Assembly: GCA_945872305.1 (NCBI GenBank)
Contig: CAMCAC010000025.1
Location: 1 to 20,976 of the forward strand
Reading direction: 5' to 3'
DNA from: Candidatus Kuenenia stuttgartensis
GTDB lineage: Bacteria > Planctomycetota > UBA11346
Length of the DNA stretch: 20,976 nucleotides
Shown: one piece after another, positions 1 to 20,976 of the stretch
Numbering within the stretch: the first letter of the stretch is position 1
Layout: every line of letters begins with the position of its first letter
Notes under the pieces: generated by a model
The model's database searches: none
The model's input: only the letters and a program-made list of their open reading frames with translations
Told to the model about the DNA's origin: nothing
Program-made: the position numbers and the translations under genes

Positions 1-180
1 CGCCACGGCGATCCCCTGCCCCTCGGCCGCGTCCCGGGACAGGGCCGCCTGGGTGCGCTGGGCGAGTTGGCGGCTGCCGGACAGGCTGGCGCTCTGGCTG
101 GCCAGGAACGGCACCCCGAGCAGGAGGAGGGCCGCGAGCACCACCATGACCAGGACGAGGGCGATGCCGGAACGGTTCAT
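1..180 (-). CDS. N-terminal 60 codons of a pseudopilin-like protein with a GspK-like hydrophobic N-terminus; the gene continues leftward beyond the window
   Basis: Minus-strand ATG at 180-178 overlaps the TGA (179-177) of the upstream gene in an ATGA junction. Translation MNRSGIALVLVMVVLAALLLLGVPFLASQSASLSGSRQLAQRTQAALSRDAAEGQ gives a basic n-region plus a ~20-residue hydrophobic helix, which resembles GspK-type minor pseudopilin N-termini (no F-T-L-x-E motif). The frame stays open to position 1. Confidence 0.4.
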   Translation of the reverse strand, partial: MNRSGIALVLVMVVLAALLLLGVPFLASQSASLSGSRQLAQRTQAALSRDAAEGQGIAVA

Positions 181-1373
181 GGGACAGTGACCAAGGAGGT
201 GACCCGGCCAGCGCCATCGATGGTGATGGCGGCGCTGCGTCCGCCGGTGGATTCGCGGAGGACGATGGTCGTGGCGCCGGCGACGCTGCCGTCCGGGCGG
301 GCCACGACCCGGACGGTGGAGGCAAGGTCGATGCCGCGGGGCAGGGGGGCGGCCTGGTCGGCGCCGAGCCGCCACAGGGCGACATCGTCGATGAGCAGCC
401 CGTCCGCGACCCGTGGGTCCGCCGGTTGGCCGGTCATGGCGATGTCGAGACGGCCGGTGATGACGGCGGGTGTGAACGGGTCCGGGAGGGTGGCCGGTTC
501 ACTGCGCGAGGTCACAGCCAGGGTCCTGCCGTTGCGCAGCAGTCCGAGGCTGGTGCCGTCCCAGACCACGGCGAGTTCGAGCCAACGGTCGCCGCCGATC
601 GGGCCGGCCGGATCGACGGCGGCGCTGCTGGTCGCCGAGCCGACCTGGGATGCGACCCCGTGGCTGGTGAGGATGGTCCGTCCACCGGCGGGATCGGTCC
701 GCCAACCGACCACCTGCCAGGTGGCGGAGCGGACATCGGCGGTCCTGCCGGGATCGCCGACCTGGACGAGATGGTCGTAGGTGACCAGGAGCAGTCCCGC
801 TGCGGACTGCTCCAGGGCGGTGCTGCCGGACTCGACCACCGCCACCACCGGCAGCACGCGGTTCTCGCCCACCCGCGGACGGGGGGGGCGGACCGCGGCG
901 GACAGGATCCATCCATCACGGCGGTTGGGGCGCTCCAGACGGTTCAGCCGTGGCAGGGGGTCGATGGGCCGGCCCAGGGCCGGGTCGGACCATTCGCTGC
1001 TCCATCCGGCTCCGGGGGCCAGGGCGGCGCCGGTGCGCCCGCCGGGGGTGATGCGGGTGTCGGTGGGATCGAAGCCTTCGAATCCCTCCTGCCAGAGGGG
1101 GATGCGGCTGACGCCGCGCACCTGGCGGGCATCCTTGTCGAAAACGAGCACGACCGGCCCACCGCTCGTGCGGGCGGTGTGGCGGGCCTGGCGCAGGGTA
1201 TCGACCACCAGGTGCTCGGCCCCGACCAGGGCATTGCCGCCACTGGTCGCCAGCCAGGCCCCGACCGTCAGGCCCATGAGGGTGGTCAGGATCCCGATGA
1301 CGATGAGCAGTTCGAGGAGCGTGAAGGCATCACGCGCCGGAATGCGGCCGAAGGCGGCGGGCGTGCCACCCAT
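177..1373 (-). CDS. Minor pseudopilin with a prepilin-type N-terminal domain, GspH/FimT-like, fused to a C-terminal LamG/concanavalin-like domain
   Basis: 398-aa ORF. The N-terminus reads AFTLLELLIVIGILTTLMGL (prepilin cleavage/methylation helix) followed by a GspH/FimT-like LVGAEHLVVDTLRQARHTARTSGGPVVLVFD region. The C-terminal half carries a LamG-like signature (LAVVWDGTSLGLLRNGRTLAV...IDDVALWR). The ATG sits 6 bp downstream of the preceding gene's stop. High GC3 codon usage is consistent with coding. Confidence 0.6.
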   Translation of the reverse strand: MGGTPAAFGRIPARDAFTLLELLIVIGILTTLMGLTVGAWLATSGGNALVGAEHLVVDTLRQARHTARTSGGPVVLVFDKDARQVRGVSRIPLWQEGFEGFDPTDTRITPGGRTGAALAPGAGWSSEWSDPALGRPIDPLPRLNRLERPNRRDGWILSAAVRPPRPRVGENRVLPVVAVVESGSTALEQSAAGLLLVTYDHLVQVGDPGRTADVRSATWQVVGWRTDPAGGRTILTSHGVASQVGSATSSAAVDPAGPIGGDRWLELAVVWDGTSLGLLRNGRTLAVTSRSEPATLPDPFTPAVITGRLDIAMTGQPADPRVADGLLIDDVALWRLGADQAAPLPRGIDLASTVRVVARPDGSVAGATTIVLRESTGGRSAAITIDGAGRVTSLVTVP

Positions 1374-1379
1374 CGCCGG

Positions 1380-1949
1380 TCAGGGCTTCCAGTTGGCGAG
1401 GTCGTCCTCGCCCCCATGCGGCATCGTCAGGGTGCTCGCGGGATCGGCGGGATCGGTCCAGTCGACGGGATCCTCTTTCTGGTTGGGCCCCAGGGACCAC
1501 ACCCAGAAGCTGTCCGGCATCGGCACGCCTTTGCCGTCGAGGACCGAGGCGTTGGCGAAGAAATCATCGTAGTTGCGGGTGTCCGCGTAGCGCAGGTCGC
1601 CGCCCCAGGCGTCGATCAGGCCCTTGGGGAAGGCCTCACGGTCCATGGACAGGACCTGGGTCCGCCACTGGCTTTGGTCGGTCTTGGTGGCGTACGGGAA
1701 GAGTCCCCGGGCCTGCTTGTACAGCTGGCAGGCGGCCACGACATTCTTGATGACGGTGGTGGTCTCATTGCGCTTCGACGCCTCCCGCACCATGCCGATC
1801 GCCGGGAAGAGCAGGCCCATGAGGGTGGCGAGGATGCCGATGACGACGAGGAGCTCCATGAGGGTAAATCCCACACGGACGGGAGGGCGGTGCACAGCCA
1901 TGCCATGGCTGACGCCGGGCCGGCGCGGACCTGTCGCCGGGCGGGTCAT
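1380..1949 (-). CDS. gspG: GspG-like major pseudopilin (type II secretion / type IV pilin-like, PVC-type prepilin N-terminus)
   Basis: The N-terminus reads MAVHRPPVRVG|FTLMELLVVIGILATLMGLLFPAIGMVREASKR, a typical prepilin leader plus methylation helix. The C-terminus reads IDAWGGDLRY...DDFF...WSLGPNQ...EDDLANWKP, which parallels the GspG core DPWGxxY...DIFSLGPDG...DDIxNW. The ATG at 1949 overlaps the TGA of the upstream gene (ATGA). An alternative start at 1901 (MAVHRPP) gives an 11-aa leader. Confidence 0.65.
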   Translation of the reverse strand: MTRPATGPRRPGVSHGMAVHRPPVRVGFTLMELLVVIGILATLMGLLFPAIGMVREASKRNETTTVIKNVVAACQLYKQARGLFPYATKTDQSQWRTQVLSMDREAFPKGLIDAWGGDLRYADTRNYDDFFANASVLDGKGVPMPDSFWVWSLGPNQKEDPVDWTDPADPASTLTMPHGGEDDLANWKP

Positions 1950-4900
1950 TCCTCGCCCTCCTCGAAGCAGACCACCTGGCCGGTGCGGATCGGGACGAGC
2001 ACGCGGCCCTCGATCGCCACCGGGGCCGCCACCGCCGGTCCGCCAAGGTCCGCCCGCCAGCGCAGGTGGCCGGTGGCCGGGTCGATGGCGTGGAGCTGGC
2101 CGGCACCATCGGCGGCGTACAGGGCCTTACGCCCCAGGGCGGGGGCGCCGGAGAGGGTGCCCATGGAGCCCTGGGCCGGATAGCGCCAGCGCAACTGGCC
2201 GCTGCGGGTCAGGTCGATGGCGTGGATGCGGCCTTCGGCGGTGGCGGCGAAGGCGGTCCCGCCGACCACCTGGATGCCGACCGGGGCTCCTTCGACCGGC
2301 CAGGCGGCGACCACCCGGCGGCCGTCCGCCACGCCGGTGCCCAGGTCGATGGCCAGGATCTGACCGCTCGCATCGGCCAGGAGCCACACGGACCGTCCGC
2401 CGATCCGGGCCGCGACGGGCTGGCCGACCGCATCGCCGCGGGTGCTGATCTCGCCCAGGGACCTGGCCGGGTTGGCCTCGGTCAGGGTGGTGATGTCGAA
2501 CAGGTGGACGGTGGAGCCGGCGGGGACCGCCAGCACGGTGCGCTCCGCTGAGCGGTCGACGAACGGGGTCGCCGTCACGTCATCCGGCAGGGGGATGCGC
2601 GGGAATCCGGCGACCCGGCCGCGCTCGGTGGAGCCGACCACCTGGATGCCCTGGCCCGCGGCGGCGGCGAACACCAGGGTCTGGTCGTGGACCAGTTCAT
2701 TGCGGTCCACGCACACGAAGCCGGTGAAGCGCAGTCCGGGGCGGCTCGGTTCCGGCCATTGCCAGAGCCGGGACCGGCTTGCCAGATCATACGCCAGGAC
2801 CCGTTCCTCGTGGCCGATGAAGACCCGGCCGTCGCGGATCGCCGGCGGGTGGCGGAACTCGGAGACGGCGTCCTCGATGGCCAGGGGACGGTCCGCCCCG
2901 GTGACCGCGTCGAGGGCGACCAGGCTCGCCCGGTTGGTCCCGAACAGGGCGGTCGTCCCCACCAGGATCGCCGGGGTGGTCACGACGGCGCCCAGCTCCC
3001 GGCGCCAGGCGGGCCCACGGGCCAGGGTGACCGACGCGGTGGTCCGGCGCACCTGGGCGGTGACGACCACGGTCTGGGCTGCGAATCCCGGCCGCACGGC
3101 GGTCACGGAGAGCGTCTCGCCGGGGGCGTAGGTCGCCCGGTGGATCCAGCGGCCGGTGGTCCCCTCGGGGGCCCGGGCGGTCTCGGCGGGGCCGGGGCGG
3201 CCGCCGGTCTGGCTCCGGCTCACGGTGAGGATGGTGCGTGGGGTGTCGACCTGGATGGAGAACGGCAGGGCCAGTCGCGTATACAGGTCCTGCAGCCGGG
3301 GATTGGCGGTCTCGCGCACGAGCTGGGCCAACCGGTCGAGGGATGCGAAGGCATCCTGGTCCTGGCCGCGGTCGGCGGCGGCGACGATCCGTTCGCCCAG
3401 GCGCTCGCCGAGCGCCAGTTCGACCTCGCCCAGACGGACCCGGGCGCGGCTGACCGCGGCCGGCTCGCCGGTGCCGGCGGCGGCCCGCTGGAAGGCGGCC
3501 CGGCCGGACTCGAGGTCGCCGCGGGCCAGGATCCGCTCGGCGCGGGCGGTCAGGGCCTCGGCGGAGGTGTGGTCGGTGGTCCAGCGCAGCCGGGTGGCGG
3601 TCAGGTCGGTGCGCAACTCCGGCGGCAGGTCCTGGCGGTCGAGGATGGGTGCGATCAGGACCAGGGCGCCGTCCCAGTCGTCGGCCTCCCAGCGACGGCG
3701 GGCTTCGCTGTACACGCCGCTCACCTCGATGTCGATCCGCGCCTTGAAGATGCGCTCGCGGAGGGTGGCGGCGTCCGCGGCGGCGCGGGTGCCCGGGAAC
3801 GAGGATTCGAGCCGGCGGACCCCTTCCAGGGCCTTGGCGTACTGGCCGCTGGCGAGCAGCGCATCGGCGCGCTCGGTCTCGATCCGGGCCTGGGCCTCGA
3901 AGTCGCGCTGGATCGACTCGCGCACCTCGGTCACCCGGCTCTGCACGGCCTGGACGCCGCTGTAGGTGCGGGCGGTCTCGTCCAGGGCGGCGATCAGCTT
4001 GGGATGCCCGAGGTCGCCTTTGAGGGTGCGGAAGGCGGTGTTGATGTCGTCGACCTCGGTCAGGCCGTTGCGCTCGAACACCACCTGACGGTAATACTCG
4101 ACGCCGAAGACCGCAGCGATGAGGAGGATCACGCCGGCGGCGATGTAGACGAAGGTGCGGATCGCCCGGCTCGTCTTGACCGACTCGCTGGCCCGGGCGT
4201 GGGCCAGCACCTGGTCCTTCACCGCCTGGTATTTGCAGTCGGCGCCGAGGATGCCTTCGAGCTCCTCAAGGGCCTTGCGCGGGCCGCGGCCGGCGAGCAG
4301 CGCATGCCACAGGGCCTTGTACTCGACCACCGCATTCTCGGTCTGGCCGTCGATGAGGTAGGCGCGGGCGAGGTGGCGGTGCGGGTCCGGGGCACGCGGC
4401 ACCAGGTTCTTGGCCCGGTGGCAGGCGTCGATGGCCCGGGCCGCGTCCTTGGTGCCGAGGAACGACTGGGCGGCCTGGCAGAATGCCTCGGCGGCCTCAT
4501 CCGCGCGGCCGAGGTCGGCCAGGGTGTGGCCGCGGTCGGCGTGCAGCTCCGGATCCTCGGGGGACAGGGCGAGGACGGTGTCGATGTCCGCCAGGGCCTG
4601 TTCCAGCTCGCCGGCGTCCTGGCTGTGCTGGATCAGCTCCAGGTAGATCTCCACCGCGCGCGGCACCTGGTCGGTGGCGGCACAGACCTCGGCCAGGGGG
4701 CGCAGGACCTCGGGGATGCGGGCCTGGCCGAGCGCGACCTCCAGCAGGTCGCGGGCGCGCATGGCCTCGCCGCCCTGGCGCAACGCCACGGCATCCTCGA
4801 CGATCTCCTGGGTGGTGCGCGGGCGGGCGACCTGGGCGAGGACGAGCTGGGCGACGATGGCGAAGGTGTCGAACTGGGTGACCCCGACCTGGCGGGCGAC

Positions 4901-5545
4901 CACGGCCAGGGCGTGGCGGCCATCCAGGTAGCGGACCACCTTGAGCATGTCCGGATCGGTCTGGACGTTCTTGAGGTTGGGGCGGCCTTCATTGTCGACG
5001 ATGAACAGCGTGTTCTCGTCCGGGATGATCTCGCGGATCCGCTTCCATTCATCGCGCCGGCGGGTGGCCTCGAGGATGAGCTGGGTCGTCGGCAGGCGGG
5101 TGGCGCCCATCTCGACCGCATCGAAGCCCTGGAGCTCCGGCGGGATGGGGCCGTCGGCAAAGGAGAACTCGCCTTCGGTCCACTCGAACACCGGGCAGAA
5201 GACCTCCTCGATGCACCAGGCGCAGACTTCGTCGAGGTCGCCATCCGGGATGTAGGCGCTGGCCACGAGCAGGTCGCGCAGGGGCTGGGCGATGGTGCGC
5301 AGGCGGCGGGTCAGCTCCTCGGCCTGGTCGGCGGCCAGCAGGTTGCGCTTGACCAGGGCGTGGATCAGGAACGGCCGCCCATCGACCGGCGGGGCGCTCG
5401 CCGCGGCGATCTGACCCTGATCGAAATGGACGCGCACGGTGCCGGCTGGGCCGGCCACCACCATGGTGCCGGTCTGGCGGTTCATCGCCAGCGTCTGCAC
5501 GATGTCGGTCAGGTTGACGGAAGAGAGTTGGCCCTGGAAACCCAT
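1946..5545 (-). CDS. Large multidomain membrane protein: N-terminal DUF4388 domain, TPR repeats, one TM helix, TPR/coiled-coil region, and a C-terminal PQQ-type beta-propeller
   Basis: 1199-aa ORF. The N-terminus MGFQGQLSSVNLTDIVQTLAMNRQTGTMVV...VRVHFDQGQI matches the DUF4388 consensus (GxLxxFSLxDllQll...kTGtL....g.iyf.nGqiv). TPR-like helical repeats follow (AVEIYLELIQHSQDAGELEQALADIDTVLALSPEDPELHADRGHTLADLGRADEA...). A single hydrophobic segment reads IRTFVYIAAGVILLIAAVFGV. The C-terminal third carries repeated PQQ/BamB-like blades (GQLHAIDPATGHLRWR, GRIHAIDLTRSGQLRWRY, GQILAIDLGTG, RVLAYDLASRSRLWQW). Confidence 0.7.
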   Translation of the reverse strand: MGFQGQLSSVNLTDIVQTLAMNRQTGTMVVAGPAGTVRVHFDQGQIAAASAPPVDGRPFLIHALVKRNLLAADQAEELTRRLRTIAQPLRDLLVASAYIPDGDLDEVCAWCIEEVFCPVFEWTEGEFSFADGPIPPELQGFDAVEMGATRLPTTQLILEATRRRDEWKRIREIIPDENTLFIVDNEGRPNLKNVQTDPDMLKVVRYLDGRHALAVVARQVGVTQFDTFAIVAQLVLAQVARPRTTQEIVEDAVALRQGGEAMRARDLLEVALGQARIPEVLRPLAEVCAATDQVPRAVEIYLELIQHSQDAGELEQALADIDTVLALSPEDPELHADRGHTLADLGRADEAAEAFCQAAQSFLGTKDAARAIDACHRAKNLVPRAPDPHRHLARAYLIDGQTENAVVEYKALWHALLAGRGPRKALEELEGILGADCKYQAVKDQVLAHARASESVKTSRAIRTFVYIAAGVILLIAAVFGVEYYRQVVFERNGLTEVDDINTAFRTLKGDLGHPKLIAALDETARTYSGVQAVQSRVTEVRESIQRDFEAQARIETERADALLASGQYAKALEGVRRLESSFPGTRAAADAATLRERIFKARIDIEVSGVYSEARRRWEADDWDGALVLIAPILDRQDLPPELRTDLTATRLRWTTDHTSAEALTARAERILARGDLESGRAAFQRAAAGTGEPAAVSRARVRLGEVELALGERLGERIVAAADRGQDQDAFASLDRLAQLVRETANPRLQDLYTRLALPFSIQVDTPRTILTVSRSQTGGRPGPAETARAPEGTTGRWIHRATYAPGETLSVTAVRPGFAAQTVVVTAQVRRTTASVTLARGPAWRRELGAVVTTPAILVGTTALFGTNRASLVALDAVTGADRPLAIEDAVSEFRHPPAIRDGRVFIGHEERVLAYDLASRSRLWQWPEPSRPGLRFTGFVCVDRNELVHDQTLVFAAAAGQGIQVVGSTERGRVAGFPRIPLPDDVTATPFVDRSAERTVLAVPAGSTVHLFDITTLTEANPARSLGEISTRGDAVGQPVAARIGGRSVWLLADASGQILAIDLGTGVADGRRVVAAWPVEGAPVGIQVVGGTAFAATAEGRIHAIDLTRSGQLRWRYPAQGSMGTLSGAPALGRKALYAADGAGQLHAIDPATGHLRWRADLGGPAVAAPVAIEGRVLVPIRTGQVVCFEEGEE

Positions 5546-5600
5546 GGTGGGACAAGGCTAGGCAGGGATCCCGCGGTGCCAGCAGGGATCTCGGGGGCCG

Positions 5601-5620
5601 CCCCCGCCGGCGGCCGGGGG
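5601..5620. other. Short GC hairpin just past the permease stop, in the 76-bp gap before the DUF4388 gene ATG
   Basis: cccccg (5601-5606) / loop ccggcggc / cggggg (5615-5620). The adjacent direct repeat cagggatc (5574-5581 and 5583-5590) is also noted. There is no U-tract, so it may simply be an intra-operon structure. Confidence 0.2.
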
Positions 5621-5621
5621 C

Positions 5622-6818
5622 CTATTCGTGGCGCAGGGCCTCGATCGGATCCAGCCGGGCGGCCCGGCGGGCCGGGTACCAGCCGAAGAACAGGCCCACC
5701 GCCACGGATACCGCCAGGGCCATCAGGATCGCGCCGCCCTGGACCACCGGCGGGAACGGCATCACCGCCGCCGCCAGGGCGGTCAGGCCCCACCCGAGGA
5801 GCACGCCCAGGATCCCGCCGGTGCCGGTGACCAGGGCCGCCTCGATGAGGAACTGGCGCCGGATGTCGCGCTCCCGGGCGCCGATGGCCTTGCGCAGGCC
5901 GATCTCCCGGGTCCGTTCGGTCACTGCCACGAGCATGATGTTCATGATCCCGATGCCGCCGACGAGCAGGCTGACCGCGGCGATGCCGGCGAGCAGGGCG
6001 GCGAACACGCCGCTGATCTGGCGCAGTTGGTTCAGGATGTCCTGGTTGCGGTAGATGGCGAAGTCGCGCTGGGCCGGGTCGGCCAGACGGTGGCGGCGGA
6101 GCAGGGTGCGGCCCACCGCCTCCTCGGCGGCTTCGAGCCGCCCGGGCCGGGCGAGGACCTGGATCTGGCCCAGGCGCCCGCCGTCGACCAGCCCGCGGCG
6201 GGCGGCGGCCAGGGGCACGATGGCCATCTCGTCCGGCTCCAGGAAGCCCTGGCGGCCCTGGGCGGCGAGCACGCCCACCACCCGCATGGGGACGGGACCG
6301 ACCAGGACCGTCTGGCCCAGGGGCTCCCGGTCCGGGAACAGCCGGCCGGCGACCGCGGTGCCGAGCACCGCCACCGGGATGCCCAGGTCGCTCTCGCTGG
6401 CGGTGAACAGCCGGCCCCGGGCCACCGGGAGGTCGGTGCAGGCGAAATAGCCGTCGCTGGTGGCGATGACATTCGCGGTGCTCTCCCGGCCGGCACCGCG
6501 CAGGGTCGCCCCGGGCGCCTGCTGGACCGGGGCCACCGCCGCCACCTCGGGGAGGGTGGCGAGGGCCGACGCATCACCGGGATCCAGGCCGCGCACCGCC
6601 CGCGGCCGGCGGCCGTCGCCCCAGTCGTCGAACACGAACATCACCTCGGCGCCTTTGCGGGCGAAGCCCTGCACGAGCCGCTGCTCGGCCCCGGCGCCCA
6701 CCGCGAGCATGGCGATCACCGCCGCCACCCCGATCACCACCCCGGACATGGCGAGCAGGCTGCGCAGGGGATTGCCGCGCAGGCTCTGGACCGCGGTGGA
6801 CAGGAGCATCAGCCACAT
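5622..6818 (-). CDS. ABC transporter permease, FtsX/MacB (DevC/LolC-like) family
   Basis: 398 aa. The N-terminus [29 protein letters not shown] is the MacB-type permease signature, followed by a periplasmic domain. The C-terminal FtsX core reads [40 protein letters not shown] plus terminal TM helices. The start (6818 or 6809) overlaps the upstream ATPase stop (6809-6811). Confidence 0.85.
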
Positions 6819-7516
6819 GGCGGCGCCCCCTCGTCACTGGCGACGAGCCCATCCGCGAGCCGGATCCGACGCGGGCAGCGGGCCGCCACCCCGGGATCGT
6901 GGGTGACGATGACGATGGTCCGGCCCTCGCGGTGCAGTTCCGCGAACAGGCCGAGGATCTCCTCGCCGGTGCGCGAATCGAGGTTGCCGGTGGGCTCGTC
7001 CGCCAGGAGCAGGGCCGGGCTGCCGGCCAGGGCCCGGGCGATGGCGACCCGCTGGCGCTGGCCGCCGCTGAGCTGGTTCGGACGGTGACGCAGGCGGTCG
7101 CCGAGCCCGACCCGGCGCAGGGCCGTCTCGGCCGCCGCCCGCGCATCGGCGCGCCGGGCGTAGCGCAGGGGCAACGCCACATTCTCCACCGCATCCAGGC
7201 GCGGGAGGAGATGAAAACTCTGGAAAATGAAGCCGATCCGCCGGTTGCGGATCGCGGCCAGGCGGTCGCCATGGATCGCGGTGATGTCCTCGCCATCCAG
7301 GCGGTAGGTCCCCGCATCCGGCTTGTCCAGGCAGCCGAGGATGTGCATCAGGGTGGACTTGCCGCTGCCGCTCGCGCCGAGGATCGCCGCCATCTCCCCG
7401 GCCCGGATGCGCACATCGACCCCGGCCAGGGCGTGCACCGTCTCGCCGCCGACGGTGTAGGTCTTGCGCAGGGCGGTGGCGTCGATGACCGGGGCGGCCC
7501 CCGCAGCGTCGCTCAT
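6809..7516 (-). CDS. ABC transporter ATP-binding protein, MacB/LolD/DevA-type nucleotide-binding domain
   Basis: 235 aa with Walker [11 protein letters not shown]-loop, ABC signature [15 protein letters not shown], Walker [13 protein letters not shown] and H-loop VTHD. The ATG at 7516 overlaps the TGA of the membrane-fusion protein gene (ATGA at 7513-7516). Confidence 0.9.
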
Positions 7517-8790
7517 AGGCCGAAATCCATCTCGTCGCGCCAGCGGATCTTGCCCGCGGGGGGCAGTTCCACGGATTCGCCGGCGTCCAGGCCGGAGAGG
7601 ATCTGCTGGCGGCGGCCGTCGGTGCCGCCGACCAGCACGGCCCGGGTCCCGGACGATGCGGCGGCGCTGGCGCTGCGCAGGACCACCTCGGTGCGGCCGT
7701 CGATCCGGCGGACGGCCTCGACCGGGATGGTGATGGCGGCGGCTTCATCAACGGTGGTGATCTCGACCCCGACGGTCATGGGCGGGCGCAGGGGCAGGTC
7801 GGATCCGGCCAGGCGGATGGTCACCGGGAAGCTGACCGATCGCCCCTCGCGCACGCCCTCGCTGGCGATGGCGGCGACCGTGCCCGAAAAGCGCCGGCCC
7901 GGGAACGCTTCGCAGGTGACCACGGTGAGCTGGCCCGGGTGGACCCGGCCCACATCGGATTCCGGCAGATCGACCTGGACCGAGAGCCGGGACAGATCCG
8001 CCAGGGCCGCCACCTGGGTGCCGCCGCCGATGGTGGTGATGCCGGAACTGACGATCTGGCCGACCTCGACCAGGACCCGGGTCACGGTGCCATCCACCGG
8101 GGCGGTGATCCGGGTCTTGGCCAGGCGCCGGCGGGCGTCGTCCAGGTCGAGTTCCCGGCTGCGCAGGTCCGCTTCCGCCAGGGCGAGTTCCGCCTGGGCG
8201 ACGGCGATGTCGGCTCCCCGCAGGGCGGCCTCGTCGATGGCCAGCCGTGCCCCGGCCAGTCCGGCGACCGCGGTGGCTTCGCCGGCGATGGCCGCGTCGG
8301 TGCTCTCGGGGGTGGTCACGCCCTGGCGGAGGAGATCGCGTTGCCGGGCGGCCCGGGTGGCGGATTCCGCAGCCCGGGCCCTGGCCGCGGCCAGTTCCGC
8401 CGCCGCCCGCTCCTGGGCCAGGGCGGTGGCCCGGGTCTCCCGGTCCAGACGCAGGCGGGCCTGGTCGAGCCGGGCCCGGGCGGCGACCACCCCGGCCTCG
8501 GCCCGGGCCACCACCCGGCGCTCGTCGTCGGGATCGAGCTGCACAAGCAGGTCCCCGGCCCGCACCGGCAATCCCGAAGCCGCCGGCACCGCCGCCACCT
8601 GGCCGCTCGCTTCCGCCTTGATCTCCACGCTCTGGGCGCTGACCACCCGGCCGCTGGCGGTGATCGTTTCGATGAAGCGTCCCTGTTCCGCCGTCGCGGT
8701 GGCCACCGGCGGGGGTGGTGGATCCCCGCATCCGGCGACCAGGACCACGGATGCCAGGAGCCAGCGCATGCGGGGAGCGTTCATGCGCAT
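7513..8790 (-). CDS. Efflux periplasmic adaptor (membrane-fusion protein), HlyD/MacA-like lipoprotein
   Basis: The ORF is open to 8859, but the plausible start is 8790 (MRMNAPRMRWLLASVVLVAGC), which gives a lipoprotein signal with an LVAGC lipobox. It has a beta-barrel/lipoyl-like N-domain (FIETITASGRVVSAQSVEIKAEASGQV), a long Ala/Arg-rich alpha-helical hairpin (~130 aa), and a C-terminal beta domain (VTRVLVEVGQIVSSG...). This is the first gene of the MFP-ATPase-permease set. Confidence 0.8.
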   Translation of the reverse strand: MRMNAPRMRWLLASVVLVAGCGDPPPPPVATATAEQGRFIETITASGRVVSAQSVEIKAEASGQVAAVPAASGLPVRAGDLLVQLDPDDERRVVARAEAGVVAARARLDQARLRLDRETRATALAQERAAAELAAARARAAESATRAARQRDLLRQGVTTPESTDAAIAGEATAVAGLAGARLAIDEAALRGADIAVAQAELALAEADLRSRELDLDDARRRLAKTRITAPVDGTVTRVLVEVGQIVSSGITTIGGGTQVAALADLSRLSVQVDLPESDVGRVHPGQLTVVTCEAFPGRRFSGTVAAIASEGVREGRSVSFPVTIRLAGSDLPLRPPMTVGVEITTVDEAAAITIPVEAVRRIDGRTEVVLRSASAAASSGTRAVLVGGTDGRRQQILSGLDAGESVELPPAGKIRWRDEMDFGL

Positions 8791-8885
8791 TCCGGACGCA
8801 CCAGCCCCCGGAAACTGACGATCAAACAGGTATAAGGATATCCGGGCGTTGTTATCCATTATGTTCCGGGCACTGTGGCGGAGCC
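8791..8885. promoter_or_regulatory. Divergent promoter/operator region between the MFP operon (minus) and the NMO-family gene (plus). It is a local low-GC island with a palindromic element.
   Basis: The only AT-rich stretch in this part of the window is ctgacgatcaaacaggtataaggatatccgggcgttgttatccattatgttccggg. It contains the palindrome GGATATCC (8836-8843), GGATA (8836-8840) inverted to TATCC (8853-8857), and a repeated tccggg (8841-8846, 8865-8870). It also carries a TATAAG -10-like hexamer. Confidence 0.35.
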
Positions 8886-10310
8886 ATGCCTGACCCCGCC
8901 CGCCGCCCGCTCCCCCGCATCATCCAAGGAGGCATGGGTGCCGCCGTCTCCACGTGGCGCCTGGCCCGGGCGGTCTCCGCCCAGGGCGGCCTGGGCGTGG
9001 TGAGTGGCACCGCCATCGAGCGGGTGCTGGCCTGCCGGCTCCAGGAAGGTGATCCGGGCGGGATCATGCGTGCCGCCATCGCCCGCTTCCCGGACCAGAC
9101 CATGGCCCGGTCCGTGGTCGGCCGCTGGTACCGCCCCGACGGCCTGCCGGCGCCGGGTGTGTATGCCCCGGTCCCCATGTTTTCGGAACGCTCACCGGCG
9201 GACCTCATCCATCTCGCCGTCGTCGCGGCCTTCGTCGAGATCACCCTGGCCCGCCAGGACGATGCAGGGGTTCCCCATGGCGGTCAGGTGGGCATCAACC
9301 TGCTGGAAAAGATCCAGCCGCCGACCCTGCCGCTCCTGCATGGAGCCATGCTCGCCGGAGTGGACTGGGTGCTCATGGGCGCGGGAATCCCGCGCGAGAT
9401 CCCAGGCCACCTGGACCGCCTCGCCAGGGGCGAACCCACCGCCCTGAAACTGGCGGTGGCGGACGGTCCGGCCATCGAACTGCCCTACGATCCAGCCATC
9501 GTCCAGCCGCTGGCACCGCTCGCCCGTCCGGGCTTCCTGGCGGTGGTGGCCAGCGATGTCATGGCGGCTTCCCTGGCCCGCTCCGGCGGGGTGGATGGCT
9601 TCGTCGTCGAAGGCCCCACCGCCGGCGGCCACAACGCCCCCCCACGGGGCGCCGGTCGGACCCCCGTCGCCAGGCCGGTGTACGGCGAGCGCGACCGGGC
9701 CGATCTCGCCCGCATGCGCAGCTTCGGCGTGCCGTTCTGGCTGGCCGGCGGGCAGGCTGGACCGGGCGCCCTGGCGGCTGCCCTGGAGGCCGGGGCCGCG
9801 GGTGTGCAGATCGGCACCGCCTTCGCCTTCTGCCGTGAATCCGGACTCGATGGGGCCGTGCGCCGCCGGATCCTCGATGGTGTGCGGGCCGGCACGGTCC
9901 AGGTGATCACCGATGGGCGCGCCTCGCCGACCGGATTCCCGTTCAAGACCATGGACATACCCGGCAGCGAAGGCGGCCGGCCGGCCGACGCCCGGGAGCG
10001 TGGGGCCTGCATGATGGGATACCTGCGCAGCCCCTACCGGCGGGCGGATGGCGGCCTGGGCTGGCGGTGTCCCGCGGAGCCTGAAACCCAATGGTCGGCA
10101 AAGGGCGGAGACAGCGCCGAGTGCGCCGACCGCCGTTGCCTGTGCCAGGGACTGATGTCCGCAGCGGGCCATCCGCACGTCGGCGAAGAGGGCCTGGAGT
10201 GGCCCCTGATCACCGCTGGCGACGATCTGGAGCCGGTGCGCCGCTGCCTGGACGGACGCGAGGACTACAGTGCCGCCGACGTGATGACCCAGGTGGCCGT
10301 CGCACCCTGA
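8886..10310 (+). CDS. FMN-dependent nitronate monooxygenase / 2-nitropropane dioxygenase (FabK-like enoyl reductase) family oxidoreductase with a Cys-containing C-terminal extension
   Basis: Start chosen at the MPDPARRPLPRIIQGGMGAAVSTWRLARAVSAQGGLGVVSG match to the NMO family N-terminal motif (PIIQgGMa.vs...LAaAVS.AGGLG). The ORF is open upstream to 8715, but that extension lacks homology and overlaps the divergent gene. The ~475-aa product is longer than typical ~330-360-aa NMOs. The tail from ~residue 380 has Cys pairs (GACMMGY...WRCPAEP...AECADRRCLCQG). Confidence 0.65.
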   Translation: MPDPARRPLPRIIQGGMGAAVSTWRLARAVSAQGGLGVVSGTAIERVLACRLQEGDPGGIMRAAIARFPDQTMARSVVGRWYRPDGLPAPGVYAPVPMFSERSPADLIHLAVVAAFVEITLARQDDAGVPHGGQVGINLLEKIQPPTLPLLHGAMLAGVDWVLMGAGIPREIPGHLDRLARGEPTALKLAVADGPAIELPYDPAIVQPLAPLARPGFLAVVASDVMAASLARSGGVDGFVVEGPTAGGHNAPPRGAGRTPVARPVYGERDRADLARMRSFGVPFWLAGGQAGPGALAAALEAGAAGVQIGTAFAFCRESGLDGAVRRRILDGVRAGTVQVITDGRASPTGFPFKTMDIPGSEGGRPADARERGACMMGYLRSPYRRADGGLGWRCPAEPETQWSAKGGDSAECADRRCLCQGLMSAAGHPHVGEEGLEWPLITAGDDLEPVRRCLDGREDYSAADVMTQVAVAP

Positions 10311-10448
10311 CGGCAGGCGGATCCACCCACCGTCGTGCTGCCGGCCCGCCCTGCGGATCCGGGGTGCGGCTGGTTCCGCAGGAAGGCGGGTCGCGCGGTC
10401 ACCCAGCGCGATCCGGGTGATCCGTCGCGTGGGCCCAGCTCACCGCAG

Positions 10449-10473
10449 CGACACGGCCCGCAGAGCCGTGTCG
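10449..10473. terminator. GC-rich hairpin between convergent genes (candidate bidirectional intrinsic terminator, no U-tract)
   Basis: cgacacggc (10449-10457) / loop ccgcaga / gccgtgtcg (10465-10473) forms a perfect 9-bp stem. It lies 139 nt after the NMO-family stop (10310) and 27 nt before the stop (10500) of the minus-strand secreted-protein gene. Confidence 0.3.
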
Positions 10474-10499
10474 GCAGCGTGGGCGGCACGAGCCGCCGC

Positions 10500-13400
10500 T
10501 CACTTCCCTGCGGCGAGCAGTTTCCGCATGAAGGTCAGTTCCTCGCGGAAGGCCGCATCGTCCGGGAACGCCTTGACCGCCCGTTCGGCGGCCGTCAGAG
10601 CCCGCTCGTTCGCCCCGACCAGGACGGCCCGCCAGGCGATGAGGAACCACTTCGGCTTGTAGTTCAGCTCCGCCTGCCACACGTCGAGCACGGTGGTGAA
10701 CCATGCGGCCGAGGCCTGGGGGGCGCGGGCGCCGAGGGTGTCCGCGGTCATGTCGCGCAGACGCTTGTCGTTGAGGTCCTTCACCCGGCGCAGGCAGGCC
10801 TGGAGCAGCGCCTTGTCCTCGGTCAGCAGGGCGAGATCGAGGCGGCTCATGTGACGCTGGATCTCGATGCTGGAATCGGTCAGGCCCAGGGCATCGGCCC
10901 GGGTGAAGGCCTCCTCGACCCTGGCGGCGGCGGCGCGCACCTTGCCCAGATCCGCGGTGCCGGCCTTGATCGCGTCGTCGTTGTAGGCGCGCAGCTGCTG
11001 GCCGAACCAGTAGGGGACCGACAGGCGGATCCACGACAGGTCGCGGGCCTGTTGCGCCTCGCCGGGCTGGCGGCGGGAATGGTCGACCTTGCCCGCGGCG
11101 GGCCAGGGGGCCGCGGCGACCGCGGTGGCGACCGCCTCCTCGCCACCCATGGAGCGGGCGAGATGCCGGGCCAGGGCGGCGTAGCGGAAATGGATGTCGC
11201 CCGGGTCTTCGACATCGCTGAAGGCGATCTTGTCGATCCAGGTGGCGGCCCGTTCCTCGGCGGCGCGCACCCCGGCGTCCGAGCGTTCGTGCTCCGGCGC
11301 CTTCTCGACCAGATCCAGGGACAGATCGGCATAGCGGGCGAGCATCTGGCGGAGCAGCATCAGGCCGCCGGTGTCGTTCACCCAGCGCTCGCGGAAGCGG
11401 GCGTTGCCGAGCATGGCCACGACCTTGCCCATCTGCTCATCCAGCGGTGCCGCGGTCTGCTCCAGGATCGCCGCCGCCGAGGCGGACAGGCCGAGCTGGG
11501 ACGCCTGGCCGGCAAGATCGAAACCGTACTCGACCATGCCCTGGCCCATCGCCGCGGCGAGTTCCGGATCCTGGAGGCGGGCGATCTCCTCGCCGATCAG
11601 GGTGCGCGCGCGGGCGTCGTCCTTGGCCTCGCGCAGAAGCCCGATCAGTTCAACGCGGCGCAGGGCCAGGGATTGCGCATCGTCGATCCCGGTCATCGCC
11701 TTTTCGAAATATTCCACGGCCTTGCCGTATTGGCCGGTGAAATGGTACAGGCCGCTCAGCTCCGTGATGTTGGCGGGATCGAGATCGCCGCCGTCGACCA
11801 GCTTCTGCATCTTGGCGATGCCGCGGGCATAGGTCTGGTACTGCCAGTCGCGTTGCACATCGATCATGATCCGGGCGTATTCGGGCTCGGCGAAGATCCG
11901 CCAGCCGAGCCGCCAGGCCCCGCGGGTGTTCTCGCCGGAGAAGCGCAGGAGCAGGCCCAGCCCGTTGGGGTCGAACGGCGCGTTGGGATTGAAGTGGGTG
12001 AAGGCGGCGCGCAGGGCCTCGGGCAGGGTCTCGCGCACGAAGTGCAGGGTCGGACCGGTCTGCATCACGGTCACCGACCAGCCCTCGGCGGCCTTGGTGG
12101 CGGTCGCGAAGGCGGTGTGGCTGGGCAGGGTGAGCAGGTGGCCGAGCCGGCCCTGCCGCTCGGCCACGGTCTGGTACAGTTCCCCGAGGTCGTCGCAGTC
12201 GCCGCGGCAGGCGCCGAGGGTGTTGCTGGTCAGGATCTGCTCGGTGGTCTGGTGGATGTCGCTCTTGACCGTCTTGTTGCCGGCCAGGAGCGGGAAGCGC
12301 GGATCCGGGCTGTCGTAGGTGTAGCGGAAGAAATATTGGCCGAGCAGGTCCAGCCGACCCAGGCTGTCGAGGATGCGCGCGCTGTCGGCGAGGAACCGCC
12401 CCGCCTCGGCGGAGGTCCCGTCGCGCATGGCGCGCAGGGTCCCGGTCTCGACCGCCAGGAAGAGGGGATCGCCGGCGGGGCTGGCGACCAGGATGTGCGG
12501 CGGGTACAGGTCCGGCAGATCGGTGTCGTCGGGACGGGGTACCGCCTTGCGCCAGGTCTTGGCGTCGACCGTCAGCCCCTTGTCCCGGGTCCACGAGGCC
12601 AGGCGTGTGCCGCTGCGATCGAAGACCCGGGCGGCCACCGCCTTGGCGGCGTCGCGGTCGGGGTCCGATCCGGCGGGCAGATCCACGGTCAGGACCAGAT
12701 TGAGCGGGGAATTGTAGAAAGGCTCCGGATGGGCGATCCGGTAGGCGGTGCGGGAGGGGGCGTTCAGCACCCATACCCCGCCGCCGAAGGCGTCACGACG
12801 GTCCTCGATGGTGATCTTGCCGTCTGCGCTCGCGTGGCCCGACGCGGGGCCGCGGCGCATCGCCGCGGCCACCGCCGCTTCGACCGCTGCGGTCTCGGCC
12901 CCGGCCTGGGGCAGGGTGGCAAGCCAGCCGCCGCGGACGAGGCGGCGGGCCGCCGCCGGGGTGTATTCGTCCAACGGCCTGGCCCGGTCCTTTTCCGGCA
13001 GCAGGTCGAGGGTGGCGACGATCGCGTCCCGGGTCCGCCGTTCGATGGTTCCCGCCGCCACATCCTTGTCGATACGCGCGGTGAGCGCGGCCACCGCCTT
13101 GGCCACCGCGGCGAGGTCCTTGCCGCGGTCGGTTTCGGCATTGGGCATGGCCCGGAGCAGGCCCTCCTCGATGGCGAGCCATTCCTTGCTCGCCAGGGTC
13201 AGCCCGGCCAGGGGGGACATCTGCAGGGCGGCGGTGCCGCTCGCCTTGCCGGCCTCGGCCTGGGCGACCAGCCGGGCCAGGGCCTTTGCGGCGGCGGCGT
13301 CCTGGGCCAGGGCCTTGTTCACCGTCACCGGGCCGACCGGGGTCGCCACGGTCAGGTGCTCCCCGGGCACCCAGGGATAGCCGCCCCAGGTCCAACCGCT

Positions 13401-13541
13401 CTCGGATGTGACCAGGGCCTGGGCCAGGGCGGCGGGCGGCTTGACCGGGGTCGCACCCTGGTCGGCGGTGGACGGCTCGGCACCGGGCAGGGCGCAGGCG
13501 ATGGCGAGCAGGGCGGGGACGAGACGGTGCATGGTGGGCAT
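10500..13541 (-). CDS. Large secreted hypothetical protein (~1013 aa) with a signal peptide, a central region containing a possible transglutaminase-like Cys/His core, and a TPR-like helical C-terminal region
   Basis: The ORF is open to 13739, but MPTMHRLVPALLAIACALPGAEP at 13541 is a classical signal peptide. Amino-acid composition is diverse (K, F, Y, W present), unlike the Gly/Arg-rich antisense frame. The central segment GACRGDCDDLGELYQTVAERQGRLGHLLTLPSHTAF loosely fits the transglutaminase-like core. The C-terminal 450 aa are alpha-helical repeat-like. Confidence 0.55.
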   Translation of the reverse strand: MPTMHRLVPALLAIACALPGAEPSTADQGATPVKPPAALAQALVTSESGWTWGGYPWVPGEHLTVATPVGPVTVNKALAQDAAAAKALARLVAQAEAGKASGTAALQMSPLAGLTLASKEWLAIEEGLLRAMPNAETDRGKDLAAVAKAVAALTARIDKDVAAGTIERRTRDAIVATLDLLPEKDRARPLDEYTPAAARRLVRGGWLATLPQAGAETAAVEAAVAAAMRRGPASGHASADGKITIEDRRDAFGGGVWVLNAPSRTAYRIAHPEPFYNSPLNLVLTVDLPAGSDPDRDAAKAVAARVFDRSGTRLASWTRDKGLTVDAKTWRKAVPRPDDTDLPDLYPPHILVASPAGDPLFLAVETGTLRAMRDGTSAEAGRFLADSARILDSLGRLDLLGQYFFRYTYDSPDPRFPLLAGNKTVKSDIHQTTEQILTSNTLGACRGDCDDLGELYQTVAERQGRLGHLLTLPSHTAFATATKAAEGWSVTVMQTGPTLHFVRETLPEALRAAFTHFNPNAPFDPNGLGLLLRFSGENTRGAWRLGWRIFAEPEYARIMIDVQRDWQYQTYARGIAKMQKLVDGGDLDPANITELSGLYHFTGQYGKAVEYFEKAMTGIDDAQSLALRRVELIGLLREAKDDARARTLIGEEIARLQDPELAAAMGQGMVEYGFDLAGQASQLGLSASAAAILEQTAAPLDEQMGKVVAMLGNARFRERWVNDTGGLMLLRQMLARYADLSLDLVEKAPEHERSDAGVRAAEERAATWIDKIAFSDVEDPGDIHFRYAALARHLARSMGGEEAVATAVAAAPWPAAGKVDHSRRQPGEAQQARDLSWIRLSVPYWFGQQLRAYNDDAIKAGTADLGKVRAAAARVEEAFTRADALGLTDSSIEIQRHMSRLDLALLTEDKALLQACLRRVKDLNDKRLRDMTADTLGARAPQASAAWFTTVLDVWQAELNYKPKWFLIAWRAVLVGANERALTAAERAVKAFPDDAAFREELTFMRKLLAAGK

Positions 13542-13671
13542 AGTGTCGACCTGGGCGCGGCGTCGATAGCCCATCCCTGCACGCCTGCGTGTGGTCCGGC
13601 AGACAGTTCCCCGCGGCCGCTGCGTCGCGGTGCCGGCTGGACGCCGCCCGGTGGGCAGGAGGATCCCGCCC
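13542..13671. promoter_or_regulatory. Divergent intergenic region (secreted-protein gene on minus, nadE on plus) containing the nadE ribosome-binding site
   Basis: AGGAGG at 13656-13661 lies 10 nt upstream of the nadE ATG (13672). This is the presumed location of divergent promoters. Confidence 0.5.
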
Positions 13672-15264
13672 ATGCGCATCGTCGTCGGCCACGCGGATCT
13701 GCGGCTCGGGGACCTGGAGGGGGCCCTGGCGGCCATCACGGTCCAGGTCGGTGCGGCGGTCGCCGCCGGGGCCGAGCTCCTGCTGCTTCCGGAATTGGCG
13801 GCCTTCGGCGGCTATCCGCCCCGGGACCTCCTCGACCGTCCGTGGTTGGTGGAACGCCAGTGGGCGGGCCTGCGCGCCGCCAGCGCCGCCTGGCCGTTGC
13901 CGGTGGCGGTGGGCGCGGTGGAGCCCCTGCCCGGTCCCGGTCCCGCCCTGGCCAATGTGCTGGCGGTGTTCGACGGCGGCCGGCTGCTCGGCCTGCACCG
14001 CAAATGCCGGCTCCCGTCCAACGATGTCTTCGACGAGCCGCGCCACTTCCGTCCCGGGGACGGCGGTACCGTGGTCGAGGTCCGCGGCCGGCGGGTCGGC
14101 CTGAGCGTGTGCGAGGACATCTGGCCGCCGGAGACGACCGGCCGGGCCTATCCGGTGGATCCCCTCGCGGACCTCGCCGGGCGCTGCGAGATCGTCCTCA
14201 ACGCCTCCGCCAGCCCCTACCACCTGGGCAAGGGCGTCGCCCGCCGCGCGGTGGTCGCCGCCGCCGCCCGCCGGGCCGGGGTGCCGGTGGTGTGGTGCAA
14301 TCTGCTCGGCGCCCACGACGAACTCCTGTTCGACGGCGGCGCCATCCGCGCCGAGCCCGACGGCCGCATCACGGAGTCGCCGCGCTGGTGCGAGGGCGTC
14401 AACACCGTGGACCGCATCCCCGAGGAACCGGCGGCGGAACCCGACCTGTGGACCGCCCTGGTCGCTGGCATCCGCGGCTATTGCCGGCGCACCCGCCAGG
14501 AGCGGGTCGTGCTCGGCCTGAGCGGCGGCATCGACAGCGCCCTCGTGGCGGCCCTGGCGGTGGATGCCCTCGGCGCCGACCGGGTCACCGGCATCCTCAT
14601 GCCCGGTCCTTACTCCAGCCGGGGCAGCGTGGTCGATGCCATGGATCTGGCGGAACGGCTCGGCATCCGCACCCACCAGTGCATGATCACCCGGGCCTGG
14701 GAAGTGCTGCTCGGCGAGCTGGATCCCCTGTGCCCCCAGGGTCCCGCGGATCTCATGACGCAGAACCTCCAGAGCCGGCTGCGCGGCGCCCTGGTCATGG
14801 CGGCGGCGAACCAGCTCGGCGCCATGGCCCTGACCACCGGCAATAAGAGCGAGCTGGCCTGCGGCTACTGCACCATCTACGGCGACATGAACGGCGGCCT
14901 GGCGCCGATCGGCGACCTGTTCAAGACCGCGGTGTACCGACTGTCCCGTTGGGCCAACCGCAACGGCGAGCGCATCCCGGTCCCGACCATCGAGAAGCCG
15001 CCGTCCGCCGAACTGCGACCGGACCAGACCGACCAGGACAGCCTGCCGCCCTACGACCAGCTCGACCGCATCCTGGAGGCCTACATCGAGGCCGGCGAGG
15101 ACCCCGCCGCCATCGCCCGCCGCGAGGACCCCGCCGTCGTCGCCCAGGTCGTCCGCCTGGTCGAGATCAGCGAGTTCAAGCGCCGCCAGGCCGCACCGGT
15201 CCTGCGGGTCAGCCGCAAGGCCTTCGGCATGGGCCGCCGCATGCCGGTGGCGCGGGCGTTCTGA
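13672..15264 (+). CDS. nadE: Glutamine-dependent NAD+ synthetase (N-terminal CN-hydrolase/nitrilase domain plus C-terminal NAD synthase PP-loop domain)
   Basis: ATG at 13672 is preceded by AGGAGG (13656-13661). The nitrilase catalytic triad context is present (LLLPELA..., LHRKCRLP, GLSVCEDIW). The C-domain PP-loop reads VLGLSGGIDSALVAALAVDALG, with NadE motifs (TGNKSELACGYCTIYGDMNGGLAPIGDLFKT). The product is 530 aa. Confidence 0.9.
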   Translation: MRIVVGHADLRLGDLEGALAAITVQVGAAVAAGAELLLLPELAAFGGYPPRDLLDRPWLVERQWAGLRAASAAWPLPVAVGAVEPLPGPGPALANVLAVFDGGRLLGLHRKCRLPSNDVFDEPRHFRPGDGGTVVEVRGRRVGLSVCEDIWPPETTGRAYPVDPLADLAGRCEIVLNASASPYHLGKGVARRAVVAAAARRAGVPVVWCNLLGAHDELLFDGGAIRAEPDGRITESPRWCEGVNTVDRIPEEPAAEPDLWTALVAGIRGYCRRTRQERVVLGLSGGIDSALVAALAVDALGADRVTGILMPGPYSSRGSVVDAMDLAERLGIRTHQCMITRAWEVLLGELDPLCPQGPADLMTQNLQSRLRGALVMAAANQLGAMALTTGNKSELACGYCTIYGDMNGGLAPIGDLFKTAVYRLSRWANRNGERIPVPTIEKPPSAELRPDQTDQDSLPPYDQLDRILEAYIEAGEDPAAIARREDPAVVAQVVRLVEISEFKRRQAAPVLRVSRKAFGMGRRMPVARAF

Positions 15265-15331
15265 AGGGGGCGGTCCCGCCGTCCGGATTCGTGGACGCCG
15301 CCCTGGACAGGCGCGGACCGGCCCCGCCGGG

Positions 15332-15363
15332 CATGCATGGAAACCGTCTGGGATTCATGCATT
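15332..15363. promoter_or_regulatory. Paired CATGCAT palindromic motifs upstream of yqiJ (candidate operator/promoter element)
   Basis: CATGCATG (15332-15339) and CATGCAT (15356-15362) are spaced 24 bp apart in gcatgcatggaaaccgtctgggattcatgcatttt. This is locally AT-richer than the surroundings and lies ~75-105 bp upstream of the yqiJ ATG (15438). Confidence 0.3.
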
Positions 15364-15437
15364 TTCCGTGATCCGGCGGCACCGGGTCGGGGGCGTCTTG
15401 CGGCCGGGATGACCGACAGGACCATGGGACGACGGAC

Positions 15438-16208
15438 ATGGATCACCTCCTCACCGCCCTCAGCGCCTTCCCGACCGTGGTGTTCACCACCCTGCTTGCC
15501 GCAGCGGTGGTGTACTGGCTGCTGGTCATCCTCGGGGCGCTGGACCTGGACCTGTTCCACCTGGGCGATGCGGACGCCGGTGATCATGATCCGCACGCCG
15601 GCCACAACGGGTTCGCCATCCTGGAGTTCCTCCGGGTGGGGCAGGTGCCGATCACGGTGATCTCGAGCCTGTTCATCGTCTTCGCCTGGCTCGCCAGTTT
15701 CGCCGCCACGATGTTCCTTCGGCCGGTGGTGCCGGAGTGGTCGTGGTGGCTGTTCGGCGGGGCGACCCTGGTGGGGGCCATCGTGGTCGCCTACCTGGGC
15801 ACCGGCTTCGTCAGCGCGGGTCTTGCCCGGGTATTCTCCATCCGCGGGACGGTCACCGCCGCGAGCCTGGTCGGCCGGGTCGTGGAGGTCACCTCGTCCA
15901 CGGTGGACGCCCGGTATGGCACCGCCCGTCACGACCGGTTGACCGGTGAGGACATCCTCCTCAACGTGGTCTGCGATCCCGCCCACACCCTGAAGCGCGG
16001 CGACCAGGCGGTCATCATGGAATACGATGCCGGCAAGGGTGTGTACCTGATCGCGCCCCTGCCCCACACCCGGGAGGGCTTCGCCGTCGAGGCGGAGCCG
16101 CGCCCGGCCCTGCCGCCCCCGGCGGGCGCCGCCGAGCCCGTCGCCCCGCCCGTCGACACTCCCGCCCCGGCCGCCGCCCCCGGCCGCCGCGACACCCTCG
16201 CCCAATGA
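15438..16208 (+). CDS. yqiJ: YqiJ-like inner-membrane protein (DUF1449) with a C-terminal NfeD-like OB-fold
   Basis: 256 aa. It has N-terminal TM helices with an acidic/His-rich loop (LDLDLFHLGDADAGDHDPHAGH), further TM helices, and a C-terminal beta-rich domain (GRVVEVTSSTVDARYGTARHDRLTGEDILLNVVCDPAHTLKRGDQAVIMEYDAGKGVYLIA) that matches the layout of E. coli YqiJ. The stop overlaps the flotillin gene ATG (ATGA at 16205-16208). Confidence 0.75.
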   Translation: MDHLLTALSAFPTVVFTTLLAAAVVYWLLVILGALDLDLFHLGDADAGDHDPHAGHNGFAILEFLRVGQVPITVISSLFIVFAWLASFAATMFLRPVVPEWSWWLFGGATLVGAIVVAYLGTGFVSAGLARVFSIRGTVTAASLVGRVVEVTSSTVDARYGTARHDRLTGEDILLNVVCDPAHTLKRGDQAVIMEYDAGKGVYLIAPLPHTREGFAVEAEPRPALPPPAGAAEPVAPPVDTPAPAAAPGRRDTLAQ

Positions 16209-18490
16209 CCACCGGAGATCCCATGCTGCCCCGCCTGCTCCCCGTCCCCGTCCTGCTGGTCCTGTCGGCCGGCGTCACCGTCTTCGCCGAGGACGCCGCC
16301 GCCGGCGGCTCCCGCGACGGGTGGCTCTACATCCTCGTTGGTGGGGGTGTCCTCGTCCTCCTGGTGCTGTTCGTCGCCGCGGTGATCAAGGCCTTCTACC
16401 GCATGGTCGACCAGGGCCAGGTGCTGATCATCAACAAGCTGACCAGCGGCGAGCCGGCGGTGAGCTTCACCGGCGCCCTGGTCCTGCCGATCGTCAACCG
16501 CGCCGAGACCATGGACATCTCGGTGAAGACCATCGAGGTGGACCGCCAGGGCACCAACGGCCTGATCTGCCGCGACAACATCCGGGCCGACATCAAGGTC
16601 ACCTTCTTCGTCCGGGTCAACAAGACCCACGAGGACGTGGTCCGGGTGGCGAGCACCGTCGGCGTGGCCCGGGCCTCGGACCGCAAGACCCTGGAGGACC
16701 TGTTCCAGGCGAAGTTCTCGGAAGCCCTCAAGACCGTCGGCAAGCGCCTGGACTTCATCCAACTCTACAACGAGCGGGATCAGTTCAAAGAGGAGATCAT
16801 CAAGGTGATCGGCCGCGATCTGAACGGTTACTGCCTGGAGGACGTTGCGATCGACTACCTGGAGCAGACCCCGCTCAAGCTGCTCGACCCGGACAACATC
16901 CTCGATGCCGAAGGTCGCAAGAAGATCATCGAACTGACCGCGTCCCAGCGGATGAAGGCCAACGAGATCGAGCGCGACGCCCAGAAGATCATCAAGAAGC
17001 AGGACGTGGAGGCCCGCGAGGCGATCCTCGCCCTTGAGCGCCAGCAGGCCGAGGCCGAGGCCAAGCAGGCCCGGGAGATCGGCACCGCCCAGGCCCGGGA
17101 ATCCGCGGAGAAGACCAAGGTCGAGGCCGAGGAGCACCGCCGGTCCGAGGAGACCCGCATCCAGGTCCAGCAGGAGTTGGAGGTGAAGCGGCAGATGGCC
17201 CAGCGCGAGATCCAGGTCGCCGAGAAGAACCGCGAGGGCGCGGTCATGGTCGAGAACGAGCGCATCCAGAAGGAGCGCATGCTGGAGCAGGTCGCCCGCG
17301 AGCGTGCGGTCGAACTGTCGGGCATCGAGCGCGAGCGGGTCATCGCCCAGGAGCGCAAGATCATCGCCGAGGTGATCCGCGAGCGGGTCGCCGTCGAGCG
17401 CACCGTGGCCGAGGAAGAAGAGCGCATCAAGACCGTCCGGGTGGTCATGGAGGCCCAGCGGAACAAGGACGCCGCCCTGATCGCCGCCGAGCAGGAGGCC
17501 GAGCAGGTCCGCATCAAGGAAGTGAAGCTCGCCGAGGCCGCCGCCACCGCCGCGACGCACCACGCCAAGGAGAAGGTCACCAAGGCCGAGGCCGAGCAGC
17601 TCGCCGCCGAGAAGGAGACCCTGGCGGCGATCCGCCGGGCCGAAGGCGAGCAGGCCAAGGCCGCCGCCCAGGGCTTGGCCGCCGCCAAGGTCAAGGAGGC
17701 CGACGCGGTCGCCGCCGAGAAGCAGGGCACCGTCGAGGCCCGGGTGATGGAGGCCAAGGCCGAAGCGGAGCGCAAGATGGGCATGGCCCAGGCCTCCGTC
17801 CACCTGGCGGAGCGCGAGGCCGAAGCCGCCGGCGCCGAGAAGATCGGCACCGTCGAGGCCCGGGTGATGGAGGCCAAGGCCGAGGCGGAGAAGAAGCGCG
17901 GCATGGCCCAGGTCGCGGTCAAGCAGGCCGAGGCCGACGCGGTCGAGCGCATGGGCGAGGCCGACGCGAGCGCGGTGGAGAACAAGATGGTGGCCGAGTC
18001 CAAGGGTCTCGCCGAGAAGGCCGGGGCCATGGCCAAGCTCACCGATGCCACCCGTGGGCACGAGGAGTTCCGGCTCCGCCTGGAGCAGGAGTCGGCGATC
18101 CGCAAGGCGGCCATCGAAGCCGAGGTCCAGATCGCCGGCACCCGCGCCGAGATCCTGGGCAAGAGCCTGGGCAACGCCAAGTTCGAGATCGTCGGCGGCG
18201 ACGGGGCGTTCTTCGACCGCTTCGTCGGTGCGGTCACCGACGGCAAGCGGGTCGATGCCACCATCGACCACAGCCACGTCCTCCAGACCGTGGCCAAGGA
18301 GTACCTCGCCGACGGCCGCAGCCTGCCGGACGACATCAAGGAGATCCTCTCCGGCATCACCAGCCAGGATCTCGCCAACCTCGGCATCGCCGGGGTCCTG
18401 GCCAAGGTCACCGCCGGCAAGGACCCGGTGAAGGTGAAGGCCCTGACGGACGCGGCGCGCAAGCTCGGATTGATCACGGAGCCGACGTGA
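16205..18490 (+). CDS. yqiK: Flotillin-like SPFH/band-7 protein (YqiK/FloT family) with an expanded Glu/Ala-rich coiled coil
   Basis: 761 aa. It has an N-terminal TM segment and an SPFH domain with direct resemblance to E. coli YqiK (DNIRADIKVTFFVRVNKT ~ DRMRVDVVVAFFVRVKPS; DPDNILDAEGRKKIIELT ~ NPNNAFDAEGLTKLTQET). A long EA-repeat coiled coil follows (residues ~240-640), then a flotillin C-terminal region. An alternative start lies at 16223 (MLPRLLPVPVLL). Confidence 0.85.
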   Translation: MTTGDPMLPRLLPVPVLLVLSAGVTVFAEDAAAGGSRDGWLYILVGGGVLVLLVLFVAAVIKAFYRMVDQGQVLIINKLTSGEPAVSFTGALVLPIVNRAETMDISVKTIEVDRQGTNGLICRDNIRADIKVTFFVRVNKTHEDVVRVASTVGVARASDRKTLEDLFQAKFSEALKTVGKRLDFIQLYNERDQFKEEIIKVIGRDLNGYCLEDVAIDYLEQTPLKLLDPDNILDAEGRKKIIELTASQRMKANEIERDAQKIIKKQDVEAREAILALERQQAEAEAKQAREIGTAQARESAEKTKVEAEEHRRSEETRIQVQQELEVKRQMAQREIQVAEKNREGAVMVENERIQKERMLEQVARERAVELSGIERERVIAQERKIIAEVIRERVAVERTVAEEEERIKTVRVVMEAQRNKDAALIAAEQEAEQVRIKEVKLAEAAATAATHHAKEKVTKAEAEQLAAEKETLAAIRRAEGEQAKAAAQGLAAAKVKEADAVAAEKQGTVEARVMEAKAEAERKMGMAQASVHLAEREAEAAGAEKIGTVEARVMEAKAEAEKKRGMAQVAVKQAEADAVERMGEADASAVENKMVAESKGLAEKAGAMAKLTDATRGHEEFRLRLEQESAIRKAAIEAEVQIAGTRAEILGKSLGNAKFEIVGGDGAFFDRFVGAVTDGKRVDATIDHSHVLQTVAKEYLADGRSLPDDIKEILSGITSQDLANLGIAGVLAKVTAGKDPVKVKALTDAARKLGLITEPT
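17714..17912 (+). repeat. Intragenic tandem duplication (two ~79-bp copies, period 120 bp, ~88% identical) encoding a 40-aa coiled-coil repeat in the flotillin gene
   Basis: 17714-17792 (gccgagaagcagggcaccgtcgaggcccgggtgatggaggccaaggccgaagcggagcgcaagatgggcatggcccagg) versus 17834-17912 (gccgagaagatcggcaccgtcgaggcccgggtgatggaggccaaggccgaggcggagaagaagcgcggcatggcccagg). Protein copies: AEKQGTVEARVMEAKAEAERKMGMAQ / AEKIGTVEARVMEAKAEAEKKRGMAQ. Confidence 0.85.
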
Positions 18491-18497
18491 ACGTCGG
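18482..18497. other. Perfect palindrome CCGACGT-GA-ACGTCGG spanning the flotillin stop codon
   Basis: ccgacgt (18482-18488), ga, acgtcgg (18491-18497). The central TGA is the yqiK stop. It could form a 6-bp GC stem with a TGAA tetraloop and lies immediately 5' of the G-rich heptad array. Confidence 0.5.
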
Positions 18498-18682
18498 GGT
18501 TCCGGGTTTGGGGTTTCGGGTTTCGGGACGGTGGGTTCCGGGTTTCTGGAGAGCGATGAGATGAACGCCATGGCAGCGGAAACTCTGTGGACCCTGTGCA
18601 TTCGCAGGTCACTTCCGCACCTCCGTCCCTCCCTCCCGAAACCCGAAACCCGAAACCCGAAACCCAGGTTCCCGAACCCACC
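18497..18682. repeat. Inverted arrays of GGGTTTC-type heptads flanking an ~80-nt spacer. The left arm is G-rich on the + strand (G3N4 x5) and the right arm is C-rich on the + strand (C3N4 x5). This gives a potential long stem-loop or paired G-quadruplex / i-motif elements.
   Basis: Left arm 18497-18549: gggttccgggtttggggtttcgggtttcgggacggtgggttccgggtttctgg. Right arm 18631-18682: ccctcccgaaacccgaaacccgaaacccgaaacccaggttcccgaacccacc, largely the reverse complement of the left arm (gggtttcgggtttcggg / cccgaaacccgaaaccc; ggtgggttccggg / cccgaacccacc). It sits in the 190-bp gap between the flotillin stop (18490) and the ATG of the next gene (18683). Confidence 0.8.
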
Positions 18683-20976
18683 ATGACGCTCGATGCAGGA
18701 ACTTTCGACGTTGTCCGCGCCCGGCTCGACGAGCAGGGCAAGGCTCTGGGCGGGCTGGCGGAGCGGCTGAACGCCCGGCGGCTGGAGCTGTTCGGGGGCG
18801 AGAGCACCCGGCTGCTCGGCAGCGCCCGGGTGCGCACCGAGCACAACGCGGTGCCCCGGGACATCGTCAATGTCGGCGACCGCTTCCTGCTCGGCTACCA
18901 GGTGTTCCTCGGGCTGAAGGCGCAGATGGCGCCGGGCGACGTGTTCACCGAGCTGCGCGACGACGGGCAGGGGGTGGTGAATCTGGATCCGGAGCATCCG
19001 CCGCGGCTGCTCGGGGATCCGGCATTCACCAAGGACTTCGCCGAGGTCTTCCAGTACTACAAGGACGCCCGGCTGCTCCATTTCCGGCGCACCGACCGGC
19101 TGCTGTTGGCGGCGTTCCAGACCGGCTCCCGGCTCACCGACCTGCGGGTGCTGCGCTGGGCCCTGGACGGGCGCGGTGCGGCGGAGGGGCTGCGCTACCT
19201 CGACAACCGCGGCGACCGCGACTACGTGTTCCCCGCGGCCCAGGATTTCACCTGGACCCGGGCGACCCGGGACATGCATGTCCAGGGCGCCCATCCGCAC
19301 ATCGCCATCGACGACGAGATCTTCGTCGAATGCATCAACGGCGACCTGACCATCAAGGTCGAGAACAACACGACCTCCGGCGCCGGCATCTTCAGCGATC
19401 CGGTCGACGATCCGACCCAGGGCCTGGACGACGCCGAGATCTGGTTCGCGGTCCTGCCCGCCTGCATCCTGCTCAAGGTGCGGCCGTACCGGGAGCACGG
19501 CTGGCGCCACATCGTCTTCAACCGCGCCACCCGCGAGGCGGTGCGCATCGACGCGATTGGACTGGCGTGCCAGCAGCTCCCCGAAGGCCACGGGCTGGTC
19601 TTCCCCGGCGGCTATTATCTGTCCACCGGCGTGCACAAACTGTTCCCCATCGACGCCGCGGGGATGGAGTTCAAGCGCGCCATCCGCGCCCCGAACGGCG
19701 AGGATGTGGCCTATGTCTTCTACCGCCGGGACCAGGGCACCTACCAGCTCCTCCAGTACAGCCTGATCACCCGGGAGATGGCGAGCCCGGTGGTGTGCTC
19801 GTCCTACTGCCGCCTGCCGGACGGCCGGCTGGTGGTGCTGCGGGCGGAGCCGGAGCCGACCCGGGTCCACACGCTCCAGATCTGGCAGACGCCCTTCCTC
19901 GACGAGGAAGTGGCGGCGGCCCGGGCCCCGACCGCCGCCGGGGAACTCGCCAACCTGGGCAACCGGGAGCTGGTGCGGGCGGTGTCGGACTGCCTGCATC
20001 TCTGCCGCCTGATCGGCGCCCAGCGCCCGACCCGGCAGGTGTACGAGGAGTTGCTCAAGGCCATCGGCAAGGTGGTGGACACCTATCCGTGGCTCGCCGG
20101 GACCGAGGGTTTCGGCATCCGCGCCGCCCTGGACGCCCTGCGCGGCACCGCCGAGCGGGTCATCGACGAGTTCGAGAAGGTCGTCGCCCTCACCGCCCAG
20201 GCGGAGGCCAAGCTGGTCGCCGCCGAAAAGCAGGCGGACGCCCTGGCCAAGGCCGCCGCCCTGGCGGACCGGGCCCGGATCGAGGGCTTCGTCGCGCCCT
20301 TGAGCGAGGTGCGCTCCGCCCGCGGCCACGCGGAGACCCTGAAATCCGTCCGCTACATGGACCTCGCCCGGCTCGCCCGGCTCGATGCGCGGCTCGCCCG
20401 GCAGGGCGAGGAATTGGCCAAGGGCGCCGTCGAGCTGCTGCGCAAGCCCGAGGCCCTGGCCGCCTGGAAGGCGGAGATCGCCGCGGTCGAAGCGAGCGCC
20501 GCCGGCCTGGCCGCGGTGGCCGAGGCCCGCCCGGTCTTGGAACGGCTCGACGCCGCCGCCGCCGGCCTGGACCAGCTCGTGGGGCTGGTCAACGCCCTGG
20601 AATTCGCCGAGGCCGCCGCCCGGACCGAGGTCCTGGAGCGCATCGGCGAGACCTACGCCAGCGTCAACCGCGCCCGGGCGGTGCTCGCCGGCCGGCGCCA
20701 GGAGCTCGGCGCCGCCGAGGCCGCCGCGGACTTCGCGGTCCAGGACCGTCTGCTCGCCCAGGCCCTGGCCAATGCCGTGGCCCTGTGCGACAGCCCCGAG
20801 CGCTGCGACGAGTTCACCGCCAAGCTGCTGGTCCAGGTCGAGGAGTTGGAGGGCCGTTTCGCGGACTTCGACCGCTACGCCTCGGAACTGGCCGAACGCC
20901 GGGTCGCGGTCACCGAGCAGCTCGCGTCCCGGCGCCAGGCGCTGGTCGACGAGCGCAGCCGCAAGGCGGACGGCTG
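18683..20976 (+). CDS. Large uncharacterised protein (at least 764 aa, 3' end outside the window) with a globular N-terminal region (~500 aa) and an Ala/Glu/Leu-rich coiled-coil C-terminal region
   Basis: This ORF is not in the supplied track because it has no stop codon in the window. It reads uninterrupted from the ATG at 18683 to 20976 with high GC3 codon usage. No signal peptide or P-loop is recognisable. The strongly recognisable flotillin gene makes the antisense 1466-aa frame an artefact. It is co-oriented with, and 190 bp downstream of, yqiJ-yqiK. Confidence 0.6.
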   Translation, partial: MTLDAGTFDVVRARLDEQGKALGGLAERLNARRLELFGGESTRLLGSARVRTEHNAVPRDIVNVGDRFLLGYQVFLGLKAQMAPGDVFTELRDDGQGVVNLDPEHPPRLLGDPAFTKDFAEVFQYYKDARLLHFRRTDRLLLAAFQTGSRLTDLRVLRWALDGRGAAEGLRYLDNRGDRDYVFPAAQDFTWTRATRDMHVQGAHPHIAIDDEIFVECINGDLTIKVENNTTSGAGIFSDPVDDPTQGLDDAEIWFAVLPACILLKVRPYREHGWRHIVFNRATREAVRIDAIGLACQQLPEGHGLVFPGGYYLSTGVHKLFPIDAAGMEFKRAIRAPNGEDVAYVFYRRDQGTYQLLQYSLITREMASPVVCSSYCRLPDGRLVVLRAEPEPTRVHTLQIWQTPFLDEEVAAARAPTAAGELANLGNRELVRAVSDCLHLCRLIGAQRPTRQVYEELLKAIGKVVDTYPWLAGTEGFGIRAALDALRGTAERVIDEFEKVVALTAQAEAKLVAAEKQADALAKAAALADRARIEGFVAPLSEVRSARGHAETLKSVRYMDLARLARLDARLARQGEELAKGAVELLRKPEALAAWKAEIAAVEASAAGLAAVAEARPVLERLDAAAAGLDQLVGLVNALEFAEAAARTEVLERIGETYASVNRARAVLAGRRQELGAAEAAADFAVQDRLLAQALANAVALCDSPERCDEFTAKLLVQVEELEGRFADFDRYASELAERRVAVTEQLASRRQALVDERSRKADG

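Follow-up and report, generated by a model that had tools for sequence, protein, structure and literature searches.

Introduction

Clusters of several prepilin-type genes lying apart from the machine genes are known from the type II secretion system (T2SS; GspH-I-J-K) and from type IVa pili (T4aP; FimU-PilV-PilW-PilX). Core minor-pilin sets may hold giant PilX/HpsA-like cap pilins that lack Glu5 (bioRxiv 10.64898/2026.02.12.705559), and modular pilins of the lectin type are already known (bioRxiv 10.1101/2021.01.27.428410). On the regulatory side, a PATAN domain binds PilB1 and PilC (bioRxiv 10.1101/2021.06.11.447907), and PATAN genes occur near mglA/mglB (Makarova et al. 2006, cited in PMC4316618). 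MglA recruits PilB via the TPR protein SgmX (PMC11580455) and binds another TPR protein, Bd2492 (PMC3983030). Here, we describe a cassette that varies these known themes: its minor-pilin set is linked with mglA/mglB and with a gene for a PATAN-TPR-TM-propeller protein, an association for which the literature searched gave no precedent in any minor-pilin set.

Results and discussion

The left part of the window, by which we mean the whole 20,976-nt stretch analysed, carries seven co-directional genes, which the ORF listing and the publicly available annotation of this contig agree in placing on the minus strand. The features, from right to left, are as follows.

8886-10310, plus strand: NMO gene, divergent from the MFP gene
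7513..8859, minus strand: MFP (periplasmic adaptor); HlyD_3/HlyD_D23, TIGR01730
6809..7516, minus strand: ABC ATPase of MacB/LolD/FtsE type; ABC_tran
5622..6818, minus strand: MacB-type permease with 4 TM; MacB_PCD + FtsX
5546..5621, minus strand: 76-bp spacer between the permease gene and the 1199-aa gene
1946..5545, minus strand: 1199-aa bitopic membrane protein, the cassette core
1380..1949, minus strand: GspG-like pseudopilin, 189 aa; N_methyl / GFxxxE motif
177..1373, minus strand: GspH-like + LamG pseudopilin, 398 aa; N_methyl / GFxxxE motif
1..180, minus strand: giant GspK/PilX-like pseudopilin (putative class), first 60 codons; runs past the left window edge (L001:11194-16434)

Three junctions read from the sequence (MFP/ABC, 1199-aa gene/GspG-like gene and GspH-like gene/next gene) are 4-bp ATGA overlaps, and the ABC and permease genes overlap by 10 bp, or by 1 bp if the permease starts at its second Met. 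Only 6 bp separate the GspG-like and GspH-like genes, and the 76-bp spacer is the widest gap. Pfam and NCBIfam profile searches recover the domains of the MFP, ATPase, permease, 1199-aa protein and pilins, and both the seven-gene packing and the gene identities of the earlier note are thereby confirmed.

We interpret the region as two unrelated units side by side, unit A (5622-8859) and unit B (5545 leftwards past the window edge). The exporter would be a mere neighbour, and the 1199-aa protein a PATAN-propeller adaptor for minor pseudopilins that form a tip or prime a filament and include a giant cap subunit; taken whole, we consider this interpretation slightly better than an even bet. Unit A has the layout of MacAB-TolC, LolCDE, DevBCA and YknXYZ (type VII), with an adaptor, an NBD on its own polypeptide and a permease of 4 TM that contains the MacB periplasmic core. 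Unlike MacA/MacB, LolD/C/E and DevA/B, whose equivalog models all score under their cutoffs, it meets only the generic adaptor family TIGR01730, which the MFP matches with 162 bits (cutoff 94.9). The likely true start of the MFP lies at ~8793 (MRMNAPRMRWLLASVVLVAGC, lipobox). We take unit A to be an ordinary, self-contained MFP/ABC/MacB-type exporter that came to lie upstream of unit B only in this lineage.

The separation of the two units emerges from their neighbourhoods in other genomes. Searching GTDB with the 1199-aa family gave 41 loci, of which 33 have at least ~560 bp of upstream DNA, and tblastn with the window proteins found an MFP or permease upstream of the 1199-aa gene in none of these 33. 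In L044, the closest sequenced relative with DNA (1199-aa protein 84% identical), a sigma-54 activator gene lies 12 bp upstream instead, and DNA identity with the window ends ~55 nt before the 1199-aa ATG. The 80 nearest metagenomic permease loci (735 kb) have the ABC gene upstream in 64 cases and MFP+ABC in 43, with no match to the 1199-aa gene, the pilins or the giant in any of them. Apart from this contig, a single closely related one is the only place where MFP, ABC and permease genes adjoin the 1199-aa gene.

These counts bear directly on the proposal that all of these genes form one export or assembly system, in which the pseudopilins cooperate with pump and MFP through the PATAN-PQQ protein as their scaffold. 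Co-direction, the overlaps or short gaps and the undetected terminator in the spacer favour such a system, as does the order NMO(-)/MFP/ABC/permease/1199/pilins, which recurs on the second contig. However, the giants of the two contigs are 69% identical, and common descent in such near kin accounts for the order that they share. The earlier argument from a missing outer-membrane factor carries little weight, since E. coli macAB is also encoded apart from tolC and an absent adjacent factor is normal for MacAB-type loci. The neighbourhood analysis largely refutes the single system, which we regard as very improbable. Examining neighbourhood conservation had been suggested in the earlier note; this upholds the link between the 1199-aa gene and the pilins (see below) but not the one to the MacAB-like genes, whose homologues do not co-occur with it in the 33 informative loci, the pattern that the note itself had equated with chance juxtaposition.

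The macAB-like genes might still be co-transcribed with the cassette, or their function recruited in this lineage, as the shared direction, the 76-bp gap, the undetected terminator and the order kept on the second contig would suggest. The ~50 nt of the spacer nearest the 1199-aa gene are kept in L044 despite the different upstream gene, which marks a rearrangement breakpoint. From its sequence, the spacer is a candidate promoter or leader of the cassette's own (CTGGCA-N16-TAGCCT); it shows neither a recognisable terminator nor a match to the sigma-70 or sigma-54 consensus, and its fold is no better than those of shuffles.

The core of unit B is the 1199-aa protein, which is built as follows.

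5042..5536, minus strand: PATAN (DUF4388/PatA_N), cytoplasmic, residues 4-168; PF14332, mean 57% identity across the family
4193..4813, minus strand: TPR-like helical repeats, cytoplasmic, residues 245-451; mean 60% identity across the family
4094..4156, minus strand: single transmembrane helix, ~residues 464-484; hydropathy peak
3026..4093, minus strand: periplasmic helical repeats (485-757), then beta-sandwich (760-840); AF2 secondary structure
1949..3007, minus strand: periplasmic 8-bladed BamB/PQQ-type beta-propeller, residues 847-1199

PF14332 is covered in full (87.9 bits, E = 6.8e-25), and Pfam also reports a TPR match and PQQ_2 (73 bits). The topology given earlier, a cytoplasmic DUF4388 domain and a periplasmic propeller, holds: the one transmembrane helix has K/R on its N-terminal side and acidic residues on its C-terminal side, leaving residues 485-1199, nearly two thirds of the protein, in the periplasm. 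An AlphaFold (AF2) model, a check that had likewise been suggested, has a mean pLDDT of 87.6 (~80-92 in the helical-repeat/beta-sandwich region) and a C-terminal propeller of BamB type. The family comprises 115 full-length clusters, every named one from Planctomycetota, and the cassette as a whole is confined to this phylum where matches are named. Identity across the family is 57-64% in the cytoplasmic half, where the TPR region is the best conserved part with many invariant residues, and 30-38% in the periplasmic half, with the fast-evolving helical-repeat and beta-sandwich region (485-840) at 30-37%.

Its fold matches are BamB and generic 8-bladed propellers, and PilY1 is not among the matches listed (top 50-60 of each search), so the propeller gives no specific functional clue. 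Alternatively, the propeller could help the giant to assemble, as a factor of BamB or chaperone type, or serve it as a plug in the manner of PilY1, with PATAN and TPR serving only for anchoring or oligomerisation and with no GTPase/ATPase coupling. The 8-bladed BamB-type fold fits this idea, as do the beta-propeller tip adhesins (PilY1) that accompany T4aP minor pilins (bioRxiv 10.1101/2021.01.27.428410) and a window lineage that works without adjacent mglA/mglB. Yet the cytoplasmic half is the best conserved, and its dozens of invariant residues point to a specific partner rather than a passive anchor; moreover, an inner-membrane tether sets this propeller apart from BamB, an outer-membrane lipoprotein, and from PilY1, which is secreted to the tip. 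We rate this explanation as improbable.

The pilin genes begin immediately downstream. The 189-aa pilin, whose gene shares 4 bp with the 1199-aa gene both here and in L044, has the processing site G|FTLMELLVV and a C-terminal GGEDDLANW (compare GTEDDITNW of E. coli GspG); TIGR01710 scores it at 34.8 bits and the L045 orthologue at 42.6 bits (cutoff 88.85). The 398-aa pilin is modular: it starts as a prepilin (A|FTLLELL), continues with a helix region resembling GspH/FimU (GspH profile 22 bits, cutoff 80) and has a C-terminal LamG/ConA-like module that matches Laminin_G_3 weakly in Pfam (E = 0.009) and PDB 4qvs by profile comparison (E = 4.9e-7). Its orthologues directly follow the G-like gene in related loci. 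Every pseudopilin HMM match (G/H/J) covers the N-terminal part only and stays below the curated cutoff.

The third pseudopilin gene, earlier termed GspK-like, codes on the parent contig for a giant of 1746 aa without any Pfam domain. The name stands insofar as the protein has GspK-like motifs (EDESGKLDxN, ITDWDD, PLTRAELERLRPYLT and TVNPNTA), although this is no ordinary GspK. Its N-terminus (MNRSG|IALVLVMVVLAALLLLGVPFL) has no Glu at +5, and the N-terminal consensus kept by 11 aligned orthologues of 1645-2000 aa, R-x-G-A-A-L-I...LLGLPFL, likewise lacks Glu5. Family profiles match weakly (NCBIfam GspK, E = 0.27; Pfam PilX_N, E = 0.2-2.4), and no HpsA, GspK or PilX domain is detectable by HMM; an hhalign comparison reaches 48% probability, confined to the N-terminal helix, and the AF2 model has a pLDDT of 42. 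We therefore class the giant as putatively GspK/PilX-like, from its motifs only.

Beyond the left window edge, where the earlier note had advised looking, the giant is followed by an eighth co-directional gene for a fourth prepilin-type protein, GspJ-like, which the contig end cuts here and which is 354 aa in a close relative. In that relative the fourth pilin gene closes the operon, with TerC and Sod next to it on the opposite strand; Sod likewise follows the cassette in L045. No fifth subunit of GspI/PilV type was recognised among the prepilin-type genes of the cassette. Neither a secretin nor GspE/F/L/M is encoded nearby, in keeping with the absence of GspD/E/F/L/M already reported for the window, and no secretin, ATPase or platform gene adjoins the cassette.

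The earlier claim that the DUF4388-TPR-PQQ protein is linked to pseudopilins is well borne out within Planctomycetota: downstream DNA reaches 1.5 kb or more in 27 GTDB loci, and 19 of these have the pilin block (G-like, H-like+LamG, giant K-like, J-like) downstream of the 1199-aa gene. Upstream, 22 loci extend for 4 kb or more, and 17 of them carry a full TPR-Robl/Robl/GTPase/Robl block; the last Robl gene lies directly upstream in 25 of 33. The GTPase is MglA (profile match PDB 3t12, E = 9e-78), and the product of the last Robl gene resembles MglB (E = 1.5e-18). In an NJ tree of the 1199-aa loci, those with both blocks lie on deep branches, and mglA with three Roadblock/MglB-like genes upstream is probably the ancestral arrangement. 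These conserved upstream partners, the MglA GTPase and three Roadblock/MglB-like proteins, had escaped the earlier note.

The link to MglA raises the alternative that the 1199-aa protein is mainly a membrane-anchored MglA/MglB polarity landmark or effector, the pilin genes being merely co-regulated or syntenic. The MglA/Robl link is the deeper of the two, being kept in L015/L016 and in a homologue of only 27% identity, which retains the same five-gene block with no pilins downstream. Pilins are missing from 8 of the 27 loci; in four of these, which belong to two lineages, glycogen phosphorylase takes the downstream position. An association of PATAN with MglA/MglB is also known independently of pili (PMC4316618). 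Against this, the pilin block is immediate and co-directional in its 19 loci, which span the tree down to its deepest branches, the 4-bp overlap ties it to the 1199-aa gene, residues 485-1199 are periplasmic and evolve as fast as the pilins, and elsewhere the outputs of MglA and PATAN converge on type IV pili (PMC11580455; bioRxiv 10.1101/2021.06.11.447907). We consider a pure polarity role unlikely. The MglA link is itself absent from 8 of 33 loci, this window among them; since neither link is universal, the 1199-aa protein can work without either gene set adjacent.

Unit B, in our preferred interpretation an adaptor serving a minor-pilin tip set, can be set beside several described systems. 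Like GspH-I-J-K and FimU-PilV-PilW-PilX, its prepilin-type genes cluster apart from machine genes. As in core minor-pilin sets, three members have the G/A-F-T-L-x-E site and one is bulky and Glu5-less (cf. PilX, GspK), and modules are grafted onto pilins (LamG; the giant extension), as in sets with cyanobacterial giant HpsA-like PilX_EPS caps. Unlike those sets, the cassette has four subunits rather than five, and its HMM matches remain under the family cutoffs. The Verru_Chthon cassette (TIGR02596/TIGR02599 and related families), which encodes prepilin-like proteins of Verrucomicrobia, also in the PVC superphylum, has four genes with one very large member, and its proteins C and D gave weak N-terminal matches here; we rejected membership, as the scores (18-24 bits against cutoffs of 70-256) cover the prepilin helix only and the giant matches no cassette model.

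The 1199-aa protein shares a full-profile PATAN domain, and plausibly a type IV filament machine as output, with PixE, PixG and TaxP1, the PatA-type (PATAN-REC) regulators that act on type IV pili in cyanobacteria. It differs from these soluble response regulators in being bitopic (TPR, TM, propeller) and without a receiver domain. Its proximity to MglA and Roadblock genes in relatives recalls the mglA/mglB-adjacent PATAN genes, and its TPR region recalls SgmX (Myxococcus xanthus) and Bd2492 (Bdellovibrio), TPR proteins encoded or acting with MglA. Their output is polar type IV pilus formation via PilB recruitment, and the neighbouring output genes of the cassette are pseudopilins. SgmX and Bd2492 are cytoplasmic, whereas the TPR of the cassette sits in a membrane protein, and the likeness considered here is one of domain type.

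By analogy with these systems and from gene neighbourhood, we infer the following mechanism. The four pilins would form a tip or priming complex, with G as fibre or adaptor, H as adaptor, J as core subunit and the Glu5-less giant as a putative distal cap and adhesin or ligand binder, and a type IV filament machine (T4P/T2SS-type) with genes elsewhere in the genome would assemble this complex. As a dedicated transmembrane regulator or adaptor of the complex, the 1199-aa protein may have three contacts: the TPR region could receive MglA-GTP, as in SgmX and Bd2492, the PATAN domain could engage either the platform or the extension ATPase, as its cyanobacterial counterparts do with PilB1 and PilC, and the fast-evolving periplasmic part may contact the equally fast-evolving pseudopilins. 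Assembly of a special filament would thus be put under polarity or GTPase control, with mglA/mglB presumably no longer adjacent to the cassette in the lineage of the window.

Gene content and extent of the cluster

Sequence comparisons indicate that a conserved Planctomycetota gene set joins, through one membrane-spanning protein, three themes otherwise met in separate systems: the MglA/MglB polarity switch, PATAN domains talking to the pilus motor, and minor-pilin tip complexes with giant caps. Raw ORF lists are noisy because the window has a G+C content of 72%, and gene calls were taken from the public parent contig (ENA ERZ27280294 k141_2522696, 35,038 bp). The minus-strand series from the ORF list coincides with these calls. 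With its junctions read and its Pfam and NCBIfam domains as claimed, the seven-gene series of the earlier note is real.

Genes of the minus-strand series, in window coordinates
7513–8859, minus strand, MFP, 448 aa
6809–7516, minus strand, ABC ATPase, 235 aa
5622–6818, minus strand, permease, 398 aa
1946–5545, minus strand, large membrane protein, 1199 aa
1380–1949, minus strand, prepilin-type, G-like, 189 aa
177–1373, minus strand, prepilin-type, H-like, 398 aa
Start at 180, minus strand, next gene (the giant), extends past the window edge

Neighboring genes meet in ATGA overlaps at three junctions (MFP/ABC, 1199-aa/G-like and H-like/giant), in a 10-bp overlap between ABC ATPase and permease, a 6-bp gap between the G-like and H-like genes, and a 76-bp gap between the permease and the 1199-aa gene. 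Past the left window edge, the parent contig prolongs the cluster with the giant and then a fourth prepilin-type gene, which overlaps the giant by 4 bp, matches N_methyl at 28 bits and is cut by the contig end; the search beyond this edge found no secretin or gspE/F. The complete arrangement is held by a related contig, JGI 3300059473 (gene calls only; giant 69% identical), in the order NMO (minus strand), MFP, ABC ATPase, permease, 1199-aa protein, pilin of 193 aa, pilin of 398 aa, giant of 1715 aa and pilin of 354 aa, followed by TerC (minus), Sod (minus), an HTH protein and an FHA protein. Since TerC and Sod come next, the fourth pilin gene is the last of the operon.

No gspD/E/F/L/M, secretin or tolC gene adjoins the cluster on this related contig, and GspD, GspE, GspF and GspC/L/M are found neither there, nor on the 35-kb parent contig, nor in the 10-kb flanks of two relatives' loci, L045 and L046, so that the lack of GspD/E/F/L/M beside the pseudopilins, first noted in the window, holds in these contexts. 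The remainder of the parent contig encodes NMO, a 1024-aa unknown, NadE, two unknowns, a 1739-aa DUF3686/AAA protein, an ABC ATPase, an RNase D-like protein and a 1056-aa protein, with no pilus or MglA gene among them.

Anatomy of the 1199-aa protein

The AlphaFold2 model of the 1199-aa protein, built with 23 family members, is confident (mean pLDDT 87.6) and divides the chain into a cytoplasmic and a periplasmic half.

Predicted modules of the 1199-aa protein
Residues 1–175, cytoplasm, PATAN beta-sheet with helical insertion
Residues 181–242, cytoplasm, small helical module
Residues 245–451, cytoplasm, TPR-like repeats
Residues ~464–484, membrane, single TM helix with K/R on its N-terminal side
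Residues 485–757, periplasm, helical repeats
Residues 760–840, periplasm, beta-sandwich
Residues 847–1199, periplasm, 8-bladed propeller

Pfam and NCBIfam place DUF4388/PatA_N, TPR and PQQ_2/BamB-like domains in the protein, and the PF14332 match (87.9 bits against a cutoff of 25) spans profile positions 1–122 of 122, with an internal insertion. Unlike PatA-type response regulators, which carry a C-terminal CheY-like receiver, the protein has no Response_reg match, and in the model its PATAN domain is followed by TPR, TM helix and propeller. The propeller shares the 8-bladed fold of BamB; however, BamB belongs to the BAM complex as a lipoprotein of the outer membrane, whereas here the propeller forms the C-terminal domain in a bitopic protein of the inner membrane that lacks a lipobox, and the TIGR03300 (BamB) score of 71 bits falls below the cutoff of 285.

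Distribution and linkage to prepilin-type genes

The family comprises 115 full-length clusters at 35–84% identity, almost all of 1187–1276 aa except for a small number of truncated sequences, and every named match is from Planctomycetota. A pattern scan over one genome per GTDB species gave 41 loci, titled nearly all as Planctomycetota MAGs, with a few Kuenenia/Brocadiaceae and two named only 'bacterium'; all cassette members come from uncultured genomes. These loci were compared by tblastn with the window proteins and the neighbors in L045. The G-like, H-like and giant genes, usually with the fourth pilin, lie directly downstream on the same strand in 19 of the 27 loci with at least 1.5 kb of downstream DNA. 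This conservation supports the proposal of a functional link between the PATAN–PQQ protein and the pseudopilins in the PVC lineage. Where pilins are missing, the downstream genes are unrelated housekeeping genes, in four loci glycogen phosphorylase.

An exhaustive HMMER search returned 78 proteins at E ≤ 1e-30 and many further proteins of 1000–1230 aa that share only residues 1–480 (PATAN and TPR) with the 1199-aa protein, suggestive of a large superfamily with this half in common. A paralogous group of ~1100 aa adjoins Ser/Thr kinases and a PP2C phosphatase; in L131:10001–18351, the genes after that of a PATAN–TPR–PQQ paralogue (1103 aa, 28% identical) encode a Ser/Thr kinase of 1075 aa, a protein with a metallo-beta-lactamase fold and a PP2C phosphatase.

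Prepilin-type proteins and the giant

Class III signal peptide sites (marked ↓) are present as G↓FTLMEL in the G-like protein, A↓FTLLEL in the H-like protein, and G↓FTLVEI, and are backed by N_methyl and TIGR02532 matches. The C terminus of the G-like protein (GGEDDLANW) resembles that of E. coli GspG (GTEDDITNW), and the H-like protein bears a LamG/ConA-like module (PDB 4qvs, E = 4.9e-7). The fourth pilin is most like GspJ, at 24.5 bits over its N-terminal 63 residues only. All scores lie below the cutoffs of the T2SS models: 34.8 and 42.6 bits against 88.85 for GspG, 22–23 against 80 for GspH, and 19–24.5 against 64.85 for GspJ. No GspI/PilV-like gene was found in the cassette.

The last gene of the seven-gene series had been described as GspK-like. 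It does carry GspK-like motifs and lacks Glu5, and proves to encode a giant of 1746 aa with no Pfam domain, whose sole NCBIfam match is T2SS_GspK at E = 0.27. Its N terminus, RSG↓IALVL, is without Glu5 and conserved in 11 orthologues, with the consensus R-x-G↓A-A-L-I-x-A-L-V-x-L-A-A-L-L-L-L-G-L-P-F-L, again without Glu5. The motifs EDESGKLDxNxL, GITDWDD and PLTRAELERLRPYLT, and in the window lineage also TVNPNTAGDAVLATL, are reminiscent of GspK. Against E. coli GspK, hhalign aligns only the N-terminal helix (48% probability); six N-terminal segments gave nothing significant against Pfam, and a second homologue search, with the 11-sequence alignment, yielded the same 9 proteins and did not extend the distribution of the giant. 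An AlphaFold2 model of the N-terminal 499 aa from an 8-sequence alignment reached a pLDDT of 42 and is unusable as a test of the GspK fold. A GspK relationship is suggested by these motifs, every quantitative test being weak or failed.

The giant profile met only chance matches to Nad3 in the PDB, through the LLGLPFL helix. The HpsA family was rejected on score, as GspK, at 0.27, is the sole NCBIfam or Pfam match of the giant at E ≤ 1; a faint HpsC match (E = 0.0087) came only from the fourth pilin of L045. The Verru_Chthon cassette was rejected in the same way (protein D, 18.8–23.9 bits against 70; protein C, 17.7–21.3 against 256.5), the C and D matches covering the N-terminal helix only and no match to A or B being found.

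The ABC exporter is a neighbor

In Pfam and NCBIfam, the MFP is an HlyD-type adaptor (TIGR01730, 162 bits, above cutoff), the ATPase matches ABC_tran, and the permease matches MacB_PCD with a C-terminal FtsX, which completes a MacAB-type inner-membrane set of periplasmic adaptor, ABC NBD and MacB_PCD–FtsX permease. Because none of the three reaches the MacA/MacB, LolD, DevA or DevB equivalog cutoffs, the exporter is a generic MacAB-type member. No TolC-like outer-membrane factor gene lies on the parent contig; such genes are commonly unlinked from those of MacAB-type exporters.

By tblastn, an MFP or permease gene precedes the 1199-aa gene in 0 of the 33 GTDB loci with readable upstream DNA (at least ~560 bp). 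From the permease side, the 80 best metagenomic loci (34–43% identity, 735 kb of context) have the ABC gene directly upstream in 64 and both MFP and ABC genes in 43, and none contains a 1199-aa homologue, pilin, giant or NMO gene. The MacAB–pilin link is therefore not conserved from either side (0/33 and 0/80), the outcome named beforehand as refuting the central claim of the earlier note, a pump coupled to a pseudopilus. These counts, together with a rearrangement breakpoint between the window and its relative L044, make the trio only a neighbor: judged by its gene neighborhoods, it is an ordinary self-contained cassette that happens to adjoin the pilin cassette in the window lineage.

The MFP start is probably internal, at MRMNAPRMRW..., with a lipobox LVAGC (window 8793–8859, minus strand). 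The 66 nt 5′ of this start, facing the divergent NMO gene, have an unusually high A+T content for this genome.

An MglA/Roadblock block precedes the 1199-aa gene

Four genes in the order TPR–Roadblock, Roadblock, GTPase and Roadblock lie directly upstream of the 1199-aa gene in 17 of 22 loci with at least 4 kb of upstream DNA, and the last Roadblock gene does so in 25 of 33 with at least ~560 bp. Over its full length the GTPase matches Thermus MglA (3t12, E = 9e-78) and M. xanthus MglA (E = 2e-72), matches by which it is a true MglA. The 172-aa Roadblock protein fits the MglB model over its entire length (E = 1.5e-18), and the other two carry Robl_LC7, one fused to TPR. Even a Planctomycetota homologue only 27% identical (P0136) keeps the five-gene block, with a sigma-54 activator before it and no pilins.

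The window itself has no MglA or Roadblock match in a tblastn of its whole length, and gene calls with Pfam reveal none in the ~8 kb of contig past its right end. In a neighbor-joining tree of the family, deep branches have both the MglA/Roadblock genes and the pilins, and the loci that lack MglA/Roadblock, the window and L044 among them, are derived.

MglA homologues are called at 458–538 aa in L045:7888–9432, L046:8017–9393 and L132:2666–4282. A long C-terminal extension follows their ~195-aa GTPase part; in L045, the one sequence read, it is Pro/Ala/Arg-rich, and it may be genuine or an artefact of the reading frame in high-GC DNA. A DAGK-family lipid kinase gene, divergent upstream of the TPR–Roadblock gene, is conserved in most MglA-block loci, ~4 kb upstream of the 1199-aa homologue (L008, L009, L010, L012, L013, L045 and others).

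A putative GTPase-linked filament-priming cassette

PMC4316618, citing Makarova et al. 2006, places PATAN genes near mglA/mglB. The TPR protein SgmX is recruited by MglA-GTP and in turn delivers PilB to the pilus machine (PMC11580455); in Bdellovibrio, MglA has the TPR protein Bd2492 as a binding partner (PMC3983030). Type IV filaments are primed by core minor-pilin sets, which bear a Glu5-less PilX as their cap; the cyanobacterial cap is sometimes a giant HpsA-like protein, a proposed PilY1 replacement (bioRxiv 10.64898/2026.02.12.705559). Pilins onto which a lectin module is grafted are widespread (bioRxiv 10.1101/2021.01.27.428410).

The cassette may be seen as a variant of type IV filament minor-pilin sets and of PATAN/MglA pilus control. 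In the most economical reading, the four pilins would together be a tip or priming complex, capped by the giant and assembled by a type IV filament machine whose genes lie elsewhere, and the 1199-aa protein would be the dedicated transmembrane adaptor of this complex, its conserved PATAN/TPR half engaging MglA and the motor and its variable periplasmic half engaging the pilins. A bolder version, which we consider rather unlikely, makes the 1199-aa protein an undescribed transmembrane MglA/MglB effector that links GTPase state and, via PATAN, the extension ATPase to a periplasmic priming complex with a giant GspK-like adhesin cap, defining a GTPase-gated, polar, specialized type IV filament in Planctomycetota. 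Were this true, such a filament could be the molecular basis of Planctomycetota polar fibers or attachment structures. Our literature searches returned no account of the cassette and none that treats MglA and pili jointly in Planctomycetota. If the proposed coupling is real, the cassette would offer a compact genetic entry point to the placement and control of surface filaments in budding, polar Planctomycetota, and a natural case in which one polypeptide connects GTPase signaling in the cytoplasm with filament priming in the periplasm.

Upstream region of the 1199-aa gene

In L044, whose 1199-aa protein is 84% identical, a 760-aa sigma-54 activator (L044:710–2992) ends 12 bp before the gene. 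Aligned with the window, ~50 nt just before the ATG are conserved (GGATCCC..CTGGCACCGCGGGA..CCTAGCCT..CCACCATG; window 5546–5600 and L044:2950–3004); farther up the similarity is gone and the genes differ. The alignment places a rearrangement breakpoint at about −55 from the start codon. Since the ~50 nt are conserved despite different upstream genes, the 1199-aa gene would bring along a short leader or promoter region of its own, in which CTGGCA-N16-TAGCCT is a possible sigma-70-like promoter. A sigma-54 promoter, suggested by TGGCAC in the spacer and by the activators in L044 and L132, was rejected: TGGCAC-N5-TTGCW is absent from the operon and occurs twice elsewhere in the window, against 6.3 matches expected. 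Neither a terminator nor a structured RNA (fold z-score −0.39) was found in the 76-bp spacer.

Ahead of the gene, L005, L023 and L038 share a different motif, AACCTTGC[CT]GCC ... TCCTACGGT, of which L007 has a diverged form (...TCCTAC). The conserved upstream motifs may act as promoters for near-leaderless transcripts. In two independent lineages the cassette is directly preceded by the gene for a sigma-54 enhancer-binding protein, which adjoins the 1199-aa gene in L044 and lies before the MglA/Roadblock block in L132 (L132:1–930).

Other genes in the window

A 1024-aa ORF (10500–13574, minus strand) has good GC3 for a coding sequence and matches nothing in Pfam or PADLOC; it is co-directional with the cluster, with the plus-strand NMO gene between them. 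PADLOC gave no matches for the right-hand genes of the window. There, at 15438–20976 (plus strand), lie three co-directional genes: two of 256 and 755 aa with no Pfam or PADLOC match, then the 1739-aa DUF3686/AAA_5/DUF7902 gene, which extends past the window. Across the region of the 755-aa gene, at ~16.5–18.5 kb, the AT skew is unusually strong (+0.3 to +0.45).

Follow-up and report, generated by a model that had tools for sequence, protein, structure and literature searches.

What is the role of a protein that joins a PATAN (DUF4388) domain to a BamB-like β-propeller through a single membrane helix, and with which of its gene neighbors does it work? The question is raised by a gene on the minus strand (positions 1946–5545) of the 20,976-nt stretch of DNA analysed here, hereafter the window. 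To address it, we combined domain searches, AF2 structure models, homologue alignments and a survey of gene neighborhoods. With confidence a little above even, and on grounds of sequence and analogy, we regard the protein as a putative bitopic coupler in the inner membrane that would serve a type IV filament system, be it a pilus or a pseudopilus, in uncultured Planctomycetota.

Domain architecture and predicted topology

The gene is a real open reading frame with a GC3 of 0.93, and its 1199-aa translation was modelled by AF2 with a mean pLDDT of 88.9. The overall architecture consists of PATAN, a winged-helix-like module and about six TPR-like repeats, followed by a transmembrane (TM) helix, a helical repeat domain, a β-sandwich and an eight-bladed propeller; all are encoded on the minus strand. 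The PATAN domain (residues 1–175, positions 5021–5545), which starts at the N-terminus MGFQGQLSSVNL... and is assigned to the cytoplasm, was identified by Pfam and secondary structure: PF14332 matches residues 4–168 over the whole model (1–122 of 122) with an E-value of 6.8e-25 and 87.9 bits against a gathering cut-off of 25. The N-terminus carries no lipoprotein signal peptide. In the AF2 model, four helices (59–66, 72–85, 89–96 and 101–121) are inserted between strands 45–50 and 126–131, forming the α-clip, which in PATAN domains comprises two helical hairpins inserted in a β-rich core (bioRxiv 10.1101/2021.06.11.447907). The small winged-helix-like module (residues 176–244, positions 4814–5020) is marked by its conservation, by helices spanning 188–236 with a short strand in the AF2 model, and by a weak HTH_47 match (E 0.025), a family also precomputed for several homologues. 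The cytoplasmic TPR-like region (residues 245–452, positions 4190–4813) contains 12 helices in about six repeats; its TPR Pfam matches, at residues 309–360, are sub-threshold, and the homologue alignment reveals invariant C375, H376, R377, K379, P388-H389-R390, E408-Y409, W413-H414 and D436-C437.

The TM helix (residues 459–486, positions 4088–4171) is the sole strong hydrophobic segment of the protein, with a hydropathy of 2.5. It is preceded by KTSRAIR, which by the positive-inside rule predicts an N-in/C-out orientation, and its position is kept in the homologues listed and falls at 445–498 in distant relatives. The part predicted to be periplasmic comprises an all-helical, TPR-like repeat domain (residues 490–757, positions 3275–4078), a β-sandwich with seven strands in both AF2 models (residues 758–842, positions 3020–3274) and the BamB-like (PQQ_2) propeller (residues 843–1199, positions 1949–3019). 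Both the propeller and the helical repeat are scaffold folds of a generic kind. Response_reg was absent from the Pfam and NCBIfam matches at E ≤ 1, the C-terminal part being made up of the TM helix and the periplasmic domains, and the Pfam search recognised no HAMP, kinase, REC or GGDEF domain. The initial annotation had proposed a DUF4388–TPR–TM–propeller protein running from cytoplasm to periplasm; the above-cut-off PF14332 match, the TPR-like helices, the single hydrophobic segment with its positive N-terminal flank and the propeller, whose blades number eight, bear this out.

Two alternatives turn on the propeller. That a regulatory domain has here been joined to a periplasmic PQQ-dependent dehydrogenase is barely credible: PF01011 reaches 19.6 of the required 26.7 bits over 37 residues only, TIGR03075 reaches 17 of 480, the propeller spans about 355 residues vs about 560–600 in such dehydrogenases, and non-enzymatic eight-bladed scaffolds are the better match. 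A PQQ enzyme was thus rejected on its missed cut-offs. A BamB orthologue was rejected as well, since TIGR03300 scores 71.1 vs 285.2 bits and NF008351 35 vs 423, and the lipoprotein signal is missing. In a looser version, the protein would be anchored in the inner membrane as a BamB/BamD-like platform that chaperones outer-membrane or periplasmic proteins and has nothing to do with pilins, and its cytoplasmic half would only localise it. We consider such a general envelope-biogenesis scaffold improbable, because the folds that suggest it are generic, at a sequence identity of just 9–18%, because the BamB family score is far below its cut-off and the anchor is a TM helix rather than a lipoprotein signal, and because the conserved synteny with pseudopilin and mglA/mglB genes described below would be left unexplained.

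Distribution and conservation of the family

The protein belongs to a conserved, unstudied Planctomycetota membrane-protein family and is not a one-off. At least 115 full-length homologues (90%-identity clusters) share 35–84% identity with it, and the same architecture recurs in at least 65 further, more distant 50%-identity cluster representatives. The fusion had been called unusual; this holds for its architecture among PATAN proteins, but not in the sense of a rarity, given the size of the family. All named homologues come from uncultured Planctomycetota MAGs. A profile built from 25 distant relatives mostly retrieved the same close family together with a few TPR-only proteins, with no cultured organism among its matches.

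Conservation is uneven along the chain. Median identity across the family is 58–64% in the cytoplasmic half, with 58% for PATAN and 64% for the winged-helix-like module, the most conserved block, vs 30–38% in the periplasmic half. As a sequence pattern, this is consistent with constant cytoplasmic partners and fast-evolving partners in a surface filament.

A coupled pseudopilin cassette lies downstream

Four translationally coupled pseudopilin genes lie directly downstream in about 70% of informative loci, in the order GspG-like, GspH-like, a GspK/PilX-like giant of 1600–1900 aa and GspJ-like. Pseudopilin 1 adjoins the gene in 23 of the 32 informative loci, and pseudopilin genes were not found nearby in the other nine. 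In the window, the stop codon overlaps the start of pseudopilin 1 (ATGA), and further 4-bp overlaps run along the cassette. Such overlap and adjacency support the functional link to the adjacent pseudopilins that had been suggested from the window alone.

Specifically, pseudopilin 1 (189 aa, positions 1380–1949, minus strand) bears the class III signal GFTLMELLVV, pseudopilin 2 (398 aa, positions 177–1373, minus strand) bears AFTLLELLIV, and the GspJ-like fourth protein, which comes after the giant on the contig, bears GFTLVEIMVS. The motif, in which cleavage falls between G and F in pseudopilin 1, precedes a hydrophobic helix. TIGR02532 was detected in all three, at 16.8, 17.4 and 19.4 bits, respectively, against a cut-off of 16.3, and pseudopilins 1 and 2 also match N_methyl. 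Pseudopilin 2 has a GspH-like N-terminus and a larger C-terminal domain with a weak Laminin_G_3 match. Assignment to the Gsp types is by likeness, the equivalog cut-offs for GspG, GspH and GspJ being missed, with below-cut-off matches of pseudopilin 1 to GspG (E 1.4e-8) and pseudopilin 2 to GspH (E 1.3e-4).

The third protein, a candidate tip pseudopilin of 1746 aa, starts at positions 1–180 (minus strand) and runs past the left edge of the window, and its gene call was taken from the parent contig (L003). Its N-terminus, GIALVLVMVV, lacks Glu5, and giant proteins share a conserved IEDExGKLDxN motif, which we take to be of the GspK/PilX type. PilX_N matches were weak and found in 5 of 15 giants, and GspK gave an E-value of 0.27. 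A profile of the N-terminal segment retrieved no GspK or PilX structure from the PDB, only chance TM-helix matches, and the whole protein matched no Pfam family and nothing in the PDB; the GspK/PilX-like label is therefore based on the N-terminal segment, the motif and the sub-threshold matches. Genes for an assembly ATPase, a platform protein or a secretin were not present in the eight loci with Pfam-annotated gene lists.

An mglA/mglB module lies upstream in most relatives

The evidence for function comes mainly from synteny, whose strongest clue is that the gene lies directly downstream of mglA-mglB in most relatives, an arrangement missing from the window. In about 65% of informative loci, the genes directly upstream encode a TPR-Roadblock protein, a Roadblock protein, an MglA orthologue that is usually membrane-tethered, and MglB; the last is found within 400 nt in 24 of 38 loci and at about 410 nt in two more. 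The GTPase was identified as an MglA orthologue by its matches to PDB 3t12 (E 2.7e-75) and M. xanthus MglA (about 2e-73), and the 172-aa Roadblock protein as MglB by its match to 6izw_B (E 3.4e-20). The series TPR-Roadblock, Roadblock, GTPase, Roadblock still lies upstream in the distant relatives P0135 and P0125, at about 20% identity, and in one locus (L050) there is in addition a divergent cassette of minor pilins, one of them GspK-like. MglA/MglB genes often neighbor PATAN genes (bioRxiv 10.1101/2021.06.11.447907; PMC4316618).

The window retains the pseudopilins but has an NMO gene together with a HlyD-ABC-MacB exporter in this upstream position; positions 3250–35038 of the 35-kb parent contig, the 31.8 kb examined, contain no mglA/mglB, GTPase or Roadblock gene. 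The exporter genes (positions 5622–8859) share the strand of the gene and begin 76 bp upstream of it, and orthologous MacB-ABC-HlyD genes occur about 2.8 kb away in L026. Both facts could make the protein an accessory or scaffold subunit of this tripartite exporter, as half of the proposal in the initial annotation would have it. However, among the 38 loci that are informative on the upstream side, this contig is the only one in which the exporter adjoins the gene there. In L026 the exporter lies downstream and on the other strand; its place is taken by a sigma-54 activator in the closest relative, at 84% identity, and by mglA/mglB in most relatives. This synteny is not conserved, which largely refutes the exporter link and makes it highly improbable that the protein serves the exporter. 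A GC-rich hairpin between MacB and the gene has a stability no greater than that of shuffled sequence (z −0.36).

A putative coupler across the inner membrane

The usual place between mglA/mglB and the pseudopilin genes suggests that the protein probably couples both across the inner membrane. From the established domain content, topology signal, family conservation and synteny, we infer, by guilt by association and analogy, which partners it binds and in which direction control runs. The cytoplasmic half, that is PATAN with its α-clip, the winged-helix-like module and the TPR-like repeats, would dock onto cytoplasmic partners, which in most relatives would be products of the genes immediately upstream, namely the membrane-tethered MglA GTPase with its MglB/Roadblock regulators. 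If cyanobacterial PATAN is a guide, the N-terminal domains of a filament assembly ATPase and a platform protein may be further partners; PATAN alone binds the N-terminal domains of PilB1 and PilC and localises to the membrane (bioRxiv 10.1101/2021.06.11.447907; PMC4316618). The one TM helix would relay the connection to the periplasmic half, whose helical repeat, β-sandwich and propeller may form a platform to which the four co-translated pseudopilins, the giant among them, bind, and may position or prime their assembly at the site set by the cytoplasmic switch. The protein would thereby act as a GspL- or PilM/PilN-like connector made of unrelated domains.

A more specific version, which we put forward only tentatively, is an as yet undescribed trans-envelope module of Planctomycetota in which membrane-tethered MglA and three Roadblock proteins act via the bitopic PATAN protein and directly gate periplasmic assembly of a pseudopilus tipped by the GspK/PilX-like giant. 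If true, a type IV filament would here be wired in a new way to a Ras-like polarity switch, with the PATAN protein in place of the GspL or PilM/N/O connector and PATAN in its first trans-membrane role.

The same synteny and topology could also be read from the outside in, as the trans-envelope signalling of the initial annotation: periplasmic domains would detect the state of the filament or of its tip protein, a surface or a ligand, and the PATAN/TPR half, reached through the TM helix, would reset the MglA/MglB switch, comparable to surface sensing via pilus tip proteins. The fast evolution of the periplasmic half would suit sensory or ligand-facing domains, for which it is common, and the sigma-54 activator directly upstream in the closest relative, with another upstream of the module in L051, hints at regulatory wiring. 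One TM helix with no recognisable signalling module offers no obvious transmission route, however, and in the literature PATAN figures as a domain for output or binding rather than as a receiver. We therefore rate a sensor as unlikely, while noting that sensor and scaffold are hard to tell apart by sequence data alone.

Type IV pilus motors are a known target of PATAN domains, and mglA/mglB are known gene neighbors; the studied examples are all soluble regulators. The present family spans the membrane, is conserved and is usually encoded between mglA-mglB and a pseudopilin operon, which points to a direct physical path by which a Ras-like switch could reach periplasmic filament assembly. Planctomycetota have a strongly polar cell biology, with budding and polar pili or fimbriae, and to our knowledge few of their polarity factors have been characterised; the family is thus a concrete candidate, within a defined nine-gene module, for work in cultivable relatives.

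Comparison with known systems

The cassette resembles the Verru_Chthon cassettes of Verrucomicrobiota (TIGR02596–TIGR02600), likewise of the PVC superphylum, in combining several prepilin-type proteins with one very large protein. Matches of the window's pseudopilins to cassette proteins C and D are weak and all below cut-offs (e.g. 23 vs 70 bits), the giant has no match to cassette protein A, and we know of no PATAN protein described with that cassette.

Parts of the protein have counterparts elsewhere. BamB (YfgL) has the same kind of eight-bladed, non-enzymatic, PQQ-like periplasmic propeller serving as a protein-binding platform, but BamB has about 390 aa and sits in the outer membrane as a lipoprotein. 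The C-terminal propeller of PilY1 docks onto minor pilins and primes pilus assembly; PilY1 is a secreted tip protein, whereas the present protein is predicted to reside in the inner membrane, with no match to the PilY1 family in Pfam or NCBIfam. In its TPR-like repeats and its presumed link to MglA/MglB, the protein resembles M. xanthus SgmX and Bdellovibrio Bd2492, TPR-containing MglA effectors through which the MglA/MglB polarity switch activates type IV pili at a cell pole; unlike it, both are soluble cytoplasmic proteins that lack PATAN, a TM helix and a periplasmic part. An N-terminal PATAN with an α-helical insertion is shared with the PatA-type PATAN-REC regulators of cyanobacteria (PixE, PixG, PilG-type and PatA), where PATAN is a documented membrane-proximal output domain binding the pilus ATPase PilB1 and the platform protein PilC. 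Those regulators are soluble, of about 380–400 aa and equipped with REC, whereas the Planctomycetota protein is integral to the membrane, lacks a receiver, is half periplasmic and is encoded beside pseudopilin genes.

In layout, the protein parallels GspL and PilM/PilN/PilO, bitopic N-in/C-out inner-membrane connectors encoded with pseudopilin genes, whose cytoplasmic part engages the assembly ATPase and whose periplasmic part contacts pseudopilins or the platform; by analogy, the same logic may apply here. None of the GspL, PilM, PilN or PilO families appeared among the Pfam/NCBIfam matches at E ≤ 1, and the folds in the AF2 model differ from theirs. The resemblance is one of functional analogy, not homology, in which PATAN and TPR-like repeats take the place of the actin-like domain, and the helical repeat, β-sandwich and propeller that of the ferredoxin-like domain.

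Domain architecture and predicted structure of the PATAN protein

In the window, whose GC content is 72%, the open reading frame at positions 1946–5545 on the minus strand encodes a 1199-aa protein and displays the codon-position GC pattern typical of a real gene, with a GC3 of 0.93 versus 0.73 in the long overlapping plus-strand ORF. Pfam assigns DUF4388/PATAN to residues 4–168 (E 6.8e-25) and PQQ_2 to the C-terminal portion (E 2.8e-20), and residues 309–360 match several TPR models, all under their own cut-offs. The NCBIfam matches are BamB and TPR alone, both sub-threshold. The DUF4388 domain is a true PATAN member. Hydropathy analysis detects a single strong hydrophobic segment, residues 459–486 (TFVYIAAGVILLIAAVFGV), at a matching position in the homologues displayed. 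Since Lys/Arg residues precede this segment and acidic residues follow it, the flanking charges indicate an N-in/C-out orientation.

The AlphaFold2 model draws on 67 homologues; its mean pLDDT is 88.9, and confidence is low in the TM helix only. Seven parts are resolved: a PATAN domain with a four-helix insertion (residues 1–175), a winged-helix-like module (176–244), twelve cytoplasmic TPR-like helices (245–452), the TM helix (about 459–486), a periplasmic helical repeat (490–757), a β-sandwich (758–842), and a propeller with 31 listed strands (843–1199). Pfam, hydropathy, and the model therefore confirm the fusion of DUF4388, TPR, a single TM helix, and a PQQ propeller described in the initial annotation, and the model extends that domain list by three further parts.

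The protein family in Planctomycetota

At least 115 homologues were retrieved from 5.8 billion proteins, nearly all full-length at ~1200 aa, with 35–84% identity and identical precomputed Pfam content. When 1.84 billion 50%-identity representatives were searched with a profile, 805 matched at E ≤ 1e-30; among the best 150, 65 of the 142 newly returned sequences contain PATAN, the TPR block, the TM helix (445–498), and the propeller, and all eight of these 65 that were checked with Pfam carry DUF4388, TPR, and PQQ_2. With at least 65 further representatives besides the homologues, the architecture is not a one-off. The median identity across the family is 58–64% in the cytoplasmic half versus 30–38% in the periplasmic half. 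All named members are Planctomycetota MAGs, none from a cultured organism, and homologue names are limited to “DUF4388 domain-containing protein” and “Planctomycetota bacterium”. The titles of four family-carrying loci (L017, L018, L032, and L037) include Candidatus Kuenenia or Brocadiaceae, which may reflect either true occurrence in anammox lineages or loose automated naming; the rest give Planctomycetota only.

A pseudopilin cassette and an mglA/mglB module flank the gene

The window corresponds, in reverse orientation, to part of a 35-kb metagenome contig. Four genes, spaced by 4-bp overlaps or a 6-nt gap, lie 3′ of the PATAN gene, encoding a 189-aa GspG-like pseudopilin with a GFTLMELLVV signal, whose ATG overlaps the TGA of the PATAN gene, a 398-aa GspH-like pseudopilin, a giant 1746-aa protein without Pfam domain, and a GspJ-like pseudopilin. 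The giant protein begins with a hydrophobic pilin-like segment without Glu5, and alignment of 15 orthologues reveals a conserved IEDExGKLDxN motif, which we take to be typical of GspK-type tip pseudopilins; its only other matches fall below the cut-offs (PilX_N in five of the 15 orthologues, GspK at E 0.27). In a synteny survey of 47 loci of relatives, a few of them duplicates, the first pseudopilin is immediately 3′ of the homologue in 23 of 32 informative loci, and the proposed link of the protein to the adjacent pseudopilins is retained.

On the upstream side, 24 of the 38 informative loci have an MglB-like Roadblock gene <400 nt away, and two more have one at ~410 nt, the typical order being TPR-Roadblock, Roadblock, a 400–540-aa GTPase, and Roadblock. 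The first 195 residues of the GTPase constitute an MglA orthologue (E 2.7e-75 to Thermus thermophilus MglA, ~2e-73 to Myxococcus xanthus MglA), and a 172-aa Roadblock protein matches MglB (E 3.4e-20). While characterised MglA proteins are soluble and ~195 aa long, the MglA upstream of most relatives is extended. In four of five checked, all outside the window (L002:8251-9468, L048:8017-9393, L050:8195-9400, and L051:2666-4282), the C-terminal extension comprises a Pro/Gln/Ala-rich low-complexity linker, one strong hydrophobic helix (for example LFVIIITLAVLLGIVYVLM), and an acidic tail; the L001 copy (514 aa) has no such helix. With this extension, MglA would be tail-anchored and membrane-tethered.

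The distant relatives P0135 and P0125, at only ~20% identity to the window protein, keep the same four upstream genes. One of these two, at L050, has no large downstream pseudopilin cassette; there a smaller, divergently transcribed cassette (L050:3036-6233, minus strand) adjoins the mglA-mglB-PATAN operon and encodes two GFTLLEVM pilins (128 and 240 aa), a GspK-like protein of 480 aa that lacks Glu5, and a further protein of 199 aa. The conserved flanks across these loci thus mark the family as a hinge gene joining the mglA/mglB module and the pseudopilin cassette, either of which may be absent.

In the closest relative, a gene for a sigma-54-dependent activator (L053:710-2992) lies directly 5′ of the homologue; in a distant relative, another (L051:1-930) lies 5′ of the TPR-Roadblock gene. 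This sequence context hints that the mglA/mglB-PATAN module may be regulated by sigma-54, as many pilin operons are.

The exporter is not a conserved neighbour

The mglA/mglB module is missing upstream in the window, and no GTPase or Roadblock gene was found in 31.8 kb (positions 3250–35038) of the 35-kb contig. Where relatives carry this module, the window has a complete exporter operon of overlapping genes (5622–8859, minus strand), encoding a 448-aa HlyD-family adaptor, a 235-aa ABC ATPase, and a 398-aa MacB-type permease, near which no outer-membrane factor gene was found. In the closest relative, at 84% identity, a sigma-54 activator gene lies 13 bp upstream of the homologue, and another relative has unrelated genes in the exporter position. 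L026 is the only locus with an orthologous exporter near the homologue; there it lies on the opposite strand, ~2.8 kb downstream. The initial annotation had proposed trans-envelope signalling or scaffolding for this exporter; we reject that part of the interpretation because the adjacency is absent in the closest relative and other loci.

Beyond the exporter, a nitronate monooxygenase-family (NMO-like) gene on the opposite strand (8886–10310, plus) and a glutamine-dependent NAD synthetase gene (CN_hydrolase and NAD_synthase; 13672–15264, plus) are ordinary housekeeping neighbours. Positions 10500–13574 (minus) encode a 1024-aa protein for which Pfam yields sub-threshold TPR alone; in L014, L015, and L029, too, homologues of this protein are encoded upstream of the cluster, at a distance of a few kb, a co-occurrence that may reflect no more than local synteny among related genomes. 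An apparent three-gene operon at 15438–20976 (plus) encodes proteins of 256 aa and roughly 755–761 aa, both without Pfam match, and a third protein that measures 1739 aa on the parent contig and carries DUF7902 as well as DUF3686 (“ATPase involved in DNA repair”, E 2.4e-173). Its middle gene is of odd composition, with a GC2 of just 0.39 and an AT skew of +0.45 over 17001–18000.

Proposed role and comparison with known systems

A preprint (bioRxiv 10.1101/2021.06.11.447907) and two earlier genome-context studies (PMC4316618, citing Makarova et al. 2006) describe mglA/mglB genes as neighbours of PATAN genes. Taken together with topology and synteny, the best-supported reading, drawn partly by analogy, is that the protein may act as a bitopic coupler, whose partners we infer. 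In the cytoplasm, its PATAN/TPR half would engage the MglA/MglB switch, the filament motor, or both. In the periplasm, its helical, β-sandwich, and propeller domains would bind the pseudopilins, the giant tip protein among them, and set their position. Information could flow inside-out, to position assembly, or outside-in, with the protein sensing a surface or the filament. Against a coupler, no gene for an ATPase, a platform protein, or a secretin occurs in the eight loci with called genes listed by Pfam families, both flanking modules are missing from some loci, and the periplasmic folds are generic scaffolds.

Several known identities were ruled out: a PatA-type regulator, since the protein has no REC domain; BamB, since it falls below the family cut-off and has no lipoprotein signal; and a PQQ enzyme, since it falls below the family cut-offs. 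Database annotations of the family give domains only, and full-text literature searches brought up no paper that deals with the architecture or with an mglA-PATAN-pseudopilin cluster in Planctomycetota. The proposed coupler would resemble GspL and PilM/PilN in function, with no homology to them found by Pfam, NCBIfam, or the AlphaFold2 model. The family, carried by uncultured organisms only, offers a clear testable lead to a route from a Ras-like switch to a periplasmic filament. It belongs to a known kind, the PATAN proteins tied to MglA/MglB and type IV filaments; new are its membrane-spanning form, its large periplasmic half, and its conserved operon with pseudopilins.

Follow-up and report, generated by a model that had tools for sequence, protein, structure and literature searches.

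Known flotillin systems and the Kuenenia locus

Among the closest described systems are pairs of an SPFH2 flotillin and a short NfeD protein, encoded by yqiJ-yqiK in Escherichia coli and yuaF-yuaG (floT) in Bacillus subtilis (Hinderhofer et al. 2009, PMC2636767). A comparative genomics study (Ravi et al. 2024, mSystems, PMC11237479) has already described computationally an operon that includes the flotillin link, along with an extension of the PspA/CesT type, and proposed roles for it in membrane dynamics. The operon in that study and the Kuenenia locus agree in their three components and in domain architecture; the AAA+ family of the paper, in which DUF3686 is not named, would be the DUF3686 family, as judged from matching architecture and context. 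Like yqiJ-yqiK and yuaF-yuaG, the Kuenenia locus has a gene for a multi-TM protein with a C-terminal OB-fold (gene A) immediately upstream of one for a TM-anchored SPFH protein with a coiled coil (gene B). Unlike E. coli yqiJ-yqiK, it has a third gene (gene C).

SPFH oligomers repeatedly pair with AAA+ machines, such as HflK/C with FtsH and prohibitin with the m-AAA protease. The likeness of these systems to B and C, an SPFH oligomer together with a membrane AAA+ machine, lies in how they may work; unlike FtsH and the m-AAA protease, C lacks a TM segment and an M41 protease domain and has a propeller and long helical regions, and no homology to these machines was detected beyond the P-loop. 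Vps4 with ESCRT-III/PspA offers another comparison: in the C operon too, an AAA+ ATPase of apparently classical type has a genetic link to a polymer that shapes membranes, and PspA adjoins the operon in some lineages. C differs in having no MIT domain and a single, divergent AAA module. According to a 2025 review, a Vps4-like ATPase is apparently absent from bacteria and the roles of the Band-7 partners of PspA are undetermined (PMC7619361).

The window analyzed here is the whole stretch of 20,976 nucleotides from Candidatus Kuenenia stuttgartensis. Positions 15438-20976 hold three genes, all on the + strand, the last of which runs past the window end. The features are as follows:

15438-16208, + strand: gene A, 256 aa; three TM helices and a C-terminal OB-fold; distant member of the YqiJ/YuaF (short NfeD) family
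16205-18490, + strand: gene B, 761-aa YqiK-type flotillin (SPFH); alternative start at 16223
18494-18679, no strand assigned: intercistronic imperfect inverted repeat with GGGTTTC / GAAACCC heptamer arms and a unique loop of ~91 nt
18683-20976, + strand: gene C, first 764 of 1739 residues; DUF3686/DUF7902 AAA+ ATPase, with the AAA+ module past the window end
18752-20086, + strand: DUF3686 domain of gene C, residues 24-468 (Pfam PF12458, E 2.4e-173)
20450-20704, + strand: DUF7902 helical domain of gene C, residues 590-674 (Pfam PF25472, E 1.3e-20)

This region is very probably a three-gene operon, made up of a YqiJ/NfeD-like gene, a YqiK-type flotillin gene and the AAA+ gene C, that is spread over many bacterial phyla. 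The ATG of gene B overlaps the TGA of gene A (ATGA) in the window, and the gene caller favors the ATG at 16223, which gives a 755-aa protein. Gene C starts at the ATG at 18683 and is open to the window end over 764 codons. Given that the window has a G+C content of 72% and contains a 1466-aa antisense ORF (15929-20329), ORF length by itself is no proof of coding here; the antisense ORF was dismissed as a high-G+C artifact, and the coding strand was settled by the homology of C to Pfam DUF3686 (E 2.4e-173) and of B to E. coli YqiK (E 2e-39). An independent assembly, L085, is 99.9% identical and gapless across 15.5 kb, and there gene C is intact and complete at 1739 aa. An earlier sequence-only reading had described C as a co-oriented ORF of at least 764 aa behind a spacer at 18491-18682; the lengths and coordinates were correct, and L085 both supplies the 3' end that this reading sought by extension and shows the ORF to be undisrupted on a second assembly. 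The neighbors are housekeeping genes, with NadE upstream and, downstream, genes for an ABC ATPase and an RNase D-like protein.

The three encoded proteins

The gene A protein has three hydrophobic segments and is too divergent from YqiJ for detection by BLASTP, which gave no similarity to the E. coli protein, or by Pfam, which gave no match even at E<=10. A gene A family profile aligned with E. coli YqiJ by hhalign (probability 90.5%, E 1.3e-6), and among 30 gene A relatives, six matched YqiJ_N and one matched NfeD. The AF2 model, built with database homologues (pLDDT 81), has helices at residues 13-34, 72-97 and 100-133 and a five-strand barrel at 148-207, where the pLDDT is above 90. When this model was searched against the PDB with Foldseek, the best three matches were all NfeD proteins (YbbJ, 8z5g; YuaF, 2k14, TM 0.63; PH1510-C, 3wwv, TM 0.69), with marginal E values of 3e-3 to 2e-2. 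Gene A combines an N-terminal multi-pass TM region and a C-terminal NfeD-type OB-fold barrel with a position immediately upstream of an SPFH gene.

The gene B protein consists of hydrophobic N-terminal anchors, an SPFH (band-7) domain, a long Glu/Ala-rich helical region of the coiled-coil type and a globular C-terminal tail. It shares 28% identity with E. coli YqiK over 485 aa by BLASTP (E 2e-39), in an alignment that spans the TM and SPFH regions, and hhalign pairs the two proteins at 99.9% probability, stopping at YqiK residue 439, just inside the Flot domain. Residues 240-620 (Ala 22%, Glu 19%, K 9%, L 4%, Pro 0%) align with the YqiK coiled coil. B is ~200 aa longer than YqiK and falls under the Pfam Band_7 and Flot thresholds. 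The protein had no Pfam match, Band_7 included, and 6 of its 30 relatives reach Band_7; the Flot domain (PF15975), which YqiK matches at 6e-41, had no match at E<=0.01 in B or in any of these relatives. The match to NCBIfam FloT (2.5e-5) was far under the family cut-off, and none was found among PDB sequences. The relatives are annotated at source as "uncharacterized membrane protein YqiK" or "flotillin family protein." The earlier identification of A and B as a pair of a YqiJ/NfeD-like protein and a YqiK-type flotillin is supported.

We are confident that gene C encodes a soluble protein of ~1740 aa that comprises an N-terminal helix, a beta-propeller (DUF3686), a helical region (DUF7902), ~500 uncharacterized residues, a single AAA+ module and, at the C terminus, a helical tail. 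DUF3686 (PF12458) scored 577 bits against a cut-off of 25 and DUF7902 (PF25472) 73.8 bits against 26, and the earlier statement that its N-terminal region has no recognizable motifs was thus wrong. In the AF2 model (pLDDT 87), the propeller occupies residues 43-402. The DUF3686 match covers part of the N-terminal helix (6-37), the propeller and the first helices behind it (408-467), and DUF7902 sits within a region (408-763) that is all helical by DSSP on the model. Residues 479-763 are modeled as eight helices with breaks, the longest of 49 and 58 residues, with no single continuous helix. The resemblance in composition to the flotillin coiled coil that had been proposed for C is superficial, given that its residues 471-764 (A 25%, L 13%, R 11%, E 11%) differ from residues 240-620 of B in leucine (13% versus 4%) and glutamate (11% versus 19%). 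No convincing TM segment was found in C, and its orthologues measure 1468-2126 aa. Foldseek returned only generic propellers for the C model (Kelch, WD40, prolyl-oligopeptidase), and such matches tell nothing about function.

The complete protein from L085 carries a C-terminal AAA+ module, outside the window, with a Walker A motif (PPGYGKT) at residue 1277 and a Walker B motif (MLYLDD) at residue 1340; the absence of a P-loop noted previously is accurate for the in-window part and does not hold for the full protein. The module was also found in gene C orthologues, and GYGKTT, DD, the sensor-1 Asn and several Arg residues are invariant across 23 gene C sequences. A profile of the C-terminal region searched against the PDB gave Rix7/NVL and p97/Cdc48 as best matches (E 1e-5 to 5e-4) over only ~35-65 residues around Walker A, suggesting that the nearest solved relatives are protein-remodeling classical AAA ATPases, with the similarity confined to the Walker A region. 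The full-length sequence had no match among PDB sequences. The Walker B motif is DD, not DE, and no aromatic pore-loop motif was seen by eye in the consensus from Walker A to Walker B, suggesting that substrate threading may not apply to this protein. The domain search revealed neither a protease (M41) or other effector domain nor an MIT domain, and no domain of the SMC/Rad50 type or for nuclease activity or DNA binding. The name that PGAP gives the family, "DNA repair ATPase," appears to be a misnomer.

Gene order and the spacer between B and C

A gene B homologue lies directly upstream of C on the same strand in 78 of the 79 related loci with enough upstream DNA, in at least seven phyla (Planctomycetota, Actinomycetota, Myxococcota, Acidobacteriota, Eremiobacterota, Pseudomonadota and Bacteroidota). 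From the B side, A-like and DUF3686 genes flank the B homologue in all four look-ups (4/4), and the A-B order is kept in most loci. The downstream gene had been put forward as a possible third component, to be doubted if it had unrelated neighbors in other genomes; the synteny seen from both sides upholds that proposal. In 24 loci, the end of B and the beginning of C have 4 nt in common, which suggests translational coupling. In the Kuenenia genome the genes would be co-transcribed. One locus, L083, has C without A or B, and E. coli yqiJK has no downstream C-like gene, sibD/ibsD coming after yqiK. Flotillin pairs thus occur without C and C almost never occurs without B, a pattern that fits an accessory protein acting on or with flotillin.

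In loci from gammaproteobacteria and Bacteroidota, genes for PspA and a CesT/Tir-like protein are added to the operon, and in Pseudomonas one for a PLD hydrolase. PspA/IM30 and CesT/Tir-like (DUF2170) neighbors are present only in L003, L056 and L070, of which the Pseudomonas locus L070 is the full version of Ravi et al. (DUF2170/CesT-like, PspA, YqiJ-like, flotillin, AAA+, PLD). The Kuenenia locus differs from the full form in that it is the "abbreviated operon" of that study (PMC11237479); no PspA or CesT/Tir gene lies within 15 kb upstream or ~2.3 kb downstream of C among the window ORFs scanned and the called genes of L085. The genes flanking the operon vary from locus to locus. Fic, S24-HTH and DUF559 genes lie near the Hymenobacter locus, and one locus has an inserted IS200/IS605 transposase. 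Within large clades, the operon seems to have been conserved vertically, with no patchy distribution.

In Kuenenia, B and C are separated by 192 nt (18491-18682), which is among the longer B-C gaps of the related loci. The arms of the repeat (18497-18535 and 18627-18665) are 39 nt long and 90% complementary, the 3' arm is followed by CCCAGGTTCCCGAACCCACCATG, and the predicted RNA fold has an energy of -102.4 kcal/mol (z -5.4). The sequence-only reading called this a G4-repeat spacer; G4 consensus matches do occur at 18496-18520 (+) and at 18627-18651 and 18656-18679 (-), but given that the two halves are complementary, a hairpin is the better description. A scan of the spacer for a T-tract terminator or a sigma-70 promoter gave no match, and no signature of a terminator that would separate C from the pair was found in that scan. 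High-G+C bacteria can use terminators without U-tracts. Rfam returned only sub-threshold plant miRNA hairpins (38.6 versus 168 bits and 24.8 versus 137 bits), and this identity was rejected as a generic long-hairpin match.

The closest orthologue, L004 (80% identical), has a B-C gap of 1 nt and no hairpin, and L001 has a different repeat-armed hairpin at this gap. The heptamer motif is absent from the rest of the window and of L085 and does not recur in 83 related loci. Scanning metagenomes for (CCCGAAA)3CCC brought up at least 120 contigs, 117 of which have no opposite-strand copy within 350 nt; most of these 117 have a G+C content below that of the window. L158 was the only confirmed analogue of the hairpin among the at least 120 contigs, and the scan does not support a dispersed REP/MITE-like family for the repeat. 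The L158 hairpin, with arms of the same kind, lies between cysD- and cysN-like genes, which encode two subunits of one enzyme. Given that it is missing from the closest orthologue, the Kuenenia hairpin is probably a lineage-specific insertion, and it would at most tune the B:C expression ratio from outside the conserved system.

Candidate roles of the ATPase

We tentatively propose that C uses ATP to remodel flotillin assemblies on the cytoplasmic side of the membrane, a reading that we hold at somewhat short of an even chance. Most of B lies behind an N-terminal anchor and C is without a convincing TM segment, so that both would be cytoplasmic. B, anchored at its N terminus, and A would together form a flotillin/SPFH oligomer at the inner membrane, on its cytoplasmic side, and C would be recruited to this assembly through a physical interaction made by its propeller or helical region. 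It would then spend ATP on building, taking apart or reshaping the flotillin scaffold, and the physiological role of the operon would lie in membrane stress or repair; such a pairing of ATPase and scaffold would be analogous to that of Vps4 with ESCRT-III. We counted for remodeling the B-C synteny from both sides, the near-absence of C where B is missing, the architecture of C, the conserved AAA+ core, the remodeling-type AAA relatives, the PspA/PLD operon extensions and the known SPFH-AAA+ pairings, and against it the restriction of similarity with classical AAA proteins to the Walker A region, the DD Walker B and the lack of a visible aromatic pore loop, the stable B-C hairpin, which could terminate transcription, and the presence of C alone in L083. 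The more specific proposal that C is a dedicated ATP-driven assembly/disassembly factor of bacterial flotillin (SPFH) cages, acting also with PspA where pspA adjoins, and hence a functional counterpart of Vps4, is possible but somewhat doubtful. The literature searched yielded nothing on DUF3686 / PF12458 and no experimental data on any member of the family.

The target of the ATPase could be flotillin itself or client proteins. If it were clients, the flotillin/NfeD platform would recruit or cage C, the propeller would recognize membrane or membrane-proximal proteins, and C would extract, unfold or assemble them, resembling HflK/C-FtsH or erlin-p97 quality control minus the protease domain. 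The same synteny and architecture suit this idea as well as they suit remodeling, beta-propellers typically recognize substrates or partners, the closest AAA relatives are unfoldases or segregases, and a chaperone-like assembly of membrane complexes was suggested by Ravi et al. However, C has no protease or other effector domain, its DD Walker B and the lack of an evident canonical aromatic pore loop do not favor threading, and the operon has no conserved client gene, its flanks differing between loci; we consider client-directed action unlikely. A role in conflict or abortive infection, in which the propeller would act as a sensor of invaders or membrane damage that switches on the ATPase, with damage to the membrane or its sealing then left to flotillin/NfeD (and, in some genomes, PLD), could be read into the PLD (HKD) hydrolase appended in Pseudomonas, the genes near the Hymenobacter locus and the IS200/IS605 transposase. 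It is improbable, since PADLOC gave no match for A, B or C, the neighbors in Kuenenia are housekeeping genes and the operon looks vertically conserved.

The remaining alternatives are less likely still. The long spacer and its -102 kcal/mol hairpin might terminate transcription in Kuenenia, so that C is transcribed alone and acts independently of A and B, but the conserved order in 78/79 loci, the frequent 4-nt overlaps, the 1-nt gap in L004, the lack of a T-tract or promoter-like site in the spacer and the position of the similar-armed L158 hairpin between genes for two subunits of one enzyme make such uncoupled adjacency very improbable. The sequence-only reading favored a coiled-coil protein without enzymatic activity, either a scaffold or a cargo of flotillin microdomains, which suited an in-window C with no P-loop and an Ala/Glu/Leu-rich helical second half. 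With an AAA+ module and invariant Walker A and B residues in the full-length protein, and a helical part modeled as several broken helices, a passive role of this kind is scarcely tenable. It is just as hard to credit C as a DNA repair ATPase, the name in PGAP and in the Pfam description: beyond the database name, only the weak P-loop similarity to RuvB_N/RuvB speaks for it, whereas C contains no detected domain for DNA binding, nuclease activity or an SMC/Rad50-type function and is near-obligately linked to two membrane proteins, and no paper joining flotillin and "DNA repair ATPase" was found in the literature searched.

In summary, the association of C with flotillin, which from the sequence alone had been taken as possibly novel, is not new, given that the flotillin-ATPase link was previously reported computationally (Ravi et al. 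2024, PMC11237479); the Kuenenia window provides one more orthologue and is corroboration, not discovery. Our contribution is the quantified two-way synteny and the structure models, and correcting the name "DNA repair ATPase" has practical value. Across many phyla, the operon tightly couples a giant AAA+ ATPase with a distinct subfamily of flotillins and their NfeD partner, and this ATPase is thereby an obvious candidate for the remodeling activity apparently absent from bacteria. If C does have a Vps4-like role, it would represent an enzyme class thought to be missing in bacteria, and the dynamics of flotillin microdomains would gain a defined, testable energy source.

Gene layout and the identity of genes A and B

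Homology shows that the genes at this locus are the plus-strand ORFs A, B, and C, which are listed here together with an antisense ORF.

15438-16208, plus strand: gene A (YqiJ/NfeD-like), ORF of 256 aa
16205-18490, plus strand: gene B (YqiK-type flotillin), ORF of 761 aa, whose ATG overlaps the TGA of gene A
From ATG 18683, open at 20976, plus strand: gene C (DUF3686/DUF7902 AAA+), 764 codons in the window
15929-20329, minus strand: antisense ORF of 1466 aa, reaching from the end of A across B into C, whose in-window part it mostly covers

With its G+C content of 72%, the window has long ORFs on either strand. We rejected the antisense ORF as an artefact of this composition and take it as a warning that ORF length is untrustworthy here. 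The coordinates and the length of at least 764 aa that the sequence-only reading had given for gene C were correct, and its label of an NfeD-like gene paired with a flotillin held for both partners. Protein B aligns with Escherichia coli YqiK at 28% identity over 485 residues (E 2e-39), and a profile comparison of the B family with YqiK gave 99.9% probability. B itself did not reach any Pfam threshold, and the Band_7 threshold was reached by just 6 of 30 B relatives; by these comparisons, B is a divergent flotillin subfamily. A tandem duplication with a period of 120 nt (17696-17792 and 17816-17912; 85.6% DNA identity) encodes AEK.GTVEARVMEAKAEAE..GMAQ twice in the coiled-coil region of B and accounts in part for its greater length than YqiK. 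For protein A, Pfam and BLASTP returned nothing, and its NfeD-like assignment is supported by remote homology: the A-family profile matches E. coli YqiJ (90.5% probability, E 1.3e-6), YqiJ_N is matched by 6 of 30 relatives, and the AlphaFold2 model (pLDDT 81) combines three TM helices with a barrel at the C-terminus, its top three PDB matches being the NfeD proteins YbbJ, YuaF, and PH1510-C.

Elsewhere in the window, the 1946-8859 region carries a MacB-type ABC exporter set followed by a multidomain protein, and a further large gene, flanked by a nitronate-monooxygenase-like gene and nadE, lies beyond it.

7513-8859, minus strand: HlyD-like adaptor
6809-7516, minus strand: ABC ATPase
5622-6818, minus strand: MacB permease
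1946-5545, minus strand: 1199-aa protein with PatA_N (DUF4388), TPR, and PQQ-propeller
10500-13574, minus strand: uncharacterised 1024-aa gene with no Pfam domain but faint TPR matches

Gene C and its conserved place in the operon

A database protein with 100% identity to A is encoded on contig L085 (ENA ERZ27280294 k141_2522696, 35 kb), which aligns to the window without gaps over 15,539 nt (99.897% identity); the closest relatives, at 80-81% identity, are MAGs of Planctomycetota. Extending gene C to its 3' end through this contig gave a complete ORF of 1739 aa, which shows the ORF to be intact in an independent assembly. Beyond it lie an ABC-ATPase gene in convergent orientation and a gene resembling RNase D, and the unit is therefore A-B-C. 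The two sequences differ at 16 positions in all, 11 of them within gene C. Seven are packed into 48 nt (18982-19029) at residues 100-116 of its propeller domain, with the changes P107T, G111A, and T116S, and this cluster may reflect microdiversity among strains or a patch of the surface that varies. Codon 432 of C also differs (R in the window, W on L085).

Pfam matches in C are DUF3686 (residues 24-468, E 2.4e-173) and DUF7902 (residues 590-674, E 1.3e-20). The AlphaFold2 model of the in-window part (18 sequences, mean pLDDT 87) has an N-terminal helix at 6-37, a beta-rich domain at 43-402, and an all-helical region at 408-763 that is split into about ten helices. The modeled DUF3686 fold is a beta-propeller, given that Foldseek against the PDB returned Kelch, WD40, and prolyl-oligopeptidase propellers. 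We found no convincing TM segment in C. Full-length orthologues have 1468-2126 aa (median near 1680) and an AAA/AAA_5 match near residues 1275-1400, and the nucleotide-binding motifs of C lie outside the window.

L085:17071-17088 (residues 1276-1281): Walker A, PPGYGKT, at residue 1277
L085:17263-17280 (residues 1340-1345): Walker B, MLYLDD, at residue 1340

Twenty-three diverse family members share GYGKTT, DD, a sensor-1-like Asn, and several Arg without exception. Walker B is an invariant Asp-Asp (LYLDDIQH), not Asp-Glu, and no aromatic pore-loop motif was evident by eye between Walker A and Walker B; both features call for caution about a canonical threading mechanism. The best relatives of the AAA+ region profile among solved structures were Rix7/NVL and p97/Cdc48, in a match limited to the Walker A neighbourhood (E 1e-5 to 5e-4). 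Clustered at 50% identity, the family has 909 members in a set of 1.84 billion representatives (E<=1e-3), and no paper on it was found in the literature searched.

A genome scan with the C alignment examined 80 loci of at least 597 that exist, these being the most similar ones and not a random sample, and protein look-ups added three. The upstream sequence was long enough to judge in 79 loci. In 78 of these, C directly follows a co-oriented B homologue, which in most is itself preceded by an A homologue; in the remaining one (L083), the gene upstream of C is a divergent GH114/amidase gene. The loci span at least seven phyla. B-C gaps cluster from -8 to 218 nt, with a 4-nt overlap in 24 loci; the 192-nt gap of the window is long, yet inside this range. 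Conversely, all four B homologues picked regardless of context (52-63% identity) are flanked by an A-like gene on the upstream side and a DUF3686 gene on the downstream side. The idea that C is a third component stood from both sides, and mere adjacency of C to A and B has little or no support. No third, C-like gene is present at E. coli yqiJK.

Several individual loci have additional genes. In one of the four loci found through B, from a Planctomycetota genome (L208:10375-11407), a 176-aa ORF accompanies an IS200/IS605 Y1 transposase gene as an insertion between the flotillin and DUF3686 genes, both of which are undisrupted. In Phytohabitans rumicis (L002:14894-21282), genes for a dynamin-like GTPase, an IniB-like protein, and an HSP70-family protein, all membrane-stress-associated families, adjoin the actinobacterial operon, and B and C are each seen as two split ORFs in the record. 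The Bacteroidota operon of Hymenobacter taeanensis (L003:4077-9908) has the order CesT/Tir-like, PspA, A-like, a bPH_4 extra, B-like, DUF559, and C; the DUF559 gene thus sits before C, which is split from its AAA part in the record.

The spacer between genes B and C

The intergenic stretch at 18491-18682 had been described as a G4-repeat spacer. Matches to the G4 consensus lie on both strands, but the two arms of the spacer can pair together as a hairpin.

18497-18535 and 18627-18665: spacer arms, 39 nt each, 90% complementary

The arms are made of GGGTTTC/GAAACCC heptamers around a unique loop of 91 nt, and the RNA has a predicted fold of -102.4 kcal/mol (z -5.4). No T-tract terminator or sigma-70-like promoter was found in the spacer, and Rfam gave nothing beyond sub-threshold miRNA-hairpin matches. 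The B-C gap is 1 nt in an 80%-identical orthologue (L004), a related Planctomycetota MAG (L001:8397-8504) has a different inverted repeat of short tandem GCCAAGG/CCTTGGC units, and a third locus (L006) has a short hairpin. Across these loci, the window hairpin is not conserved, and hairpins with repeat arms seem to be gained and lost where B meets C. A hairpin whose arms consist of the same heptamers, but whose loop is unrelated, occurs on metagenome contig Ga0163153_10025602 (L158:2455-2640; 67% G+C). Its neighbours resemble cysD (1539-2456) and the GTPase gene cysN, which, as in the window, are co-oriented and functionally coupled. We interpret the spacer as an insertion between cistrons that is specific to this lineage and lies outside the conserved system; it may tune the B:C ratio or affect how stable the mRNA is.

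Proposed role and standing of the operon

Our analysis shows that three genes are genetically coupled: one for a flotillin anchored in the membrane, one for the NfeD partner of this flotillin, and one for a soluble AAA+ protein that carries a propeller. Partnerships between SPFH and AAA+ proteins recur, as in HflK/C-FtsH and prohibitin-m-AAA. Given this recurrence and the presence of PspA next to the operon in some lineages, we tentatively infer that C would be recruited to the flotillin assembly and would use ATP to remodel it, a reading we hold at somewhat less than even chances. The main rival, in which C acts on client proteins at the flotillin platform, is the less likely of the two. PGAP names family members "DNA repair ATPase"; a domain search of full-length orthologues found no DNA-related domain, and a DNA-repair role has little or no support, as does a defence system. 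The sequence-only reading had proposed a possible coiled-coil scaffold or cargo protein. Its observation was confirmed and its interpretation was partly supported: C is a conserved partner, while a passive scaffold likewise has little or no support.

The YqiK/YuaG-YqiJ/YuaF pairing was established by Hinderhofer et al. 2009 (PMC2636767), and the association with an AAA+ protein has already been described computationally by Ravi et al. 2024 (PMC11237479). The latter described an operon type with CesT/Tir, PspA, flotillin, an AAA+ protein, a 3TM YqiJ/YuaF protein, and sometimes a PLD hydrolase, as well as more widely distributed abbreviated operons without PspA. A Pseudomonas locus (L070) matches the full operon gene for gene, whereas the window has the abbreviated form. 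No experimental study of the operon's AAA+ family was found in the literature searched. The locus belongs, as an orthologue, to an operon type that is known but experimentally uncharacterised; while not a new finding, it is of moderate interest and a good experimental target.

Follow-up and report, generated by a model that had tools for sequence, protein, structure and literature searches.

Two facing arrays of a 7-base repeat fill the spacer that separates a flotillin-like gene from that of a giant ATPase, and they are real as observed in the window, i.e., the whole stretch of 20,976 nucleotides that was analysed. By its unit and layout, the element belongs to the class of convergent heptamer repeats that was described for GGGAATC in Xanthomonas. 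The layout of such convergent pairs is already catalogued there, and what is new here is the comparison of the orthologous site in Planctomycetota, where it is the predicted hairpin or the complementarity of the two arms, not the G-quadruplex (G4) or the G tracts, that is conserved. We propose tentatively, giving the proposal somewhat less than an even chance, that the convergent array pair acts as an intercistronic RNA stem-loop that decouples the two cistrons and that was built by slippage and template switching.

Arrays, fold and genes in the window

The features are collected in Table 1. The spacer is 192 nt long (190 bp in the original prediction), with the downstream ATG at 18683-18685, and the arrays lie outside ORFs. 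TRF finds GGGTTTC x4.4 at 18497-18527, with a period of 7 and 87% matches (consensus written (GGGTTYN)x4.4), and CCCGAAA x4.4 at 18635-18665 with 100% matches, the first array beginning 7 nt past the flotillin TGA stop. The arms 18497-18535 and 18627-18665, each of 39 nt, are 90% complementary and form the best inverted repeat in the 21-kb window. With at most two mismatches, GGGTTTCGGGTTTC has 7 matches in the window, all within the spacer, versus 0.09 expected from shuffles. TRF and the motif scan give no second copy of the element in the 21-kb window.

Table 1. Positions of the features in the window, followed by the repeat units of the orthologous spacers
Feature	Position	Strand	Basis or remark
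First gene of the conserved three-gene operon, 256 aa	15438..16208	+	ORF; no family match in the Pfam search
Upstream gene, SPFH/flotillin (YqiK-like), 761 aa	16205..18490	+	ORF; TGA stop 18488-18490
Small perfect palindrome CCGACG-TGAA-CGTCGG = CCGACGTGAACGTCGG, enclosing the TGA stop	18482..18497	+	Read directly; forms in the minimum-free-energy fold
G/T-rich 5' arm, GGGTTCC GGGTTTG GGGTTTC GGGTTTC GGG	18497..18527	+	TRF; motif matches; G4Hunter maximum +1.80
Second short G-rich block, GGGTTCC GGGTTTC TGG, ~2 units	18533..18549	+	Direct-repeat families D2 and D4; one-mismatch match 18533-18546
Non-repetitive centre, branched apical region of the fold	18550..18626	+	Fold; not conserved in relatives
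C/A-rich 3' arm, CCCTCCCTCCC then (CCCGAAA)x4.4	18627..18665	+	TRF; inverted repeat I1; G4Hunter -1.72
Degenerate C-rich extension AGGTTCCCGAACCCAC, ending 1 nt before the ATG	18666..18681	+	Inverted repeats I2-I4 and I9; folds of the spacer alone and with its flanks
Downstream gene, DUF3686 + DUF7902 giant AAA-type ATPase, 5' part, 764 codons	18683..20976	+	Pfam; translation
Units in L008			CGCCAAGG/CCTTGGCG
Units in L010 and L016			GTTCGCC/CGCCGAA
Units in L011			GTTCGGY/RCCGAAC
Units in L021			GTCGCGGK/GACCCCGY
Units in L012			ACGGAGG/CCTCCGT
Unit in L017/L050			CCAACCA x5 vs GGTGGGTGGTG; one arm alone expanded
Unit in L047			GCCTCCA x4.7 vs single CTGGAGG; one arm alone expanded

It is noted that the original prediction had located the arrays correctly, as shown by the TRF intervals and by the motif matches, and had rightly seen a perfect palindrome over the flotillin stop, which by itself is statistically unremarkable. 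Its details need some adjustment: the five GGG tracts that it counted on the plus strand are in fact seven tracts of three or more G; its gap of about 80 nt is 107 nt between the perfect arrays and 77 nt if taken from the second G block to the C-rich arm (18627); and its C array ending 1 nt before the ATG is true only of the degenerate extension (to ~18681), the perfect array ending 17 nt before the start codon. For this extension, the folds offer two alternative partners, namely the base of the 5' arm and the final codons of the flotillin gene.

An assembly artefact, which had been raised as what would undo the observation, is unlikely, also in the form of a fold-back, because the flanking frames are intact and syntenic with those of homologues, the arms are imperfect and equivalent arrays are identical across sources. 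The identity holds for L017 versus L050 and for L047 versus L048 over the shared part, the sources being different and the samples possibly not independent. The two locus pairs show no variation of the repeat number, with L048 ending within the array.

The flotillin-like protein has no exact match on record; its best homologue has 77% identity, and all of its homologues come from Planctomycetota MAGs, YqiK and flotillin being the names given by the sources and Band_7 (PF01145) being present in some. The downstream ATPase matches PF12458 at 2.4e-173, plus PF25472 (Pfam); its start codon is confirmed by alignment with 8 orthologues, and the gene extends past the window end, the full length in relatives being ~1731-1767 aa. 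A gene for 238-256 aa occupies the position of the first gene in L001, L005, L007, L008, L047, L049, L050 and L051, and the order of this gene, flotillin and ATPase is syntenic in all the relatives examined. Metagenome and genome scans with the ATPase N-terminus gave relatives of at most 82% identity. In L015 the flotillin stop and the ATPase start overlap (TGATATG), which argues for co-transcription of the operon genes. Some relatives have a gene for 79 aa or a MamF/MmsF-like gene for 119 aa between the flotillin and ATPase genes. The window spacer was considered as a remnant of either gene and this was rejected, tblastn against nine spacers giving nothing below E = 0.1. The 51-aa ORF at 18531-18686 is treated as spurious, its translation being partly repeat-encoded low-complexity sequence and its frame differing from that of the ATPase gene.

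The computed fold of the window spacer has -108.5 kcal/mol and z = -5.2, with none of 200 shuffles as stable, and its predicted stem of ~45-50 bp carries an apical region of ~80-90 nt, in line with the imperfect stem-loop of ~50 bp that had been suggested. Against Rfam 15 in E-value mode, the region 18000-19200 gives only eukaryotic miRNA and snoRNA models with E >= 1.5, far below the gathering scores. Extrusion of a DNA cruciform in duplex DNA is unlikely because the centre would be ~90-110 nt, and CRISPR and iterons do not fit in unit size and layout.

A stem of such stability placed directly after the stop codon could be taken for a terminator or attenuator that lets only part of the transcription pass from the flotillin gene to the ATPase gene, and two relatives lend something to this idea, since the L050 member at 6727-6806 has A5 on one side and T5 on the other, as in a bidirectional intrinsic terminator, and L021 has a T-rich tail. 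However, the sequence past the window stem is AGGTTCCCGAACCCACCATG, without T-run, the apical region is too extended for that type, and the promoter and terminator scan of 15000-19500 shows no promoter-like or terminator-like signal within the spacer, because of which the classical attenuator of the original prediction is not indicated. Moreover, canonical terminators with short stem and T-run exist in the clade (L001 9171-9216, L005 493-540, L008 5443-5490, L012 2949-2990), and in L022 a distinct, terminator-like hairpin comes after the heptamer one. We consider termination improbable.

Orthologous spacers and recurrence of the units

In related Planctomycetota MAGs the spacer has the same facing-array architecture made of unrelated 7-9-nt units (Table 1). 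The orthologous spacers are structured in L008 (z -8.9), L011 (-7.1), L021 (-7.1), L012 (-3.9) and L022 (-3.4), the folding z-scores being non-significant in L001 and L017. The G/T-rich arm is on the 5' side in 10 of 12 pairs. The spacers are not alignable between genomes, save that of L009 with that of L012, relative to which the whole element is tandemly duplicated in L009; an outer stem GGTTCC...CGAACC is common to the window, L008 and L012. Orthologues with no such element are L015, where the genes overlap, L046 (36-nt spacer), L051 (6-nt spacer) and L023 (no hairpin). The more distant relatives L018-L020 have their spacer filled with hairpin repeats of another class. In all, array-type hairpins are present in 7-9 of ~11 target spacers of at least 60 nt versus 3-4 of ~40 other gaps (~219 kb), these counts coming from crude gene calling and from genomes that are not phylogenetically independent.

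Among the orthologous arrays, only that of the window has at least four G3 tracts, and since only the window's unit has G3 tracts at all, the hairpin is the shared property. This bears directly on the proposal that an RNA G-quadruplex after the flotillin stop, or a DNA G-quadruplex on the template strand at the ATPase start, modulates transcription or translation. The G4 consensus seen earlier on both strands is indeed there, the canonical motif occurring with G4Hunter scores of +1.80 at 18496 and -1.72 at 18627, with loops of 2-4 nt between the seven plus-strand tracts; the 3' arm contains nine C3 tracts. In a transcript that stops short of the C array, a G-quadruplex narrowly enters the minimum-free-energy fold (-59.9 vs -56.5 kcal/mol), and heptamers of the GGGAATC type form K+-dependent G-quadruplexes in vitro, with four units preferred (PMC4692102). 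By contrast, once the complementary arm is present, the duplex stem of -108.5 kcal/mol excludes the G-quadruplex from the minimum-free-energy fold, i.e., the hairpin wins in the full transcript; the units GTTCGCC, GTTCGGY, CGCCAAGG, CCAACCA, GCCTCCA, ACGGAGG and GTCGCGGK of the relatives cannot form three-tetrad G-quadruplexes; and absolute G4Hunter scores above 1.5 are also found in many other segments of the 70%-GC window. A function as G-quadruplex is accordingly of low probability in our estimate.

Two relatives use the unit of their own spacer elsewhere. L016 has a GTTCGCC array at 2847-2993 and a GTTCGGC array at 8258-8392, the latter between convergent genes, and L050 has CCAACCA-type arrays at 6727-6806 and 12176-12211 and an AACCATG array at 1796-1827. 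This recurrence at other intergenic sites implies that the unit is genome-specific, with the presence of the hairpin being locus-specific. The idea of a genome-specific repeat family gains support of an indirect sort from L016 and L050, while the 21-kb window itself offers no second copy. In L050 an element of the array-hairpin kind lies in a divergent region (1703-1835), and the A5- and T5-flanked hairpin at 6727-6806 is terminator-like with a T-run. With members in convergent, divergent and terminator-like settings, the class, taken together, has no one role inside operons. Among viral contigs, 22 carry (GGGTTTC)3 or longer, with GC from 0.31 to 0.72 and mostly as single arrays without partner, and three of the 22 (L028, L036 and L039) have the layout stop-array...CCCGAAACCC-ATG.

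The dispersal of one unit over several intergenic sites within L016, and likewise within L050, together with the tandem duplication in L009, could suggest a miniature mobile element of the MITE or REPIN type, genome-specific and non-autonomous, that was inserted into the spacer with arrays as its terminal inverted repeats. Yet the centres of the two L016 copies, judged by eye, are unrelated, which implies no conserved core, and no target-site or direct duplication is evident flanking 18497-18681. The units are non-palindromic, without GTAG or CGTC head, no transposase or RAYT is found among the Pfam-annotated genes of the window and of the loci with gene tables, and the window has a single copy. 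We regard such an insertion as quite improbable.

The same dispersal of a genome-specific unit, with typically four to five units per array, would also be expected for an array of binding sites of a genome-specific nucleic-acid-binding protein, each heptamer being one site and the two arrays being bound in opposite orientations; regulator binding was proposed for the TAACTGA heptamers directly upstream of Beggiatoaceae starts (PMC4679880). Such a model does not require arm complementarity, and yet this is the most constant feature. There is no candidate protein and no unit conserved across genomes, and it can be reasoned that the 7-nt spacing would put successive sites on different faces of B-DNA. 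A binding-site array is therefore highly improbable in our view.

Proposed decoupling of the two cistrons and proposed origin of the arrays

Based on our proposal, the three operon genes would be co-transcribed, and the long stem in the mRNA would work as an intercistronic decoupler by presenting a barrier to 3'-5' exonucleases and a substrate of RNase III, so that the flotillin part of the message upstream and the ATPase part downstream would differ in stability. A very stable helix would lie directly against the start region of the ATPase gene, and the outcome would be more flotillin than ATPase. The arrays would be generated by replication slippage, favouring 7-nt units, and the complementarity of the arms would be kept by intrastrand template switching, i.e., quasipalindrome correction. 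Slippage together with template switching would explain that the unit changes between genomes with the pairing retained.

The position and stability of the window stem fit an intercistronic stem-loop of the SRPS type (selective RNA processing and stabilisation), with the gene overlap in L015 speaking for an operon. In the Haemophilus influenzae hmw system, a transcribed (ATCTTTC)n array forms a long hairpin whose cutting by RNase III changes expression, and the hairpin and RNase III are also required for the changes of repeat number (PMC12721329). In the cip-cel operon the stoichiometry of subunits is set by intercistronic stem-loops (PMC4423207), and the Xanthomonas repeats, most of which are transcribed, are placed in the same way with respect to stop and start codons (PMC4692102). 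Note also that the G.U counts and the comparison of sense and antisense folding energies show no consistent bias, the antisense fold being equally or more stable; with no G.U excess on the sense strand and no stabler sense fold, nothing points specifically to selection on the sense RNA.

This last result is what would be expected if the element were a neutral by-product of mutation, a serious rival to the functional stem-loop, in which an ancestral short hairpin was expanded by slippage with a 7-nt bias and symmetrised by template switching, the spacer merely tolerating the arrays. Consistent with it are the complete turnover of units between non-alignable spacers, the dispensability of the element in several orthologues, the single expanded arm in L017/L050 and L047, the outer stem common to the window, L008 and L012, which suggests expansion in place, and the reported explanation of heptamer abundance by slippage (PMC4679880). 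If the rival is true, it is hard to see why the elements are so strongly concentrated at the flotillin-ATPase spacer versus other gaps, why the adjacency to stop and start and the orientation (10/12 pairs) are so consistent, with Xanthomonas alike, and why L018-L020 fill the same spacer with a different hairpin-repeat class. We judge neutrality to be rather unlikely, though by no means negligible.

A further possibility, of about the same rather low standing, is that, in this clade of uncultured Planctomycetota, the presence of the hairpin is set by the locus, the flotillin-ATPase spacer having one in many genomes, and the unit by the genome. If so, arrays at many sites would be written or homogenised by a sequence-specific process not yet described, with selection retaining the hairpins where stop and start need bridging or decoupling. 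Candidates for the writing would be an enzyme acting in trans, a mobile unit of very small size, or repeat dynamics coupled to RNase III or transcription as in hmw. In any case, a genome-specific unit at a conserved site means that how the arrays are made and why they are kept are two distinct questions, and the flotillin/DUF3686-ATPase operon is a defined and widely conserved test locus for hairpin versus G-quadruplex versus no function.

Comparison with known repeat systems

REP, BIME and REPIN sequences are dispersed, genome-specific extragenic hairpins, often in inverted doublets, which can stabilise the upstream mRNA segment; REP units are imperfect palindromes of 20-40 nt that are associated with RAYT transposases and in many cases have GTAG or CGTC as their head. 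A REP/BIME in the malE-malF intercistronic spacer of E. coli was reportedly studied by Newbury et al. in 1987. The element in the window resembles them as a hairpin between genes presumed to be co-transcribed, and it differs from them in that its arms are non-palindromic 7-nt arrays, the cores are not conserved, and neither the GTAG/CGTC head nor a RAYT is seen. Unlike a MITE, it has no flanking duplication, no conserved core (by the L016 copies) and a single copy in the window, and unlike an intrinsic terminator it has no U-run and no loop of 3-8 nt.

Mazel et al. (1990) are said to have described the STRR heptamers of cyanobacteria. The TAACTGA repeats of Beggiatoaceae are genome-specific heptamer arrays that are concentrated in intergenic DNA near start codons, with one indirect repeat among 170 sets in Maribeggiatoa (MacGregor 2015, PMC4679880). 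Both the STRR and the TAACTGA repeats are almost always single direct arrays, unlike the complementary, hairpin-forming pairs considered here.

The stem-loops of the Clostridium cellulolyticum cip-cel operon, which encodes the subunits of a complex, are located at the 3' end of the more expressed upstream cistron, where the transcript ratio is correlated with the energy of their folding (Xu et al. 2015, PMC4423207). They are of unique sequence and experimentally shown, whereas the element in the window consists of repeat arrays with a predicted fold. Like the window, the hmw system (Rapun-Araiz et al. 2025, PMC12721329) has a heptanucleotide array as one of the two arms of a long hairpin closely preceding a gene, and in hmw this hairpin is the functional unit. 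The other arm in hmw is a non-repetitive G-rich region, while that of the window is a second array; the hmw element lies in a host-adapted pathogen, as the phase-variable 5'-UTR of a surface adhesin, while the window has an intercistronic spacer; and its repeat number changes, while the two locus pairs compared here show no such variation.

The original prediction held such telomere-like repeats to be rare. By contrast, heptanucleotide repeats are given as the most abundant class of long simple-sequence repeats in many bacteria, according to Mrazek (2007) as quoted in PMC4679880, and convergent pairs of G-rich heptamers were catalogued by Rehm et al. (2015, PMC4692102), with GGGAATC in Xanthomonas campestris and X. 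axonopodis and GGGGA(C/T)T in Nostoc. The Xanthomonas arrays have ~4 units, lie near stop and start codons and form 70 and 75 convergent pairs per genome, mostly between co-directional genes (PMC4692102). Such pairs are abundant in some large bacterial genomes, and the literature consulted assigns no function to them (PMC4692102). Like this class, the window has an intergenic tandem heptamer with a G3 tract and about four units per array (4.4 in each arm), with the G-rich array on the plus strand at 18497-18549 and on the minus strand at 18627-18681, i.e., convergent and 90% complementary, and with the arrays near the stop (7 nt) and the ATG (the perfect array 17 nt off) of co-directional genes. 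Unlike this class, it belongs to the phylum Planctomycetota and has the unit GGGTTTC, and the equivalent arrays of relatives are mostly without G tracts, so that the present class extends beyond the G4-forming repeats of PMC4692102. The conservation of arm complementarity rather than of G tracts at the orthologous site weakens the G-quadruplex interpretation that motivated the description of these pairs.

Repeat arrays and predicted fold of the spacer

In the window, with a GC content of ~70%, the flotillin and ATPase genes are separated by a spacer of 192 nt that contains two facing arrays of 7-base units, with the CCCGAAA array having degenerate C-rich flanks on both sides. The 14-mer GGGTTTCGGGTTTC, with at most 2 mismatches, has 7 matches in the window, all within the spacer, with 0.09 being expected, and the arms at 18497-18535 and 18627-18665 (39 nt, 90% complementary) constitute the strongest inverted repeat of the 21-kb window. 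The computed fold of the spacer as RNA is a single interrupted stem of ~45-50 bp with a branched top (-108.5 kcal/mol, z -5.2), with 0 of 200 shuffles being equally stable, and the potential stem extends from ~7 nt past the flotillin stop to 2-17 nt short of the ATPase start. The arrays reported in the original prediction are therefore real and well above chance by TRF, motif count, inverted repeat and fold, with the distances slightly corrected, and the hairpin is supported in silico by the spacer fold.

The other structure that had been suggested is a G-quadruplex (G4). On either strand the window arrays match the canonical G3N1-7 motif, with G4Hunter scores of +1.80 and -1.72, but a score of |1.5| is exceeded by many other segments of the GC-rich window, and the full spacer is still a duplex stem in the fold with G4 energies enabled. 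The G4 enters the fold only for a transcript ending before the C array, by a margin of merely 3.4 kcal/mol; it may form transiently during transcription. Moreover, among the orthologous arrays that of the window is the only one having at least four G3 tracts. This comparison weakens the G4 part of the prediction, with the G4 not being the property common to the array family and being less likely as a selected or regulatory feature of the window element.

Neither a sigma-70-like promoter nor an intrinsic terminator was detected in the window spacer, where no T-run follows the stem, and a terminator is a less likely explanation of the element. It is noted that a short hairpin followed by TTTCT is conserved in the gap from sucD to the first gene of the operon in three relatives (L001 9171-9216, L005 493-540, L008 5443-5490), a canonical-looking form indicating that ordinary terminators are in use in the clade. 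Rfam matches of the spacer are at chance level only, giving no known RNA family; a 51-aa ORF inside it is partly translated repeat sequence and was rejected as a gene; and the spacer has no trace of the small genes held here by some relatives.

The closest protein relatives of the window genes are all from uncultured Planctomycetota MAGs, with the best homologue of the flotillin being 77% identical and the best relative of the ATPase N-terminus 82% identical. The flotillin gene has an internal 120-nt tandem duplication (17638-17912, ~2 copies, 74-85% matches), which probably explains the length of 761 aa versus ~684-717 aa in the closest full-length homologues. By Pfam, positions 1-15264 encode a pilin-like protein with an N-methylation motif, a 1199-aa DUF4388/TPR/PQQ-propeller protein, a MacB-type ABC exporter with an HlyD adaptor, a nitronate-monooxygenase-like protein, a TPR protein and NadE; no obvious tie to the flotillin operon is found among these annotated genes.

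Features of the window and of loci from Planctomycetota relatives (L handles); rows with no position are spacers between the flotillin and ATPase genes
Locus	Position	Feature	Remarks
Window	16205-18490	SPFH/flotillin (YqiK-like) gene	761 aa; upstream of spacer
Window	18497-18527	GGGTTTC x4.4	TRF
Window	18533-18549	two more units of G-rich array	
Window	18635-18665	CCCGAAA x4.4	TRF
Window	start 18683, runs off window	DUF3686 + DUF7902 giant AAA-type ATPase gene	PF12458, E 2.4e-173
L008 (= L013)		CGCCAAGG x3 + CCTTGGCG x3	enclosed by outer stem GGTTCC...GAACC
L010 (= L016)		GTTCGCC x4.6 + CGCCGAA x4.4	~84 nt between; also CTCAAAG x4
L011		GTTCGGY x3.4 + RCCGAAC x4	5-nt loop
L021		GTCGCGGK x3.6 + GACCCCGY x5.5	
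L012, L009		ACGGAGG-type units vs CCTCCGT	
L017 (= L050)		CCAACCA x5.1 vs short GGTGGGTGGTG	
L047 (= L048)		GCCTCCA x4.7 vs single CTGGAGG	array ends 4 nt before ATG; CTGGAGG directly past stop
L001		GGGAGGGC...GCCCTCCC	
L016	8258-8392	GTTCGGC x4.6 / AACGCCG x4.6	other gap, between convergent ends of ATPase gene and neighbour
L018	3270-3362	GCCAAGGC / CTTGGCGC	other gap, between co-directional genes
L022	3292-3350	GTTGRTG / CATCAAC	other gap, 3' region, then separate terminator-like hairpin
L050	6727-6806	GTGGTRAG / CCAACCA x4.1 hairpin, 12-nt loop	flanks AAAAAC...GTTTTT; downstream of FGE-sulfatase gene
L050	1703-1835	(AACCATG)x4.6 pair	adjoins start of Omp85 gene
L019	9545-9947	double-hairpin units	two hairpins each, CCCGGGGTTGAAACCCCGGG and GCGTCCCTACGGGACGC
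L018	~9480-9980	double-hairpin units	as in L019
L020	~9660-9960	double-hairpin units	as in L019

The same spacer in related genomes

The order of three genes, encoding a 238-256-aa protein of no known family, the flotillin and a DUF3686 ATPase of ~1731-1767 aa, is conserved in every relative retrieved, and the spacer before the ATPase gene has a recurring architecture, made from differing short units. The folding z of this spacer is -8.9 in L008, -7.1 in both L011 and L021 and -3.9 in L012; L022 has a plain perfect hairpin (z -3.4), and the values for L001, L017 and L023 are not significant. In some relatives there is no room for the element, with the two genes overlapping in TGATATG (L015) or the spacer being only 6 nt (L051) or 36 nt (L046). 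Counted with these are relatives with an extra small gene between the two genes, either a 79-aa gene of no Pfam family (L005 3449-3688, L006, L016 ~2574-2813) or a gene for a MamF/MmsF-like membrane protein of 119-120 aa (L007 12125-12484, L014, L049 3148-3510), a place filled by the spacer alone in the window, L001, L008 and others. A (GCGCA)x10.2 pentanucleotide array is also present at L015 174-224.

Beyond the coding flanks the spacers are mutually unalignable, with the exception of L009 with L012. What recurs is the short-period tandem repetition and the complementarity of the arms, not the sequence itself, and simple inheritance of the arrays is contradicted by the independence of the units between genomes. 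A protein-binding array is a less likely explanation of the window element. It is noted that L012 (5967-6086) has a single copy of a whole hairpin element of ~115 nt that L009 (958-1188) has twice in tandem, implying that the elements duplicate as whole units, besides growing by heptamer slippage; a mobile element is also less likely as the explanation of that in the window. In L016, three tandem ~60-nt composite units (AGCTTWG heptamers and GCAGAAC; 2386-2538) follow the flotillin stop and are complementary to the CTCAAAG x4 array (3007-3036) directly before the ATPase ATG, so that long-range pairing would in principle be possible, leaving the GTTCGCC hairpin and the 79-aa gene in a loop.

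In a census of ~219 kb of non-redundant loci by a crude gene call, which yielded ~51 gaps of 60 nt or longer, array-type inverted pairs were present in 7-9 of ~11 flotillin-to-ATPase spacers of at least 60 nt versus 3-4 of ~40 other gaps, figures that are rough because of the crude gene calling and the relatedness of the genomes. The occurrence of the hairpin is both locus-specific and genome-wide. L050, with a flotillin-to-ATPase spacer identical in sequence to that of L017, has two further array pairs elsewhere, of which that at 6727-6806 has the shape of a bidirectional intrinsic terminator. The unit of the spacer is reused elsewhere in its own genome in L016 (GTTCGSC) and L050 (CCAACCA-type), and the two copies of L016 have arms in common and centres unrelated by eye. 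These cases suggest that the choice of the unit is set by the genome and the presence of the hairpin by the locus.

In the more distant L018-L020 (L019 and L020 being titled Kuenenia), the spacer is 1.1-1.3 kb and is filled by tandem double-hairpin units of a kind different from the heptamer arrays, which in L019 have a period of 72 nt, 5.6 copies and alternating linkers. These tandem units look like a REP/BIME-type mosaic, not CRISPR.

Possible function and origin of the stem

The architecture is kept at the flotillin-to-ATPase site, in an operonic context, despite complete sequence turnover. As the most likely mechanism we tentatively propose that the spacer would be transcribed within a polycistronic mRNA, where the stem would keep 3' exonucleases from degrading the flotillin part upstream of it. 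RNase III would cleave the stem too, as expected for a near-perfect duplex of >20 bp, and the initiation region of the ATPase would be left beside a rigid helix. The net outcome would be a raised flotillin:ATPase ratio, which, by our reasoning, would be fitting where an oligomeric scaffold protein is paired with an enzyme of 1,700 aa. The arrays themselves would be created by slippage, with changes being copied from arm to arm by intrastrand template switching.

The main rival, which we rate lower but take seriously, holds that mutation of an ancestral hairpin produced the arrays as a by-product that is merely tolerated. In a test for selection on the sense RNA, neither G.U counts nor sense versus antisense stability were consistently biased. 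Of 12 array pairs, 10 have a G-rich 5' arm (positive GC skew) and a C-rich 3' arm, but this convergent orientation reads alike on both strands and thus has no information on which strand matters. From the sequences, a function of the arrays at the RNA level is no more than plausible.

Relation to known repeats

A documented case of intercistronic stem-loops that govern subunit ratios is that of the REP sequences in malE-malF. Likewise, the subunit ratios of the cip-cel operon are set by intercistronic stem-loops (PMC4423207). For hmw1A of H. influenzae, the (ATCTTTC)n repeat upstream of the gene is transcribed and supplies one arm to a long hairpin; RNase III cleaves this hairpin, with the cut changing expression, and the change of repeat number needs the hairpin, RNase III and transcription (PMC12721329).

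That repeats of such type are rare in bacteria, as had been stated, is contradicted by the literature on heptanucleotide repeats and Xanthomonas arrays. In the part of PMC4679880 that cites Mrazek et al. 2007, heptanucleotides are the most abundant class of long simple-sequence repeats in many large bacterial genomes, with polymerase slippage as the proposed cause. Rehm et al. 2015 (PMC4692102) counted 186 arrays of the GGGAATC type for X. campestris and 183 for X. axonopodis, mostly between co-directional genes, with a mean distance of 28 nt from the ORF on the 5' side, lying at most 50 bp after a stop (coding strand) or at most 50 bp before a start (non-coding strand). Convergent pairs, with potential stem-loops, number 70 and 75, respectively; whether a repeat is single or paired is usually preserved from one species to the other, with length and sequence being variable; and the function was left open by these authors (PMC4692102).

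Viral contigs also carry such units, with (GGGTTTC)n arrays present in 22 IMG/VR contigs with GC contents of 0.31 to 0.72. In two of the viral contigs (L028 4008-4080, L036 1499-1571) a stop codon precedes the array and the next ATG comes directly after CCCCCGAAACCC, and in three (L039 1288-1375, L034 845-872, L045 4794-4821) a CCCGAAA array is immediately upstream of a start codon.

The comparative result is the more interesting one, with the site conserved, the unit genome-specific and the arms still complementary, which makes the flotillin/ATPase operon a good place to test the function of repeat pairs. Compared with the GGGAATC-type class of Xanthomonas, the element of the window shares all the sequence features, and it would extend this known class, of unexplained function, to a new phylum and a new unit.
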